A DNA stretch of 64,000 bases, taken from positions 3,100,001 through 3,164,000 of the forward strand of contig JBNJNM010000011.1 of NCBI GenBank assembly GCA_052426225.1, read 5' to 3'. This document shows, piece after piece, positions 1 to 64,000 of the stretch. Numbering within the stretch: position 1 is the stretch's first letter; every line of letters starts with the position of its first letter. Under the pieces are notes generated by a model that saw only the letters and a list, made by a program, of their open reading frames with translations, ran no database searches and had not been told where the DNA came from. The translations under genes were made by a program, and so were the position numbers. The stretch is from Zancudomyces culisetae HAW-14-8 (Eukaryota; Fungi; Kickxellomycota).

Positions 1-1139
1 GCACAATTATGTGACTTCTCCTTTTCTCTGTAAAAAACATGGAAAAATCTTGAAGCAACCTTGTATCCCATACATGAACAAACCATATTTGAAAATCGGG
101 TGCCTTTATGGTGTAGCTACAAAAGCGGATATGAAAAACTGATCAAATATATGCGTACTTCCTATTTGTTTTCATGCGAATATGTTTTTCTATTAGTTTT
201 TCGTGGCAGATTAATCTGGTGTGTGCATTTTCCAATAAAAACAGGATTGAATGTCTAGGTGGTCTTTTCTAGATGCCCTTCAATAGAATTTTGTATTTAA
301 TTTTGACTAGTATATTTACTAGAAACAAAAATTCTATTAAACATGATCTAGATTTTACATTTATTTGCTCTTTTTCCTCTAACCCAAATCCAACTCGAAT
401 AAAAACAATTTACAGAAACAAAGTAAAAAAACTGATACGCACCAATGGTGCTAACTAAGTACAACTCGCTCAGTTCTAGATTTAGGCTAATATATCTTGT
501 TGTTGTGGTTAGCAAACTTTTCATAAAAAGTAATATCAATGGGATGAAAATAATAACAGAGACAGTCAAAGCAATATAGGAACATTCCATATTGTTAATT
601 GAGAGGGGAAAGTATACCAAATAACCTATTGATACCTAAAAATGTAATATTGTGACGAGGCTTTTGCCAGTTGCTAAAATCTCGCCAAAAATTATAATTC
701 TACAAAATAAGCAAGCGAGTAGATAAATAGAACATCCCATTTTGAGAACTGACCCCTGGCATGAAACTATGCGTGAGTAGAAACCCCTTTAGCAGTGCAC
801 TGTGATTGAGTACGCACATTAATCTGCAGCAAGCCATTGGGTGTAATTTAGGCAAAAGCGAGAATGCTTCTTTTAATATAAACTCCAAGGTTTGGTTTAT
901 GGTTTATGGTTTAATAGGAAACAATATTAAGGTTCAATAGCTATAGTTATTAACAAAAACTGTTATATTCAACACAAAAAGTTTTGGGTATACAGTTCAT
1001 CTATAGATACTAAAAAGATACAGAGACTCTGAAATACTCAGATACTCGTTTCTTTGATAAAAGATTGATAAACTTAGTGTTAAATACTTGGTAAACAGCA
1101 AGAGAGAAGAGAAAAAAAGGGAAAAAATAACATAAAACG

Positions 1140-2597
1140 ATGGAGGTAAAGGATCCGTATTTTAAGAAAAGGTCAAATCTATACATAGACTTGCGAATAT
1201 GTTTGGTCGAGTTTATAGGCGTGGCAATATACACAATATGTGGATTGTGTATAACGTTGGTTATGAGTATTGATAACCACAAAAAAAGTATGTTAGAGAG
1301 TCCCGGTAAACTTAACGACAAAATAATGATATTGACCGGAGAATTGGGAGGTGTGGAAGTTAGTAGAAGAGGTATAAGCCTAAACAGTGGATTTGGGTGG
1401 GCAATTGGCACAATGATAGGAATGTACCTTCCTGTGGGGATATACAGAAACCATTTGAATCCCATTATTACGATATCAGCAGCAATATTCCGAAGATATC
1501 CATGGAGAAGAGTCCCAACAATGATTCTTGCGCAAATATTTGGTGTACTTGCAGGAATATTTGTAACGTACTCCAACTTTTCGTTGAAGTATTTAGATAA
1601 AACCACCAGTATTGGAAACAAGATTACTACAATTGGTGTTGCAACAAAGGCCAAGGGTGTCGCCGGCCTAGGAAAGCATTTCTATGCAAATGAGCTCCTC
1701 ACTGCTCCCCAGTTGGGAGAAACTGCGAAAACCGTGTTAACTAAAGCAAGTTCAACTGCAGCCAAGGTATGGCCTAGAATCCCAGTATCCATTAATGTAA
1801 AAATACAGGCGATCAAAGAAGGTGCTACTTCCACTACTTCCACCATCACTAGCGCAACTGCTACCGCAACCAATGCAGCAGTTAAGACGGGAGCTCGTGT
1901 GTTGGCGAATAACAAGGCAAAAGTGTTTGCGGGTACAAGACCATTTATAACACAATTTGGTGTAATGGGGGATTATTATGACAAGAGGATTTGGTTCATA
2001 AACATTATTGGTGGGGCAATACTGATGCTAGGATATTTTGCAATAACAGATAAAAGACAAATGCTATTCAGACCAGTGGTTCCAATAGCGGTAGGACTAT
2101 TGTTATTAACAATATTAGTGGCATTAGGTGGTATTGGAACAAAATCGATAAACACTTTTAATCCGCTTATTGAACTATTTAAGGCAATAGCTCTTCTTCT
2201 TTATCCAAATAATGGGGCACAATTAAGAAACAATGCCAGCATAGCTCAAGTAATCATTAGCATGGTGATTTGTCCACTTTTTGGAGGAATAATCGGAGGT
2301 ACGATTTTTGAATGCATCCGACCACCAAGGACCGAACTAGAGCTTAACAAGCGTTTATTACAAAGTAGTATAAGCAAATCCACCAAGGTATTCACTGGTA
2401 CCAACAGCGATGATGATGGAGACAACGAACAGGGTGATTATATTGGCGAAATTGATGCAGCTAAGCGAGGAGAGGGCATTGGCGAAGATAAAAGGGGAAG
2501 TGGTTCCAAATCGTCATTTAAATTCAGCTCTAGAAGAATACCAAGCCTTAGAAAAAACAAAAATGAGGATATAGAGATAGCACAGATAGCGGAGTAA
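1140..2597 (+). CDS. Aquaglyceroporin (MIP family, GlpF/Fps1-like), divergent
   Basis: 485-aa ORF with six hydrophobic helices. MIP-like segments: EFIG in TM1, HLNPIITI (loop B), RRYPWRRVP...AQIFG, AITDKR, TFNPLIE (loop E), ICPLFGGIIGG (TM6). Confidence 0.85.
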   Translation: MEVKDPYFKKRSNLYIDLRICLVEFIGVAIYTICGLCITLVMSIDNHKKSMLESPGKLNDKIMILTGELGGVEVSRRGISLNSGFGWAIGTMIGMYLPVGIYRNHLNPIITISAAIFRRYPWRRVPTMILAQIFGVLAGIFVTYSNFSLKYLDKTTSIGNKITTIGVATKAKGVAGLGKHFYANELLTAPQLGETAKTVLTKASSTAAKVWPRIPVSINVKIQAIKEGATSTTSTITSATATATNAAVKTGARVLANNKAKVFAGTRPFITQFGVMGDYYDKRIWFINIIGGAILMLGYFAITDKRQMLFRPVVPIAVGLLLLTILVALGGIGTKSINTFNPLIELFKAIALLLYPNNGAQLRNNASIAQVIISMVICPLFGGIIGGTIFECIRPPRTELELNKRLLQSSISKSTKVFTGTNSDDDGDNEQGDYIGEIDAAKRGEGIGEDKRGSGSKSSFKFSSRRIPSLRKNKNEDIEIAQIAE

Positions 2598-2998
2598 GGA
2601 ATTGAAAGAGGGTGCAAACAAAACTTTGTGGTTAATTTTTTTATCCTTTATTATTATTTATTTATTTAGCAATAGATATATAGCGTGGATGTGGAACTAT
2701 TTATCAACATGTTCTACACGAACGCAAATAGACAAACGCTTTCTATTAGCGTCGTTTTTTGCCAATAAGCAACTAAATGTGATAGCATTTTTCGTTATTT
2801 GTATTTGAACTAGTATTGCTACATGATTATTTGTCATTTACTTTATTTTCTTCAATAGAAAAATACGACATTGGAAATAAAGACACATGATAAAACAAAC
2901 ACATGAGTAAATGAATTAAAAGTGTATAGACAACAAATAGGAGTATAAATAAACTAAATATTCAAGTCTATTTTAAATCTAAAATAAAAATACAGAGT

Positions 2999-4414
2999 TC
3001 AGACAGATTTAATCGAAAAGTATGAATGAAATTGAGGTAAAAGATGTTTATGATGAGGTTGATAATACCATGAGAAATCGTTATTTGTACTTTTATGCGA
3101 AGCCAATAAGCGAGGAGAGTATCTGTGGTTGATATCGCAGCAAGGTGACTTTTGGCACGGGTTTGTAAGATTCTTAGATAAACGCTCTAGAAAATGGAGG
3201 CAGTCACAAAGTGAGGAAAAAGTATATCCAGTAATACGATCAAAATCTTGTGGTGAGAGAATTGGGGTGAAGAACGAAGAAATGGAAAGGTAAAAGCACG
3301 AGGCGGCCAGTTTTGAGGCGGAAAACGTGAGCGAATCGTAGCAGTGAACTGCCAAGTCAGCATAGTCACAAGCGAGAGAAAAGATGTCAGCGGAGGAAAC
3401 TGTATCTGAAAAAAGTGAAGGAAAAAAGGAGCGAGCTCGGTGGACAAAGGCTGAAATAAAATCAGGAATAACAGGAACGCATAAACTCCAGCTGGCGGCA
3501 TCGACAATTTGGAACTCGGCAGTCTTAAGCTGACTCGGAGTAAAAGCGCCCATAGAGAGTTTAGCCATATCAACAAGCTTGGGAACACATGACGACGACT
3601 CTTCCATCTTCATGGCAACATAGAGAGCAGCAGCACCATAGCATTGAAGAAGTGTTGTGGGAGTGTCACTTGTACCGCTTAGCAAAACATCCAGCAGGTA
3701 GATTGCAAGGTACAGCGTACGCCGATGTAGCAAATAATCTGCAGAAACCTCCATTAGCCAATCGATGAGAATTGGTCGCATTCGACTATTGAGCTGTGGA
3801 TGGTTTTGTAGGTAGAGTTTCGGTTTCACATGAGTGTCTTCGGCTTGTAGCATGTCTTTTACATCATTACTAGCATCAAACTCTGAAAAATCACCAATAG
3901 ATCTGGGAGTTACTGAAGACGGAGAAGGAACCTGTGGTAGACAGCAGCAACTGTATGAATGGCAATAGCAACAACACTCTTCAACACACGTATTATCTGA
4001 ATACAGTAAACTAGCACCATCATCTCCATTAACTTGAAGCGATTTTATCGACGGCAAGACTACCTGCGATTCTGACGATTTTCGCACCACATTTCCTACT
4101 TTGCCAGCTGAGTTTCTCTTCTTCTCACGCTTGACTGTTTCTTTATCAAAGACAGTTGGGTATCCATCATCAATGGTTCGAGAGCTTGTACTTCTGGTCC
4201 CACATACGTAGTACTCGTCGAATTCACAAACTGCTCCCCTTTTTCTTTTGTTGGTTCTGTCACAAAAAACTTCATTCGGGTCTTCCTGAGGATTTTTACT
4301 CACATCCATCAAGTATCTCTTTTTCCCGCCAACCACCGCACCACCACTGCGCCTTACTCGTCTTTCAAATTTTCCATTATTAAGGGTTTCCGCTTTATAT
4401 ACTATACTTTGCAT
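2999..4414 (-). CDS. Cyclin, most similar to the cyclin E/A type
   Basis: Cyclin box HPQLNSRMRPILIDWLMEV...YLLHRRTLYLA...LLQCYGAAALYVAMKMEE, a second cyclin fold at the C-terminus, and a disordered N-terminus. Confidence 0.9.
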   Translation of the reverse strand: MQSIVYKAETLNNGKFERRVRRSGGAVVGGKKRYLMDVSKNPQEDPNEVFCDRTNKRKRGAVCEFDEYYVCGTRSTSSRTIDDGYPTVFDKETVKREKKRNSAGKVGNVVRKSSESQVVLPSIKSLQVNGDDGASLLYSDNTCVEECCCYCHSYSCCCLPQVPSPSSVTPRSIGDFSEFDASNDVKDMLQAEDTHVKPKLYLQNHPQLNSRMRPILIDWLMEVSADYLLHRRTLYLAIYLLDVLLSGTSDTPTTLLQCYGAAALYVAMKMEESSSCVPKLVDMAKLSMGAFTPSQLKTAEFQIVDAASWSLCVPVIPDFISAFVHRARSFFPSLFSDTVSSADIFSLACDYADLAVHCYDSLTFSASKLAASCFYLSISSFFTPILSPQDFDRITGYTFSSLCDCLHFLERLSKNLTNPCQKSPCCDINHRYSPRLLASHKSTNNDFSWYYQPHHKHLLPQFHSYFSIKSV

Positions 4415-6972
4415 TTAACTTGCAACGGAAATTATACACTTTTGTCCTGGGCAAAAAATATATGTTTTCTGAACAATACAAATAAATTTTACTATTTTAT
4501 TATTATAATATTAATTCATTATATTTATTGATATATATTATAGTATAATATAACGTAACATTTATATTTTTATTCCATCCAAAATACAATCGTAAAATAT
4601 CTGTTATAATGTACTTTTTCTTTTGCACTGATTCGACAAGACAAAATTTATATTCTCGATCCGTGAACAAAAATTTTTTTGCCTTCCTGATTGATTTTTA
4701 AATGAAATTTTCTAGATATTTTTTTTCATCAACAATTTCAACTTGGTTCTTTCAATTCCTTTTATATAAAAATTTTTTTCTTCAATGCAAATTACACATT
4801 ACATTGCAATTGTAGAAAAAAAAAAACAGAATTGTATTGGAAATTTTTTTATTGTTGAGCTTTCTTGAAATAAATCGAACGGGAATTAGAAAAAAATATT
4901 TTTAAACCACATTCATGCATTTTCATCAAGAAAAACCAAATTTTCCAAAACCTCTTTTTTTTTGCATCGCAATGCTTGGATGTGTGTTTCGCCATCCATT
5001 TCAAGGTCGTTTTTCTTTATTTTTGGTTTTATATTGGTTTACTTGTTTCATTTGTTGAGTTTTAGGACCTTTGGCAAAAACACCAATCTTGAACTATTTA
5101 AAGATTGGCTTTAGATTAAATTATTTCACTTTTGTGTGATATTTTTTTCCGAGATATTCTACCATTTAAGTTCGGCTTTGTTTTTGTTGTAAGAGAAACG
5201 TGATGACGGTTCAATGAGAAGGTGAGGAAATTCCACCATTCCTATTTTGAAATACCATAAAAAAAATGAGTATATAAAATCCGGTAATATTTATATATTT
5301 GTCCTGAATTGAGAATGCTGATTTTACGTTATTTATAAATTCCCATTAAAAAGGATCAGACAATCCCTGTCCAATAAAAGCTAGGAAACCAAGGTATTAT
5401 AACCTGCACAATTTCTACAAATTTATCGATTTTTATTTGCATTGTCATTTAAAATAGCTGAGAAAGTGCTCAACAAGGGGTTTACCAATAGGTGAACGCG
5501 TGTAAGTTATCTATTGGGTTGCCATTGGTATTTTTAAACCACAAATCTGATTATAACCCAACATAGCATGAAGTTTGACAGCTTTGGCGACTATTCGTAA
5601 TTTTGTGTCGGAATTATTATTGTTTTTTAGTATGCCATTGTTTCTCGCCTTCTAGAGTAAAAAAAAACCAAAGCCCACTTAACAATAGAATTATTTAGAT
5701 TCAGAACCATGTAGTGAAAAATATAAACTAAAAGAAACAAATGGTGAAATAAAGAAAATTCGATTTTCAAAAAGAGGATGAAATGAGGCTGGATTGAAAC
5801 AATGAGTAAATATGATAAACCGGTTATTGCAAAGAACAAAAATTTCATAAAAATGCATTTTTTCTGATGGCAAGCCTAGAAAATAAATAGAGGTTACTAT
5901 TCTCAAATATACTATCCTTATAAGAAGACATTCTTAATGGAAAAAAAAAGACCATAGCGCGAGAAATTTCTTGGCAAAATCAGATATACAACCCAGTTGA
6001 AAAGGAATTGGGGCAATTCAAATTTTTCTCATGGTAATAAGTTTAGTCTACGCCAAGCATAAACCAACTTTAGGTAATGTTACCAGCATTTGGCATCCGA
6101 TACCTGTATATCATGCACATAAATTTATCACCAGACTTAAGACTAAAAAAAATAAAGGATACATTTGTGGTTCATCTGTTTATGCTTAGTTTTAAGCCTT
6201 TATGTTGATGATAAATGAAGTGGTTTATTGAATTTTATCTTTCTTCCATCATTATGAGATACAGTATTGGTTATTCTTGCAAGTATTTTCGTGATGCGTA
6301 TAATATTAGAAAACTCTATTTTCAGTATTTATGAAAATGTGATAAACTCTCTAAACAGATCACTACTCAGCATGCACTTTAAAATGAGAATGGTATAAGG
6401 AAATCCTAAACGCGAAGTAGCGAATCCACTGTGTGAATCCATTATAAAACTAATTAGTGGTGTAACCATACTCAAAGGATGAAGAAAGCCTCGTAAAATA
6501 AAAGAAAGAATAGGGAATCTGTAAAGGAAAAGAAGAGTGTGTACATAGCTGATCACGTCCGTTCCTAAGCAGCCTCAGAGACCTTAGAACTGGGAGTAAT
6601 GGCGGGAGCAGAGCTAGTGTTAGAGTTAGTGTGTTGTAGTAGTGAGGGTGGTGGTAGTTTAAGGTTGTGGCTATGGCTATGGTTTAGAAGTATTCAAAGA
6701 ATATGTAAATAAAAGTCTGTATAATTCAACCAATTAATTGGCGAAAAATTTAAAAAACATTGAAAAAGCATCAAGGGAAAAAATAATCTTTTTTTTTTGA
6801 ATCTACGCGATCAGTAGGAAAGGTACATCTTTATCCCTTTACTTAACGATCGAAACACTGACTATAAAGTCGAACAACTGGTGAACGCATACAGAAAGCA
6901 TTGCTTATAAATAAAAAGCTGGGTACGACACAGATATATTGATCGCATTTCCATCTCTTCAACTTGGCGCGG

Positions 6973-9207
6973 ATGATCAAGAAAATGCCGATAGGTTCGC
7001 GATTACAGAAGCAGTATAAGAATCCCTTAAAGCCGGCGAATAAACGGAAAAGGGATGAAAATCACGCAGTGATCGTGAGAAAAAGGGATGCAGATAATAT
7101 AGGACTCACAGAAGGGAAGCGGGTGGATAGTCATAGTCATAGTCATAAAAGCGAGCCCGGATCCTCTAAGCGATTGAAAGGACAGTCAGCAAATGCACGT
7201 AAAAAGGGAGAGAAGGAAAAAAAGAGCGAAACTCAGGAGTATGTACATCCAAAAACTGGGATTCAGGTCAGGGGTAAACATAGAGCAAGGCGGGGTGGAG
7301 GTGTGGATAGGAGAGGAGGTAAAGGTAGGAGTAAAGGTGGCGTGGGAGGAGGAGGTGATGGTGCTAGGGATAGAGTCGGAATACGAGTATCGGATGACAC
7401 TAATGGTGTAGATCATGAGTTAAAAATAGAACATACTCTAGACACGCATGGTGAAAAACGAGATATAAAAGAAGTATCAGAGAAATCAAAAAAGTTGGAA
7501 GGGACAGGTTATGACCTCAGAAACAAGGAAAAATCCCTAGGGGAGCAGAAGGAGGTGTCCGATGCGAATGAAAAGCAGGACAGTGCGAAAAATATAAACG
7601 AACATGTGGATGTGGAAGGAGGGGGGGAGCGCCATCAATTGGAAAAAGCAGGACAGATTATCAGGAATACTGGAGGCCTTGAGAAGGAGGAAGGGAAAAA
7701 AAGAGATAAAGAATGGGATTATGCCATGCATTTACAATTTATAGAAAAAGTCCTGGAGAGGCTAGCCGAACTGAAAAGTACATCGAAAAAATGGTACGAA
7801 AAAACGAAACGCGATGAGTCTATAGAGAACCTTTTGCAGGGCTTTCATGGAACCCGGCGAAATATAGCCGGGGATTCGCTATTTTTATATAAGGAGGAGG
7901 TAGGAATAAATAGCCAGATAGCGGAAAAAAGTAACCTGGTAACCGTGATGGGGCTAATATGTTTTCCTAACCTGTACATGAAAGATGTAAAGGGCAAGTG
8001 GGCGAATGAATATAATAATGAGCTGGCGCAGGCATCACAGAATAGCTCAGCAGAAAATGAATACCAAACGAAAGTGAGGTGGACAACATTTGGTGTGCTA
8101 ATGCTACTAGACTGCCAGCTAGAGTGGCTAGAGCTTGACAAAGCGTTAGTCGGATTAATGGTGGAAATGCTGACATATCTATCCTTATATTCAACAAACA
8201 TTGATATCAATCAGAGAAGAAGTGTGGAGTCTAGTCATCAAACCGACAGCCATTCTGGAAATCAGAGACTTGGGTTCGGATATGCTGAGTCCGTTAACTA
8301 CTTTTTTGAAAGCGGTGACACAAGTTTGTCAAGCATACTCAATGATTCTAATGTTTATAAATATTACACCGACCAGGCTAAAAAGAGAGTCCACAGACTG
8401 TTGGCATTGAAAAATGTCAAGGCTGCCAAGAGTAAATATCATATTGAGAAGTTTCTTTGCGACACTTCTGAATGTCTACTCGAAAAGTTGCTAAACATGA
8501 AGGTTGGCTTGGAAAGCGAACTGTTAATGAAAAATCCGCCATCAAAACCTGTTAAGGAAAAGCTGGGTGGTAGCCAGCTGGCAGCGACACCTGAATCGCA
8601 CTTTGGTGGTGACAAGCAGAGTGTAGGTACTTTACAAAAAGCCTCATCAAGACCAGCTGCTCAACAAAAGAGAGGTACCTCCACTTTGCAGTTATCAGTA
8701 CACAACAGCCAAGATGAGCCCACTATCCCACAGCCAACTGGTTTCTACAGTCAGGATGAGGTTGGGTCTGACATTGAATGTTCGACTGAAAGCGATGAGC
8801 ATGCTGGTAAACCACCCCGCTTGCAAGGAGAAACCAAACCAGAAGCATACCCAGGCGTTGAGGTTCTTATGGAAATAGCTACCGAAACGCATATAAATGA
8901 TGTGGAAAGAAGCGAGGCTTCTAAACTGCGCATTCAAACCATCCTTTCCACCATCCGTACATATCACGGTATCAATCCTTTACGGAAGGGCTGGACAAAA
9001 GAGGAAATTTTGTGCTTGGATGGCTGTGTGGAGATGTATATGCGGCCAGCTTATGCCCTTTTTCTGAACTTGCATGGAGAAAGTGGTGTGTGCTCGCATG
9101 TTTTAAAGGATAGGACTAGCGTTAACTTGAAAGACAAGGTCAGGAACAACGTCCGAGCTCTTGAAAAAGCCGGCGTCGAGCTGGGCCCTTACAGATATTT
9201 TTTGTAA
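6973..9207 (+). CDS. Telobox Myb-domain protein (Tbf1/TRF-like telomere-repeat binding factor)
   Basis: Long ORF, first ATG at 6973. C-terminal WTKEEILCL...LNLHGESG...LKDRTSVNLKDKVRN resembles the Tbf1/TRF telobox (RTxVxLKDKxRN). Basic, low-complexity N-terminus. Confidence 0.7.
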   Translation: MIKKMPIGSRLQKQYKNPLKPANKRKRDENHAVIVRKRDADNIGLTEGKRVDSHSHSHKSEPGSSKRLKGQSANARKKGEKEKKSETQEYVHPKTGIQVRGKHRARRGGGVDRRGGKGRSKGGVGGGGDGARDRVGIRVSDDTNGVDHELKIEHTLDTHGEKRDIKEVSEKSKKLEGTGYDLRNKEKSLGEQKEVSDANEKQDSAKNINEHVDVEGGGERHQLEKAGQIIRNTGGLEKEEGKKRDKEWDYAMHLQFIEKVLERLAELKSTSKKWYEKTKRDESIENLLQGFHGTRRNIAGDSLFLYKEEVGINSQIAEKSNLVTVMGLICFPNLYMKDVKGKWANEYNNELAQASQNSSAENEYQTKVRWTTFGVLMLLDCQLEWLELDKALVGLMVEMLTYLSLYSTNIDINQRRSVESSHQTDSHSGNQRLGFGYAESVNYFFESGDTSLSSILNDSNVYKYYTDQAKKRVHRLLALKNVKAAKSKYHIEKFLCDTSECLLEKLLNMKVGLESELLMKNPPSKPVKEKLGGSQLAATPESHFGGDKQSVGTLQKASSRPAAQQKRGTSTLQLSVHNSQDEPTIPQPTGFYSQDEVGSDIECSTESDEHAGKPPRLQGETKPEAYPGVEVLMEIATETHINDVERSEASKLRIQTILSTIRTYHGINPLRKGWTKEEILCLDGCVEMYMRPAYALFLNLHGESGVCSHVLKDRTSVNLKDKVRNNVRALEKAGVELGPYRYFL

Positions 9208-9578
9208 CGCTCTTTTATTTATTTGTCATTTTGTTTTGTACAATAACTAGCTGAAAATGTAAACAATATATTCATTAAATTGATCAAAATTGCGGTTTTT
9301 TTGCTTATTAAAAAAATTTTTTCTTTGATTTTGAAATCACTGTCACCACCGATAGTTTACGATAAAAAAAAATTCCCAAAAGCCCTAAACATACCCAAGA
9401 TCCACTGCAACATATTCACTAAAAAAAAAATTGAAAAAAACCACTGATATCAAATATCAACAATAGAGCATTAATTTTTAATTAGCCATACTAGAGGAAT
9501 ACAAAGTAAAATTTGAATTCCATAAAGTACGCAGAAAGAACGAAGAAAAAAAAGTAGGAAAAGGGATAATAGAGGAAA

Positions 9579-10478
9579 ATGCCAATAAAAAGATCACATC
9601 GGTTAAAACTGTCGAGGGGATTGATACGAATGAGCTGGAGTAAATACAACTTGTACATGTTGGCTACAAAACCCAGAAATTTGATTGCCACGACAGGAAG
9701 AAATAGTTCAAGCCGGAAAACAGTGTTTCAACAACAATTTCTAGCAAAAAAGGAAACCCGTGCGTATCATGATAGTCATATTACGGAAAAAACATGGTTG
9801 AAAGTCTTTAATGAAAATTTGCCAGCAATCAGCACCAAATTAACTAGGCAAAAGCAAAATTCAAAGAATCAACAGCATATCAGTCCAACATCCCTTCTAT
9901 ATGCTGATCTTGAGCGTCGTGTTGATTTCATCGTGTTTCGTTCACATTTTGCGAGCTCAGTCTGGAATGCACGCCGAATGGTTCTCCAAGGCCATGTAAA
10001 GCTCAATGGAAAAGTATTTAGAAAGCCAGGACATCGGGTATCTGATGGTGATGTTATCACGGTTGATCCATATGTCATTCCTACACTAGTAGATCCCGTC
10101 AACTCGAAATCGACTGAAAACAGCAAACAGGATCAGCCACAAGAAAGTACTGAATCACAAGATACTCCCACAACCTTGTCCGAAAATGAGACTAAATCTC
10201 AAGCAGAGTCAGGAACAGAAAGCGTTATATTAAACACACTCAAAAAAACACGCGGTGAGCATTACGCCTTTAAACCGTTCCCATATCAACAACCATTTAT
10301 GTTTTTACCTGAATATCTCGAGGTGAACTATAACATTTGCTCAACAATGTTTTTGCGCAGCCCTACACTTAAGCCTAATGGTTCGAACTGCGATCTACCC
10401 TCACCATTCCCGCCAGATTTGCACTCATTGGCATATTTATACTATCTTAAGCGAGGAAGAAGGTCTTCAAGAGTTTAA
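9579..10478 (+). CDS. NAM9: Mitochondrial ribosomal protein uS4m (Nam9-like)
   Basis: N-terminal LSRGLIRMSWSKYNLY and S4 domain LERRVDFIVFRSHFASSVWNARRMVLQGHVKLNGK...PGHRVSDGDVITV. C-terminal PFMFLPEYLEVNYNICS...YLYY. Confidence 0.9.
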   Translation: MPIKRSHRLKLSRGLIRMSWSKYNLYMLATKPRNLIATTGRNSSSRKTVFQQQFLAKKETRAYHDSHITEKTWLKVFNENLPAISTKLTRQKQNSKNQQHISPTSLLYADLERRVDFIVFRSHFASSVWNARRMVLQGHVKLNGKVFRKPGHRVSDGDVITVDPYVIPTLVDPVNSKSTENSKQDQPQESTESQDTPTTLSENETKSQAESGTESVILNTLKKTRGEHYAFKPFPYQQPFMFLPEYLEVNYNICSTMFLRSPTLKPNGSNCDLPSPFPPDLHSLAYLYYLKRGRRSSRV

Positions 10479-10567
10479 AATAAACAAAAAATACATAGTT
10501 TACTATATTTTATTGAATCAAGTATCTTGTTGCTACAGTTAAAAGTTGATGCGTTATCTTTGAAGTG

Positions 10568-10594
10568 AATAAATAAATAAATAAATAAATAAAT
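10568..10594 (+). repeat. (AAAT)n microsatellite between convergent genes
   Basis: aataaataaataaataaataaataaat read directly from the sequence. Confidence 0.9.
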
Positions 10595-10656
10595 GCGTAA
10601 AAGTTGCGAAATTTGTGAAATGCTATCTATCAGAAATACAATGCTAGGTAAATAAG

Positions 10657-11616
10657 TTATCGGTCTTTTTTAACAATCTTGACGAGCTGAGGCTGTTCGG
10701 GCAACGCCATGACTATTGCACCCTTCTCTGCTGTTGTGAGCTCATCTCTTTTGTCGTCGTTTGTGTTTGACCAATTGTCTTCATTGTCATTTTCCTGATA
10801 AATACTTTCCACATCTTTTCCTCTCTGTAACTTGTCAAATTTAATGTAATGCTGTATCTGCATGGGAATACCATACAGAGAAAACGGTACAGCTGACCTC
10901 GCATTCCCAGAATTACTGCCAGCGTTACTACTACTTCCTGTTGCTACGCCCTGCACGGCACCAGGCTCGTTTAGATTAATCAATTTCCCACTTTCTAGTT
11001 GCTTGTATTGTATTGGCATTTGCTGTTGGATCTGAATGTCCACTCCAGTAAATATTTGTGTTTTTTTGTTTTTTTTCAAGTTGTCTAAAGGTACCTTTAC
11101 AAACTGCGTGATACTATCATCTATTCCCTCCTCAGAATCATGTATATAATACATCGTTGATGCTTGTGATGCTGTCGAGTAATATCTACTTCCTTTATCA
11201 GATGATTCTGCATCATACTCTTCAGCAAAGCCGTTCTTGTATAAATGAGACTGATCATCCCTTTCTCTATAAACACCATTCAGTTTCTCCTGTATTATAC
11301 CCCGATTCTGATATCGCATTCTCTTTCTATTACGTATGATTATAAATAATCCAAATCCCAGTACGAGTGCACACACAAAAACTAGTCCTAGAAGTAAGGG
11401 CAGTCTGTGAGCCATGAATTGTTTATCCAATTTTCCCAATCCATCGCCTTTTTCACTTTGTACTTCAACACATTCGTATTTTGGACATCGGTCACATCGA
11501 TATGGTAAAACCGCCCAATTGTAGTTTGGCTTTTCGCACGGCTCCTGCGGAAATACCCCTATGTCCGGGCAGTTTTCAATACAGCCCAAAGAATTAACTC
11601 GAGGTTCAAAGTTCAT
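10657..11616 (-). CDS. Single-pass membrane protein with a small Cys-rich N-terminal domain (Opy2-like architecture)
   Basis: 319-aa ORF. N-terminal CIENC...PC...PYRCDRCPKYEC, one TM (LPLLLGLVFVCALVLGFGLFIII) followed by basic RNRKR, then a long disordered cytoplasmic tail. The Opy2 call rests on architecture only. Confidence 0.55.
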   Translation of the reverse strand: MNFEPRVNSLGCIENCPDIGVFPQEPCEKPNYNWAVLPYRCDRCPKYECVEVQSEKGDGLGKLDKQFMAHRLPLLLGLVFVCALVLGFGLFIIIRNRKRMRYQNRGIIQEKLNGVYRERDDQSHLYKNGFAEEYDAESSDKGSRYYSTASQASTMYYIHDSEEGIDDSITQFVKVPLDNLKKNKKTQIFTGVDIQIQQQMPIQYKQLESGKLINLNEPGAVQGVATGSSSNAGSNSGNARSAVPFSLYGIPMQIQHYIKFDKLQRGKDVESIYQENDNEDNWSNTNDDKRDELTTAEKGAIVMALPEQPQLVKIVKKDR

Positions 11617-13739
11617 TCTTACTTTTGTTCTTGTTATTCAAAGATATTTAGGTTTTTGTTTGTCTATGTAGGTTTCTGTTGATTGTTTTTCGCTTTTTTT
11701 AATAGGATTTCGATCTCGTCTGTATAGGTAGTTTCTCAATGATATTGCGTTTTAATTGTTTTTATGTCTTGTACTTCCAAATCCCAGATTAAGTAGAAGT
11801 GAAATTGTGGTTATGTGTTTTCCTTGTAAAGCAAGTTGCTTTGAACGTTTCGCATGTTTACTCTTGGGTGTGCATCAAAAGTATTCAGCAAAGGAACTAA
11901 ATAGCTTTTCTAAAAATAAAAAAAATTCTTCAATAAACCCATTTTATCTAACATCATTATATATTCATAGTCATTCTATTACATAATTTTTATCAATGAT
12001 TTACTTTTTAAATCTTAAAGTGCTATTAAATCCGTCAAGAATTAAATCCTAATTGGAAATTTATTACAAATTGTAAACAAAATTGTTTACGGGATTTGTT
12101 GACAATGTTGAGCTTCTAATATCATTGGCTGTATAAAAGGTTGAGATATTTGCTCATGTTCATCCTCAAGTAACAAATATCAGCAAATACCATTACGCAT
12201 TACAAAAAATAGCAACTTTTCCTTTCTTTTGACCCACTATGAAAATAGATTCCATTAAAAAAAATATACGGACAAATGTGCCATCCAATATGTGAACCCA
12301 AAATGCTTTACTCAAAAGTTGACAAGCACCCATGCTCAAAAAACCAAGAAACAAATACTGCGTCAAACCCCCCATTATAAACGAATATACCCTTTCCACG
12401 CTTGTTAAATAACATATTACAACCTTGGTATGAAAAAATACTGAGCTGCTAATTTAACCATGTTTTATTAATAGAAGTGAATGCTCAAAAGTGAAAATCA
12501 CGATTTACTATGAATAACTCAGCTATGTTTAGTAGACGCTTAGGGTTTTGAATACAGACTTACCAGCATTGTCTCTGTCTCCTCCACCTATAAAACGAAT
12601 ACCTATACTTAGATATTCTAACAATGAATACTTTAACCTATATATCGATTTTTTTTATTTAGAGCAACTAGCTCTATTAAAAATAAACTCAAAAGTTGGA
12701 AAAATAAACTTGGTATTTAATTTGCCATGAAAAAAATCCATTATTTATCTTTTTTGGGGGGGGCGGACAGAGACACTCTTTCCAGAGCAACAACCAAAGT
12801 AGTTAAGACTTCAAACTTACTTGATGTGTACAATTTGTTGTGTTGATTGCTCAGTTTTGTTTAGTATGACCAAAATGCCAAGAAAACACTTATTCTCAAA
12901 GCATATTTCTTATTTCCACTCCCATTCATAACTCTTTTTTGTGTTGAATGAGGGGAGAAATATGCGCTGATCACGCCATATAAGATTGGAAAATGTTTGA
13001 TATATTTTTACACTGTTTATAATTGCAAATTAGATTTAAACTCATTTGTCTAAGAAAAGGCTGCATGCATGAGAATAGATACAAAAAATTCAATAATAAA
13101 ACGACCCGTGGTTTTCCATAACTGTGTTAGTTATGATAAAGGCCTGATTTTTTCGACTAGTGAGCATTTTATTATTTTTTTAACTAGAGTAGTTTAACGA
13201 GTGATAGTGGTGAACTGGTTAGAGATATTGATTCCTGTATAAAAGTTTTGCCATTTAGCTAACACTGTAGTGGAAAGCGTGTAGTTTTGTAATTCGTATT
13301 GTTTAATACCGAGTTGGCGCAATAATTACACCTTTAAGAGCATTTATAAGGATGCGAAGTGTTTTTTGCAAAAGACAACCACATGTAAGGTAGCTAAATA
13401 CAAATTATAGTCATATCAATCGATTCTTGCAACTTTTCTTGGCTTTTATTCCAGAAGGAGAAGGAAAAACATTTTTCAGTGATGAACTGGTTGAGACTAG
13501 ATAGAGATGGAATATTGTACTCTTAAACTGAGCGGATAAAACATTATTTTTTTTGCTAAAAATCCAAATACCTATCACTGACACGCAGAAAGTTAGGTAA
13601 TCCTCCCCCAGGGGAACATCCAAAAAAAGTAAAAAATATACATGTACATACATGTTTTGCAATTCAATTAGCGTCCAATGTTTTTTAAATAATTTTCATT
13701 TAAAAATAAAATCAAGAAAAGATATTAGAAAAAATCGAA

Positions 13740-14999
13740 TTATTGGTTGCTGTAGTTAGAAAAAGAAAGCAGCAGGGAGTTAAGACTAGAGATCTGCGCT
13801 AAAAGTTTTGACTCGCGCTCAAAAAACTCCGACCGTTCAAGCTGTAGTGTTGATACTTGTGACTTGAGAGACAGATTTTCAGACTCCAGTTCAGCAACAT
13901 GCTTTTCGAGAGTATCAAGACGTAGAGCCTTACGTAGTCTACTACGCCTAGCAGCATCCGTGTTCTTCAACCTTTTTAGGGCATCAGGTTCCAACGAAGA
14001 ATCATCAGGGTTTGTGACCGAATCAATGGACGCGTCAGGAGAAGGATTGCTAATGATACTGTCTATGGCGGCAAGTTGCTTGCGACTTCTGGTTCTCTTG
14101 CGCTTCAACGCAAGTTGGGGAGGAAGCGTAGTCAAAAACTTGTTATCACATTCTTTTCTGAAAGCATCAGAGCCTATTGGAGTTGTCTTTAATAGGGTTG
14201 ATGCATTTGTGGTTGGGGTTGCGGATAAATCACTGTTCGAGCCTTCTAAGGTGTTGACTTTTGGAAGTATATCAACAACAGTTGAAGACCTAGCCGTTTT
14301 TGGCTTTGCTTTTGGCTTTACTGGGTTGGCAATAGGTCTAGGTTTGGCATCCGCGGTAGATAAGACACACGGTTGCTTCTCAGGTGTTGTTTCAATATTT
14401 ACAAGGTCCTGAACAGTTTCAGTACCACTAAGTGTGCCCGAAGTGAGCAAATCATCAAAAAATAGCCCTACACATCCATTACCGAATGTATCCTTGCTAA
14501 ACAAGTTAGGGCAATCGGAAGAAATAAAACCACCAAATGGAAGCAAGTCTTGCCCAGTGGTACCGTTAATTGAGCAAGAATCACCTCCAAACAAAACTGA
14601 ATCAGAAACAAATGAGGCTGGTGTATCCAAAGCTGTTAAACTGGCAGAAGAGGCCGGTGAAAGGAGCGCGTCTGAAAGAGGTGTTGACAACAGATCTTGA
14701 AGAGCTTGACCATTGATACTGCTGGCGTTACCGCCAATATCGTTTTCAATGTTACTGGTACTAAAAGTGCCATTTTTATCATTAGTACCCAATTGACTGA
14801 GCACAGTACTGGCTGCCTGGTTGCACTTGAGGTTGTCCAGCATATTCATGATGTTTGCACTTGAATCTTCTATTGGTGTCATCTCTCTCTGCTTCTTTCT
14901 TTGAGGCTCTTCGGCTTCATGGTCCTCAGATTTGTTTCCTAGTTTGTTCAATGCCTTGTATAGCATTAAAACTATTTGATCTACTTGCTCCTGTTTCAT
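13740..14999 (-). CDS. bZIP transcription factor, Gcn4/Cpc1-like
   Basis: C-terminal ALKRLKNTDAARRSRLRK...LEKHVAELESENLSLKSQVSTL closely matches the Gcn4 basic region (ALKRARNTEAARRSRARK) and zipper. Acidic/Phe activation-like region. uORF-containing leader. Confidence 0.85.
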   Translation of the reverse strand: MKQEQVDQIVLMLYKALNKLGNKSEDHEAEEPQRKKQREMTPIEDSSANIMNMLDNLKCNQAASTVLSQLGTNDKNGTFSTSNIENDIGGNASSINGQALQDLLSTPLSDALLSPASSASLTALDTPASFVSDSVLFGGDSCSINGTTGQDLLPFGGFISSDCPNLFSKDTFGNGCVGLFFDDLLTSGTLSGTETVQDLVNIETTPEKQPCVLSTADAKPRPIANPVKPKAKPKTARSSTVVDILPKVNTLEGSNSDLSATPTTNASTLLKTTPIGSDAFRKECDNKFLTTLPPQLALKRKRTRSRKQLAAIDSIISNPSPDASIDSVTNPDDSSLEPDALKRLKNTDAARRSRLRKALRLDTLEKHVAELESENLSLKSQVSTLQLERSEFFERESKLLAQISSLNSLLLSFSNYSNQ

Positions 15000-15050
15000 A
15001 TTTATTTTATTTTTCGTGTTTTTACTATTTCTGTGTGTTTTTTGATATTT

Positions 15051-15395
15051 TCAGAGGTAATTAATAATCCCTTTGCTGTTAAAATTGTGCTTGTAATGTA
15101 GTTCAACTAGTGTTGTATTGTATTGTGTTGTGTTGCTTTTACAAATAATCGATATTTCTTTTGACTTATTCTCTGTGTTATATTTCATTAACGTGACGAT
15201 TTAAAAAAACGTACGTATTCAAACCACCAACTGTACAACGACAATTCTAAAGGAATGAGTAGGATGGAAACACCATCCACACCTCAACCTTCAAACCGAC
15301 ATCTTTCCAGTTGGTGGTTTAGAACAGTTTTATTTTTTTTAAACCATCTAAAAAACCTTTTTTTTTATTAATCGACTTTAGAATACTGCCTCCAT
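15051..15395 (-). promoter_or_regulatory. Cluster of five upstream ORFs in the putative 5' leader of the Gcn4-like gene
   Basis: Minus-strand ATG-stop ORFs: 15395-15378 (MEAVF*), 15347-15339 (MV*), 15302-15291 (MSV*), 15276-15247 (MVFPSYSFL*), 15188-15051 (45 codons). TATATATA at 15487-15494 lies upstream. Confidence 0.65.
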
Positions 15396-17921
15396 TTTCG
15401 GTTATTTTTAAAGGGTTGTGTGTTGTTAAGTTTCAAAAGATAATAGTTAATTCAAAATTCAAGTTGAGTTCAGTAAATACTGACAATATATATACTTATT
15501 ATTATTATTATTGTGTTTATTCGTAGTATAATTGAAATCCTTTCCTTCCACAGATTCCTTTCGCTCCCCCTTTTGACTTTTTTCTTTTTTGGTTAAAGGT
15601 TTTTTCTAATGAAAAGTTGTTTAGAAAAAGAGTTTGGAAATCCTGTGTTCTTTGAAGTTTTTTTTATATTTTTTTTTGAAAATTTTTTTGATACATTTGT
15701 TGGGTTAGCTATTTTTCCATTACTAACTTGCTGTGATTATTAAGCATGTTCTGCATTCCCTGCGTTTTGATTTCATCCCTGTTTACATTCACTTTTATGT
15801 AATTGAAGCACGGGTTCAGATTCTCCCTTTTCGCCAACTTTTTCTTTAGCCAACTTGTAAACCAGGGGAATTATGCCCTGCAAAGAATTTTGGTTTATCT
15901 ACCAATTAGCTAATCCCGTTAATTGATTTTTTTATTTTCTACTAATTGTTTTGCAGCTTACAATCGATTTAATAAAAACCAACACCTTTCACAACCCATT
16001 CTAGATAATGGATAAAAGCTATTTATTGATTTATATTAATCACCAGTATTACTTTTGCTGGCTCGTTTCCCAATTCGTGCTATCGCCATACTCACGTCTA
16101 TATTCCTCAACTTGGTGTATCACACTCTACCCCAGTTGTTTGGGTTTTTGCTATGTTTTAATGAAGCAAACCCACCATTTCTTCTGTAATTCCACAGCCA
16201 ACAGAATTTTGTATCTTTGTCGTTTTGACTCCTACTTGTCCCACCTTTTTTTTGATTTTTTTGGTAGTTTTATTTTTTTGTTTGTACTCTTTTGCTATCG
16301 CCTGTTTATGAATAGCTCAATTCTTTTTAAAATGTTGATTTCTCATGATTTCAGGAAAAAAAGTGTTATTTAGAGAAGCTCTCCTCTCCAATTAGAGTTT
16401 TCAAAACTTTCACATTTCAATTGGTTTGTCATTTTGTGCACATATTTTCAAAACTCGTTTCAAATATCATAATTCTACATTCATCCTATTGGCTAAACGT
16501 AGTTATTTAGTCATTTAAAACTATTGACCTATAGATTGATAGAATTAAATATTGCGAAAATAAATTAATATAGCAACATTAAACGTGTTTATTACAGGCA
16601 TCTTTGCAATTTTCCTAGCCACATTGCACAATAACAACCGCCATTAACAACAAAAAAAAGTATTGTTAAAGTTCACTTGTGGCCTTTTTGTTTACTTGTC
16701 TACTTGTCGCACTTTGATCGGATGACCCCTTATTTTCATATGCTATTGGATTATACACAGAACGTCTTAAGGAGCATTCTCCCCTTAAAAGCAAGTGCAG
16801 CGAACTAATACCAAGACTCCGAAGGCCTTTTCTTGTTAGGTTGCTGGGCTGTCTGAAAGAGTGTGTTTTGTATCTGATCTTATCAACTCATATTTACGGG
16901 ATAAGAAAAGGAAAAATATCACCATTGGAGCACATTTCACACTTGTAGAGTATTCAAGTCTGAACATGTGTTGTTCGACTGTTTTTTTTTGTATCGGTGT
17001 AATGGGAAATATGTAACATCATATCCCACAGCAGCCATTATGAAATGTCGTTTGGCCTGCACATTATGTGGTGTTATATGCAAAGCCTCAGGTATTTTGA
17101 TATAAACAACTTTGTCTCATCCATCGATAGTACCTGAGTGGATACTCGCATTCGCCTACATATTAGACGTTATAATGTAAAAGTACTTGGCAAAGGTCAA
17201 AAATGAAAAAAACATTCACTTGAACTTGTTGATATTGGTTATTACATCCTTATCCTGTAAATATAATAGAGTTGATAATACCATCAATTTACACCTCAGT
17301 TATACATTCACTGGATCAAGTAAAAAATATGATGGTTCACTTTATATCAGCCTCGTTTAGATGCTTTTTTCCCTTAATATTTTCATTTTTAGTGTGTATA
17401 AATCAGCCTCAAGCTACACATGCTGCACTTCTTAATGTTGCTGGCTAAAATCAATGGCAAGTAGATTCCTTGATAAAAATATGTCTACAATTAGGTAGTA
17501 TGTATTCCTCCAGTTGTCCATTCTAAGGGATGGCAGATATATACCCATTCTTGGAGGTTTGGAGTACTGTAAAGTTAAAAAAACAGATCGGTGGATGCAT
17601 TGCTGGGACTGTTAGTGCATTTTTTTTCATTGGTTTTAGCTGTTTAACAACGCAGCTTTGATATCAAAAATACGCCTAACATGTGCTATTCTGCATTGTT
17701 TTGCGTTTGCTAATAGTTAACGCAATTGGATGTCTTTTATGAATTAACACTTTCCAGCAAATGAAAATTCAATTTTTTCCTGGCTAACAATCAACAATTG
17801 TTTTACTAGAATTTCACAACTAAGCTACTTTTAGAAAAACAAAAAGATAAACTCAAACACCAGTTGATAGAATAAAACAGTAAAAAAAATAGAAAAGTAA
17901 GATTGAGCAAGCATTCCTACA

Positions 17922-19085
17922 ATGAGAGCGGTGGGAAACATAGCCACTGCCACCAAAAATAGAGCCCTATCTCTGATCCCGAAACGAAAGACAACAAATG
18001 AGCAGCCAGTTGAAATTAATGGCGCTAAAAACGACAATCAAATCTCAACAGATAATTCAAGACAAGGCCGCTACAAACCTACAATACATCAAAATAGAGC
18101 TACATTCCAAAAACACAATCACAACGATGAAGAGGTATTTACTGTAGGAAATGGGTCTGAAACTAGCCAGACTCAAAGTCAAAGTACTTCAAAGTCAGAA
18201 AAGTCTTCAAAATCAACAAAAAATAATGAAGGATTAAAGAATTATCCTGATCATGTTCTGTATCCAGACAAATATACCCTACAGGATAATGAGAAATCTA
18301 CTAGAAATAACGCGACTATGAATAAGATGGATCCTAAAACCTTTTATAATAAGCAACACGCGCTTGAAAAAAGAGGGGAATCTATATACTCGGATAATAC
18401 TGCCGAAATTAATATGAGGGTTAGAAAGAGGAGGACCAAACGGGAGCCATACCCCACTTCTGATATGCTGGAGATAGCTGATTTTCGACCGTCTAGGGCT
18501 AAAAAAAAAGTCAACAGTAGAGTTTTGCGGGAAGAAATCGGTCATGATTTTTATAATCGGAACGAAAACGGGATGACGCAGTATCTTTCGAATGTTGAAA
18601 CCATTAACGAAAGCTCTATATATAAACAGGATTTTAAGCGCATTGAATCGGTTTCTAGTAGTTTATCTATATTTAAATCACATCTATCAGACCACTTATT
18701 AGACCCACAGTTTTATGCACCACCGGTTTATACACGGGATCGATCCAAGCTGTTTATCAGTAGTGATCCGGATACTACACCATTGTATGGATATGCACTA
18801 TTGGCATTTACAGTATTTACTATGGTCACGTTTCTTTATGCATTGTTTTTTAGCAAAATGCTGCCTGATACCGGAAACGTTGTAAGTAGATGACTACGTT
18901 TATTTTGCTTCAGAGGAAAATTACCTTTGGACTATATCTAACCATATATTTTGTTTTATGTTTAGGTATTTGATGCGATAAAAAACGATGAATACTACAT
19001 ATTGCTGGTTCCTATGACAGCATTCTCTACAATTTTCTTTGTGTTTTGGAATTGGATGGGAATGAAGTATTTTAGACACAACTAG
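17922..19085 (+). CDS. PIG-Y-domain protein (GPI-GlcNAc transferase subunit Y-like) with long N-terminal extension; 2 exons
   Basis: Exons 17922-18881 and 18966-19085 (GTAAGT...TTTAG, phase 0). Spliced C-terminus GYALLAFTVFTMVTFLYALFFSKMLPDTGNV|VFDAIKNDEYYILLVPMTAFSTIFFVFWNWMGMKYFRHN* matches the PIG-Y signature (D.YY.LL.P...WMG.K.FRHN). Confidence 0.8.
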
Positions 19086-21445
19086 GTTTTGCTGAATTTA
19101 ATAACCCCAGTCTTTTTAGAAACTTTTAGATAGCAGGAGTTCATCAAAGGGGGCGTGTTGTTTAGACTAGGAGATATGGCGAGTATGGTGATTTTGTATT
19201 TTTAAACTTGTTATTGTTAGCTAATGTTATCCTTGCCTACGAGGCTCTGTACTAAACCGCTATTTGCAACAGCAATCATAGGCTTATTTTGCTTAGAAAT
19301 TATTAAATAAAACTAAATCAAATTTAGAAACATGGTTGTGGTACAAGAGTTTCAGTGTTTTGTAGCATATTAGTAGATGGCCATTCTAAAAATTTATACA
19401 ATGCTTGGGAGACTTTGGATGTGAGTAGGGCAATGGATATGATTAGAAATTAAACCATAGAAACAACCCCTGTGATGCAGGAGATCCATGGTCGGATAGC
19501 ACATACTACCGCTTATCTATCTTGTATAATAGACAATAAGGTAACATGTATACCTCATAAATACTTGTTATAATTTAATGATTTGCATTAATCGTAACAT
19601 TGACCCCACTCCCCCCCAGTGCTTTTCTCAGGAAAAAAATCTGAACATTCTAAAGCTTTGCGTTTGGTGAAATAGCTCCGAACTTGTAAATTCAAGTGAT
19701 ATTTAGATTTATATTGAAATGAAAACTGTTTTGTGTAATTTTTGCTAGCCTGACTCCAGCAGGAGTGGTTGGATCTACTAACGAAATCAGCTTTACTAAC
19801 TGGGATAAAATAAAAGACGCTAACATTCGAGTCCTTGGCAGCAGTGCCATTTGTTGGCAAATGTGTACTTGTTTCAACCATTTACCGTTTTCTGCCATTC
19901 ATTGGATCATCTTTTTTTATTTAAGCAAGTTTGGGGGGATATGTCATTACGTGATACAAAAATGTTGAGGTTAAGGGGGGTTTTCAACATAATTTGATTT
20001 TACAATCACGCTGTACACTATGTTTTACCACACCATTTGAAGATACTAGTACAGAACGGGGGGGAGAAGGAGGAGGAGAACAACATGAGAGACGGATTCA
20101 GGGGTCGTTTTTTAACAAGGGTTGCCCAAACTATAACAACTGCATACCAAGACCTGCAAACCCGGACCGCACTCATTGTGGAAGGCTATGGATGTATGAT
20201 GTTTGCTATAAATATGCCTAGACCTGACTCTTGGTATTATTTGTATTTAGGTGTGTTTAGTGGTGAAACATAATGCGATGCTACAAGTAGTGTTGTACAC
20301 ATCGCCTGTGGGATTTTACTCGGCAATCTAAAAAGACAAAAAATGCTGTTTATTGGAGTAACTGGGGGGAACAGATAGCTTGCAATAGAAACCGTTATTG
20401 GCAGAAAAAATATCTTTGGGGTGTATATCTTTTTGCAATTCCATAGTGCGACATCCCTATAATCCATGATGTGTAAGAGAGTTTGTGTGTATGGAAGGAT
20501 GATTTACGCGATAAACGCAAATCATTTTCTCGCTTTGCATGATTTATTCCTCTTGTTGTCTATTTTATGTAGAGAGGAAAAGGAGAAAGGAATTTGTAAA
20601 AAGCTCAAAACATACAAGTAAATGATTTGGAGCAAATATTAATAGCCCATAAAAGCGGAAATTACAGGCACTAGTTGTATGCGAAAGATTAAGCGAGCTA
20701 ATCCACTAATTAGTGCAGAAATAATGTAAGCGGCTCAATACAAAAAGATAATAGCCAGGACAAACAATGAAATCCAGACAGATTGTGTAATCCGAATAAA
20801 TAAATCAAGAAATTGGGTAAAAAGACATTTATTTTAATACCGAGTTTTGGGTCATAAAAGGTAAAAAGTAGACAAAGTTATGCTTTTCTTTAGCAAAAGT
20901 GGAAGGATATTTTTGTAAATGTTTTCAAAACTATTGCCTTTTTTACATTCGTTGAGGCAAGGGAATTTTTTTTCTTTTTTCTTTTTTCAATTGAATCAAT
21001 GAATTAGAATAATATAATCATTCATATTTTGTAATCCGAATTCACTTTACGGTAATTCTGAAATTTACGAGTAAATAGTGGATTTAAAATAAGGCGAAAA
21101 AGGTAGATTATATAACACCTGAACAAAATAACAAAGCCTATTTAATTACTATTGGTTTTAACACCAAACACACGAACCAAACGCCATTGAAAACGTCTGG
21201 TACAAAAATAAAAACAAAAAATGGCAGATATAGGGCGGAAAATAAAGCGCAATCAGATGTATAGAAATTACTTTTACAAGTTGGATGGTGTGCTAAAAGT
21301 TTGGTTTTAAAAGGTTCGGCTACCATTATCAGCTTTTTTTTTTTCAAGAAAAAATTGGGCTTTACATCCATACATCGAGTTTATTTATTTATTTTAATAG
21401 AACCGCGAGAACATAGAACAGAACGTTTGTATTAGTAAAATTATA

Positions 21446-24400
21446 ATGAATGATAAGCGCAGTAGAGAGAATGTCTATGGAAACGAAGGGGGAAGAGGAG
21501 GCGACAATGAGAGGATGAACAACTATGAATTGCTTGAAAGAATTAGACAACAGAGACAACAACAACAACAACAACAACAACAACAGAGTCCTGTCGGGTC
21601 GCTAACGCCACCGCAGCATACACAAAGTAACTCTCAAGGGTATCGCGGAGGAGACGAAAGGGTATTTAACGCCAGGCCGCCACCAATACCAACGCAACTA
21701 TCACAACAAATGCAACAGCCACAAGGGTATGACACGATGGGAGGAAGAAGTGAAGATGCAAGTGCAGTGGGTAGTATAGCTGGTGAAAGGTATCGGCGAT
21801 TAAACCCAAGCGAGGCAGATAGAATATATAACCAGGGACATGGGGGATACGATGAAGGAAGAAGCCAGCAGAGTTATGGGTATAACAATCAACAGCATGA
21901 AATGGATATGTATCAACAAAACCAGCAGAACCAAGGGTACCAAGAGGAGATAGAAATGCATGAAAACACGTATGATGATGGAAGGTATCAATATACCGGG
22001 GGTGATATAGGAGATCATCAGGGGTATTACGAAGGTGATGGGCATTTTGCAAAAAACGAAGAGTATTATGGGAGTGGAATGGGCGAAGAGGGATATTATG
22101 GACAAGGGGACGTTCCCATATTGGGGGGAGGAAAACCACTTCCAGTCCCAATGAGACCAAGGGATGCAGAGAAACGCTCTGAACCAAGTATCCATGATGT
22201 ACAGTTGAGAGTAGCACAACCAGTATCTACACCAGAACTTCAGTCAAATGATCTACTAGAAAAGACGGGAAGAGTGCTGGATCCACGACACATGCCAGAA
22301 GTAGACCCACAATTATCCCAGCTGTATGATATATCTGAAGCACCACCGGTAGATTCACGGCTTTACTCCGCCTATAAAGAACAACGGATGAGACATTTGA
22401 AACAAGTTGAATTGACATCAGGAAATCTAGTTTTGGACTGTCCAGTAGCAGATAAGGTGTTGATGGCGGGAAAATACAAAACAGGGCAAGAGTTCACGCA
22501 CATGAGGTATACTGCATGTACATGTGATCCAAATGAGTTTATGACCGAAAAATATACACTGAGACCAGTAATGTACGGAAGACAGACGGAGATGTTTACA
22601 GTTCTTACAATGTATAACGAAGGGCCAGATCTTTTTGGAAGAACGTTTAAGGCAGTAGTCAAAAATATTACACATTTGCAGACGCGGACACGAAGCAGAA
22701 CATGGGGAGCGGATGCATGGAAAAAGTGTGTAGTATGTGTCGTTGCGGATGGACGTACAAAAGTCAACCGCAAAGTATTAGAAATTCTAGGATGTATGGG
22801 AGTGTACCAAGAGGGGGTAATGCAGAACAGTGTAAGCGGGCGGCCAGTGACAGCACATATCTTTGAATATACAACACAGATATGTATAGATTCTGAAATG
22901 AATTTTCTAGGGCCAGAAAGAGGATATGTTCCCGTGCAAGTGTTGTTCTGTCTTAAAGAAAAAAACGCAAAAAAGATCAACTCACACCGATGGTTCTTCA
23001 ATGCGTTTTCACCACTTTTGCAACCCAACATTTGCGTATTGATTGACGTCGGAACAAAGCCAACTGGGACGTCGATTTATCATTTGTGGAAGGCGTTTGA
23101 CAAGGATGCAAAAGTGGCAGGCGCATGTGGTGAGATTTGTGTTGATACAGGAAACAACAGCTGTGATCTTTGGAATATGCTGGTGGCGGCGCAAAACTTT
23201 GAATACAAGATGTCTAATATTTTGGATAAGCCATTAGAGTCAGTATTAGGATATATCTCGGTGCTTCCAGGAGCGTTTTCGGCATACAGATACAGTGCAC
23301 TGCAAAATTCCGATGCCACATCAGGTCCTCTTCACTCATACTTCAAGGGCGAATTGATGCATTCGGGTGATGGTTCAGCCGGTGGTATCTTTGAGGCAAA
23401 CATGTATTTGGCCGAAGATCGTATTTTGTGTTTCGAATTGGTAACTAAACGCAACTGTAATTATGTGCTCAAGTATGTCAAATCAGCAAAGGCTATGACA
23501 GATGTACCAGACACATTACCTGAGCTGATTTCTCAGCGCCGAAGATGGTTGAACGGATCGTTTTTCGCCATGTTTTATGCAATTGCTCACTGGTATCGTG
23601 TCCTAAACTCCAGCCATCATATTTTCCAACACTTCTTATTCTTCATCGAATTTTTATACCAGGTTGTTAACATGCTGTTCTCCTGGTTCTCGTTGGCCAA
23701 TTTCTACCTGGCGTTTTATTTTTTAGCTCAAAATGTTCAGCTTGCAGACAAGGAAAAAAGGTACAAAAACGATCCGTTTTTCGGTGGAGGAACCGTTGTT
23801 ACCGAAGTCATTCGTATTCTGTATATCATGTCTTTGATGATGATCTTTGTTTTGGCCCTGGGTAATCGACCTCAAGGCTCCAAATTTATCTATGGCTTCG
23901 CCGTCACCCTATTTGCTCTTATTATGATTGTTATGACTTATACAGTTATCTTCTCCATTGTTCGGCAGATTCAATCAACAAACTTCAATGATGGTGCTGT
24001 CTCTCTTATCAAAGACTCATACTTCCGTGATATTGTGATCTCCACCGCTTCTACATATGGTATCTATCTTATATCTTCAATTATATATCTCGAACCTTGG
24101 CACATGGTTACCTCTTTAGTCCAATACTTGTTGTGGATGCCTTCCGCCATCAATATTCTGATGGTATATGCCTTTTGTAACATACACGATGTGTCCTGGG
24201 GAACCAAAGGTGACACCTCTGTATCAAATGATTTGGGTCACGCAAAAGTCTCTACAAAAAAGGATGGTGTTGCTGTGGCCACTGTTAATGTCGCAACCGA
24301 CCAAGCCGACATTAACGCTGTATATGAAACATTTTTATCTAGCCTGCGGCAACCTATTCCAAAAAATGCAGAAAAGGTCAAACGCGATGCTGCTACCAAA

Positions 24401-24652
24401 CGTGACGATGCAAATAAAATGTTCCGTACCAATCTGGTTCTTGTTTGGACTTTTACAAACATTTTACTGGTCTTGATCCTTTCTTCGGCTTGGTTTGCCG
24501 ACCATATCTACGGTTCCGGTTCAGCTACCGCCCAATCCGCAGCTGTTAACCCATACCTTTCATTTATCTTTTGGAGTGTTGCCGCCTTAGCCTTTATCCG
24601 CTTTGTGGGCTCTATCTCTTATATAATTGGCCATTATCTATTTGGTCCCTAA
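21446..24652 (+). CDS. Chitin synthase, division 1 (class I-III type)
   Basis: Motifs TMYNE, DGR, KKINSHRWFF, LIDVGT, QNFEYKMSNILDKPLES, VLPGAFSAYR, LAEDRIL, QRRRW and HDVSWGTKG, plus C-terminal TM helices. Confidence 0.97.
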   Translation: MNDKRSRENVYGNEGGRGGDNERMNNYELLERIRQQRQQQQQQQQQQSPVGSLTPPQHTQSNSQGYRGGDERVFNARPPPIPTQLSQQMQQPQGYDTMGGRSEDASAVGSIAGERYRRLNPSEADRIYNQGHGGYDEGRSQQSYGYNNQQHEMDMYQQNQQNQGYQEEIEMHENTYDDGRYQYTGGDIGDHQGYYEGDGHFAKNEEYYGSGMGEEGYYGQGDVPILGGGKPLPVPMRPRDAEKRSEPSIHDVQLRVAQPVSTPELQSNDLLEKTGRVLDPRHMPEVDPQLSQLYDISEAPPVDSRLYSAYKEQRMRHLKQVELTSGNLVLDCPVADKVLMAGKYKTGQEFTHMRYTACTCDPNEFMTEKYTLRPVMYGRQTEMFTVLTMYNEGPDLFGRTFKAVVKNITHLQTRTRSRTWGADAWKKCVVCVVADGRTKVNRKVLEILGCMGVYQEGVMQNSVSGRPVTAHIFEYTTQICIDSEMNFLGPERGYVPVQVLFCLKEKNAKKINSHRWFFNAFSPLLQPNICVLIDVGTKPTGTSIYHLWKAFDKDAKVAGACGEICVDTGNNSCDLWNMLVAAQNFEYKMSNILDKPLESVLGYISVLPGAFSAYRYSALQNSDATSGPLHSYFKGELMHSGDGSAGGIFEANMYLAEDRILCFELVTKRNCNYVLKYVKSAKAMTDVPDTLPELISQRRRWLNGSFFAMFYAIAHWYRVLNSSHHIFQHFLFFIEFLYQVVNMLFSWFSLANFYLAFYFLAQNVQLADKEKRYKNDPFFGGGTVVTEVIRILYIMSLMMIFVLALGNRPQGSKFIYGFAVTLFALIMIVMTYTVIFSIVRQIQSTNFNDGAVSLIKDSYFRDIVISTASTYGIYLISSIIYLEPWHMVTSLVQYLLWMPSAINILMVYAFCNIHDVSWGTKGDTSVSNDLGHAKVSTKKDGVAVATVNVATDQADINAVYETFLSSLRQPIPKNAEKVKRDAATKRDDANKMFRTNLVLVWTFTNILLVLILSSAWFADHIYGSGSATAQSAAVNPYLSFIFWSVAALAFIRFVGSISYIIGHYLFGP
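21557..21586 (+). repeat. Coding (CAA)9CAG microsatellite (polyQ) in chitin synthase
   Basis: caa x9 followed by cag, encoding Q10. Confidence 0.95.
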
Positions 24653-26537
24653 ACTTTATGACTATCTTTTCACATTTTCTACCTTGATCATTTCACTTTT
24701 AGGTTTAGTTGGTAAAAACATTGACTGTTTTTTTTTTTCTACATGAAGCATACTTTATTACAATTTTTATTATTATTTGTGTGTTTCGTTATTAATACCA
24801 GAGTTGCTCAAAAATGCCAAATGATGATGTGTGATAGTAGGAAGAGGAAGGAAAGACAGATGGATGGGATAGTATATCGTCAATTCAATTCTCAGTCAGT
24901 TTTATTTTTTATCATTTATTTCTACTTGACTGTCTGCATCCTCAAAAACAACTTGACTACATATCCCCATCTTCATAAACTAGCATTCGCGCAACTGCGA
25001 TGTGTGTGTATGTGTGTTTTTTTTTTTTTCAAAAGGTCAGGGGAGCACACATCATTCAATGATGGTATGGTGACAGTAAACTTTTACTCCTTCACCTCCC
25101 CTTTTTTTCACCCGTCTTCTTTATCCTAGTTCTATCTGTATGTCACCCGTTTGAGCAACTACAGGCTCGGATACTCAATAAACTAGAGAAAATGAAGAAA
25201 ATAATGACACTCCACCCATAACTGCGGGAAAAAGCTGCTGACCTTTTTTTTTTTTACCTTACCACTTCACAAATGCAATAACTCATTCTCCCTTTTATGT
25301 TTTAACATCGATTAGTGGAACTATGTCATTATTTATTTACCCATTTATTTGTTGATAGTTTCGTTTAGCAACCACTGGTCGCTATTTTTGGGCTGGGATT
25401 GAAGGGAATTGAATAATGTATGTTATGAAATTAAGCACTAGTTGCATTCGTTTCGCTTTAACTTGCATAAATGTTTGTATAAACAAAACGGATGAGCGAA
25501 TAAAAGCATCAGTGTGTTATGGAAAACCTTACTTGTAATTGGACTCTGGTATCTGGCCTCTGGCCCCTTCTCCCGTTTATTAGCCCTTTTTTCTTGCTAC
25601 GCTTACCCATCTTCATCATTTCCTTTCCCTCTCCCTTTCCCTTTTTTCGATTTTGGTTCAGATTCTCCTTGTACTCGTTCTAGGGCTTAGCAAACAAAAA
25701 AAGGAAAAAGAGAAAAGAAAAAAAGGAATTATACTTTGTGTATTGTATATTGTAATACCACCAATCCAATTTGCGAAGTAGCCGCAAAACAAAAAAAACA
25801 AGTTCAAATTGACAGAAATCTCACTCCCACCCCACCCCCAAGAGCTCCATTACCAGCGATTAACATTTAAAGTTTGCATTGCAAAAGAAAAAGAACCGGG
25901 AAAAGTGGTTATTTGCAAGCTATTCTCTTTCTCCACAAAATGAATAATAGAACACCAAGTGTTTGTGTCATCCTATTCATTTAGTGGGTTCCAAAGCACT
26001 ATTCGCATGTTTTTTTTTATACCATGGTTGAGGGTGAGGGAGAAAGGAAGAGAGGCTTTTTAGATTTTTTTAGATTTTTGTATGTCTACAAATTGTATTT
26101 GTAAAAGCACAGCGAATAAAAGCATGCTGACTCTGACTTGACAAAACAAACCCACAAACTCCTTTATTGATTTCATCTACAATTTAGAAGAGTTTTAGAT
26201 ATTTACGTTACTTTGCTTGATTTTGTTACACATAATCTTCACTTTCTATTAAAGAATATCGATGGAACGATGTTAAGAGAAAAGAAATACTTGGGAAAAT
26301 AGAAAAATAAAAATAAAAGTCACTAATACTTTTGTTGTTGACAGAACAGATAACATATTGGTATCCCGTATCGGCTCATAGCTGTGTTACAGTGCAAATT
26401 TTATAGATAATATTGAATAGAACAAATACTTTACAGTCTATCACTTGGCATAGCGCATATCATTACAAGTTTTCTTTTGTATTTAACACGTCGTTTTCTA
26501 TCAGTAAACGAGAGGAACACATATATTATACGAAGTA

Positions 26538-29500
26538 ATGAGCGTTAAAATGCCGGCTTTGAACTCATCAAACCTCAATATTGTGGACCTGGACGCTGTG
26601 CGGCGCCTCTGCTACAAAGGTAATTTGCCAATAATATTAGAATTATCGCTAGGTTTTGCAATGCTCTTATCTATTGTAAATGTGTGGTATACCCTCCAGA
26701 TTGGTATACAAGCCTTTCCCCCCTCTCTCCTTACTTTTTTTGATCAAAAAAGTATAGGATTTTATTATCAATGTTTGGTCATGGCCTATTTGCTGTACCA
26801 TTGCTTGTACGTATAGAGAGACAGTATTTAGTACAAGTAGATAAAGTACTATGAAGGTTTTGATTTACACAGTGAAATATCACGACTTGGTGTTTTGTTC
26901 AAGCTTGATTCTGTTTTTGAGTCTATGTATAGAAATATATCGATTTTATCCTAAATTATATTTTATTAGGTATTGAAGGAAAAGGTAACATTCGGTCAGT
27001 ATGTTGGAGAGTAAGTTTTCTGTTTTAGCTTTGTGATAATAAGGATACATAGTATTTTGTTTTTTGTTTTTGATTGCTAGGAGTACAAAATCCACTAAAG
27101 AAAAAGCGCTCCACTACAAGTAACCTTAACTATGTGAATTAGATATTATTGGGATATTTGCCTGTGGATAAAAGAGAATGGAAAGTTGAACTGAACAGAA
27201 ACCGGAGTTTCTACTATGTAAGTTTGATATGTGTATTTTTCTACTCCGAGCTTATGCTCGAGCATACAAGATCAAGTGTATCTTTTAAGCGATAACCAAT
27301 TCAAACCATAATAAACCAGTTATTCAATTTCATATTATAGGGATTCATAAAAGAGCTTTATGATGTTCAACACAGTCATGGCACTACTGAGAAAAATCAT
27401 AGGGGCAGCGAAGATAACCGAACTTTGGTGGACGGAAAAGACGTTGAAGCAATAGTAAGTAAACTTTAATCAGCTTTCATTTATTTTACTTTTTTTGTAT
27501 CCTTTTTCCTGATTCCAAACATCCCCTTCGTTAGATTTTGGCGATATCTTCACCAATATATACATCAGCCTAATGCATATTTTGGCAGAGTTTACAATAC
27601 GATAATAAACAATACCGTTTTACTAGGCAAACAAAAAGAGGTATGAGAGCAAAATACTCATCCAGATACTGAGGGATGTGAAACGTACGCTACCACGCGA
27701 CGATTTCTTGCAAAACAGGCTTTCTGAAGAGAGGAGTAAAGAAAAATGTATGGATAGCGATGAAGATGGAGGCAGCACAAGCAGTAGCAGAAGCGGAAGC
27801 GTAGAGATTTTTGATTCTATTGAAGAGTTTCATGACAGTTTAGGATTTAAACTCAAAGGTAAGCTGATACAACAAACCTAGTATCTTGTGCTTTATTCCA
27901 CACAAAATATACCTTATATTTTCTTTATGCTTGTTTTTACTATTTATAAAAAAAAATGGTATGAAATAGAAAACCAAAAGATTGGAAGGATGGCTAACTC
28001 TTCAAGCCTTATGACAGATTTAAAGTGTTTTGCATTCTACGAAAAATACTTGAACTTGGCAGATGGAGAATCGTTTCACATAGCTGACGCGTTTATCGAA
28101 ACACCACCCCAAACCCACATGGACATTGTAGCTCGGATATTATATATATACGCAATACTGAACAAAGGCGTAGGGTATATACAGGGAATGAACGAAATGA
28201 TTATTCCGTTTTATTATGTGTTATATACGCAGGCCCCGACAGTGGACGATAAAGCAGCAGCAGAGGCTGACGCATTCTTTCTGCTTTTTAAAATATTAAG
28301 CGGGCAGACACTTAATAATTTTATTGGAGAGATGGATGAAACGGCTGATGATGATATTGGGAAGGAAAAGGCAGAAATCCGCAACATGAAGGGCCATGTT
28401 AATTATGGAATGTCAATATATGGTAATGGTAGTGGACCTGAATCATCCCCAGATTCAGATACGCTCACAAGCATACAAGATGGTATAGCAAACAAAATTG
28501 CAATGCTTTTTGGCACAAACAAGGAGGATGGGAAGGATGTTGAAAGTCTAAGCAAGGAATCAGGTGGCATTCAGAGACAACTAAATAGGTGGTGGAATGA
28601 AGTTGTATCTAAAGTTGATCCAAGACTCTGGAGGCACATGAGGTATTTGGGGTACAAACCAGAGGATTTTGCATTGAGATGGATGCTTGTGTGGTGCGCT
28701 AGAGAGTTTCCTCTAGACGAAGTCATAAAACTATGGGACAGTCTAATTGCAGAAAAGTCATTTGAAATTGTAAAAAAGAATACTGAAATCAAGAAAGAGG
28801 CTGAGGCTCCTTCAGAAATAAAGGGTATGGTGGAGCAGCAAGAAGGAAATAAAACCAAAAACGAGGTAAAAAGTGAAGATAGTGGTGCTAGTGGCATGAG
28901 AAACCCAAATACAAGCTCTCAGGCACAGATTTCCCAGGATAACAGACCAAACAGGTTAGTAAGGAAGGGTGACGCTGGAGGAGGAGGGGGAGGAAGAGGA
29001 GGTGGAGGTGGTGGTATGTTCTCGTTTATGAGTTTTATGAACATTCAAAGCATGATGTACACTGACGCTTCGGCATCCGCTAGACCAAAGCCAAAAGAAA
29101 ATGTACAGTACATTGTCAAGGATATCGATTTGCGAAAGTCGCGTAGGGAAAGCCTAGATAAAAACGTGATAATTGTCAAAAATCTGGATGATTTTAGCAA
29201 ATCCCAGGAGATAATTGTTAAGCCTCTCGCTACTGAAAATAACACAATAACCAACGAGAACGGTATTAATAAAGAGGGTCTAGGAAAAGGGGCCAGTAAC
29301 GAGATTCGGTTGAAGGATGGACCAAGCTTTTTGATGTACTTTATCACCGCAATGCTCGTGGTACTAAGAGAGCCAATTCTAAAATCGGATTTTTCAGGTG
29401 GGATGTTAGCATTACAAACCTTCAGCCAAGAAAATACGACTATTATCATAGAGGATTTACTCAATGTCGCGAACCAAATCAAAAACATATTTGCGAGATA

Positions 29501-30002
29501 CAGTGGATCCCTACCAGCAAGTGGTGTTATTAATGAACTAGCTCTGCCAAAAATAGACTTGGGTTTGGAAGAACATGACTATTCAACACAACCAGATGTA
29601 AACGCTGACAATGAGCGCATGCATTTCTATGATACTGATCAAAATACTGATACCACGACTAATGTGAACACCAAAAACTATGATGATGGGGTTTCCAGCA
29701 AAGACATACACGTAAGCGATAATGATACTGAGAAAAATGGTAAAGAAGAGAATATGGATGGCCGTGGTAGCGAAATCTCGCTAACCCAATTTGCCGAACA
29801 CAATAAAAACCATGTGCTTGAAGAGGAGTTGAATGGTGCTGACCCCACAACACCAGTGGATCCACCATCTTTAGACAAACAGTATTCAATATCGTTACCC
29901 AAATCCGAAGAAAAACGTGGCGGATCTACCGATAATGTTAATTACCAAAAAAGCATCGAAGATTCATCCACGATTATTATATCAAACTCCCCACTCTGGT
30001 AA
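26538..30002 (+). CDS. TBC-domain Rab GTPase-activating protein (TBC1D13-like); 6 exons
   Basis: Exons 26538-26619, 26970-27010, 27143-27217, 27341-27454, 27627-27858, 27970-30002 with consistent phases. Motifs IRSVCWR|ILLGYLP, R-finger ILRDVKRT, Q-finger YIQGMNE, FALRW...REFPLDEVIKLWDSL. Start codon uncertain. Confidence 0.88.
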
Positions 30003-30346
30003 CCAGCAACTACTCTAGATTTGTACTATCCTAACAAAGAGTAGGAATAGCCTAATCACTCAACAGTCCGTAAACAACAATAATTATTATAGCACCCCTC
30101 CCCTCTTTCTAACATTACTATTGTGATTATCTTGTATTTTTTTTGTATTAACGTTTCTATTAATTTTATAGCTGACATATATTATAAAAGCGATTATAAA
30201 ACAAGAAAAACATAAGGAAATATAGAAAAAAAGAAAAAAAGAAAACTGATTCTACATCATAGATTACAAGCAAAGAAATTTTTTTTTGAAGCTGCTCATA
30301 CTATGTACTTTGACATTTATAAGAAAGATGATGATGGCCATGAAGC

Positions 30347-30931
30347 TCAACGCCTGCTCTTTCTCAGCTCCCTGATAGTCAATCTTTGTGCTTCATATAA
30401 CTCGTCTTCAAGACCTCTACTCGGACTTCGCAGATGCATAAAATTACAAAATCCACCACGGTTACATTCTGAGTTTTCGTACTGTCGACAACACGCCTCT
30501 CTAAAATCGGCAACAGGCGACAGCTCGGCCCATAGCGGTCGCTGATTGTAATATCGATTGTTTAGGCCATCCACACATTTGGAGGCGTCTTCCTCGTAGT
30601 TAAACATTGCGTACACATTCCCTACCAGATGATCGCCAACATTGTCGCAGACCTTCAGGTCAATAATCTCGCCGTATTTTGCCAATTCCAAAAACATATC
30701 CTCAAAAAACATGTCAAAATTCTGTTGCACCTCATCCGGTGTTAAAAGACAATTGGGCAAATGAGCGGGATTCTGGTATACATTAGATATCAGCACTGTT
30801 CGTGAATACGTAGGTTTTACATGTTTCCGAGAACATCTGTCGCCATGTCTACAGGCTCCGATTTTAAAATAAAAGGAGCAATTCACCTTGTCTTTCTCTG
30901 TCCCGTATATTGAAGCTAGATATTCCGCCAT
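30347..30931 (-). CDS. U2AF1: Splicing factor U2AF small subunit (U2AF35/U2AF23)
   Basis: MAEYLASIYGTEKDKVNCSFYFKIGACRHGDRCSR, UHM/RRM domain, second zinc finger ACCRQYE...CNRGGFCNFMH. ATG at 30931. No RS tail. Confidence 0.97.
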   Translation of the reverse strand: MAEYLASIYGTEKDKVNCSFYFKIGACRHGDRCSRKHVKPTYSRTVLISNVYQNPAHLPNCLLTPDEVQQNFDMFFEDMFLELAKYGEIIDLKVCDNVGDHLVGNVYAMFNYEEDASKCVDGLNNRYYNQRPLWAELSPVADFREACCRQYENSECNRGGFCNFMHLRSPSRGLEDELYEAQRLTIRELRKSRR

Positions 30932-31794
30932 TATCCTTCGATTTATTTCCAAGATTTAGTTGGAGAATAATTACTCAATTGGAGCTTTATAATTATCTTT
31001 TTTATAATTATCTTTTATTTTTGTTCTGCTAATGAACGAAATATCAACCAAATATGTATCTAATTTTTTTATTCGCATAAAAAGGTTTCTATATTTTTGA
31101 GTAAAATTTTTTGGAATTATTAAAACAGTGAATTTCAGACTTAAAAACAGCCTGTAGCGCTAGTTTGTTAATAAAAAGAAGCATATACACAAATTGCTTT
31201 TGATAATGATTATTAATAAGGGAGAAAGTGCACCAAAGAAAATGGTGTCACAAGGTTGGTGGGGGTGAGCGGTTTTAGATTTGGTTTGAATTCTCCTACA
31301 ACAGATTCCACGTATTTGCGAGGATGAGTAGGCTGCTAGTGCATATCAGAAGATGTCAGCCGCTAAACCGGTATGCATCCGCTACCAAGTACATGTACAC
31401 AATTTGTTAGTCTGCGTTGACGTGTGCAAGTGTTTTTATTGTATTGTGGTAGTGCATTCTTAACATGGGACAGACAAGCTCAAAATCAAAATCAAAATCA
31501 AATGAAAAAATAATTTACTTTTTCTCCAAGTCAAGTGGCCATACACGTAGTGAAATCAACTGTTTTTCTGGTATCTAGCTGGTGAGCGCCATGAAATATG
31601 GCTTTTTTTTTCTCCAAATCTTGTGTTTGTGTGTGTTTGTTTGGAAATTCAAAAAGTAAATAATAGCAACCAATTATTTCTCAAGTTTACAGGAGCGAAA
31701 AATGGATTTAAAGCAGGTTGGTTGATCAGCCATGAAGTATTTCTCCTTTAATAACAAAAGTGATAGAATTCAAGCGAGAATGAAATGAAGAAAT

Positions 31795-34331
31795 ATGGTG
31801 TACATAACAGCAGAGCAATTTGAGCAAGGATATAAAAAGATAATCGAAGGTTCGGCCAATGCAATAAGATCGGGACTAGGGGTGTGTAGTGTATTATTTT
31901 TAGTGGCTAATGACACTGATGCGTTGTGTGGGTTGCGAATACTAACAGTGAGTGCTAGAGTTCATTACTAGTAGTTTATTATATCTAGCTCGAAGAAGTT
32001 ATACTTTTTAATATGTATTCAAAGCGAAGAAAACAAAAAAAAATGTTTAAATGCATAGACTCTGCTGAGACAAGATTTCATAAGTTACAAAATTGTTCCA
32101 GTGAGATCCGTTCGTGACATTGTCAGCTGTAATGAAAACTTGATTGTTGGCAACGAAGAGGTAACCAGTATTAGTACTTTGAGGTATATTAGTGACTTTT
32201 TTACTTTTAATTTTTTTTTGCTTAAAATGTAACGCTTCCTCTTATAAACAACGAATACGAAATAGCTGCAAACAATCGTGATGATTAACTGTGGCGGATC
32301 TATAGACATTCAAGAAAAGATTGAAATACGGGAGAATGTTACAGTTATAATCATAGACAACCATAGACCATACAATTTGTATAATATTTACTGGAATGAA
32401 AACGTAAGAAACAAACTTTGTATATTGTTTTTAACAGAGTACTAATAACATGACAATAAATTGAAATAGGTTCTAGTATTTGATGACGGTGATCTAGACG
32501 AAGAAGAAAAACTTAAAACAGCATTTAATTATCTAGAGGTAACCACTAGGATATCATTCATTGGTATATATATGTATAAATCAGATACTTACGGAGGATA
32601 GTTTTAAAAACTTCGTGTTGATACCCAATAACACGGGAAAAATGCATCCAAAGTTGCTTTGAGAGGATGTAAAAATTAAAGAAAGCATGTGTAACCAAAA
32701 ACTAGTTTAACGATCAAGAAGAAGCCGAGAATGGGGCTCAAGAGGGGGAGGGGGAGGGGGAGGAAGAGTTTGATGGAGAGGATAGGCATACCAGGAAAAA
32801 GCTCAAAGATACAAATGAAATAGTAAGTACGAGCAAAATACTGTACAAGTATTAGGGGGAGGGGTACGAGATTCATTTAGTGATAAAAAATATATTTTTA
32901 GGCAGAAGACTTCATAAAACAACAGAAACAAAGGAGTGAGCGAAGAAAGGAACGGGATGAAGCACAAGCGATAATAGCGGAGTACTATTCGCAGGGGCAG
33001 TATTATGGCCAATCGGCGGCCATAACTGCCTACCAAATTTTGGAGCAGATGGGAAAACCTCAAGGCATGGATACGGTATGGTGGGCCATACTAGGGCTAA
33101 CTACACAGTATATCAGCGAGCAAATAGATGAAGAGGGGTACCAATTGGTAGTAAATAGTATCTCGGATACTGTAGCACAACTAAACGACTCTTCGGTTCC
33201 AGGTAGCGGTAACAACAGCGGCAATGGTGAGCAAATAGCTGTTGATTTATCGACATCATCAAAGCTGATAATGAATTCCAAACAACCCACCTGTTCAATC
33301 CAACCTAGCGAGGAATTTAGATTTTTTATGTTGCGACACTGGTCACTTGAAAATTCCATGCAATATTCATCGTTTATTGTTAGTCGTTTAGGTACATGGT
33401 CAGCGCGAGGAAAATCGGTATTTCGCTTGGTGATCGCGAAACTTGGTTTAGCAATTTCTGAGATCCAGCAATCGTATACACATCTTGATCCAAAGCTTAA
33501 AAGCGAGCTTCCTGTGCGATGGGATCGTGTTTCCAGCGACTACAATCTGGAAAACGCCATGTTTAATAGTTTTGTCCGCACTTATGGCTGGAAGATGCCG
33601 CCCATTAGCGCTGCTGATCATGTATGTGTTTCAAACGCACTCCTGATCGACTCTACTGTTGTGGCGGATTGGAAGGTGGCATTTTACAAAGCATACGACT
33701 GCTTGGCGAATCTAAATGTTCTTCATACTGGTCTCTCTTGTGCATTGAAAACACAACAGTCACTTGTGGACCTTGCATGTTCCATGCTCGATCAAAAGCT
33801 TGTAAAAACGCTATCCAAATTTCGCCTGGCTGTCATTAACCTTCCGTTTTCGTCTACTTCTACATCTTCTCTTTTATCATCTGAAAGTCATCTGATGCTG
33901 ATTCAATTAGGAAACTTGCTTATTGATGCACTACGTGTAAGTAAAACTTCTAATCTTATCATAAACTCGACAATCTGCATTTCATACTTTATTAATCGAA
34001 ACTAATATTTCAAAAATAACATGTACTATAATAGAATCACGGAAATCCAGCTCATGCCAAACTCCCGTTTATTCTCGCTTATTATGATCCGCAAAGCTTA
34101 GCATACACGGTGTTTGGTTTAACCCCTCCAGAGTATCATGCCTCTGCTCAGCTACCCCCATCTACCTCGACTTATTCTGGGGATTTAAGAAATAAGTTTG
34201 GACTCATATTTGAGCTTTCTGCCACTGACTGTGGTGCAGAGATTACAAACTCTTATTTTGATACATGTATAGTTTCCATCACTGAATCTAAATTTAAAAC
34301 TTTTATTGATAAATTGCGCAAGCATTTATAA
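31795..34331 (+). CDS. CDC45: DNA replication initiation factor Cdc45; 7 exons
   Basis: Exons 31795-31947, 32059-32160, 32266-32403, 32470-32538, 32706-32822, 32902-33936, 34035-34331, all phase 0. Motifs DTDALCGLRIL, YKIVPV, INCGG, IDNHRP, LVFDDG, WWAILGLT, FFMLRHWSLENSM, RNKFG..F. Confidence 0.93.
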
Positions 34332-36267
34332 AAACATACTGTCTTTTTACAATGGTCAATGTCTTAATGAATGTATACCACTTTTTTCCTAATAAAAAAT
34401 AAGTTATTTCAAGATTTATCATTATCACACTTTTTTTTGAGCAACTCGGGTTTGTGATTATACTGTAGGTGCAGTAAGTGACGGAAGAAGGAGGGGTGGG
34501 GATAAATGGTTTAAACCTATACACTGCTATAGTACGCTTCACACGTTTCTACAGGATGAATGTCCGCATAACTATACATTTCACGCGCTTTTTCTGTGTC
34601 TGTATACAAACTCGCTATTAATGCCATCATGCTACAATACATGTGTATACACTTTTTTATATTTTTTTCACGATTTTGTACCAAATAATTGCTAGGACAG
34701 CTTTTCCAGAAAAGATCCATATTTGAACGTGTAACTACTTTTCGGGCTAACTGGATCATGTCCTGTTTGCAAATTTGTCAATGCTTTAGCTACGACTCCA
34801 TTCGCCTACAAAAACTATTCTAGCTAATAAAAATGACTTGATAAAAAGTGTAACCATTAATATATCTTTTATTGGCCCGATAAACAAGCGATATGTCAAA
34901 TTTGCACTACTTTTTCTTTCCCAAATCAACTCTGAATTGATAACGATTTTTGGATGGTGCTAGCCAAAAAAGAATTCCAGGCACATTGAGAATATGATCG
35001 ACTTGTTGGAACAATTATTGCATACAGCTTAGTGTTATATTGGCTAAAGAACAATACAGATTACAACTTATCTGGTATACAAAAGATAGAAAGAATACAG
35101 TGACTTATCCGTGTACACATAAGAACTACGTATAAGGCAGTACTAGAACATTGTTGTACCAGATAAATGTTATATTTTGAAGACAGCTTTAAAACTTTTT
35201 GTCTCCTCTTTGATGCCAGTATTATCTCTCTCACATACTCGTAGAAGGATGGGCTCAAAGGTCTGTGTTCATACAGACATGATGTAATATAGTGCTGTTT
35301 TACCAAGCGCGCAGTAGATTAAACTTTAAAAAAACAGTGTGCTGAGAGCAAATATCGACGATAACTAATTGGTTTAGATAAGCCAAGTATCTGTTATACT
35401 AGGTGGGGGGGAATGTTGCAGGCGTAGTATGACTCAAGATAATTGCAGAGCACAAGAGATCATTTTTAGTTTTTTAATTTTTGTTTTACTTTTTCACAAG
35501 TGGTGGGATAGGCTAGATATCACAAAGAGCAGTAGTTCCCCGAATTTGTCACAAGCCAATCCCCCTCCCCTCTCTGAAATTTGAGCATCTTTATCTTTCT
35601 TATTTAAAAGAACTGATAACATTAATCAAATCCCCAGCTTGGATGAGAAAAAAAATTTTCAAACGAAAAAAAAAAAACACGAGCAATGAAACAGATGCGT
35701 ATTTCAAGCACTTACACCAAAAACCGAGCCAGTAATTAGCTGGATTTTATCAATGTACCTGTTTGAACACAATTTATTGATTGCTGCTCTTCCCAGTGCA
35801 GGCTGTGAGGATGAATGAAAAGACAAAAAAAAAATAATCGAGAAAAAGCAGACGGACGAAAAAAGTGGAATAAAATAAAGTAAAATAAAATAGAATTTTA
35901 GGTAATTTTGAGAAACGAATAAAGAGGGAGGGGTGGTAAAGGAGCTGGAAAAAAAAAAGTGTTACAAATCTGCTATAGGCTGAAGCGAGAAAAGTATTAC
36001 ATCTTAAAATCTAGTGGAGCTTTTGAAAGTTGTGAGGAGATTGTTAGTTTAATTGATTTGGAGATTAGCAATTAGCCTCAAATGATATTTAGAAATTGCA
36101 AAATGTTTTAAAGCGGATAAAAAATATATATATGCTGTGGAGACAAAAAAAATTTTAAAGACAATATACGCTTTTAATTCAAATATTAATTATATTGGCA
36201 CAGTATTTGTTGATATACTAATTTGAAAACAATATTGGAATTCCAGTAAGGGTTTGGTATAAAAGAG

Positions 36268-38794
36268 ATGTTTTCCAAGGCTTCAGTAAATTCAGCAATC
36301 AAGGTAAGAATAGCATAACAAGACGGACAAAAGAAATAAGCGGGTGTTTAGATGTGCACAAGATGTGGACACCAAAAGTAACAAAAAACTATTAATTCAA
36401 TATAGAAGAGTGGTGTATTGGGATTGCGCAATGGCGTAGTCGGCCAGAAGGGCTTTGCAACAATACCCCAACAGGTTTCGATGTCGAGACTTGAGAAGAA
36501 CAAGTTCATTAACTATAAAAAAATCGATGAAAATATTGCAACTGTACGCAAGAGGTTAGTTACTAGCATTTATCTAATTAAATAACCCATCTCAAACATC
36601 TATAAAACACGAAAAAAATAGACTGGGAAGACCTTTGGCCTTGTCCGAAAAGATCGTTTATGGTCACTTGGATGATGCAGCAAATCAAGATATAGTTAGA
36701 GGAGAATCATACCTGAAGTTGAGACCAGACAGAGTGGTGTGCCAGGATGCAACAGCACAAATGGCAATCCTCCAGTTTATGTCAGCAGGAATGCCAGAGG
36801 TAGCAGTTCCATCTTCAGTGCACTGCGATCACTTGATTCAAGCCAAGGTTAATGGCATAGAGGATCTAAAGGTAGCAAAGGATGTCAACGGAGAAGTATA
36901 CGACTTCTTGCAGACAGCATGCGCGAAATACGGATTGGGATTCTGGAAGCCAGGTTCAGGAATCATCCATCAGATTGTAATAGAAAACTATGCATTCCCA
37001 GGAGCCTTGATCATTGGAACAGACTCACACACACCAAATGCCGGAGGATTGGGTGCCGTGGCAGTCGGAGTAGGAGGAGCTGATGCAGTAGACGTTATGG
37101 CAGGAATTCCATGGGAACTCAAATGCCCCAAGACAATTGGAGTCAAACTTACAGGTAAGTTGCAAGGATGGGCATCACCAAAGGATGTGATTTTGGAAGT
37201 TGCAGGTATCTTGACAGTTAAGGGAGGAACTGGAGCCATCGTCGAATACTTTGGACCAGGAGTTGATGGTATTTCAGCCACAGGTATGGGAACCATCTGT
37301 AACATGGGAGCTGAAATTGGAGCAACTACATCTATGTTCCCATACACCGAAAGTATGGACAGATATTTGAGAGCAACTAGCAGAGCAGCAATTGCTGATG
37401 CATCCAGGGCATTCTCCCACCACTTGACACCTGATGAGGGTCACCAATACGACCAGGTGATTGAAATCGACTTGTCCAAGTTGGAGCCAAGAATCAACGG
37501 ACCATTCACACCCGACTTGATGACACCAATTTCCAAGATGAAGGAAACAGCAATCAAGAACAACTGGCCAGAAAAGATGTCCGTTGGTCTGATTGGATCA
37601 TGCACAAACAGTTCATACGAAGACATGACCCGTGCCGCTTCATTGGCTCGCCAGGCCTTGGATGCTGGCTTGAAGGCCAAGTCTGGATTCACAATCACAC
37701 CAGGATCAGAACAAGTAAGAGCCACCACTGAGCGTGATGGATTGTTGGAGACCTTCCGTGAAGCCGGAGGTGTTGTTTTGGCCAACGCTTGTGGACCATG
37801 TATCGGTCAATGGGACCGTAGTGATGTTGAAAAGGGAACACCAAACACCATTGTAACCTCATACAACCGTAACTTCACTGGCAGAAACGATGGAAACCCA
37901 GCCACACACGCCTTTGTAGCATCCCCAGAAATTGTCACTGCTATGGTGTTCGGAGGCTCCTTGCACTTCAACCCTCTCACTGACTCTCTCGACACCCCAT
38001 CCGGAAAGCCATTCAAGTTCACACCACCAGCTGGTGAGGAATTGCCCAGCAAAGGATTTGACTTGGGTGAAGATACCTACCAAGCACCACCAGCACTCGA
38101 AGCTCGCTCTTCAGTGAACGTAAAGGTCAGCCCAACATCAAACAGATTGCAGCTTCTTGAGCCATTCGCCAAATGGTCTGGAAAGGACTACACCAACGCT
38201 GCCGTCTTGATCAAGACCAAGGGCAAATGTACTACTGACCACATCTCCATGGCTGGTCCTTGGCTCAAATTCAGAGGTCACCTTGACAACATCTCCAACA
38301 ACATGTTGATTGGTGCCATCAACGCTGAAAACGGTGAGGCAAACAAGGTCCGCAACCAGCTGACCAATAAGTGGGATGCCGTTCCTGCAACTGCCCGCTA
38401 CTACAAGGCCCAAGGATTGCCTTGGGTTGTTATTGGTGACGAGAACTACGGTGAAGGCTCATCTCGTGAGCATGCCGCTCTTGAAGTCCGCCACCTTGGT
38501 GGTGTAGCTGTCCTTGTCAAATCCTTTGCTCGTATCCACGAAACCAATCTCAAGAAGCAAGGTGTTCTGCCTCTTACCTTCGCCAACCCAGCCGATTATG
38601 AATTGATTCGCCCTGATGACCGCATTGATATTGTCGGCCTTGAGTCTAACTTCAAGCCAGGCCAACAACTCACCATCCGCCTCAACCGCAAGGATGGTAG
38701 CAAACCTGTTGAATTCAAAGTCAACCATACCTTCAACGAAAACCAAATTGAATGGTTCAAGGCTGGTTCTGCTCTTAACAAGATGTCACAATAA
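36268..38794 (+). CDS. ACO1: Mitochondrial aconitate hydratase; 3 exons
   Basis: Exons 36268-36303, 36406-36554, 36622-38794. Presequence-like N-terminus. Motifs [57 protein letters not shown]. Confidence 0.97.
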
Positions 38795-39405
38795 TAGCAA
38801 ACATTTTATTTAGTTTATCTTCTATTTTACTCATTTCGATATATTCCTCTTCGCTTTTGTGGTCGTATCCAAATAAATGTAGTATTCCATGGATCAGTAG
38901 TTTGTTTGTTATGTCAATCATGTTTGCTCTTGTCCCTTCGGCGTGCTTGATTTTGGCGTGCTCTGGACTTATGTACATGTTTCCTAAATCTTTAATCTCT
39001 AGTATATCTTTTGTCTGCTGAATCTGTCGCGGGCTTGTAAACTATGCAATTTTCAAAACAAAAAATTTCTTTACAAGTGTTGCAGTAATTTTTCATCTCT
39101 AATCATTTGTTAAATATCATTCATACCACACCTCACCTGTCTCTCTATCGCCTCCGTCCGAACATATAGTGAATTTATGGAATGTTTAAACTTACATCAT
39201 TAAATCTAAACGACAAAATATCCGTGGGACTAGCATTATCCTTTGTATAGTAAGCGGAACGAATATATGCAATTTCGTCATTGGTTGTGAATTTTACACC
39301 AACCGAGTATTCTTCTAGTCCTAGTTCCTTCAGAATCATGGAAATGTTGTGTCGAATATACCGTTTCGGGATAAATCTTCCGCTGGAATTAAAAACCTTG
39401 ATCAT
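38775..39405 (-). CDS. YBEY: Endoribonuclease YbeY (UPF0054); 2 exons
   Basis: Exons 39405-39196 and 39041-38775 (GTAAGT...CATAG, phase 0), 158 aa. Motifs [15 protein letters not shown] and the H-x3-H-x5-H zinc motif [11 protein letters not shown], followed by MSKIE. Confidence 0.9.
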
Positions 39406-40486
39406 TATCTTCTTTTATGTGTCTTGGTTTATTTCAAGTGTTACAATCGCCGTATAGAACTGGAAAAATATCCAAATCCCTTGTGTACTAATACTTTTGA
39501 ATAAAAGTTTATTTTTTGTTAATTTTTGTGTATTTAGATTAAATTTTTTGGAGCGTGTACATGGAAAAAAAAATGTCGAAAGTTGATCCAAGAATTTAGG
39601 ATCTAGCGTACTTTAATTTTTTGAAATGGCAAGTAGTTGAGGCATGTATAAGTGTATAGCATTTATTGATACAATTTGATTTATGGGACCATAAACCAAT
39701 ACCTTTGAGGGTAATTGGTAAAAAGTCAAAGAATATCACTCAAACGTAGACAGTAACTAAACAGTACTACATTTCTTACGGCCCTGATCAGCTATTATTA
39801 TTCTATTACATTTTTTTTGTGGCTAAATGGCAGCAGGTGTAACTGAACAATACAGGTTCGAAAAGCAAGGGTTCAAAATTATTTGTAGGTGCAGGTATTT
39901 TGCAAATTCTATGCTCTCGTATCTATAAAGAATAGGGACAAAATATGGAAATGAAATATACACAAGTTATTGAGGATAGATCAGGGTATACATGTGAATT
40001 GTTTGTGAGCCAGTAGGAGAAATGAACAAGGGATATATAACCTTTTGTGAACCCTTAAGCAGTTCTTATTTATTGCCTAGATTAGCCTTTAGATGTATTA
40101 GAGGAGGAAATAAATGGGCTAAGGACAGTACGGTTCGCATGGAGGAGGGTTGGGGAGGGGAGGGGGAAATGTCATAAGCTGGTTTTAATTGGAGTGAGCT
40201 GATGGTACTACATAATATATAAACACTTTTTACTTTATCTTGTTTTATTCTGCTATAAAGAAAAATCGGTGGATTTTGTTGGTGGTCAGAACACTATAAA
40301 CGGGTTTTAAATGAGAACACATTACCAGCCAATAAAAATAAGGAAAATCTTGTGCCCAAAAAAAGAAAAGAAAACAAAGGGACCTTTAAAAATGGTGCAA
40401 AGGGGATAAGTATAGTGTGGACAATTTATTCTGGTTTTAGTAGTTAACGAATGGGGGGGAAAAGTAGAATAAATCCAACTGAATTT

Positions 40487-40600
40487 CAAATCAAATCAAA
40501 TCAAATCAAGTCAAATTTAGCGCCGAAATCAACGCAAACGCAAACACAAACAAAAACAAAAACAATGGCAAAAGCAAAAGCAAAAATAAAGATAAAAATA
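40487..40600 (+). repeat. Degenerate penta/hexanucleotide low-complexity array
   Basis: (tcaaa)n, then aacgca/aacaca/aacaaa and agcaaa/aataaa units. Confidence 0.7.
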
Positions 40601-41802
40601 TTAAGCCAGCGAATAAAAAGAAACCATCTAATAGGATGTCTATAAATCCCAAGTTTATTCAATCCTCACATTTTGACGCCTATGCAGCCTTGCTCGGCTT
40701 TATTTTCCCAAGCTAGTACAACTTGGGATAATTCCAATTGAATATTTGTGGATAGAGTATTATATAAAAGCAAACATAAAAGAAGCGGGGATTTAGTAAT
40801 AAAAATAAACAAATCAGTACAAAATACAGGCGTCGTATGCTTTGGGTATTAGTTCTAATGGTATAGGTCTTATTTTGTGCTGGCTATAGGGCAGTATTTT
40901 GGTTATGACCACAGTTTTTGTGCCAGAAAGGAAAAAAAAAATTAAATTGCTAGATGGGGTTATGTATATTGGTTCCTTAAAACTCATCATGATTTACGGC
41001 CTTCACCAGTGTTTTTTTCTAATTCCGCCCCTCCCCTCCTCATACTTTCTGGTGTCTCAAATACCGATATTCTGCCTTAGCCCAGGCTACATAAAAACAA
41101 CACTGCATCTAGTGACTATTTCGAGATTTGTTTGTATCTCTTAGCATATATGTGTTTCCTTCGCTGCTCTTTTTGGCTACTTTCATAAAAAGCCCATTTA
41201 GTGAAAAAACAAAACCCTGTCTTTCAGGTGGGGTTGTATTTTTGTACAAAAACCTTGCAACTAATGAAAAAAAAATTTTTTACTAACGATTACTCAAACA
41301 AGCGAAAACAAAAATAAAAATAAAAATAAAAATAAAATAAAAGTAAAAGTAAAAATCAAATAATAAACAGAAATTGTGGTGGTTAACCACTCGTCTTTTC
41401 CTTTGAAAATCAAAATTGTTTCCCAGTTCCTAACATTTTACACCATTTCCCTTTTCTTTTTTTTTAATTACTGCATTTGTTTCTGATTTATTTACCATTT
41501 ATAATAGATATTTTTCTTGTTATTTATGTATTGAAGCATGGTGGTTTTATTGACAGATAAAGATAGAATTTAATCGACAAAATTACATATTAATAAATCT
41601 GGAAAGTATATTTTAATTTATTTTATACTCTCTTAAAAGATTTTGTTTCTTCAAGTATAATTCCAAGTCTAGAATTTGGTTAAAGTATTTTTTTTGCGGA
41701 ACTAAAAATAAGCAATAAAGGTAAGCTACATTGGGTAGAAACCACCTAAAACCACAGATTAGATAGCCGTAAAAGTAAAATTGAAAACATAGTAGTGAAG
41801 CA

Positions 41803-43108
41803 ATGGAAGCGAGCAATCAAAAAAAGAAGCTACAAGGGTATGTAGGCTTTGCCAATCTCCCAAACCAAGTTCACCGCAAATCTATTAAGAGAGGTTTCAC
41901 CTTCACACTCATGGTAGTAGGTAAGAGAATAATGTTAATAACACCGTCTGGGTCTAATACTTTGAGAAACACAAAATAACAGCTACTGATGAAAATATGA
42001 AATAGGTGAGGCAGGAATAGGAAAATCGACACTGATCAACACTTTGTTTGAAACAAAAATCTTCCCAATAAAGGAGGAAACAGTCGTAGATGCGCAAACA
42101 GGAGTTGAGATAACATCAATGGGTGCAGAAATACAGGAAGGAGGAGTCAAGCTGCGGTTGACAGTGGTGGATACTCCAGGGTTCGGCAACAGTATCAACA
42201 ACGAGGAAAACTGGAAGCCAATTTTGGAGAACATAGAGTCAAGGTTCGATGCGTTTTTGGGACAGGAAAACCGAGTAATCAAGAACAAGATAACAGACAA
42301 TCGAATTGATGCGTTGATATATTTCATCAAACCAACAGGTCATTCGCTCAGAGCCATTGATATCGAATTCATGAAGCGACTGCACACCAAAGTTAATCTT
42401 ATTCCTGTAATCCCAAAGTCTGACACCTTGACCCAGGATGAGCTTACAGGTTTCAAATCTCGAGTTATGGCCGATATCAACTACCACCAAATTCAAATCT
42501 TTAAGCCAAACTGGGATCCTCTTGACGATGCAGAAACTGTTGCTGACTGCAAGGACATGCTTGCCAAGATCCCATTTGCTGTTATAGGCAGCGACAAGAG
42601 CTATGAAAACGATTCTGGAAAGACAGTTCGTGGACGCAAGTATCCTTGGGGACTTATTGAGGTCGATAATGAATCCCATAATGACTTTGTCAAGCTCCGT
42701 CGCATGTTGATTTGTACTCACATGAACGAATTGAAAGATGCCACTGATACTGTTCTCTACGAGAACCATCGCTCACAGAAACTCTTCACCATGGGGCATG
42801 TTCAAGACAATACTGTATTCCGCGAATACAACCCAGCTGCTTATTTGGAGGAGGAGCGCAGACTCCATGATCTTAAGATGCAGAAAATGGAGGCAGAAAT
42901 GAACGCTGTCTTCCAACAAAAGGTCCAGGAGAAAGAAACAAAACTCAAGCAATCAGAAGAAGAACTTTATGCCCGCCACAAGGAAATGAAGGTGAATCTA
43001 GAAAAACAACGCATTGAGTTGGAAGAAAAGAAGAAGAAGCTCATGTCTACAAACCGACCTGTGACACCGATTGATAAAAAGCAAAAGAGAGGCTTGTTCT
43101 CGTTATAA
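41803..43108 (+). CDS. Septin, Cdc3/AspB (group 2) type; 2 exons
   Basis: Exons 41803-41920 and 42006-43108. [17 protein letters not shown]1 [16 protein letters not shown]4 IPKSD, GRKYPWG and a C-terminal coiled coil. Confidence 0.95.
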
Positions 43109-43988
43109 ACAAATCTTTACTCCAGCTTTCATCACTCTCTGTAGTATCCACAAGCCCCCCCTCCCTTTATTCTTTCTTTCATTCTATTTTTTTTCCTATT
43201 TCCTATTTCTTGTTTTCTTAACACCCTTTCTTTCTCCTATCTCCATTTTCTTTATGCTTTGAATTACTCCACTTTATCTTTATTCTTCTTTAACTATTGA
43301 GCTTATCCCTCAATCAATGGCCAAATAAAGCAAATAAATGGATTTTTATTACCACTAACACTATTTCATCCGTTCATCACATAATATAAAAATCTAATTT
43401 GCATCCACGGTGTCATGATCAATTATTGCATTTTAGTTTTAAGCACGAGGGTTTAGAGTTTATTCCTACTAGCTCTGGCGCATTTAATTTGCTATGTCCT
43501 GGCACTTGAAAATTGTACCTGACAACCCTCTTGAGTTCTAGCACAAACAATTCTTGAGACTGACACGATCTCAACCTCTATGTTTTATCCCTTTTCTTCT
43601 CCGCACACACTCGTCATTCTGCACCGAAAAAGTATTTTGAATGCCCAAAACTATTCCAAAACTCAAAACTCAAATGTCATAACCATCACCTTTTCAGCCA
43701 TAGAAGCTCGGTGCTGAATTAACATGCCAGTTTACACTACCCCCTTCTACTCAAAGCCAGTTAGTTGTACACCCAGCGTTTTTTTTTTGCTTTTGATCAA
43801 GAAAAATTAGTGATCTTTTATTTACATGGCCATAAATGCATGTTTACAAAACCACTACATTAGGCGATAACATTAAGTTCTAGCCACTCTGCTAACCAAC
43901 CAGCATCTAAAAATAACAATATTAGAATAATAAAAAAAGCAAAAGCTAGATAGTAAACTAAAAATAGAGTGACCCCCCCCCCCCCCTA

Positions 43989-44627
43989 CTAGCAGTATGG
44001 CAAATACTTTAGATAAGTCTGCCCTGCTGGGATCTGTGCAAGGGACATTGACCAATAAGGACCCACCTTTCCCACACCAACGGCATTTACTTTGGGATTA
44101 AGCAGGTTTGCATTGTGTACAGGCGAATTTTTCCAAGCCTGGATTAGCTCTTTTGCACTTTTTTGCCCGTACGCAACATTCTCAGCATAAGAGGACCATT
44201 TAATATTTGCAACTGTGGATAGCCGATTCCCAAGGTTACCATTTGGATCATCGTGCGTCATTGTAGCAATGGAATTTTGGTATACCGAATGTGCTTTGGC
44301 ATCTTCATTGAGACTAAGTAGCACATACAACACCCCCAAATTATTCTGCGTTCTATACTTGTTGGTCTCACATACCAAAGCCCACAATTCTTTCTGAGTA
44401 TCTCCATCAACTGCACCCGACTGCCTCTTGTGATTACTATTACTTCCCCCCCTATCACCACCTATATCAACGTTTCCATACCCATTTGTCTTTTCTGCAA
44501 ACGCACTTGCCTCGCTCTCCCTCTTTCTCAGTCCCCGATGCACTACGCTATCCACCTCGTATATCAAACTCGACGCCATTGAGATGGCGAATACTAGACC
44601 CAATCTTGGTATTCTTGATATTCTCAT
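43989..44627 (-). CDS. Secreted CAP/SCP-domain protein (YkwD-like)
   Basis: Signal-like N-terminus and dibasic sites (RKR, KR). CAP motifs TNKYR, AKAHS..., MTH, ENVAYGQ, WKNSPVHNANLL...VGVG. Confidence 0.85.
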   Translation of the reverse strand: MRISRIPRLGLVFAISMASSLIYEVDSVVHRGLRKRESEASAFAEKTNGYGNVDIGGDRGGSNSNHKRQSGAVDGDTQKELWALVCETNKYRTQNNLGVLYVLLSLNEDAKAHSVYQNSIATMTHDDPNGNLGNRLSTVANIKWSSYAENVAYGQKSAKELIQAWKNSPVHNANLLNPKVNAVGVGKVGPYWSMSLAQIPAGQTYLKYLPYC

Positions 44628-46916
44628 TTCTAAAATTTTACTTGTTATTCTCTTTGGTCCCTTTTAAAGGTCATTAAAATATAATGGTTTTTGGTGTAAA
44701 TAAATCTGTTATTTGATATGTCTATACACATATACATTAAAGAAACACTAGTTACTACTCAAATCTAGACTTATACTTGTTTATATTCAGCTGATGATAA
44801 TTCAAGCAGTTGAAAGTTGAGAGCAAACCCGAACCCTTCGTATACCATTTATATATTTTTTTCAATAACCCACATCATCTTTCTTGACTCCTTAAATCTT
44901 GAAGTCGATTATCTCATGGATCTCAGAAAGTAGGAGTGCGAACCAGCCTCTCTGTATGCATCATCAAAAGCTTTTTTCACACATTTCTACGCGTTTATTT
45001 CTTTCCGGAAAAAAAGTCACACCCTTTAACTTACTAATGAGAGTTTGTTTTTTATTATTTACATGATCGTTTCTTCCACACTCTGAAGTAATGTGAGGAA
45101 GGAGCATGGTAGTTTTGGGTAGATTTGTCTGGGTTGTCTTTTTTGGATAACTCTTTCTTATGCTTCTCAAAGGTGCTTTAACATTGGGGTTGATGGTTAT
45201 ATTACATAACAGTATAACTACTCCCAATAACCCATATTTGAACGGCTAATGTGTGAATAAACTGTTTGGCCATATATATAAACACGTTTTAGATCCAACA
45301 GATCCGAGTCATATATAATATGGTTATGGTTACTTCATTACATATTTGCATATCATTTTGATTTGCTTGTGAAGCAAGTCCGGCAATTTTTGCTTTTTGA
45401 TCAAAGTACAACTTTGTCATATATCTTTTGTATCCTCCTGTTCTAAAGCTGACATTGAATGAAATTATAGTGTACTCGTTTTGTGGTCTGACTCTCAAAT
45501 TGTTGATCTATAAACTAGAGCCAATTCACTCAATGGTAATCAGATCCGATGCTTAAATGGACAATTAAGGTGAAATTGAGCAATTTTATGATCTTATTTT
45601 AATGAAAACCCATAGCAAAACTTATTACAGGAATAGAATCATGAGTATTCGTGCTCCTAGCTACTAGGCTATTTTGTTTTTTTTTTTAGAAAAATATCTC
45701 CGTGGAACTGGTATGGATAGTTTGTTTATCATAATATCTTATACATGTCCATGTAACATGCGTGGAAATATATGAACAATAAAAATGCCGTTTTAATGTA
45801 TAGTAATTCATTATTCTTGTCTCGAGATGAGTATTACTCACATAAATTTTGTAGATATTTATGCTTGTACACGCTCATCACAAACAAAAATACATAATGT
45901 ACTTGAGTAGTTTAATATGACAAAGATGTAGCAGTGTCTCGAAAAAACGCAGTCTGGCCTCTGACATTAGAGAGCTATGCTTCCTCAATTTGTAAGGTTT
46001 ATTTGTACTACTTCGTAAACCTATTTGGGAGTGAGATGATGGAAAATAGGTACATTGTGTTGTTTTCCAATTAACTTTGCGGTATCCTCATCAAAAAAAA
46101 AAAGTAAACTTCATATTGATGGTATTATAGACTTTCTCCGTCTAGAACGTATCAGCTGCCAATCAGATGACAAAATGAATATTTATGCCAATTGTACATG
46201 CATAAATGGTAAACAAGCTGGATAATGTGTGCAAACAAATGTCTTTAAAGTGAATTAGGAAATGTAAGACAGTTGCAAATACCAGGATTGGTGGGTGGTA
46301 CATTACACATGTTAGCCGATATAGACTCTGTCGCATTTTTATCAAGTTTTGTTTTTCACCAAATAGTAAATAGAGGAGGGGAGAGTGGGGGGGGTGCGAG
46401 AAACGGAAATAACACCAAATGGTAAATTTGACCATTGGATCCATACATTTTCACCAGATGGTTGATTAGAGTGAACTGTGTCCATCGAAGCCAATCCTCT
46501 CATTCCGTTATTTATATCTTTTCCTTTATGCATATCCAAAACCCTGGCAAGTTTTTTTGTTTGAGCTATTTCAAAAAACAAAAAAAACAGTGATTTCTTA
46601 TTGGGTATTGATACGGCATAGGTAGAGCAATATCCATAGCGCGGGTATTAAAGCAACGCCGGTTCTGATCATGAGGTCGCCAATAATTTGTACAACAGAA
46701 GCACAGCCCGTGCTCAGATTCTTTCATTGTATTACCCCGGATGCTCTGACTGCTATATCCGTTTAAAATATAAAAAGGGTAAAAGGCCGACAGGGGGATT
46801 ATACTTTTAAAATAAGTATATTTCTCTGATGATTGAAGGCACACAGTATTGCTTGTATTATCTTTATTTAACGAACATACACTCACGATATAATATACTG
46901 AGTAGATAATTTTTGA

Positions 46917-49237
46917 ATGATAAAATACTTTTTTAAAAAAATGAACTTTGCCAGGACAGCTAAGCTAGGTCAAATGAAACTGACCCGTGGATTTCAAAAT
47001 TTTAAACCCCTTATAGCAAGAAGTACCACAAGGGGTTTTAGATCAGTAGGTGAAAAAGGCAAAATGCTATCGTATAGGGGGGTGGAAAGCTGCCATCTTG
47101 TTTCAAAATCTCCGAAACTACCTGTAATGAAGAGCTCGCGAGGCTCTCTCTCTAAACAGGCGTTTTTCAGTTCGTATTCACACACAAAAGAGAGAATACT
47201 AGGAAATAATGATATATACTATTTGATACTTGGTCTCTTTGGGACAGTTGTGGGAATTTCAATGTTTGGTGAGCATTACCAGAGTGACTGTAGCGTTGAA
47301 CTCTACAATGAAAGTGTTTTGGGGACTAGGGATATTCCTATTCAGGAAAAAGAAATGCAAGACAACACTGCCTCAAATAAAAAGGACTCATCCGGCACTA
47401 GTAATGTTGAAGGTGAGTTCGTAGATATAGAGACGCCGCTTAGTGTCGAGAATCAGGTAACTTGGACCTGGAAACACCCAGGCTTATACGCCTGGGGATC
47501 AAACGAGTGAGTATTAAAAATAAGAGTTTTTTATTTTATTTACTGAATTATGTTACTTTTTCTTTATCCGGATTCTAGAGAAACTCTATCTTAATATCAA
47601 AAAAAACTATCAAATAGACATGGTACACTTGATCCGGAGCACACAGACGTGAAGGAATACCATCATCCACACAGCGTTGGATTTTTTGATGGAAAGCTGC
47701 TTCGATCTGTCTCATTTTCCGAGTTACACGCAGGTTAGTAGTAATATTAATGACTATAGTAATTCCTAACTTGAGAAACAAGATTATTGTTGACAAAACG
47801 AGTAAAAATCTGTACAAATAAATACTTGTAGCTGCGCTTGACGAAAACGGAAATTTATTTCAGTGGGGAGAGCGTGTGTTTGGATCAAGGGATTCGCACA
47901 AGCCGATATTGTCATTTAGTGACCCAACTGCACGAAAGGTTGTGACGAGCGAGAGTAAGGTGTTTGTGTTAAGTGGTGATAACACCGTTACAATGCTTGA
48001 CGCCAAAAACGAGCTGAAAGACGAGCATTCATCACTCGCATTTTCTCCAAGGCTCGATGATGATGAGGAAGTGTATTCCATTTCTGCTGGATTGAACCAT
48101 ATTGCGCTTACCACGAGTAAGGGTAAGGTATTTACTGGAAAGATAGACAAAAAGGGCAATGAACGTGGACAAACGGGATTCAAAGTAAAGGATACTCTTG
48201 AAAGTGACAGAGAGGGTCCAGTTTGTGAACTCAAACAGCTTGAAGATATTAAAGACTGTATTGAGGTCTCATGTGGAGATAACCACACAGTGCTCAGAAC
48301 TGCAGATGGAAGTGTGTACAGTTTTGGTGATAATGAATTCGGTCAGCTTGGAGTAGGGAATGTAGGCCACGATAGAGGATATATTGACAAACCCACGCTT
48401 ATCCCCAGAACACTGTTTCAGTCAACAGGAAAAAAGACACCGCCTGACACAATTGGAGTAGAAGCCGGTGGGAATACCACATACTTTGTAAATCATGTCT
48501 TTCACGCACCCTCGGACAACCCTTCGCTTGTAGAGGTGTTTGCAGCAGGCGAGGGTTCGAGTGGACAGCTAGGTGCTAGAGCATACAATACCAAACAGGA
48601 TACGCCGCTGAAGATTCAACAAATTTCAGACAAAGTTGAGTACAATGAAAATTTCCATGAGTTGAAATCCATCGGCGTGTACTCTCTTTCTGCTGGACGA
48701 AACCACGCTGTATTGGTGGAAGATAATGCAGTGAATGTTCATGAGAATACGCCTTTGGCTATTGAAGAGGAAAAAGGGGAGAACTTGCATTATTATGGTA
48801 GAGATGTGTTGTTATGGGGAAACAATTTACATGGTCAGTGTATCCCAAAGGGTATTTTACGTGTGGGTAAACCTTCATACTCCAAACCACTGGAATCAGA
48901 GATAACTCAGGTTGAAACTTGTGAGCCTACAATACATAATGATCCTGACATCTTCAGTAATGCCACCATATCAGGAAAATCTCGGGATCATATGTCAAGG
49001 CCTATAATGAACGCCGATCCACGGCTACAAGCTGCACCCGCAAAAGTTGTAAACAGAGTAGACTTTGCTAACAATATTGCAAAAAGGGAAGAAAATATAA
49101 TCAATAATATACCATTGCCACCCATTAGGGACCTCGCTCTTAACATTTTGTATTTGAATGATAGTATCGAGGTTAAGGTAGAGCAGAGTTTTACTGCTGG
49201 TCATAATGTAACTGCAGCATATTTAAGGCCATTGTAA
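46917..49237 (+). CDS. RCC1-repeat mitochondrial membrane protein (Fmp25-like); 3 exons
   Basis: Exons 46917-47506, 47618-47733, 47832-49237. R/K/S-rich presequence, one TM, PGLYAWGSN. RCC1 repeats ISAGLNH, VSCGDNHT...SFGDNEFGQLG, LSAGRNH, WGNNLHGQC. The start could be the ATG at 46941. Confidence 0.82.
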
Positions 49238-49593
49238 AAATCTGTTTATTTGCTCTAATTTCTGATATATCACCGCCAATTACTTTATAGCTCGGTTTAA
49301 TAGTGCGTTTCTCATCGTGGTGGAAGTAGGTGATTTGGAGTATTAGGTGAAACTTTAACCATGTATTGATATTTTTTTTCTGTGAAAAGTAGTGAATAAA
49401 AAAGAGCCAGTTCGTTTATTTTTCATTTTGAATTGAACATATTTATAATAAAGCAAAAAAATTTATATTAAATTAAATATCAATGATCTTCATGGCTAGG
49501 TGAACAAAAGGTAGAGTAAAAGCGAAAAAAAAATAATAGGAAAAACCGATTTCTTGATCAAAAAATCAAAGATAAAAATACTATTAACCAAAG

Positions 49594-50845
49594 ATGAGTA
49601 AAGGAATCTTGCCTAGTATCTCGTTCCTCAAATCCATAGGAAGGAATTCAATCTTTTCATGCCAACGCTCTTTTTCTACGGGATTTTCAGTATATAAAGA
49701 GAACATTGCATCAGGTAATTTCAGAATTTTCCTTTTTAGTAAATGGTAACAACATTAGGAACAGAATCAATTGTCTTCATACCACCCAAATATAGGTACA
49801 TCCAAGAGATTTTGGAAACATGCTACTGTAGATCAGACAGGTGATGGGCGATATAAAATAAAGCTAGATAATCGGGTGTTGAAGATTCCTGAGAGCCAGG
49901 GCGCTGAATTGCTCATTGATTCAAGACAAAGATTATTCGCAGCCCTAATAGCTGCTGAATGGGAGGCGGTGGAAAAACTGAGTGGTCCGCATACCCTTCC
50001 ATTGGTAATTTTTTTTACTAACTGAAATATATATATGTCGAAAAAAAGCATGTGCAATGTAATTTGTTCGATTGGCTAACTTTAAATAGACATCGATGGC
50101 GATAAGGGCGCACAATGATCTTGATACAGCGGAAAAAAGACGGGATTTGGTTCGGAACCTAATGAAATACTTTAATTCTGACTCTATTCTGTTTCAATCT
50201 GACTATCCTGAGCCACTAGTGAAATTACAAAATGAATTTTACAATCCCGTACTGGATTATGTCCAGAAAAAGTTTGGAATGAAACTGGAAATTAACAAAG
50301 GAATAGCATACAGCAGTCAGAGCAAGGAAAACCATACTATTCTGGAGGAATACATACTGAATAACTTTTCTCCTTTAAAATTGGCAGGTACTGCACCATG
50401 AACTCTATCCTCGCTTATTTTTTTTTAGAACATGTATATTCGTATTTATATGTTGATATCTACGAGATGGCTGAAACATGGTTATTTTTGGAAAATATAG
50501 CATTTGAAAAGGCGGTAATCACGTCAAAGTCACTGTTGATCTCGCTCGCAATGATTGAAAGGTATATATCAGTTGAGGACGCAGCAAAGGCCTCCAGAGT
50601 AGAGACATTATCCCAGTTAGAATACTGGGGATATTTAGAAAATGGTAAGCATTTGTGATACTTATACGTATGTATATATGTGTGTATGAATGTTAACACA
50701 GTGAATGTTTTCAAAAAGAATACCTATACATTTCCTGATTGCCATATATACGTACAATACTCAAATACAATTAGCACACGACTTGGAAGAATCTTTGTTA
50801 CTTCAGACTCTGGGCGCCTCAGCGTGTGCAGTTATTGGAACATGA
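49594..50845 (+). CDS. ATP12: F1-ATPase assembly chaperone Atp12; 5 exons
   Basis: Exons 49594-49714, 49796-50004, 50090-50387, 50501-50644, 50775-50845 with consistent phases. Motifs KRFWK, LDNRVLKIP, IAAEWE, HTLPL|TSMAIRA, SKSLLI, SRVETLSQLEYWG..E.AHD. Confidence 0.9.
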
Positions 50846-50983
50846 TCGCAAATTTTCACATATAGAGTTTTGATAATAACCGGATAATAATCGGATTAAA
50901 AAAACTTGCAGCACATACATGCTTTAATGAAAAATAGTAGAGTTTTAAATAATAAAAAATGCATAAAAACAAAAAAACGATAA

Positions 50984-52000
50984 CTACACGTAAAAGCCCC
51001 AACCAAAGGTAGACTTAATTGGAGAAAAGTAGTAGTGCTCCCAGTTTCTTTCAGTAATCTCTAGTTCACCAATAGGGACTTCAGATTGTTCCAGTTCCAA
51101 AATTGTAGAATTATCGGTTTGGCTAAGCGAGATACTAACCCTAGAAAAGTGGTTTTGTGGCCAATTTGAATTTCGCCACTTCAAAACTAGGTTTTTGTTT
51201 TTTGTGGATTCCAAAATCTCGCCGGTTACATTCCCACCGAATAATACAAATGGTGAGTTTGGTGCATCGGATACCTGTGCTTTGGAGTCACGAGTCCATG
51301 CAGCTGCCCGCTCGGGGTTTGTAAGAGCATCATACAGAGCATCGGAGGATGCCATAAATTCAGACTTTAGTTTTATAGAACCTGTTGTGGTATGGCTTGC
51401 TGACTGTGTAGCCTTGGCACTGAGTGTCAATCCTGTTTCTCCGGCCTTAAAGGCTGCAGTAACCGATGACACTGATGAATTCGTACTTGCTTTATCTGTT
51501 GACTTTAAAGCACTTCCTTCACGGCTCTCTGGTTTTTCAATATATACATCTTTTAGATTCTCATCGATCAGCGCCTTTGAGAACTCTGCAAAAACCTTCT
51601 TTATTTCCTTTGTTAATTCTTTCCTGGCAATCTCTTTGATCTCCCACCCTTCTGAATCGTCTTTTTCAAGCCTAACATCAAACACATAGTCATCGAGTTC
51701 CGAATCGTGTGCCACTTCTGGAACATTAATGCTACCTTCTGCTTTTTTCCCGGTTTTTTCGTTCTCGCCCTTCCATTTCATGTTTATTTCTAGATCATAC
51801 AATGTAATTATTTTTCCTTTGCGTTGATTTAGTATTGCATCACCCTTTACATCATCCACTTTATCTACATACACCTTTATGCTGCCATTATGAGTTTCGA
51901 TTCCCTTCAGATTTTGCTCAAAGTACTCTTTTGACCACTTCAGGCAGTTTTTCTCTGTCCAATGCCAATTGTTGACATTTTTCCAGTTGGTTTGTGACAT
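50984..52000 (-). CDS. AHA1: Hsp90 co-chaperone Aha1
   Basis: NxNNWHW motif (NVNNWHWTEKNC), NQRKGK, and a C-terminal AHSA1/SRPBCC domain ending NWEHYYFSPIKSTFGWG. Confidence 0.96.
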   Translation of the reverse strand: MSQTNWKNVNNWHWTEKNCLKWSKEYFEQNLKGIETHNGSIKVYVDKVDDVKGDAILNQRKGKIITLYDLEINMKWKGENEKTGKKAEGSINVPEVAHDSELDDYVFDVRLEKDDSEGWEIKEIARKELTKEIKKVFAEFSKALIDENLKDVYIEKPESREGSALKSTDKASTNSSVSSVTAAFKAGETGLTLSAKATQSASHTTTGSIKLKSEFMASSDALYDALTNPERAAAWTRDSKAQVSDAPNSPFVLFGGNVTGEILESTKNKNLVLKWRNSNWPQNHFSRVSISLSQTDNSTILELEQSEVPIGELEITERNWEHYYFSPIKSTFGWGFYV

Positions 52001-54565
52001 TTTGCCCTCGGTAATTCTTTTTCAACTCCTTTCGTTGTGGAAATAAAAATGTTCTTTCGGCTTTGCCTTCCGTAATATCGCTGAACTCTTCAAAAGCAGT
52101 ACCAGAATTTATACTGAACGAAATCTTTTACTAAAAAAAAAAGCAAAACCAGCAACAACGCCCCTCATGTCTCCATTTAATTCGATTTTTATACTTGTAG
52201 CGAATAACCACGGACCGGTGGCTTTTTCCATAGAAAAAAGGTCTAGGTTTCAGTTTCTCCTCAATTGCTTTTAGATGTCATATTTGATTTGCTCATACTG
52301 CACATCTTCAAGCTGGTCAAATAGAAAAAAAATTTTTTGCACGCAAATCCAAGTGTTAGAGTTTACACCTCTCAAATTTTAGGAGGCATTGGGTATTTGT
52401 AATTTTTTTCTGTGAATTTCTTTCCTTTTCCATAAGGTTCTATGTGTCAAATGTAATATATCTACCTATTGTCAGTACTCAAATCAGAATGATGACCAGC
52501 CAGCAAGTCTGAGTAATTCTTCAATTTATTTTCATATACAAATCTTATAAGATTTTCGTATTTTTTTAAAAAAGGCTGCTCAAATCTAGTTCCCTACCAG
52601 AAAAATATTGCTTTGCGTGCAGACAAGAGGAAAGCAAGAGGTAAATTTGATCATACTTTTCGCCAACCAACTGCTCACCAGCCAACCGTCTCTCTCCCAT
52701 GATTTGGATTCTTGGGTGCTAATTGGTTGTTAAAGTGATGTTATATGACCCATTTACCTCGTTAAGATACTACTGCCACTTATTATATAGAACAATTTAG
52801 TTCCGGTTATTTAGGGACAATAAAAGTGTATACATGAGAACTATCACCCATTTAAGTAAATAGCACATACATAAAACAATATTAAACACAACATTAACAC
52901 GTGGAAAGAAAAGAAGTGAAAAATATATAAAGATTTGGCACAATATGCTCAAGCGCCTAAACAGAGCAAATGTATATTTTTTGTAGTATTTCATTGGTTA
53001 GTAACATTTAAACTACTGATACCAAGAAAATTATACTCACCCAAGACCAATATACCATCAAAGATCATAGAACTCTATATTGTTGCGATTTGCTGCTAAA
53101 CATTCTCACAGTTATAAACATATGTTGCCCCCCCCCCTTTTTTTTCGCTTAATTTCGTTTACACGGCATCGTTTTTCTGAAGATAGTCTCGAAGCGTATA
53201 AGACAGGTAAGGATTAAACACCTGTGGTCGAGTGAGTGTGGTTGTAACACTATATCGTGTACCACACTCACAAAGTTGACAAGGTGATTTGTTTGGTCGT
53301 TGGCAGAAAAGGTATTGAATGCAGCAATGCTGAAAATGGGGCGTTATGCGTGATACATCTCTAGGAGAGACGGGCCAAGTCGAGCTTTTAGAGTTGTTGT
53401 GTATCTGAATATTTTATAAAGGTGTTTGACCATTATATGGTAAGAGAGTAGTCTTAGAGCCAAAATCCAGAAATATCACCAAATAGCTACACTTGGGAAG
53501 TCTTGGTTTTGTTGCGGCTTTATTTGCACCAGAAAAATCAAAACCTCCCAAAAAAAGCAGCTTTATATTTTTATTTGTGGAATATTTTGTTTAATGTATG
53601 TTCCAATTAAACCTTGGTATTGTTTGTGTTGCCAAATCAATTAAAAGGCCGAATAAACAACTCATCTGCAACATTCACATAAACAACTCATAAACATTAT
53701 CAAAGAAATTAGTCAATCAAAGCGGAGCATGTTGGCTATATTTGCATCGCTTTGTATTAGCGAACGGAAAGAAAAGGTACCCAGGTCAATAGCCATTTGC
53801 TTGAACGCATAACCAATAGGTCGCCGACGTTGTGCTGCATGCTATACATCTAAAAATCTGATGATTGTTTGTGCTTATCTGGTCAAGGAGGTATGCGCAA
53901 ATAGTCTACATTTGCAGGATCTGATACACATAAAATTTGGTTGGGTTTCTACAAGTGGTCGAGTAGGCTAGTTTAGAAAGTCAAATAAGCTCTCAGTAAT
54001 TAGTGTTTTTTCTCTCTGCCTTTCACCTTCCACATATCCCTAGCATGTTTATGTGTCCAAATAAAGCGATTACCAACAAAAATATAAAGATGCCAATAAT
54101 CTAGAGTAAATAACACAAGTGTTGTGGCGGAAAGAGAAAGTTGTACCTAGTTGAACTTGAAACGCTCAAGTTTTTATTGATAAATAAAACTCACTTGATT
54201 CATGCATCATAATGGCGAAGGTACAAAAGTTTAAATAAATGTTTATTTAGCAGTTTTTTTTGAAAAAAAAGTGTTGTTCTCTCTTCAGAATAGGACCGGG
54301 ATAGTTAAGAAATTATAGAAGCAGTGATACAATAATAACAGACACACGACTTTATTTTTCTAGAAGACTGTATAAATATTATACTAGGTGACATATTTAC
54401 ATCTAAAATACTTAGTCAAGCGGTCCGAGTGCTAATTGGAGTGCGGTCTTTGATTAAGAGTACTTATACACTTGTTTATAGCTGTTTGAATATTTTTGAG
54501 AGTGAGATAAAAATCGTAGGTATACTATTTATTTTTGTAGTTTTGCAAAAAAAAAAAAGCTAACA

Positions 54566-55908
54566 ATGGACATCGATGTGGATCATGGTACTGTTGGTAC
54601 TGTTGGTACTGTTGGCACTACTCTCGGGCAAAGTAAGGTTGATATGTGCGAGAATGGAAAGGATGTGCGTTCTGACAGCGGAAAAACATTACATGAAAAG
54701 GGGAATGGCAATACGAGTTATACCAAAGAGAACTATGCTGGTATAAATGACGAAAAATACAGAAAAGAACTTTCGAGAAAAGTTTCTCAGGAGTTTTTCG
54801 AAAGCGCCCGTTGCAACAGCAAGAAGGAATTGATTAGTGACTATGTATTTTTTAGAACGGTTGGAACAGGCTCTTTTGGAAGGGTTAGACTAGTCAAGAA
54901 AAAAAACACCAATAAGTTCTGTGCAGTGAAAATAATGTGCAAAAAGGACATTGTGGACTCGAAACAAGTTGAGCATGTTAATAACGAAAGAGCTGTGTTA
55001 TCCTTTTGTGATTCACCATTCCTTGTAAAACTTTATGGCACGAGTCAGGATAGTACGAATATATACATGTTTATGGAGTACGTTGTTGGGGGAGAGCTAT
55101 TTACATATCTAAGGAAGTATAAGGTGATTGGCAAACAGATACTAAAATATATACATTTTTTGTGACATAAGCAGGTGATAAAAGCCTGATATGTGACTAA
55201 AGTACTCTCCAACTTAAATAATACAACTAATCTAATATGTTAACTACTTATTAGAAATTCCCATCACCAGTGGCAAAATTCTATGCGGCGGAGGTGGTAT
55301 CTGCATTCAAGTACCTTCATTCATTCGATTTAGTTTATCGCGATCTGAAACCCGAGAACATCCTTGTTGACTCCACAGGGCATATCAAAATAACAGATAT
55401 GGGATTTGCAAAGTATGTGCCTGATGTTACATGGACACTCTGTGGTACACCTGATTACTTGGCTCCAGAAATTATTCAGGCGAAAGGGTACGGAAAATCT
55501 GTAGATTGGTATTCGCTTGGTGTTTTGATTTTTGAAATGATGACGGGGTACCCTCCGTTTTACGAAAGGGATAAGTATAAGCTTTATGAAAGAATACTGG
55601 CAGGAAGAATCAGATGGCCCGAAACCTTTGATCCTTTGGCAAAGGATCTTGTATCCAGGTTAGCAACACCTGATCTGTCTATCCGTTACGGGAATCTAAG
55701 CAACGGCGTCAATGATATACTCAATCATCCATGGTTTAGTGAAGTTGATTGGGTAAAACTTGAAGAAAGAAGGATTGCACCGCCTCTTATTCCTCAATCC
55801 AAAAAAGAGGGAGATACTAGTAACTTTGACAAATATCCGGAGCCTTTTGAAGTGTATGGTGAAATGTCAGCTCCAGATATCTACAAATCCAAATTTTTAA
55901 AGTTCTGA
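54566..55908 (+). CDS. cAMP-dependent protein kinase catalytic subunit (PKA-C); 2 exons
   Basis: Exons 54566-55123 and 55255-55908. Motifs GTGSFGRV, KQVEHVNNE, GGELF, YRDLKPEN, TWTLCGTPDYLAPE, GDTSNFDKYPE and terminal FxxF (FLKF). Confidence 0.93.
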
Positions 55909-58074
55909 AGGCCTTTTTCTTTTTTTTTTGAAATAGCTAATGATTTGTATACTATAAAACTGCGAATTCTTTAACCATTTTTGTGTGACTTTAAGTTTTG
56001 CTAGCTTGCTATTTAATTATAAAAATATTGACTCGTATTATTGACATAGTAATCTACTTTTTTTAAAAAAAAGAAAGAAGACTGTTATTGATAAGCAGTA
56101 CACACGATTTATAGCTCCAACTAATTAGTAATAACCTGTTTATGTGAACAGGAAAAGATACCAACACTCGATGAATAAACTGTAGCAATCTTTTATGTAC
56201 CTGATTTGCTCTGTGGAATGCTGCGTTTTATGAAACTGTTCAATGGGGGGGGGGGTGTCTTTATCATTCGGAATTAATAATTGCTATCATGGCATAAACG
56301 AGATACGGACTTTCACATCTCTTCATATTCTTGGGCATTACCGGGAACACCAATTGATCCGGGTTTATGTGATTTCCCATGCAGGCAGTCTGTTATAGTA
56401 ATGAGAACTCAATTATATGCTAAAAATAGATTTAAAAAAACACATTTCATTTGTATTTTTCTACCTACTTCTGAAAGAGAGAATATTCAGTTGTGGAAAG
56501 TGAAATTTAAGTAAAAACCACAAGCAGCTATTTCTGTTAGTTGTCAAATAAAAACTTGGACAATATTCAGTGAACAGAGTACCAACTTAAAAGTAGAGAA
56601 AGATGTAGTTGTTAATGAATCTCGGCTCAACCACGCTATACATTCACTTATGCTTGCTCTGTTACCGAAGACGATTCGGTCACCTAGTATGCTTGTGTGA
56701 AAGCTATGGTAAAGTTATTATATCTTTTAGATACATTTTGCACATGCAAACTCACATGTTTGAACGGAAAGTTCAAAGAAATACTCAATTTCTCCAGTAT
56801 TTACTTGAATACCCCTCCCAAAACAAAACTTGCGGAACTTTAATAGCTTTATCGATGGACTAGTGATTTGTAATACGGACCTTATTGATAACACTTTCTC
56901 ACCCATTATAACAAGGAGAATCACCCCCCCCAAAAAGCGTATTTGTATTGAGATAGAGAAGCGGAAACAAATCATACATTTGAAACGCAAATTCTTGGCA
57001 ACAAGATAAAGTTGTACTGCACTACATCTGAGATGTATAGAATGTATACATAACAGTTGAATGGGTTTATTATTTTTTCCCCAATTTTTTCATCTTTTTT
57101 AAACATGTGTCACAAGGTTCTGGGAATAGATCTTGGGCTTGGAGTTTTGAATGAATCTGGCTGGTTTATATTGGTGTATGGCTATTTGTTGAAAAGGTGT
57201 AAGATGGTGTAATAGGTTGTGCAAGACTGCAGGGGAGGTGTCTGTGTTATACTTTTATCGGTTCCTTTTTAAATTGAGCGGAGGATTGAGTCGACAATTA
57301 CGATTTACGACGCGTTGGTGAATTCGTTTTTACCAATAAATGGAGTAGTTTAGGCGTATTGTAGTAAATGCCGAGAAAAAGCAATTAAACCTGTGCTGCA
57401 ATTGGCATGGTCAGAATTAATTTATTAAAAATAACATAATATGCTTGATTGTTTTACCCAGAGCAAAAAAGCGTAGACAATTAAATACAAGTTGTGGTTA
57501 TGAAGCGTTTAAAATGATGCTTAAAAAGAAGCTTTGAATTCGCTAATATTAAAAGTCATAGATGAAAAGAATGACAGTTTTGAAGATTACGAGAATGGTT
57601 GGGGATAAATTACGGTATAATTAGCACGAATTGATTCCAAATAGCTGAAAAAATAAAGGAATATCCAAAAAGTGTAAAATTAGCGTGGTTGGTAATTAAT
57701 TATCTCGACCAATTAGCGAAGCAAAGTGTTTGCGCTCTCACTCGTCTCCTCCCAAAGTTGGGGGTTGTTTGCAATTTATGAAGCTAAATTATAAATTACT
57801 ACACAACCTCGAAAATACAAAAATGAAAAGAAAACCGAAACAAAGGCCAAAGGGCGGTTTTATGTGATACTCATTTAATAAATCCACCTAACAAAAAAAA
57901 AAGTGAAAGGGCTAAATACTGCCACACACGCTGCTTTTCCTTTCTCTCCTTACCATTGCTTACTTTTTTTTTCCTCCATTCAAAATATAATTTATTCTGA
58001 TTGTATACCCAAATATATACTTTTCATTACAGACGCCGGGGGTAGTAAGAAGACACATATATACACACATAAAC

Positions 58075-58917
58075 ATGAACAAAGAGAGTCAATATGGTTA
58101 TAACACCAATCCTTACAGAACAGCAGAAGAAGCAAGTATAGCCGATTACTCTAACGATAGTCGACCTACAGGGTACCTACATGGCGCTGAGCACCACAGT
58201 AATCAGCAATATAGAGACACAGCTCCAAATTCCACGGTATTCACTGGCGGTGCGGAGAAAGGGAAGAGAAAGAGGAAACTAATAACAAAGAAGTGTTGTA
58301 TTATCTTTTGGATTGTTGTTGTTGTTTTACTTATAATATTAGGAGTAGCAGGGTATTTCTTGGTGCCCAGGATTCCCACGGCAAACTTTGAAAATTTAGA
58401 AGTCGGGACAGTGCTAAGTTCGAAAGGGCCTGTGGATGCAAGTAGAGATGTTACCAGCAAAATAAAATTAGATACATCTGGTTCTATTTTCGTGCCACTT
58501 GTACTTGAAGTTAGCGTTGACAATCCAAACTATATTCCATGGACCTTCAAAAACGTTACAGTTGACGTGGACTTGATATTAAGCGATGGAAGTAAAGCGT
58601 ACATTGGGTTAGGAGGCTTGCCAAACTCATTTAAAATGCCAGCGAAAAGTAAAAGTAACACAATGTTTATAAACTTTCCTGTGAATATTTCGGCCCAAGA
58701 CCCCAACTTGAAAAATATTGCCAGTACAATGGTCGAATCATGTTTCGGTGCCGGCAAAAGGCTCAAAATCAGCTATGAAGCTACCGTTTTGGTAAATGGA
58801 ATCTCATGGCTGGGCATCAAGCCCAAGATAACAGATACAGCCAGCTTTGCATGTCCCCTAACTGGTATATTGGGTCCTCGTTCTGATCTTCTGGATATGT
58901 TACAAAGCGTATTATAG
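58075..58917 (+). CDS. Single-pass membrane protein with LEA_2-like beta-sandwich domain
   Basis: Basic/Cys stretch (KRKRK...KKCC), then a TM ending in PRIP, VSVDNPNYIPW motif and a conserved-looking Cys pair (SCFG...ACP). Confidence 0.7.
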   Translation: MNKESQYGYNTNPYRTAEEASIADYSNDSRPTGYLHGAEHHSNQQYRDTAPNSTVFTGGAEKGKRKRKLITKKCCIIFWIVVVVLLIILGVAGYFLVPRIPTANFENLEVGTVLSSKGPVDASRDVTSKIKLDTSGSIFVPLVLEVSVDNPNYIPWTFKNVTVDVDLILSDGSKAYIGLGGLPNSFKMPAKSKSNTMFINFPVNISAQDPNLKNIASTMVESCFGAGKRLKISYEATVLVNGISWLGIKPKITDTASFACPLTGILGPRSDLLDMLQSVL

Positions 58918-59834
58918 GAGATTCATGATATTTCAACACATGTTCACCTGAAGGCGATAGCCATAACCGTACAACATACTAATACACAGTAACTCAAAAA
59001 AAACAGTGAAGGCTGTGTGTTTTACAAAGGTGCAACACACCATAAGTTTTTTCCCATTTTCATCGCTGTATTAGTTGAAAATTTGTATTTATTATATTTC
59101 TAGCTACACTTATTTTTGAAATATTAGTCATTAACTAAAAAAAGACTTCGCCTGTTATGACTTGTATGGTGTATGTGAGTACTTGCACCCTCGTTATAGA
59201 TCTCATTATTGACGTTTTACGCTAAGTATAACTTGACATTAGGTAATCTTGATCAATATAATGTCTGCTAACATTAAACCATTTACTAAACTTTGTATAT
59301 TATTCTTTTGCGAAGTGCACATACATGTACACACATACATTACCAAACCAGAGCCCGAGAAATCCTGAAAAAAGTGCACTAATAACAACACGTAAACTGC
59401 GAGTCAAAGTAGGTTTGCGATTTTCAGTTTAATTACGCAAACATGCTTCAAAAAAAAATAGAAAAAACAAACCAGTCGGATGGCAGGTTCTATTCGTGAA
59501 CAAGGGTGTCGGACTGATGGGTGAAAGACGGCTATTGGTAATGATACCAAAATAATATTCATAAAAACAAGTAGAAGGGTAAAAATTATCAATATCTATG
59601 CGTATTTCCAAGCAATTTTGTGATGAACCTAAAATGGCGATAATATTTGTGGCGGGTCATGATTCTTGGTTCTTGAAGAACTCAGTGCGACTATTATCTT
59701 TAAGTGCATAGAAAACGCGGAAATGTAATTGCAAAGTATGAATAGATACTTAATGTAGCGGCAAAACAAAATAGTAATGTAGACAACAACAGTGATCCGC
59801 TTACTACAGCTTATTAAAAGTCAAAAGGAGAAAA

Positions 59835-61160
59835 TCACATAACAGGGCATTGGCCAGGCTTATGTGAGGAGTCGGAGCCTTCTGGCATATCAAGTTGCGG
59901 CGCTACTTTTTCTAGAATCTCCGGTGGGGGCTCGCCATTATTTTGTGTCTAAAATAAAATTGTTAACAAACACTGTTAGCTAAACAAGCACGCATTATAC
60001 ATATTGAATGTACACACGTGTGTATAAATGGGAAAGACTATACTAGTACGTACCAGTTCTAGCAGCTCGGTAACCTTTTTTTTGGACGCTTCAGTGTTAT
60101 AATCTGGACTATCAAATATCTCAACAATCTTTTTAATCCCAGAATACTGAGCATGGTATCGTGTCATATCCTTTTCGTCAACTTTCCCATCAAATTTCTC
60201 AAAATACTTGGGATACTATTTCATAAAGAATGAAAAATGTTGATTTTTACCAGGTGTGATTGCTGTTAGTAGTGATATAATATTAATATACTTTCAATGT
60301 TTGTTGTTTCTAAAAAATTACCTCTTCAAGTAGTAGCTTCATAGGCTCATATAAAATATCCTTTACGGACATTTCAGACATCACCTGGCTCAGAAGCTTT
60401 TCGATCTCTGAGTCATTCATTATTTCATCAAAACCCCCTGCTTGTCCCAAAACATCTAGTGGATTGCCGCTAAAACCGCCGATGCCCGCAGAAACCTTTT
60501 GTTTGGCCATCTCATCACTTTCATTGATTTTATCCATTGTCTGCTGGATCTTCTCCTGTAGATTTGCTGGTTTCTTTTTAGGCTCGGCGCTAGCGTTATC
60601 TCCTGGTTTTCTGCTTTTTTCCGCCAATTGTTTCTGCACATCTTGTGGATTTGAAAGTGATTTATTAAACTCTTCGAGCTCCTTAGGGTCTATGTTAAGC
60701 ATGGAGGCGAACTGCTTTTCAAGTGCTGCAAAGTTCATTTGACCAGCCGAGGTTTGAGGATTATCAGCAATGCCCTTAATAATGGTATTAAATTCATCTG
60801 CAAATTCAGCGCCGTCAAATTCTTCGCCATCAAGAAGATTATTCATTTCTTTTGCAAGCTGTGCAGCGAATTCATCATTCATCAGCTCGCTTAAATCAAA
60901 ATCAGTACCCTCCTTGGGCTTTTCCTCACCAGAAATTTTGGTTTCTTCAGCCGCTACTTCAGATTTCTTATCCGCGATCTTACTCTCCACAGCAGAAACA
61001 CTTTTTTGCGGTTCTACTCTTTCGAATTCATCTAGCGCATCTATTGGGATAGTTTAAAATATAGTTCTAGATTGATGACAGCAAAAAAATGAAAGTAAAA
61101 AAAACAGAACTACCTACCATCTAACAGATCATCGAAATCGTTATCCGAATTGTGGTCCAT
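59835..61160 (-). CDS. PEX19: Peroxin Pex19 (PMP import receptor); 4 exons
   Basis: Exons 61160-61118, 61040-60322, 60215-60054, 59948-59835. N-terminal DFDDLLD|DALDEF Pex3-binding motif, KDILYEPMK...YPKY, GEPPPEI, and C-terminal CaaX CPVM*. Confidence 0.93.
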
Positions 61161-62094
61161 GATTTATTGACTAGAATAAGAGAAGATGTGTCTATATGAA
61201 AATAAGGTATAGTCTTATATTCTATCTATGTAGGGACTATTATTCCTACAACGCAATTAATTAGAACAGGTTGAAATATTCTTTCATCCAATTTAGGGTA
61301 ATGTTCAAGCTTCAACATTCCAACTAGTTCAAACTCACATTACATAATCTGCGTAGAAAACGAAGTTCTTAAAGAAATGTGAAACTTGAATGCTGGATTG
61401 ACAATCCATTGGCTAAAAAGGGCCTGATTCAAAAAATTGTTTTTTATTTTTTTATTTTAGCAATGCAGATCTGAAACGAACACGTTCCTAGCGACGCCAG
61501 GATGTATTGGGTGTACAGTGTGATTTAATCAGGATTTAAAAGAAATTTGCAAAAAACGAAAAAAAAAAAAAATCTCATCAGTCGGCTACACCTGTTTACC
61601 TGAACCGCTCAGTGGTAAACAAACTAGCAACAAATGTATTTGAACTGGCGTTGTTCTAGGTAGCAAAGGGTTATAATTTAATGGGACAAGGTGTATGTTT
61701 AAATGGCATGGACACAACAGCAAGAAAGGATGTGCAATTCACAGAATAATGACAGGTTACCATCTTTGTCAGGGACTCCTATTTCCTTTCTTTCTTGCGT
61801 TTTTTCGTTTTCTTTTTTTATTTTACGTTTGTTAGTACCACAAACAACACTCGAGCGCAGAAATCTACTGAATACTCTGAGTATCGTCCTATGAAAAAAT
61901 ATCCACATACAAGTAGAAATAATTAAAAATATAAAAAGCAAGATTATCATATTTGCTGACACTAGAAAATAAAAAAGAGATGATGCATAGCGTTTATTAT
62001 ACTCGTAATAATATTCATAATGACAAACAGATATAACGTTTATTGAATAGAAGTATAGACTAAAAGGAAGTTAGGATTAATAATCAAGTGGAAA

Positions 62095-63849
62095 TCAGAA
62101 ACGATGAACAATTGCATCGACATCAACCAAATCCAACCTAGATAGATCTCTTCCCTGCCATTTATCAGCGCGATACCCAGTTTTTTGAGAAACAGGGTCA
62201 TTTGCTATAATTTTTGAGATGTCGTCCAAATCCAATGAGAGAATGTCTTTGACAAATTTTCCCACATCGGTATTTTCCACATTTCCTCGTAGCTGAGAGG
62301 CCTTGTAGCCGTATGCATACAAGTTAACATCAACCGCCGAATGTCCGTGCGTAGACCAACCGATCTGGGCACGGGTGGAGACCAGGTCAGACAGGTGTTG
62401 TCTGAGTTCGACAATATCAGTCGTATTAGCAAGGTTTACAACTTCTTCTTCAGTATAATCTTTGATTCCATACCACTTGGGCAAAATTGTGCTTTTTAGC
62501 AGGTCATACTTGAGTTTGTAGCTAGAAATGGTTGGTATGTCCGAATCTATGTTGTACAAATACTTGGAAACAGTTTCAGATGAGTTTTTAACGTTATGGA
62601 GAACGTGGGGGTTCCATAAATACTCAGGGTACTCTTTATTCAGTTGACGAGCCAAGGTGACACCGCCGGTTTCGTGATCAGATACACTTATAAGGACTGT
62701 GTTTGGATTGGCGTTGACAAATTGTTTGGCAACATCAATCGCCTTCCAGTATGCCAAAATATCTTGTAAGTGGGCTGCAGGGTCATTTGAGTGAGCTGCC
62801 ATATCGATTCTTGAGCCCTCAATCATAACAAAAAATGATGTTTCGTCGCGCTTTGATTGTTTTTTCAATATACTCAAGGCCTTTTCAGTCATCTCCGCCA
62901 ACGATGGCTCCTTTAACTTTTCTCGATCAATTTCATAATTCATATGACTCGCTGTAAATAATCCCAATAATGGCAATCGATGCTCCAGTTGCTCAAATTC
63001 CTTCCTTGTTTGTATGACATTAAACCCCTTATTGTTTATTGCTTCCTTGAGCAGATTCCGATTATCCATTCTACACCCGTTCATCTCTGTGCTTGGAACA
63101 AACTTGCAGTATCCACCACCAAGCATCAAATCTACTGTTCTCCCTAAAGAATAATTTCCTATTAAATATTCAGCTATTAAGTCTTCCATGTTTCTATCGA
63201 TAACATGTGCTGCAAACGAACCCGGTGTTGCATGTGTAATTCTACTTGTGGAAACCAAACCTGTGTACATGCCTTTTTTCTTAGCAGCCTCAAGTATTGT
63301 TCCACATGGCCTTTTGTCATCTGTCACACCAATTGCTCCATTGTAGGACTTTAACCCACATGAGAATGCCGTAGCTCCTGCCGCACTATCAGTTATTAAA
63401 CTATCCGAAGATTGAGTTCTTGAACTTCCCACTAGCATTTCATCAAGCGGGCTTCGCCAGTTCACCTTCAGCCCATTCATAGTCTGGTAGTACTGTCTTG
63501 CCAGTGTCTCTGATGCTGGCCCAAATCCGTCCGATATCATAAATATAACATTTATTGGCTCGTCACTTTTGCTTTCCGCTCTTCCCTTATTTTTCTGCGC
63601 TAATCCTCCATCCTTGGCTATTAAAAGCAGGATTAGTGCCATTGTCGAGACCAAAGCACCTCCAAATAACACTGCTGCGACTTTGGGCCAACATTGTTTT
63701 GTTTTTACGATCTTTTCATCACCACCACTGTGGGCAAGTAGTTGTAAATTTACTTCTTTACTGGATTCTACATTTGTTTCAATTTCGTTCCCAAGCTCCA
63801 GCCGAATCTGTGAAATGGAGCCCTCTCTGGGGATATTACTTTGCGACAT
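62095..63849 (-). CDS. PHO8: Vacuolar-type alkaline phosphatase (Pho8-like, type II membrane anchor)
   Basis: N-terminal TM, NVIFMISDG, catalytic TDSAAGATA, THATP, EGSRIDMAAH, SDHETGG and THGHSAVDV. Confidence 0.95.
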   Translation of the reverse strand: MSQSNIPREGSISQIRLELGNEIETNVESSKEVNLQLLAHSGGDEKIVKTKQCWPKVAAVLFGGALVSTMALILLLIAKDGGLAQKNKGRAESKSDEPINVIFMISDGFGPASETLARQYYQTMNGLKVNWRSPLDEMLVGSSRTQSSDSLITDSAAGATAFSCGLKSYNGAIGVTDDKRPCGTILEAAKKKGMYTGLVSTSRITHATPGSFAAHVIDRNMEDLIAEYLIGNYSLGRTVDLMLGGGYCKFVPSTEMNGCRMDNRNLLKEAINNKGFNVIQTRKEFEQLEHRLPLLGLFTASHMNYEIDREKLKEPSLAEMTEKALSILKKQSKRDETSFFVMIEGSRIDMAAHSNDPAAHLQDILAYWKAIDVAKQFVNANPNTVLISVSDHETGGVTLARQLNKEYPEYLWNPHVLHNVKNSSETVSKYLYNIDSDIPTISSYKLKYDLLKSTILPKWYGIKDYTEEEVVNLANTTDIVELRQHLSDLVSTRAQIGWSTHGHSAVDVNLYAYGYKASQLRGNVENTDVGKFVKDILSLDLDDISKIIANDPVSQKTGYRADKWQGRDLSRLDLVDVDAIVHRF

Positions 63850-64000
63850 TACTGTCCCTATTGGTTGAAGCGTGTTTTCTTCCTGAAGCGAGATTTTTAA
63901 AGTTTAATCTGGAGCCTCTTCCCCTTAGCTTACTTTGCTAAATTGTAAGTTTACCTATTATATGCTGAATCCCTTGTATTAACCGCCTTAATATAGAATA

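Follow-up and report, generated by a model that had tools for sequence, protein, structure and literature searches.

A mitochondrial aconitase gene lies on contig C11 of Zancudomyces culisetae, a member of the Harpellales and a gut symbiont of mosquito larvae. We analysed it within a 64-kb stretch, C11:3,100,001–3,164,000 (the window; coordinates are window positions unless a contig is named). The predicted protein carries the Pfam Aconitase and Aconitase_C domains and matches Z. culisetae aconitase at 99%. A sequence-only reading of this DNA had counted codons in one exon and described a reversal from A-ending to C- or T-ending codons along the gene. Its counts were reproduced exactly: in 36623–37141, GGA encodes 16/20 glycines, ACA 5/5 threonines and AGA 4/4 arginines, while in 38222–38794 GGA encodes 1/16 glycines, ACA 0/8 threonines and CGY 9/10 arginines. 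Ala, Pro and Leu shift in the same way, as it had stated, and so does Val. Purines at fourfold-degenerate sites fall from 60/83 in the early segment to 10/90 in the late one (Fisher p=4e-17), and the trend along the whole gene has z=-7.4 by within-gene permutation. The locus is organised as follows.

36268–38794, plus strand: mitochondrial aconitase gene, 785 aa (HMM gene model)
36268–36303, 36406–36554 and 36622–38794, plus strand: predicted aconitase exons (HMM gene model)
35600–37400, plus strand: purine-rich arm (purine fraction 0.62 in upstream DNA and 0.68 in intron 1; fourfold purine 0.57–0.73 in the 5′ exon part)
37400–38200, no strand assigned: switch zone (location estimates 37558 and ~38160)
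38200–39000, plus strand: pyrimidine-rich arm (fourfold purine 0.06–0.13 in the last exon part; 0.36 in the 3′ flank)

The aconitase switch, at 37.5–38.2 kb, is wider than that of most genes. Amino-acid replacements in aconitase showed no clear direction (12:11, 8:5, 4:7). A chimeric locus, raised earlier as a possible refutation, was rejected: in an independent assembly from a second strain (GCA_001969505.1), 45.6 kb of the window align colinearly at ~99%, the whole aconitase gene included. The interval between aconitase and the septin gene, 39600–41500, is without a called gene; it is purine-rich (0.58), then mixed or pyrimidine-rich, and carries short A-rich tandem repeats.

The same trend had been claimed for several other genes of the window. 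It held for chitin synthase (z=-8.3), CDC45 (z=-3.4), septin (z=-3.1) and the cyclin (z=-2.6); for bZIP (z=-0.6) and NAM9 (z=-1.3) it was not significant. The septin 3′ flank at 43110–43300 is as pyrimidine-rich as described.

21446–24652, plus strand: chitin synthase, sharp switch at ~23310, fourfold purine 0.77 to 0.32
6985–9207, plus strand: unnamed 741-codon gene, switch at ~8225–8340, 0.69 to 0.37
2999–4414, minus strand: cyclin gene, switch at ~3670, sense purine 0.58 to 0.29
41803–43300, plus strand: septin gene and 3′ flank, switch at ~42343, 0.72 to 0.30, 3′ flank purine fraction 0.21
43989–44627, minus strand: CAP-family gene, convergent neighbour with mirrored bias, sense purine 0.62 at both ends
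31795–34331, plus strand: CDC45, weaker and gradual fall, 0.64 to 0.40

To the window we added 200 kb (C11:2.0–2.2 Mb) and 30 small loci from the source assembly, which comprises 27.1 Mb in 25 contigs. A self-trained HMM gene finder gave 81 complete predicted models; database searches used single-exon reference sequences, and spliced models served the computations alone. Scanning 264 kb of C11 for purine-to-pyrimidine switches (z>4), we found 16, against at most 0.03 per shuffled sequence. Fourteen of the 16 lie well inside gene bodies and two at convergent junctions. Their density is about one per 10–15 kb of gene-dense DNA, and many successive centres are 9–16 kb apart. Fourfold purine fraction is about 0.70–0.72 before a centre and 0.30 after it (0.70/0.30 on held-out sites). 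A step model fitted better than a line in 13/16 switch genes, with step widths mostly below resolution. Examples are TUP1 (0.91 to 0.03), MDM31 (0.85 to 0.14), a BMS1-like gene (0.78 to 0.25) and RLI1 (0.76 to 0.24). The skewed arms hold for 1.5–3 kb from the centre, fade by ~3 kb and return to 0.50. Where centres are more than 9 kb apart, the middle half of the interval is flat (fourfold purine 0.48–0.54) and not linear.

The metagene of predicted gene models, which might have been flat, runs from a fourfold purine fraction of 0.61–0.63 at the 5′ end to 0.44 at the 3′ end. AT skew (+0.29 to -0.08) and GC skew (about +0.2 to -0.16) change in parallel at nearly constant GC content. GC-content or expression-type codon bias was rejected as a cause, fourfold GC being flat at 0.34–0.37. 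Slopes were negative in 59/81 genes, significantly so in 20 and significantly positive in one, and the effect is concentrated in about one-third of long genes, many ordinary long genes being flat. The suggestion that more than a few genes are affected was borne out by switches on C7, C8, C12, C15, C16 and C21, on both strands; the switches are real and widespread in the genome. Among the long genes sampled on C11, 14/15 strong switchers are on the plus strand vs 16/26 of the others (p=0.03); minus-strand hosts are common on other contigs.

All eight fourfold families and the Ser, Arg and Leu boxes shift together at switches. Before the switch, Glu and Gly occur at roughly double their frequency after it, and Pro, His and Ser are commoner after it, a difference partly confounded by domain composition. 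Twofold sites of the 3′ arm are also enriched in C (0.56, compared with 0.37 in flat genes), and the 5′ arm shows no mirror excess of G (0.42 vs 0.39). GC3 rises by 0.04 at centres; at 200 bp the paired p is 0.002 and the rise exceeds the 95th percentile of the null, while p ranges over 0.002–0.06 depending on window, and the GC trend taken as a per-gene slope has p=0.27. We found no shared motif or k-mer at 13 centres, and no CpG peak at centres. Retrotransposon-like genes and genes for apparently secreted proteins lack the skew; a cluster of retrotransposon-like ORFs at C11:2.000–2.031 Mb (L031–L034) is likewise without it. Switch hosts include members of the INCENP, RasGEF, TRS120 and MDM31 families, presumed low-expression regulators, so expression level would be no obvious driver.

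The pattern does not stop at gene boundaries. On the plus strand, convergent junctions show no jump (mean -0.03, n=21, p=0.47) and extreme purine fractions are carried across them (0.11/0.20, 0.26/0.14); a convergent neighbour can therefore stay purine-rich to its own stop codon (0.86–0.92). Plus-strand jumps are +0.18 at divergent and +0.12 at tandem junctions, and tandem genes just downstream are pyrimidine-rich from their own start (0.34–0.36). In L034–L050, often just 40–110 bp separate convergent genes, whose 3′ UTRs must therefore extend into the coding sequence next door. Non-coding purine fraction tracks that of the adjacent exon, with r=0.39 for introns, r=0.53 for 5′ flanks and r=0.63 for 3′ flanks. 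The skew of UTRs, introns and intergenic DNA has the same sign, with only about one-third to one-half of the amplitude at fourfold sites, and drops within ~200 bp past the stop codon in intergenic DNA. The skew as a whole extends over 3 kb where a gene reads toward the centre and over 1.5 kb where it reads away. This unequal reach, the drop after the stop and the unmirrored C of the 3′ arm indicate that transcription direction matters. The skew is an antisymmetric field on the DNA strands around point centres, not a per-gene codon gradient: each strand has A>T and G>C for 1.5–3 kb 5′ of the centre and is pyrimidine-rich 3′ of it, whatever the gene orientation. The codon-usage reversal is a by-product of this field.

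Between the two strains, 289 SNPs showed no local excess near centres, a comparison of low power. Transversions were rarer among fourfold SNPs than non-coding ones (3/29 vs 59/201, p=0.04). Few fourfold transversions and no SNP excess would argue against ongoing hypermutation and favour biased fixation or repair. Half of the intron SNPs between the strains (16/32) are transversions, as against 25% of intergenic SNPs and 10% of fourfold ones; most fall within the introns of a TBC gene (26480–28000). Comparison with related fungi, proposed by the sequence-only reading, found no comparable flip in ~35 sampled ORFs of relatives. The aconitases of Smittium simulii, S. mucronatum, Furculomyces, Coemansia and Dispira use C/T-ending codons throughout (fourfold purine 0.07–0.35), and TUP1 is flat, without a switch, in both Furculomyces and S. 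simulii. The trend in genes of Harpellales relatives is slightly opposite; one Ramicandelaber gene shows a gradual fall (z=-5.5), another an increase (z=+4.5). In this small gene sample, the trait looks specific to the Zancudomyces lineage.

The earlier statement that no standard feature class explains such a reversal is so far upheld, as we found no published description in a literature search that covered few subscription papers, and the Z. culisetae assembly paper nowhere mentions skew (PMC12611240). Gene skews already described in fungi are less pronounced and run the opposite way. The GC skew that McLean and Tirosh reported in 2011 for genes of unicellular fungi also changes sign along the gene and involves fourfold sites, amino acids and UTRs, but it has C at the 5′ end and G at the 3′ end, a flat AT skew and a gradual course tied to gene ends (PMC3315797); in Z. 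culisetae, G and A lie 5′ and C and T 3′, and the change is step-like and crosses into neighbours. Candida albicans centromeres show an abrupt, large GC-skew reversal (74%) that is gone within ~3 kb and whose cause is disputed; these jumps are intergenic, occur once per chromosome and have AT skew opposite to GC skew (PMC2924309; PMC3459929), whereas ours are mostly intragenic, number 16 in 264 kb of one contig and have the two skews in parallel. Replication skew domains (bacterial ori/ter, human jumps, yeast origins) share the strand-symmetric reversals and the irrelevance of gene orientation, but between origins their skew stays constant or linear across distances from tens of kb up to Mb, and in yeast it is A and C that the leading strand gains (PMC3459929; PMC11874978); here plateaus are short, the skew between centres is flat at zero and the axis is purine/pyrimidine. 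Codon ramps and tRNA adaptation act on the coding sense strand alone, unlike a skew that extends to opposite-strand genes and non-coding DNA. A purine-pyrimidine flip has reportedly been seen at mouse hotspots by Smagulova et al. in 2011. The human meiotic double-strand-break hotspots of Hinch et al. 2023 share the point centre, the mirror asymmetry over ~2 kb and the 3′-overhang orientation (PMC7615360). They differ in that the asymmetry emerges only statistically, as an excess of rare variants at PRDM9 sites that are short-lived, where Z. culisetae comes close to fixation in single genes.

An abrupt flip flanked by short symmetric arms, with no skew farther out, is the shape expected of a process that starts at a point, treats the strands unequally and is limited in distance. 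We favour, with a probability of roughly 0.4, the reading that the centres are long-lived hotspots of programmed double-strand breaks (Spo11-type recombination) within gene bodies. On both sides, 5′-to-3′ resection from a break at the centre would expose the strand lying 5′ of the break as single-stranded DNA. Damage specific to one strand, error-prone fill-in or a bias in heteroduplex repair could act over the resected tract, and purines would become fixed on the 3′ overhang strand and pyrimidines on the resynthesised strand; the agent may be mutation bias or conversion bias. The geometry and scale of resection (1–3 kb) match the arms and narrow centres of the switches, and the small GC3 peak would agree with the prediction of GC-biased conversion, although the per-gene GC slope is non-significant. 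The genome encodes meiotic machinery: a Spo11 domain, two full RecA-family recombinases and six MutS homologues. Against this reading, fungal and plant meiotic breaks usually lie in promoters, not gene bodies, and the lower non-coding amplitude, orientation-dependent reach, unmirrored C of the 3′ arm and lack of a motif also count against it. In human hotspots the forward strand is single-stranded to the left of the break and mutation is strand-asymmetric over ~2 kb, with a C>N, A>N spectrum (PMC7615360), which accounts for G>C here but not for A>T.

The sign of the skew alone cannot separate breaks from replication or transcription. Replication would explain the strand symmetry, the indifference of sign to gene orientation and the many successive centres 9–16 kb apart if the centres were narrow, efficient origins with a pyrimidine-rich nascent leading strand, or if they were the points at which forks launched from intergenic DNA beside active genes run into each other. 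Mammalian initiation zones do border transcription start and end sites (PMC11874978), and comparable local jumps occur at Candida centromere-origins (PMC2924309). We nevertheless consider replication unlikely. A constant or linear skew is expected between centres, where we see the middle half flat at 0.48–0.54; steps of <500 bp would need implausibly fixed termination; and the sites where skew switches back up are not symmetric sources. GC-skew jumps at yeast origins are ~9% and decay over ~20 kb, compared with ~90% and 3 kb here, a contrast already used to argue against replication at Candida centromeres (PMC3459929). The intergenic placement of origins or break sites in the sequence-only reading also fails, the sharp feature being the purine-to-pyrimidine switch inside gene bodies and not an intergenic jump; shifted to centres within genes, that hypothesis may still hold. 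Two-ended transcription, in which the non-template strands of sense and of antisense or convergent read-through transcription become purine-rich and the zones meet inside the gene, is no more probable than replication. It would fit the longer reach in genes reading toward the centre, the end of the 3′ flank effect ~200 bp past the stop and the unaffected retrotransposon-like and secreted-protein genes. Relative position within the own gene was the best simple predictor, with a cross-validated gain of 134 log-likelihood units; a symmetric source at the promoter gained 100, and both this model and a between-promoter one were rejected for their poorer fit. Yet antisense would have to equal sense transcription in strength, as the two sides of TUP1 require, and meet it in a sharp step; tandem downstream neighbours are pyrimidine-rich from their own start, and many ordinary long genes are flat.

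Selection on physical behaviour, be it of DNA or of an RNA:DNA hybrid (through R-loop stability, nucleosome directionality or termination signals), around a functional chromatin site appears less probable again. The amplitude at fourfold sites, which exceeds that of non-coding DNA where bulk amplitude is similar, and the deficit of fourfold transversion polymorphism (p=0.04) speak for it; the relatives' sampled orthologues lack the trait, no motif was found at centres, and the compensation that selection on bulk composition should produce, positive in raw form, mostly vanished once codon family and neighbouring base were controlled. An mRNA-level programme, by 5′–3′ complementarity or position-specific use of tRNA isoacceptors, we regard as very improbable: it draws only on the raw codon switch in single genes, and convergent neighbours keep their purines to the stop codon while amino-acid usage and non-coding DNA shift jointly with the Ser, Arg and Leu boxes and every one of the eight fourfold families. 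Both forms had been put forward by the sequence-only reading. We reject pairing of mRNA ends, native duplex energies equalling those of synonymous shuffles in five genes, and likewise tRNA programming, given the mirror bias in opposite-strand neighbours and the non-coding DNA that tracks the skew.

The repair genes present comprise, besides the MutS homologues, three HhH-GPD genes, UNG, RNase H2 and B-family polymerases; loss of a repair gene as the cause is not evident. A Y-family polymerase has a single weak match in the genome (C6:429372–429854) and MutL a single match (C21:596466). It is possible that Rev1/Pol kappa or MutL paralogues have been lost, or were missed owing to introns.

In the nuclear genomes of eukaryotes, strand skew usually amounts to a few percent and shows up in averages only; in Z. 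culisetae the skew nears fixation in single genes such as TUP1. We class the pattern as a new, extreme form of strand-asymmetry footprint whose mechanism is inferred. It could, though we hold this to be doubtful, reflect a lineage-specific chromosomal process with ~1,500–2,500 stable intragenic centres (by extrapolation from a density of one per 10–16 kb) that overrides codon selection and shifts amino-acid usage. Such a process might consist of gene-body-targeted breaks with transversion-biased repair, or of dispersed centromere- or origin-like sites, and would drive fixation much as GC-biased gene conversion does, but by acting on strand. Should breaks prove responsible, the switches would form a fossil hotspot map in gene bodies and record a strand-specific drive on coding sequence. 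Because the centres can be mapped from sequence alone and the fungus is culturable, the origin of large local skew jumps is directly testable. In practice, the skew will distort analyses of codon bias, dS and gene finding in Z. culisetae.

Further features were seen outside the window. At C11:2153196–2153591 (L046), a 351-codon gene contains a divergent H3-like fold and is a CENP-A candidate. On C24, positions 2579–114837 hold five equal-scoring ORFs for B-family DNA polymerase, each a 701-aa frame, spaced 26,032 bp apart, two on the plus and three on the minus strand. The array resembles a concatemer in which a 26-kb plasmid- or virus-like unit is repeated in tandem and inverted copies.
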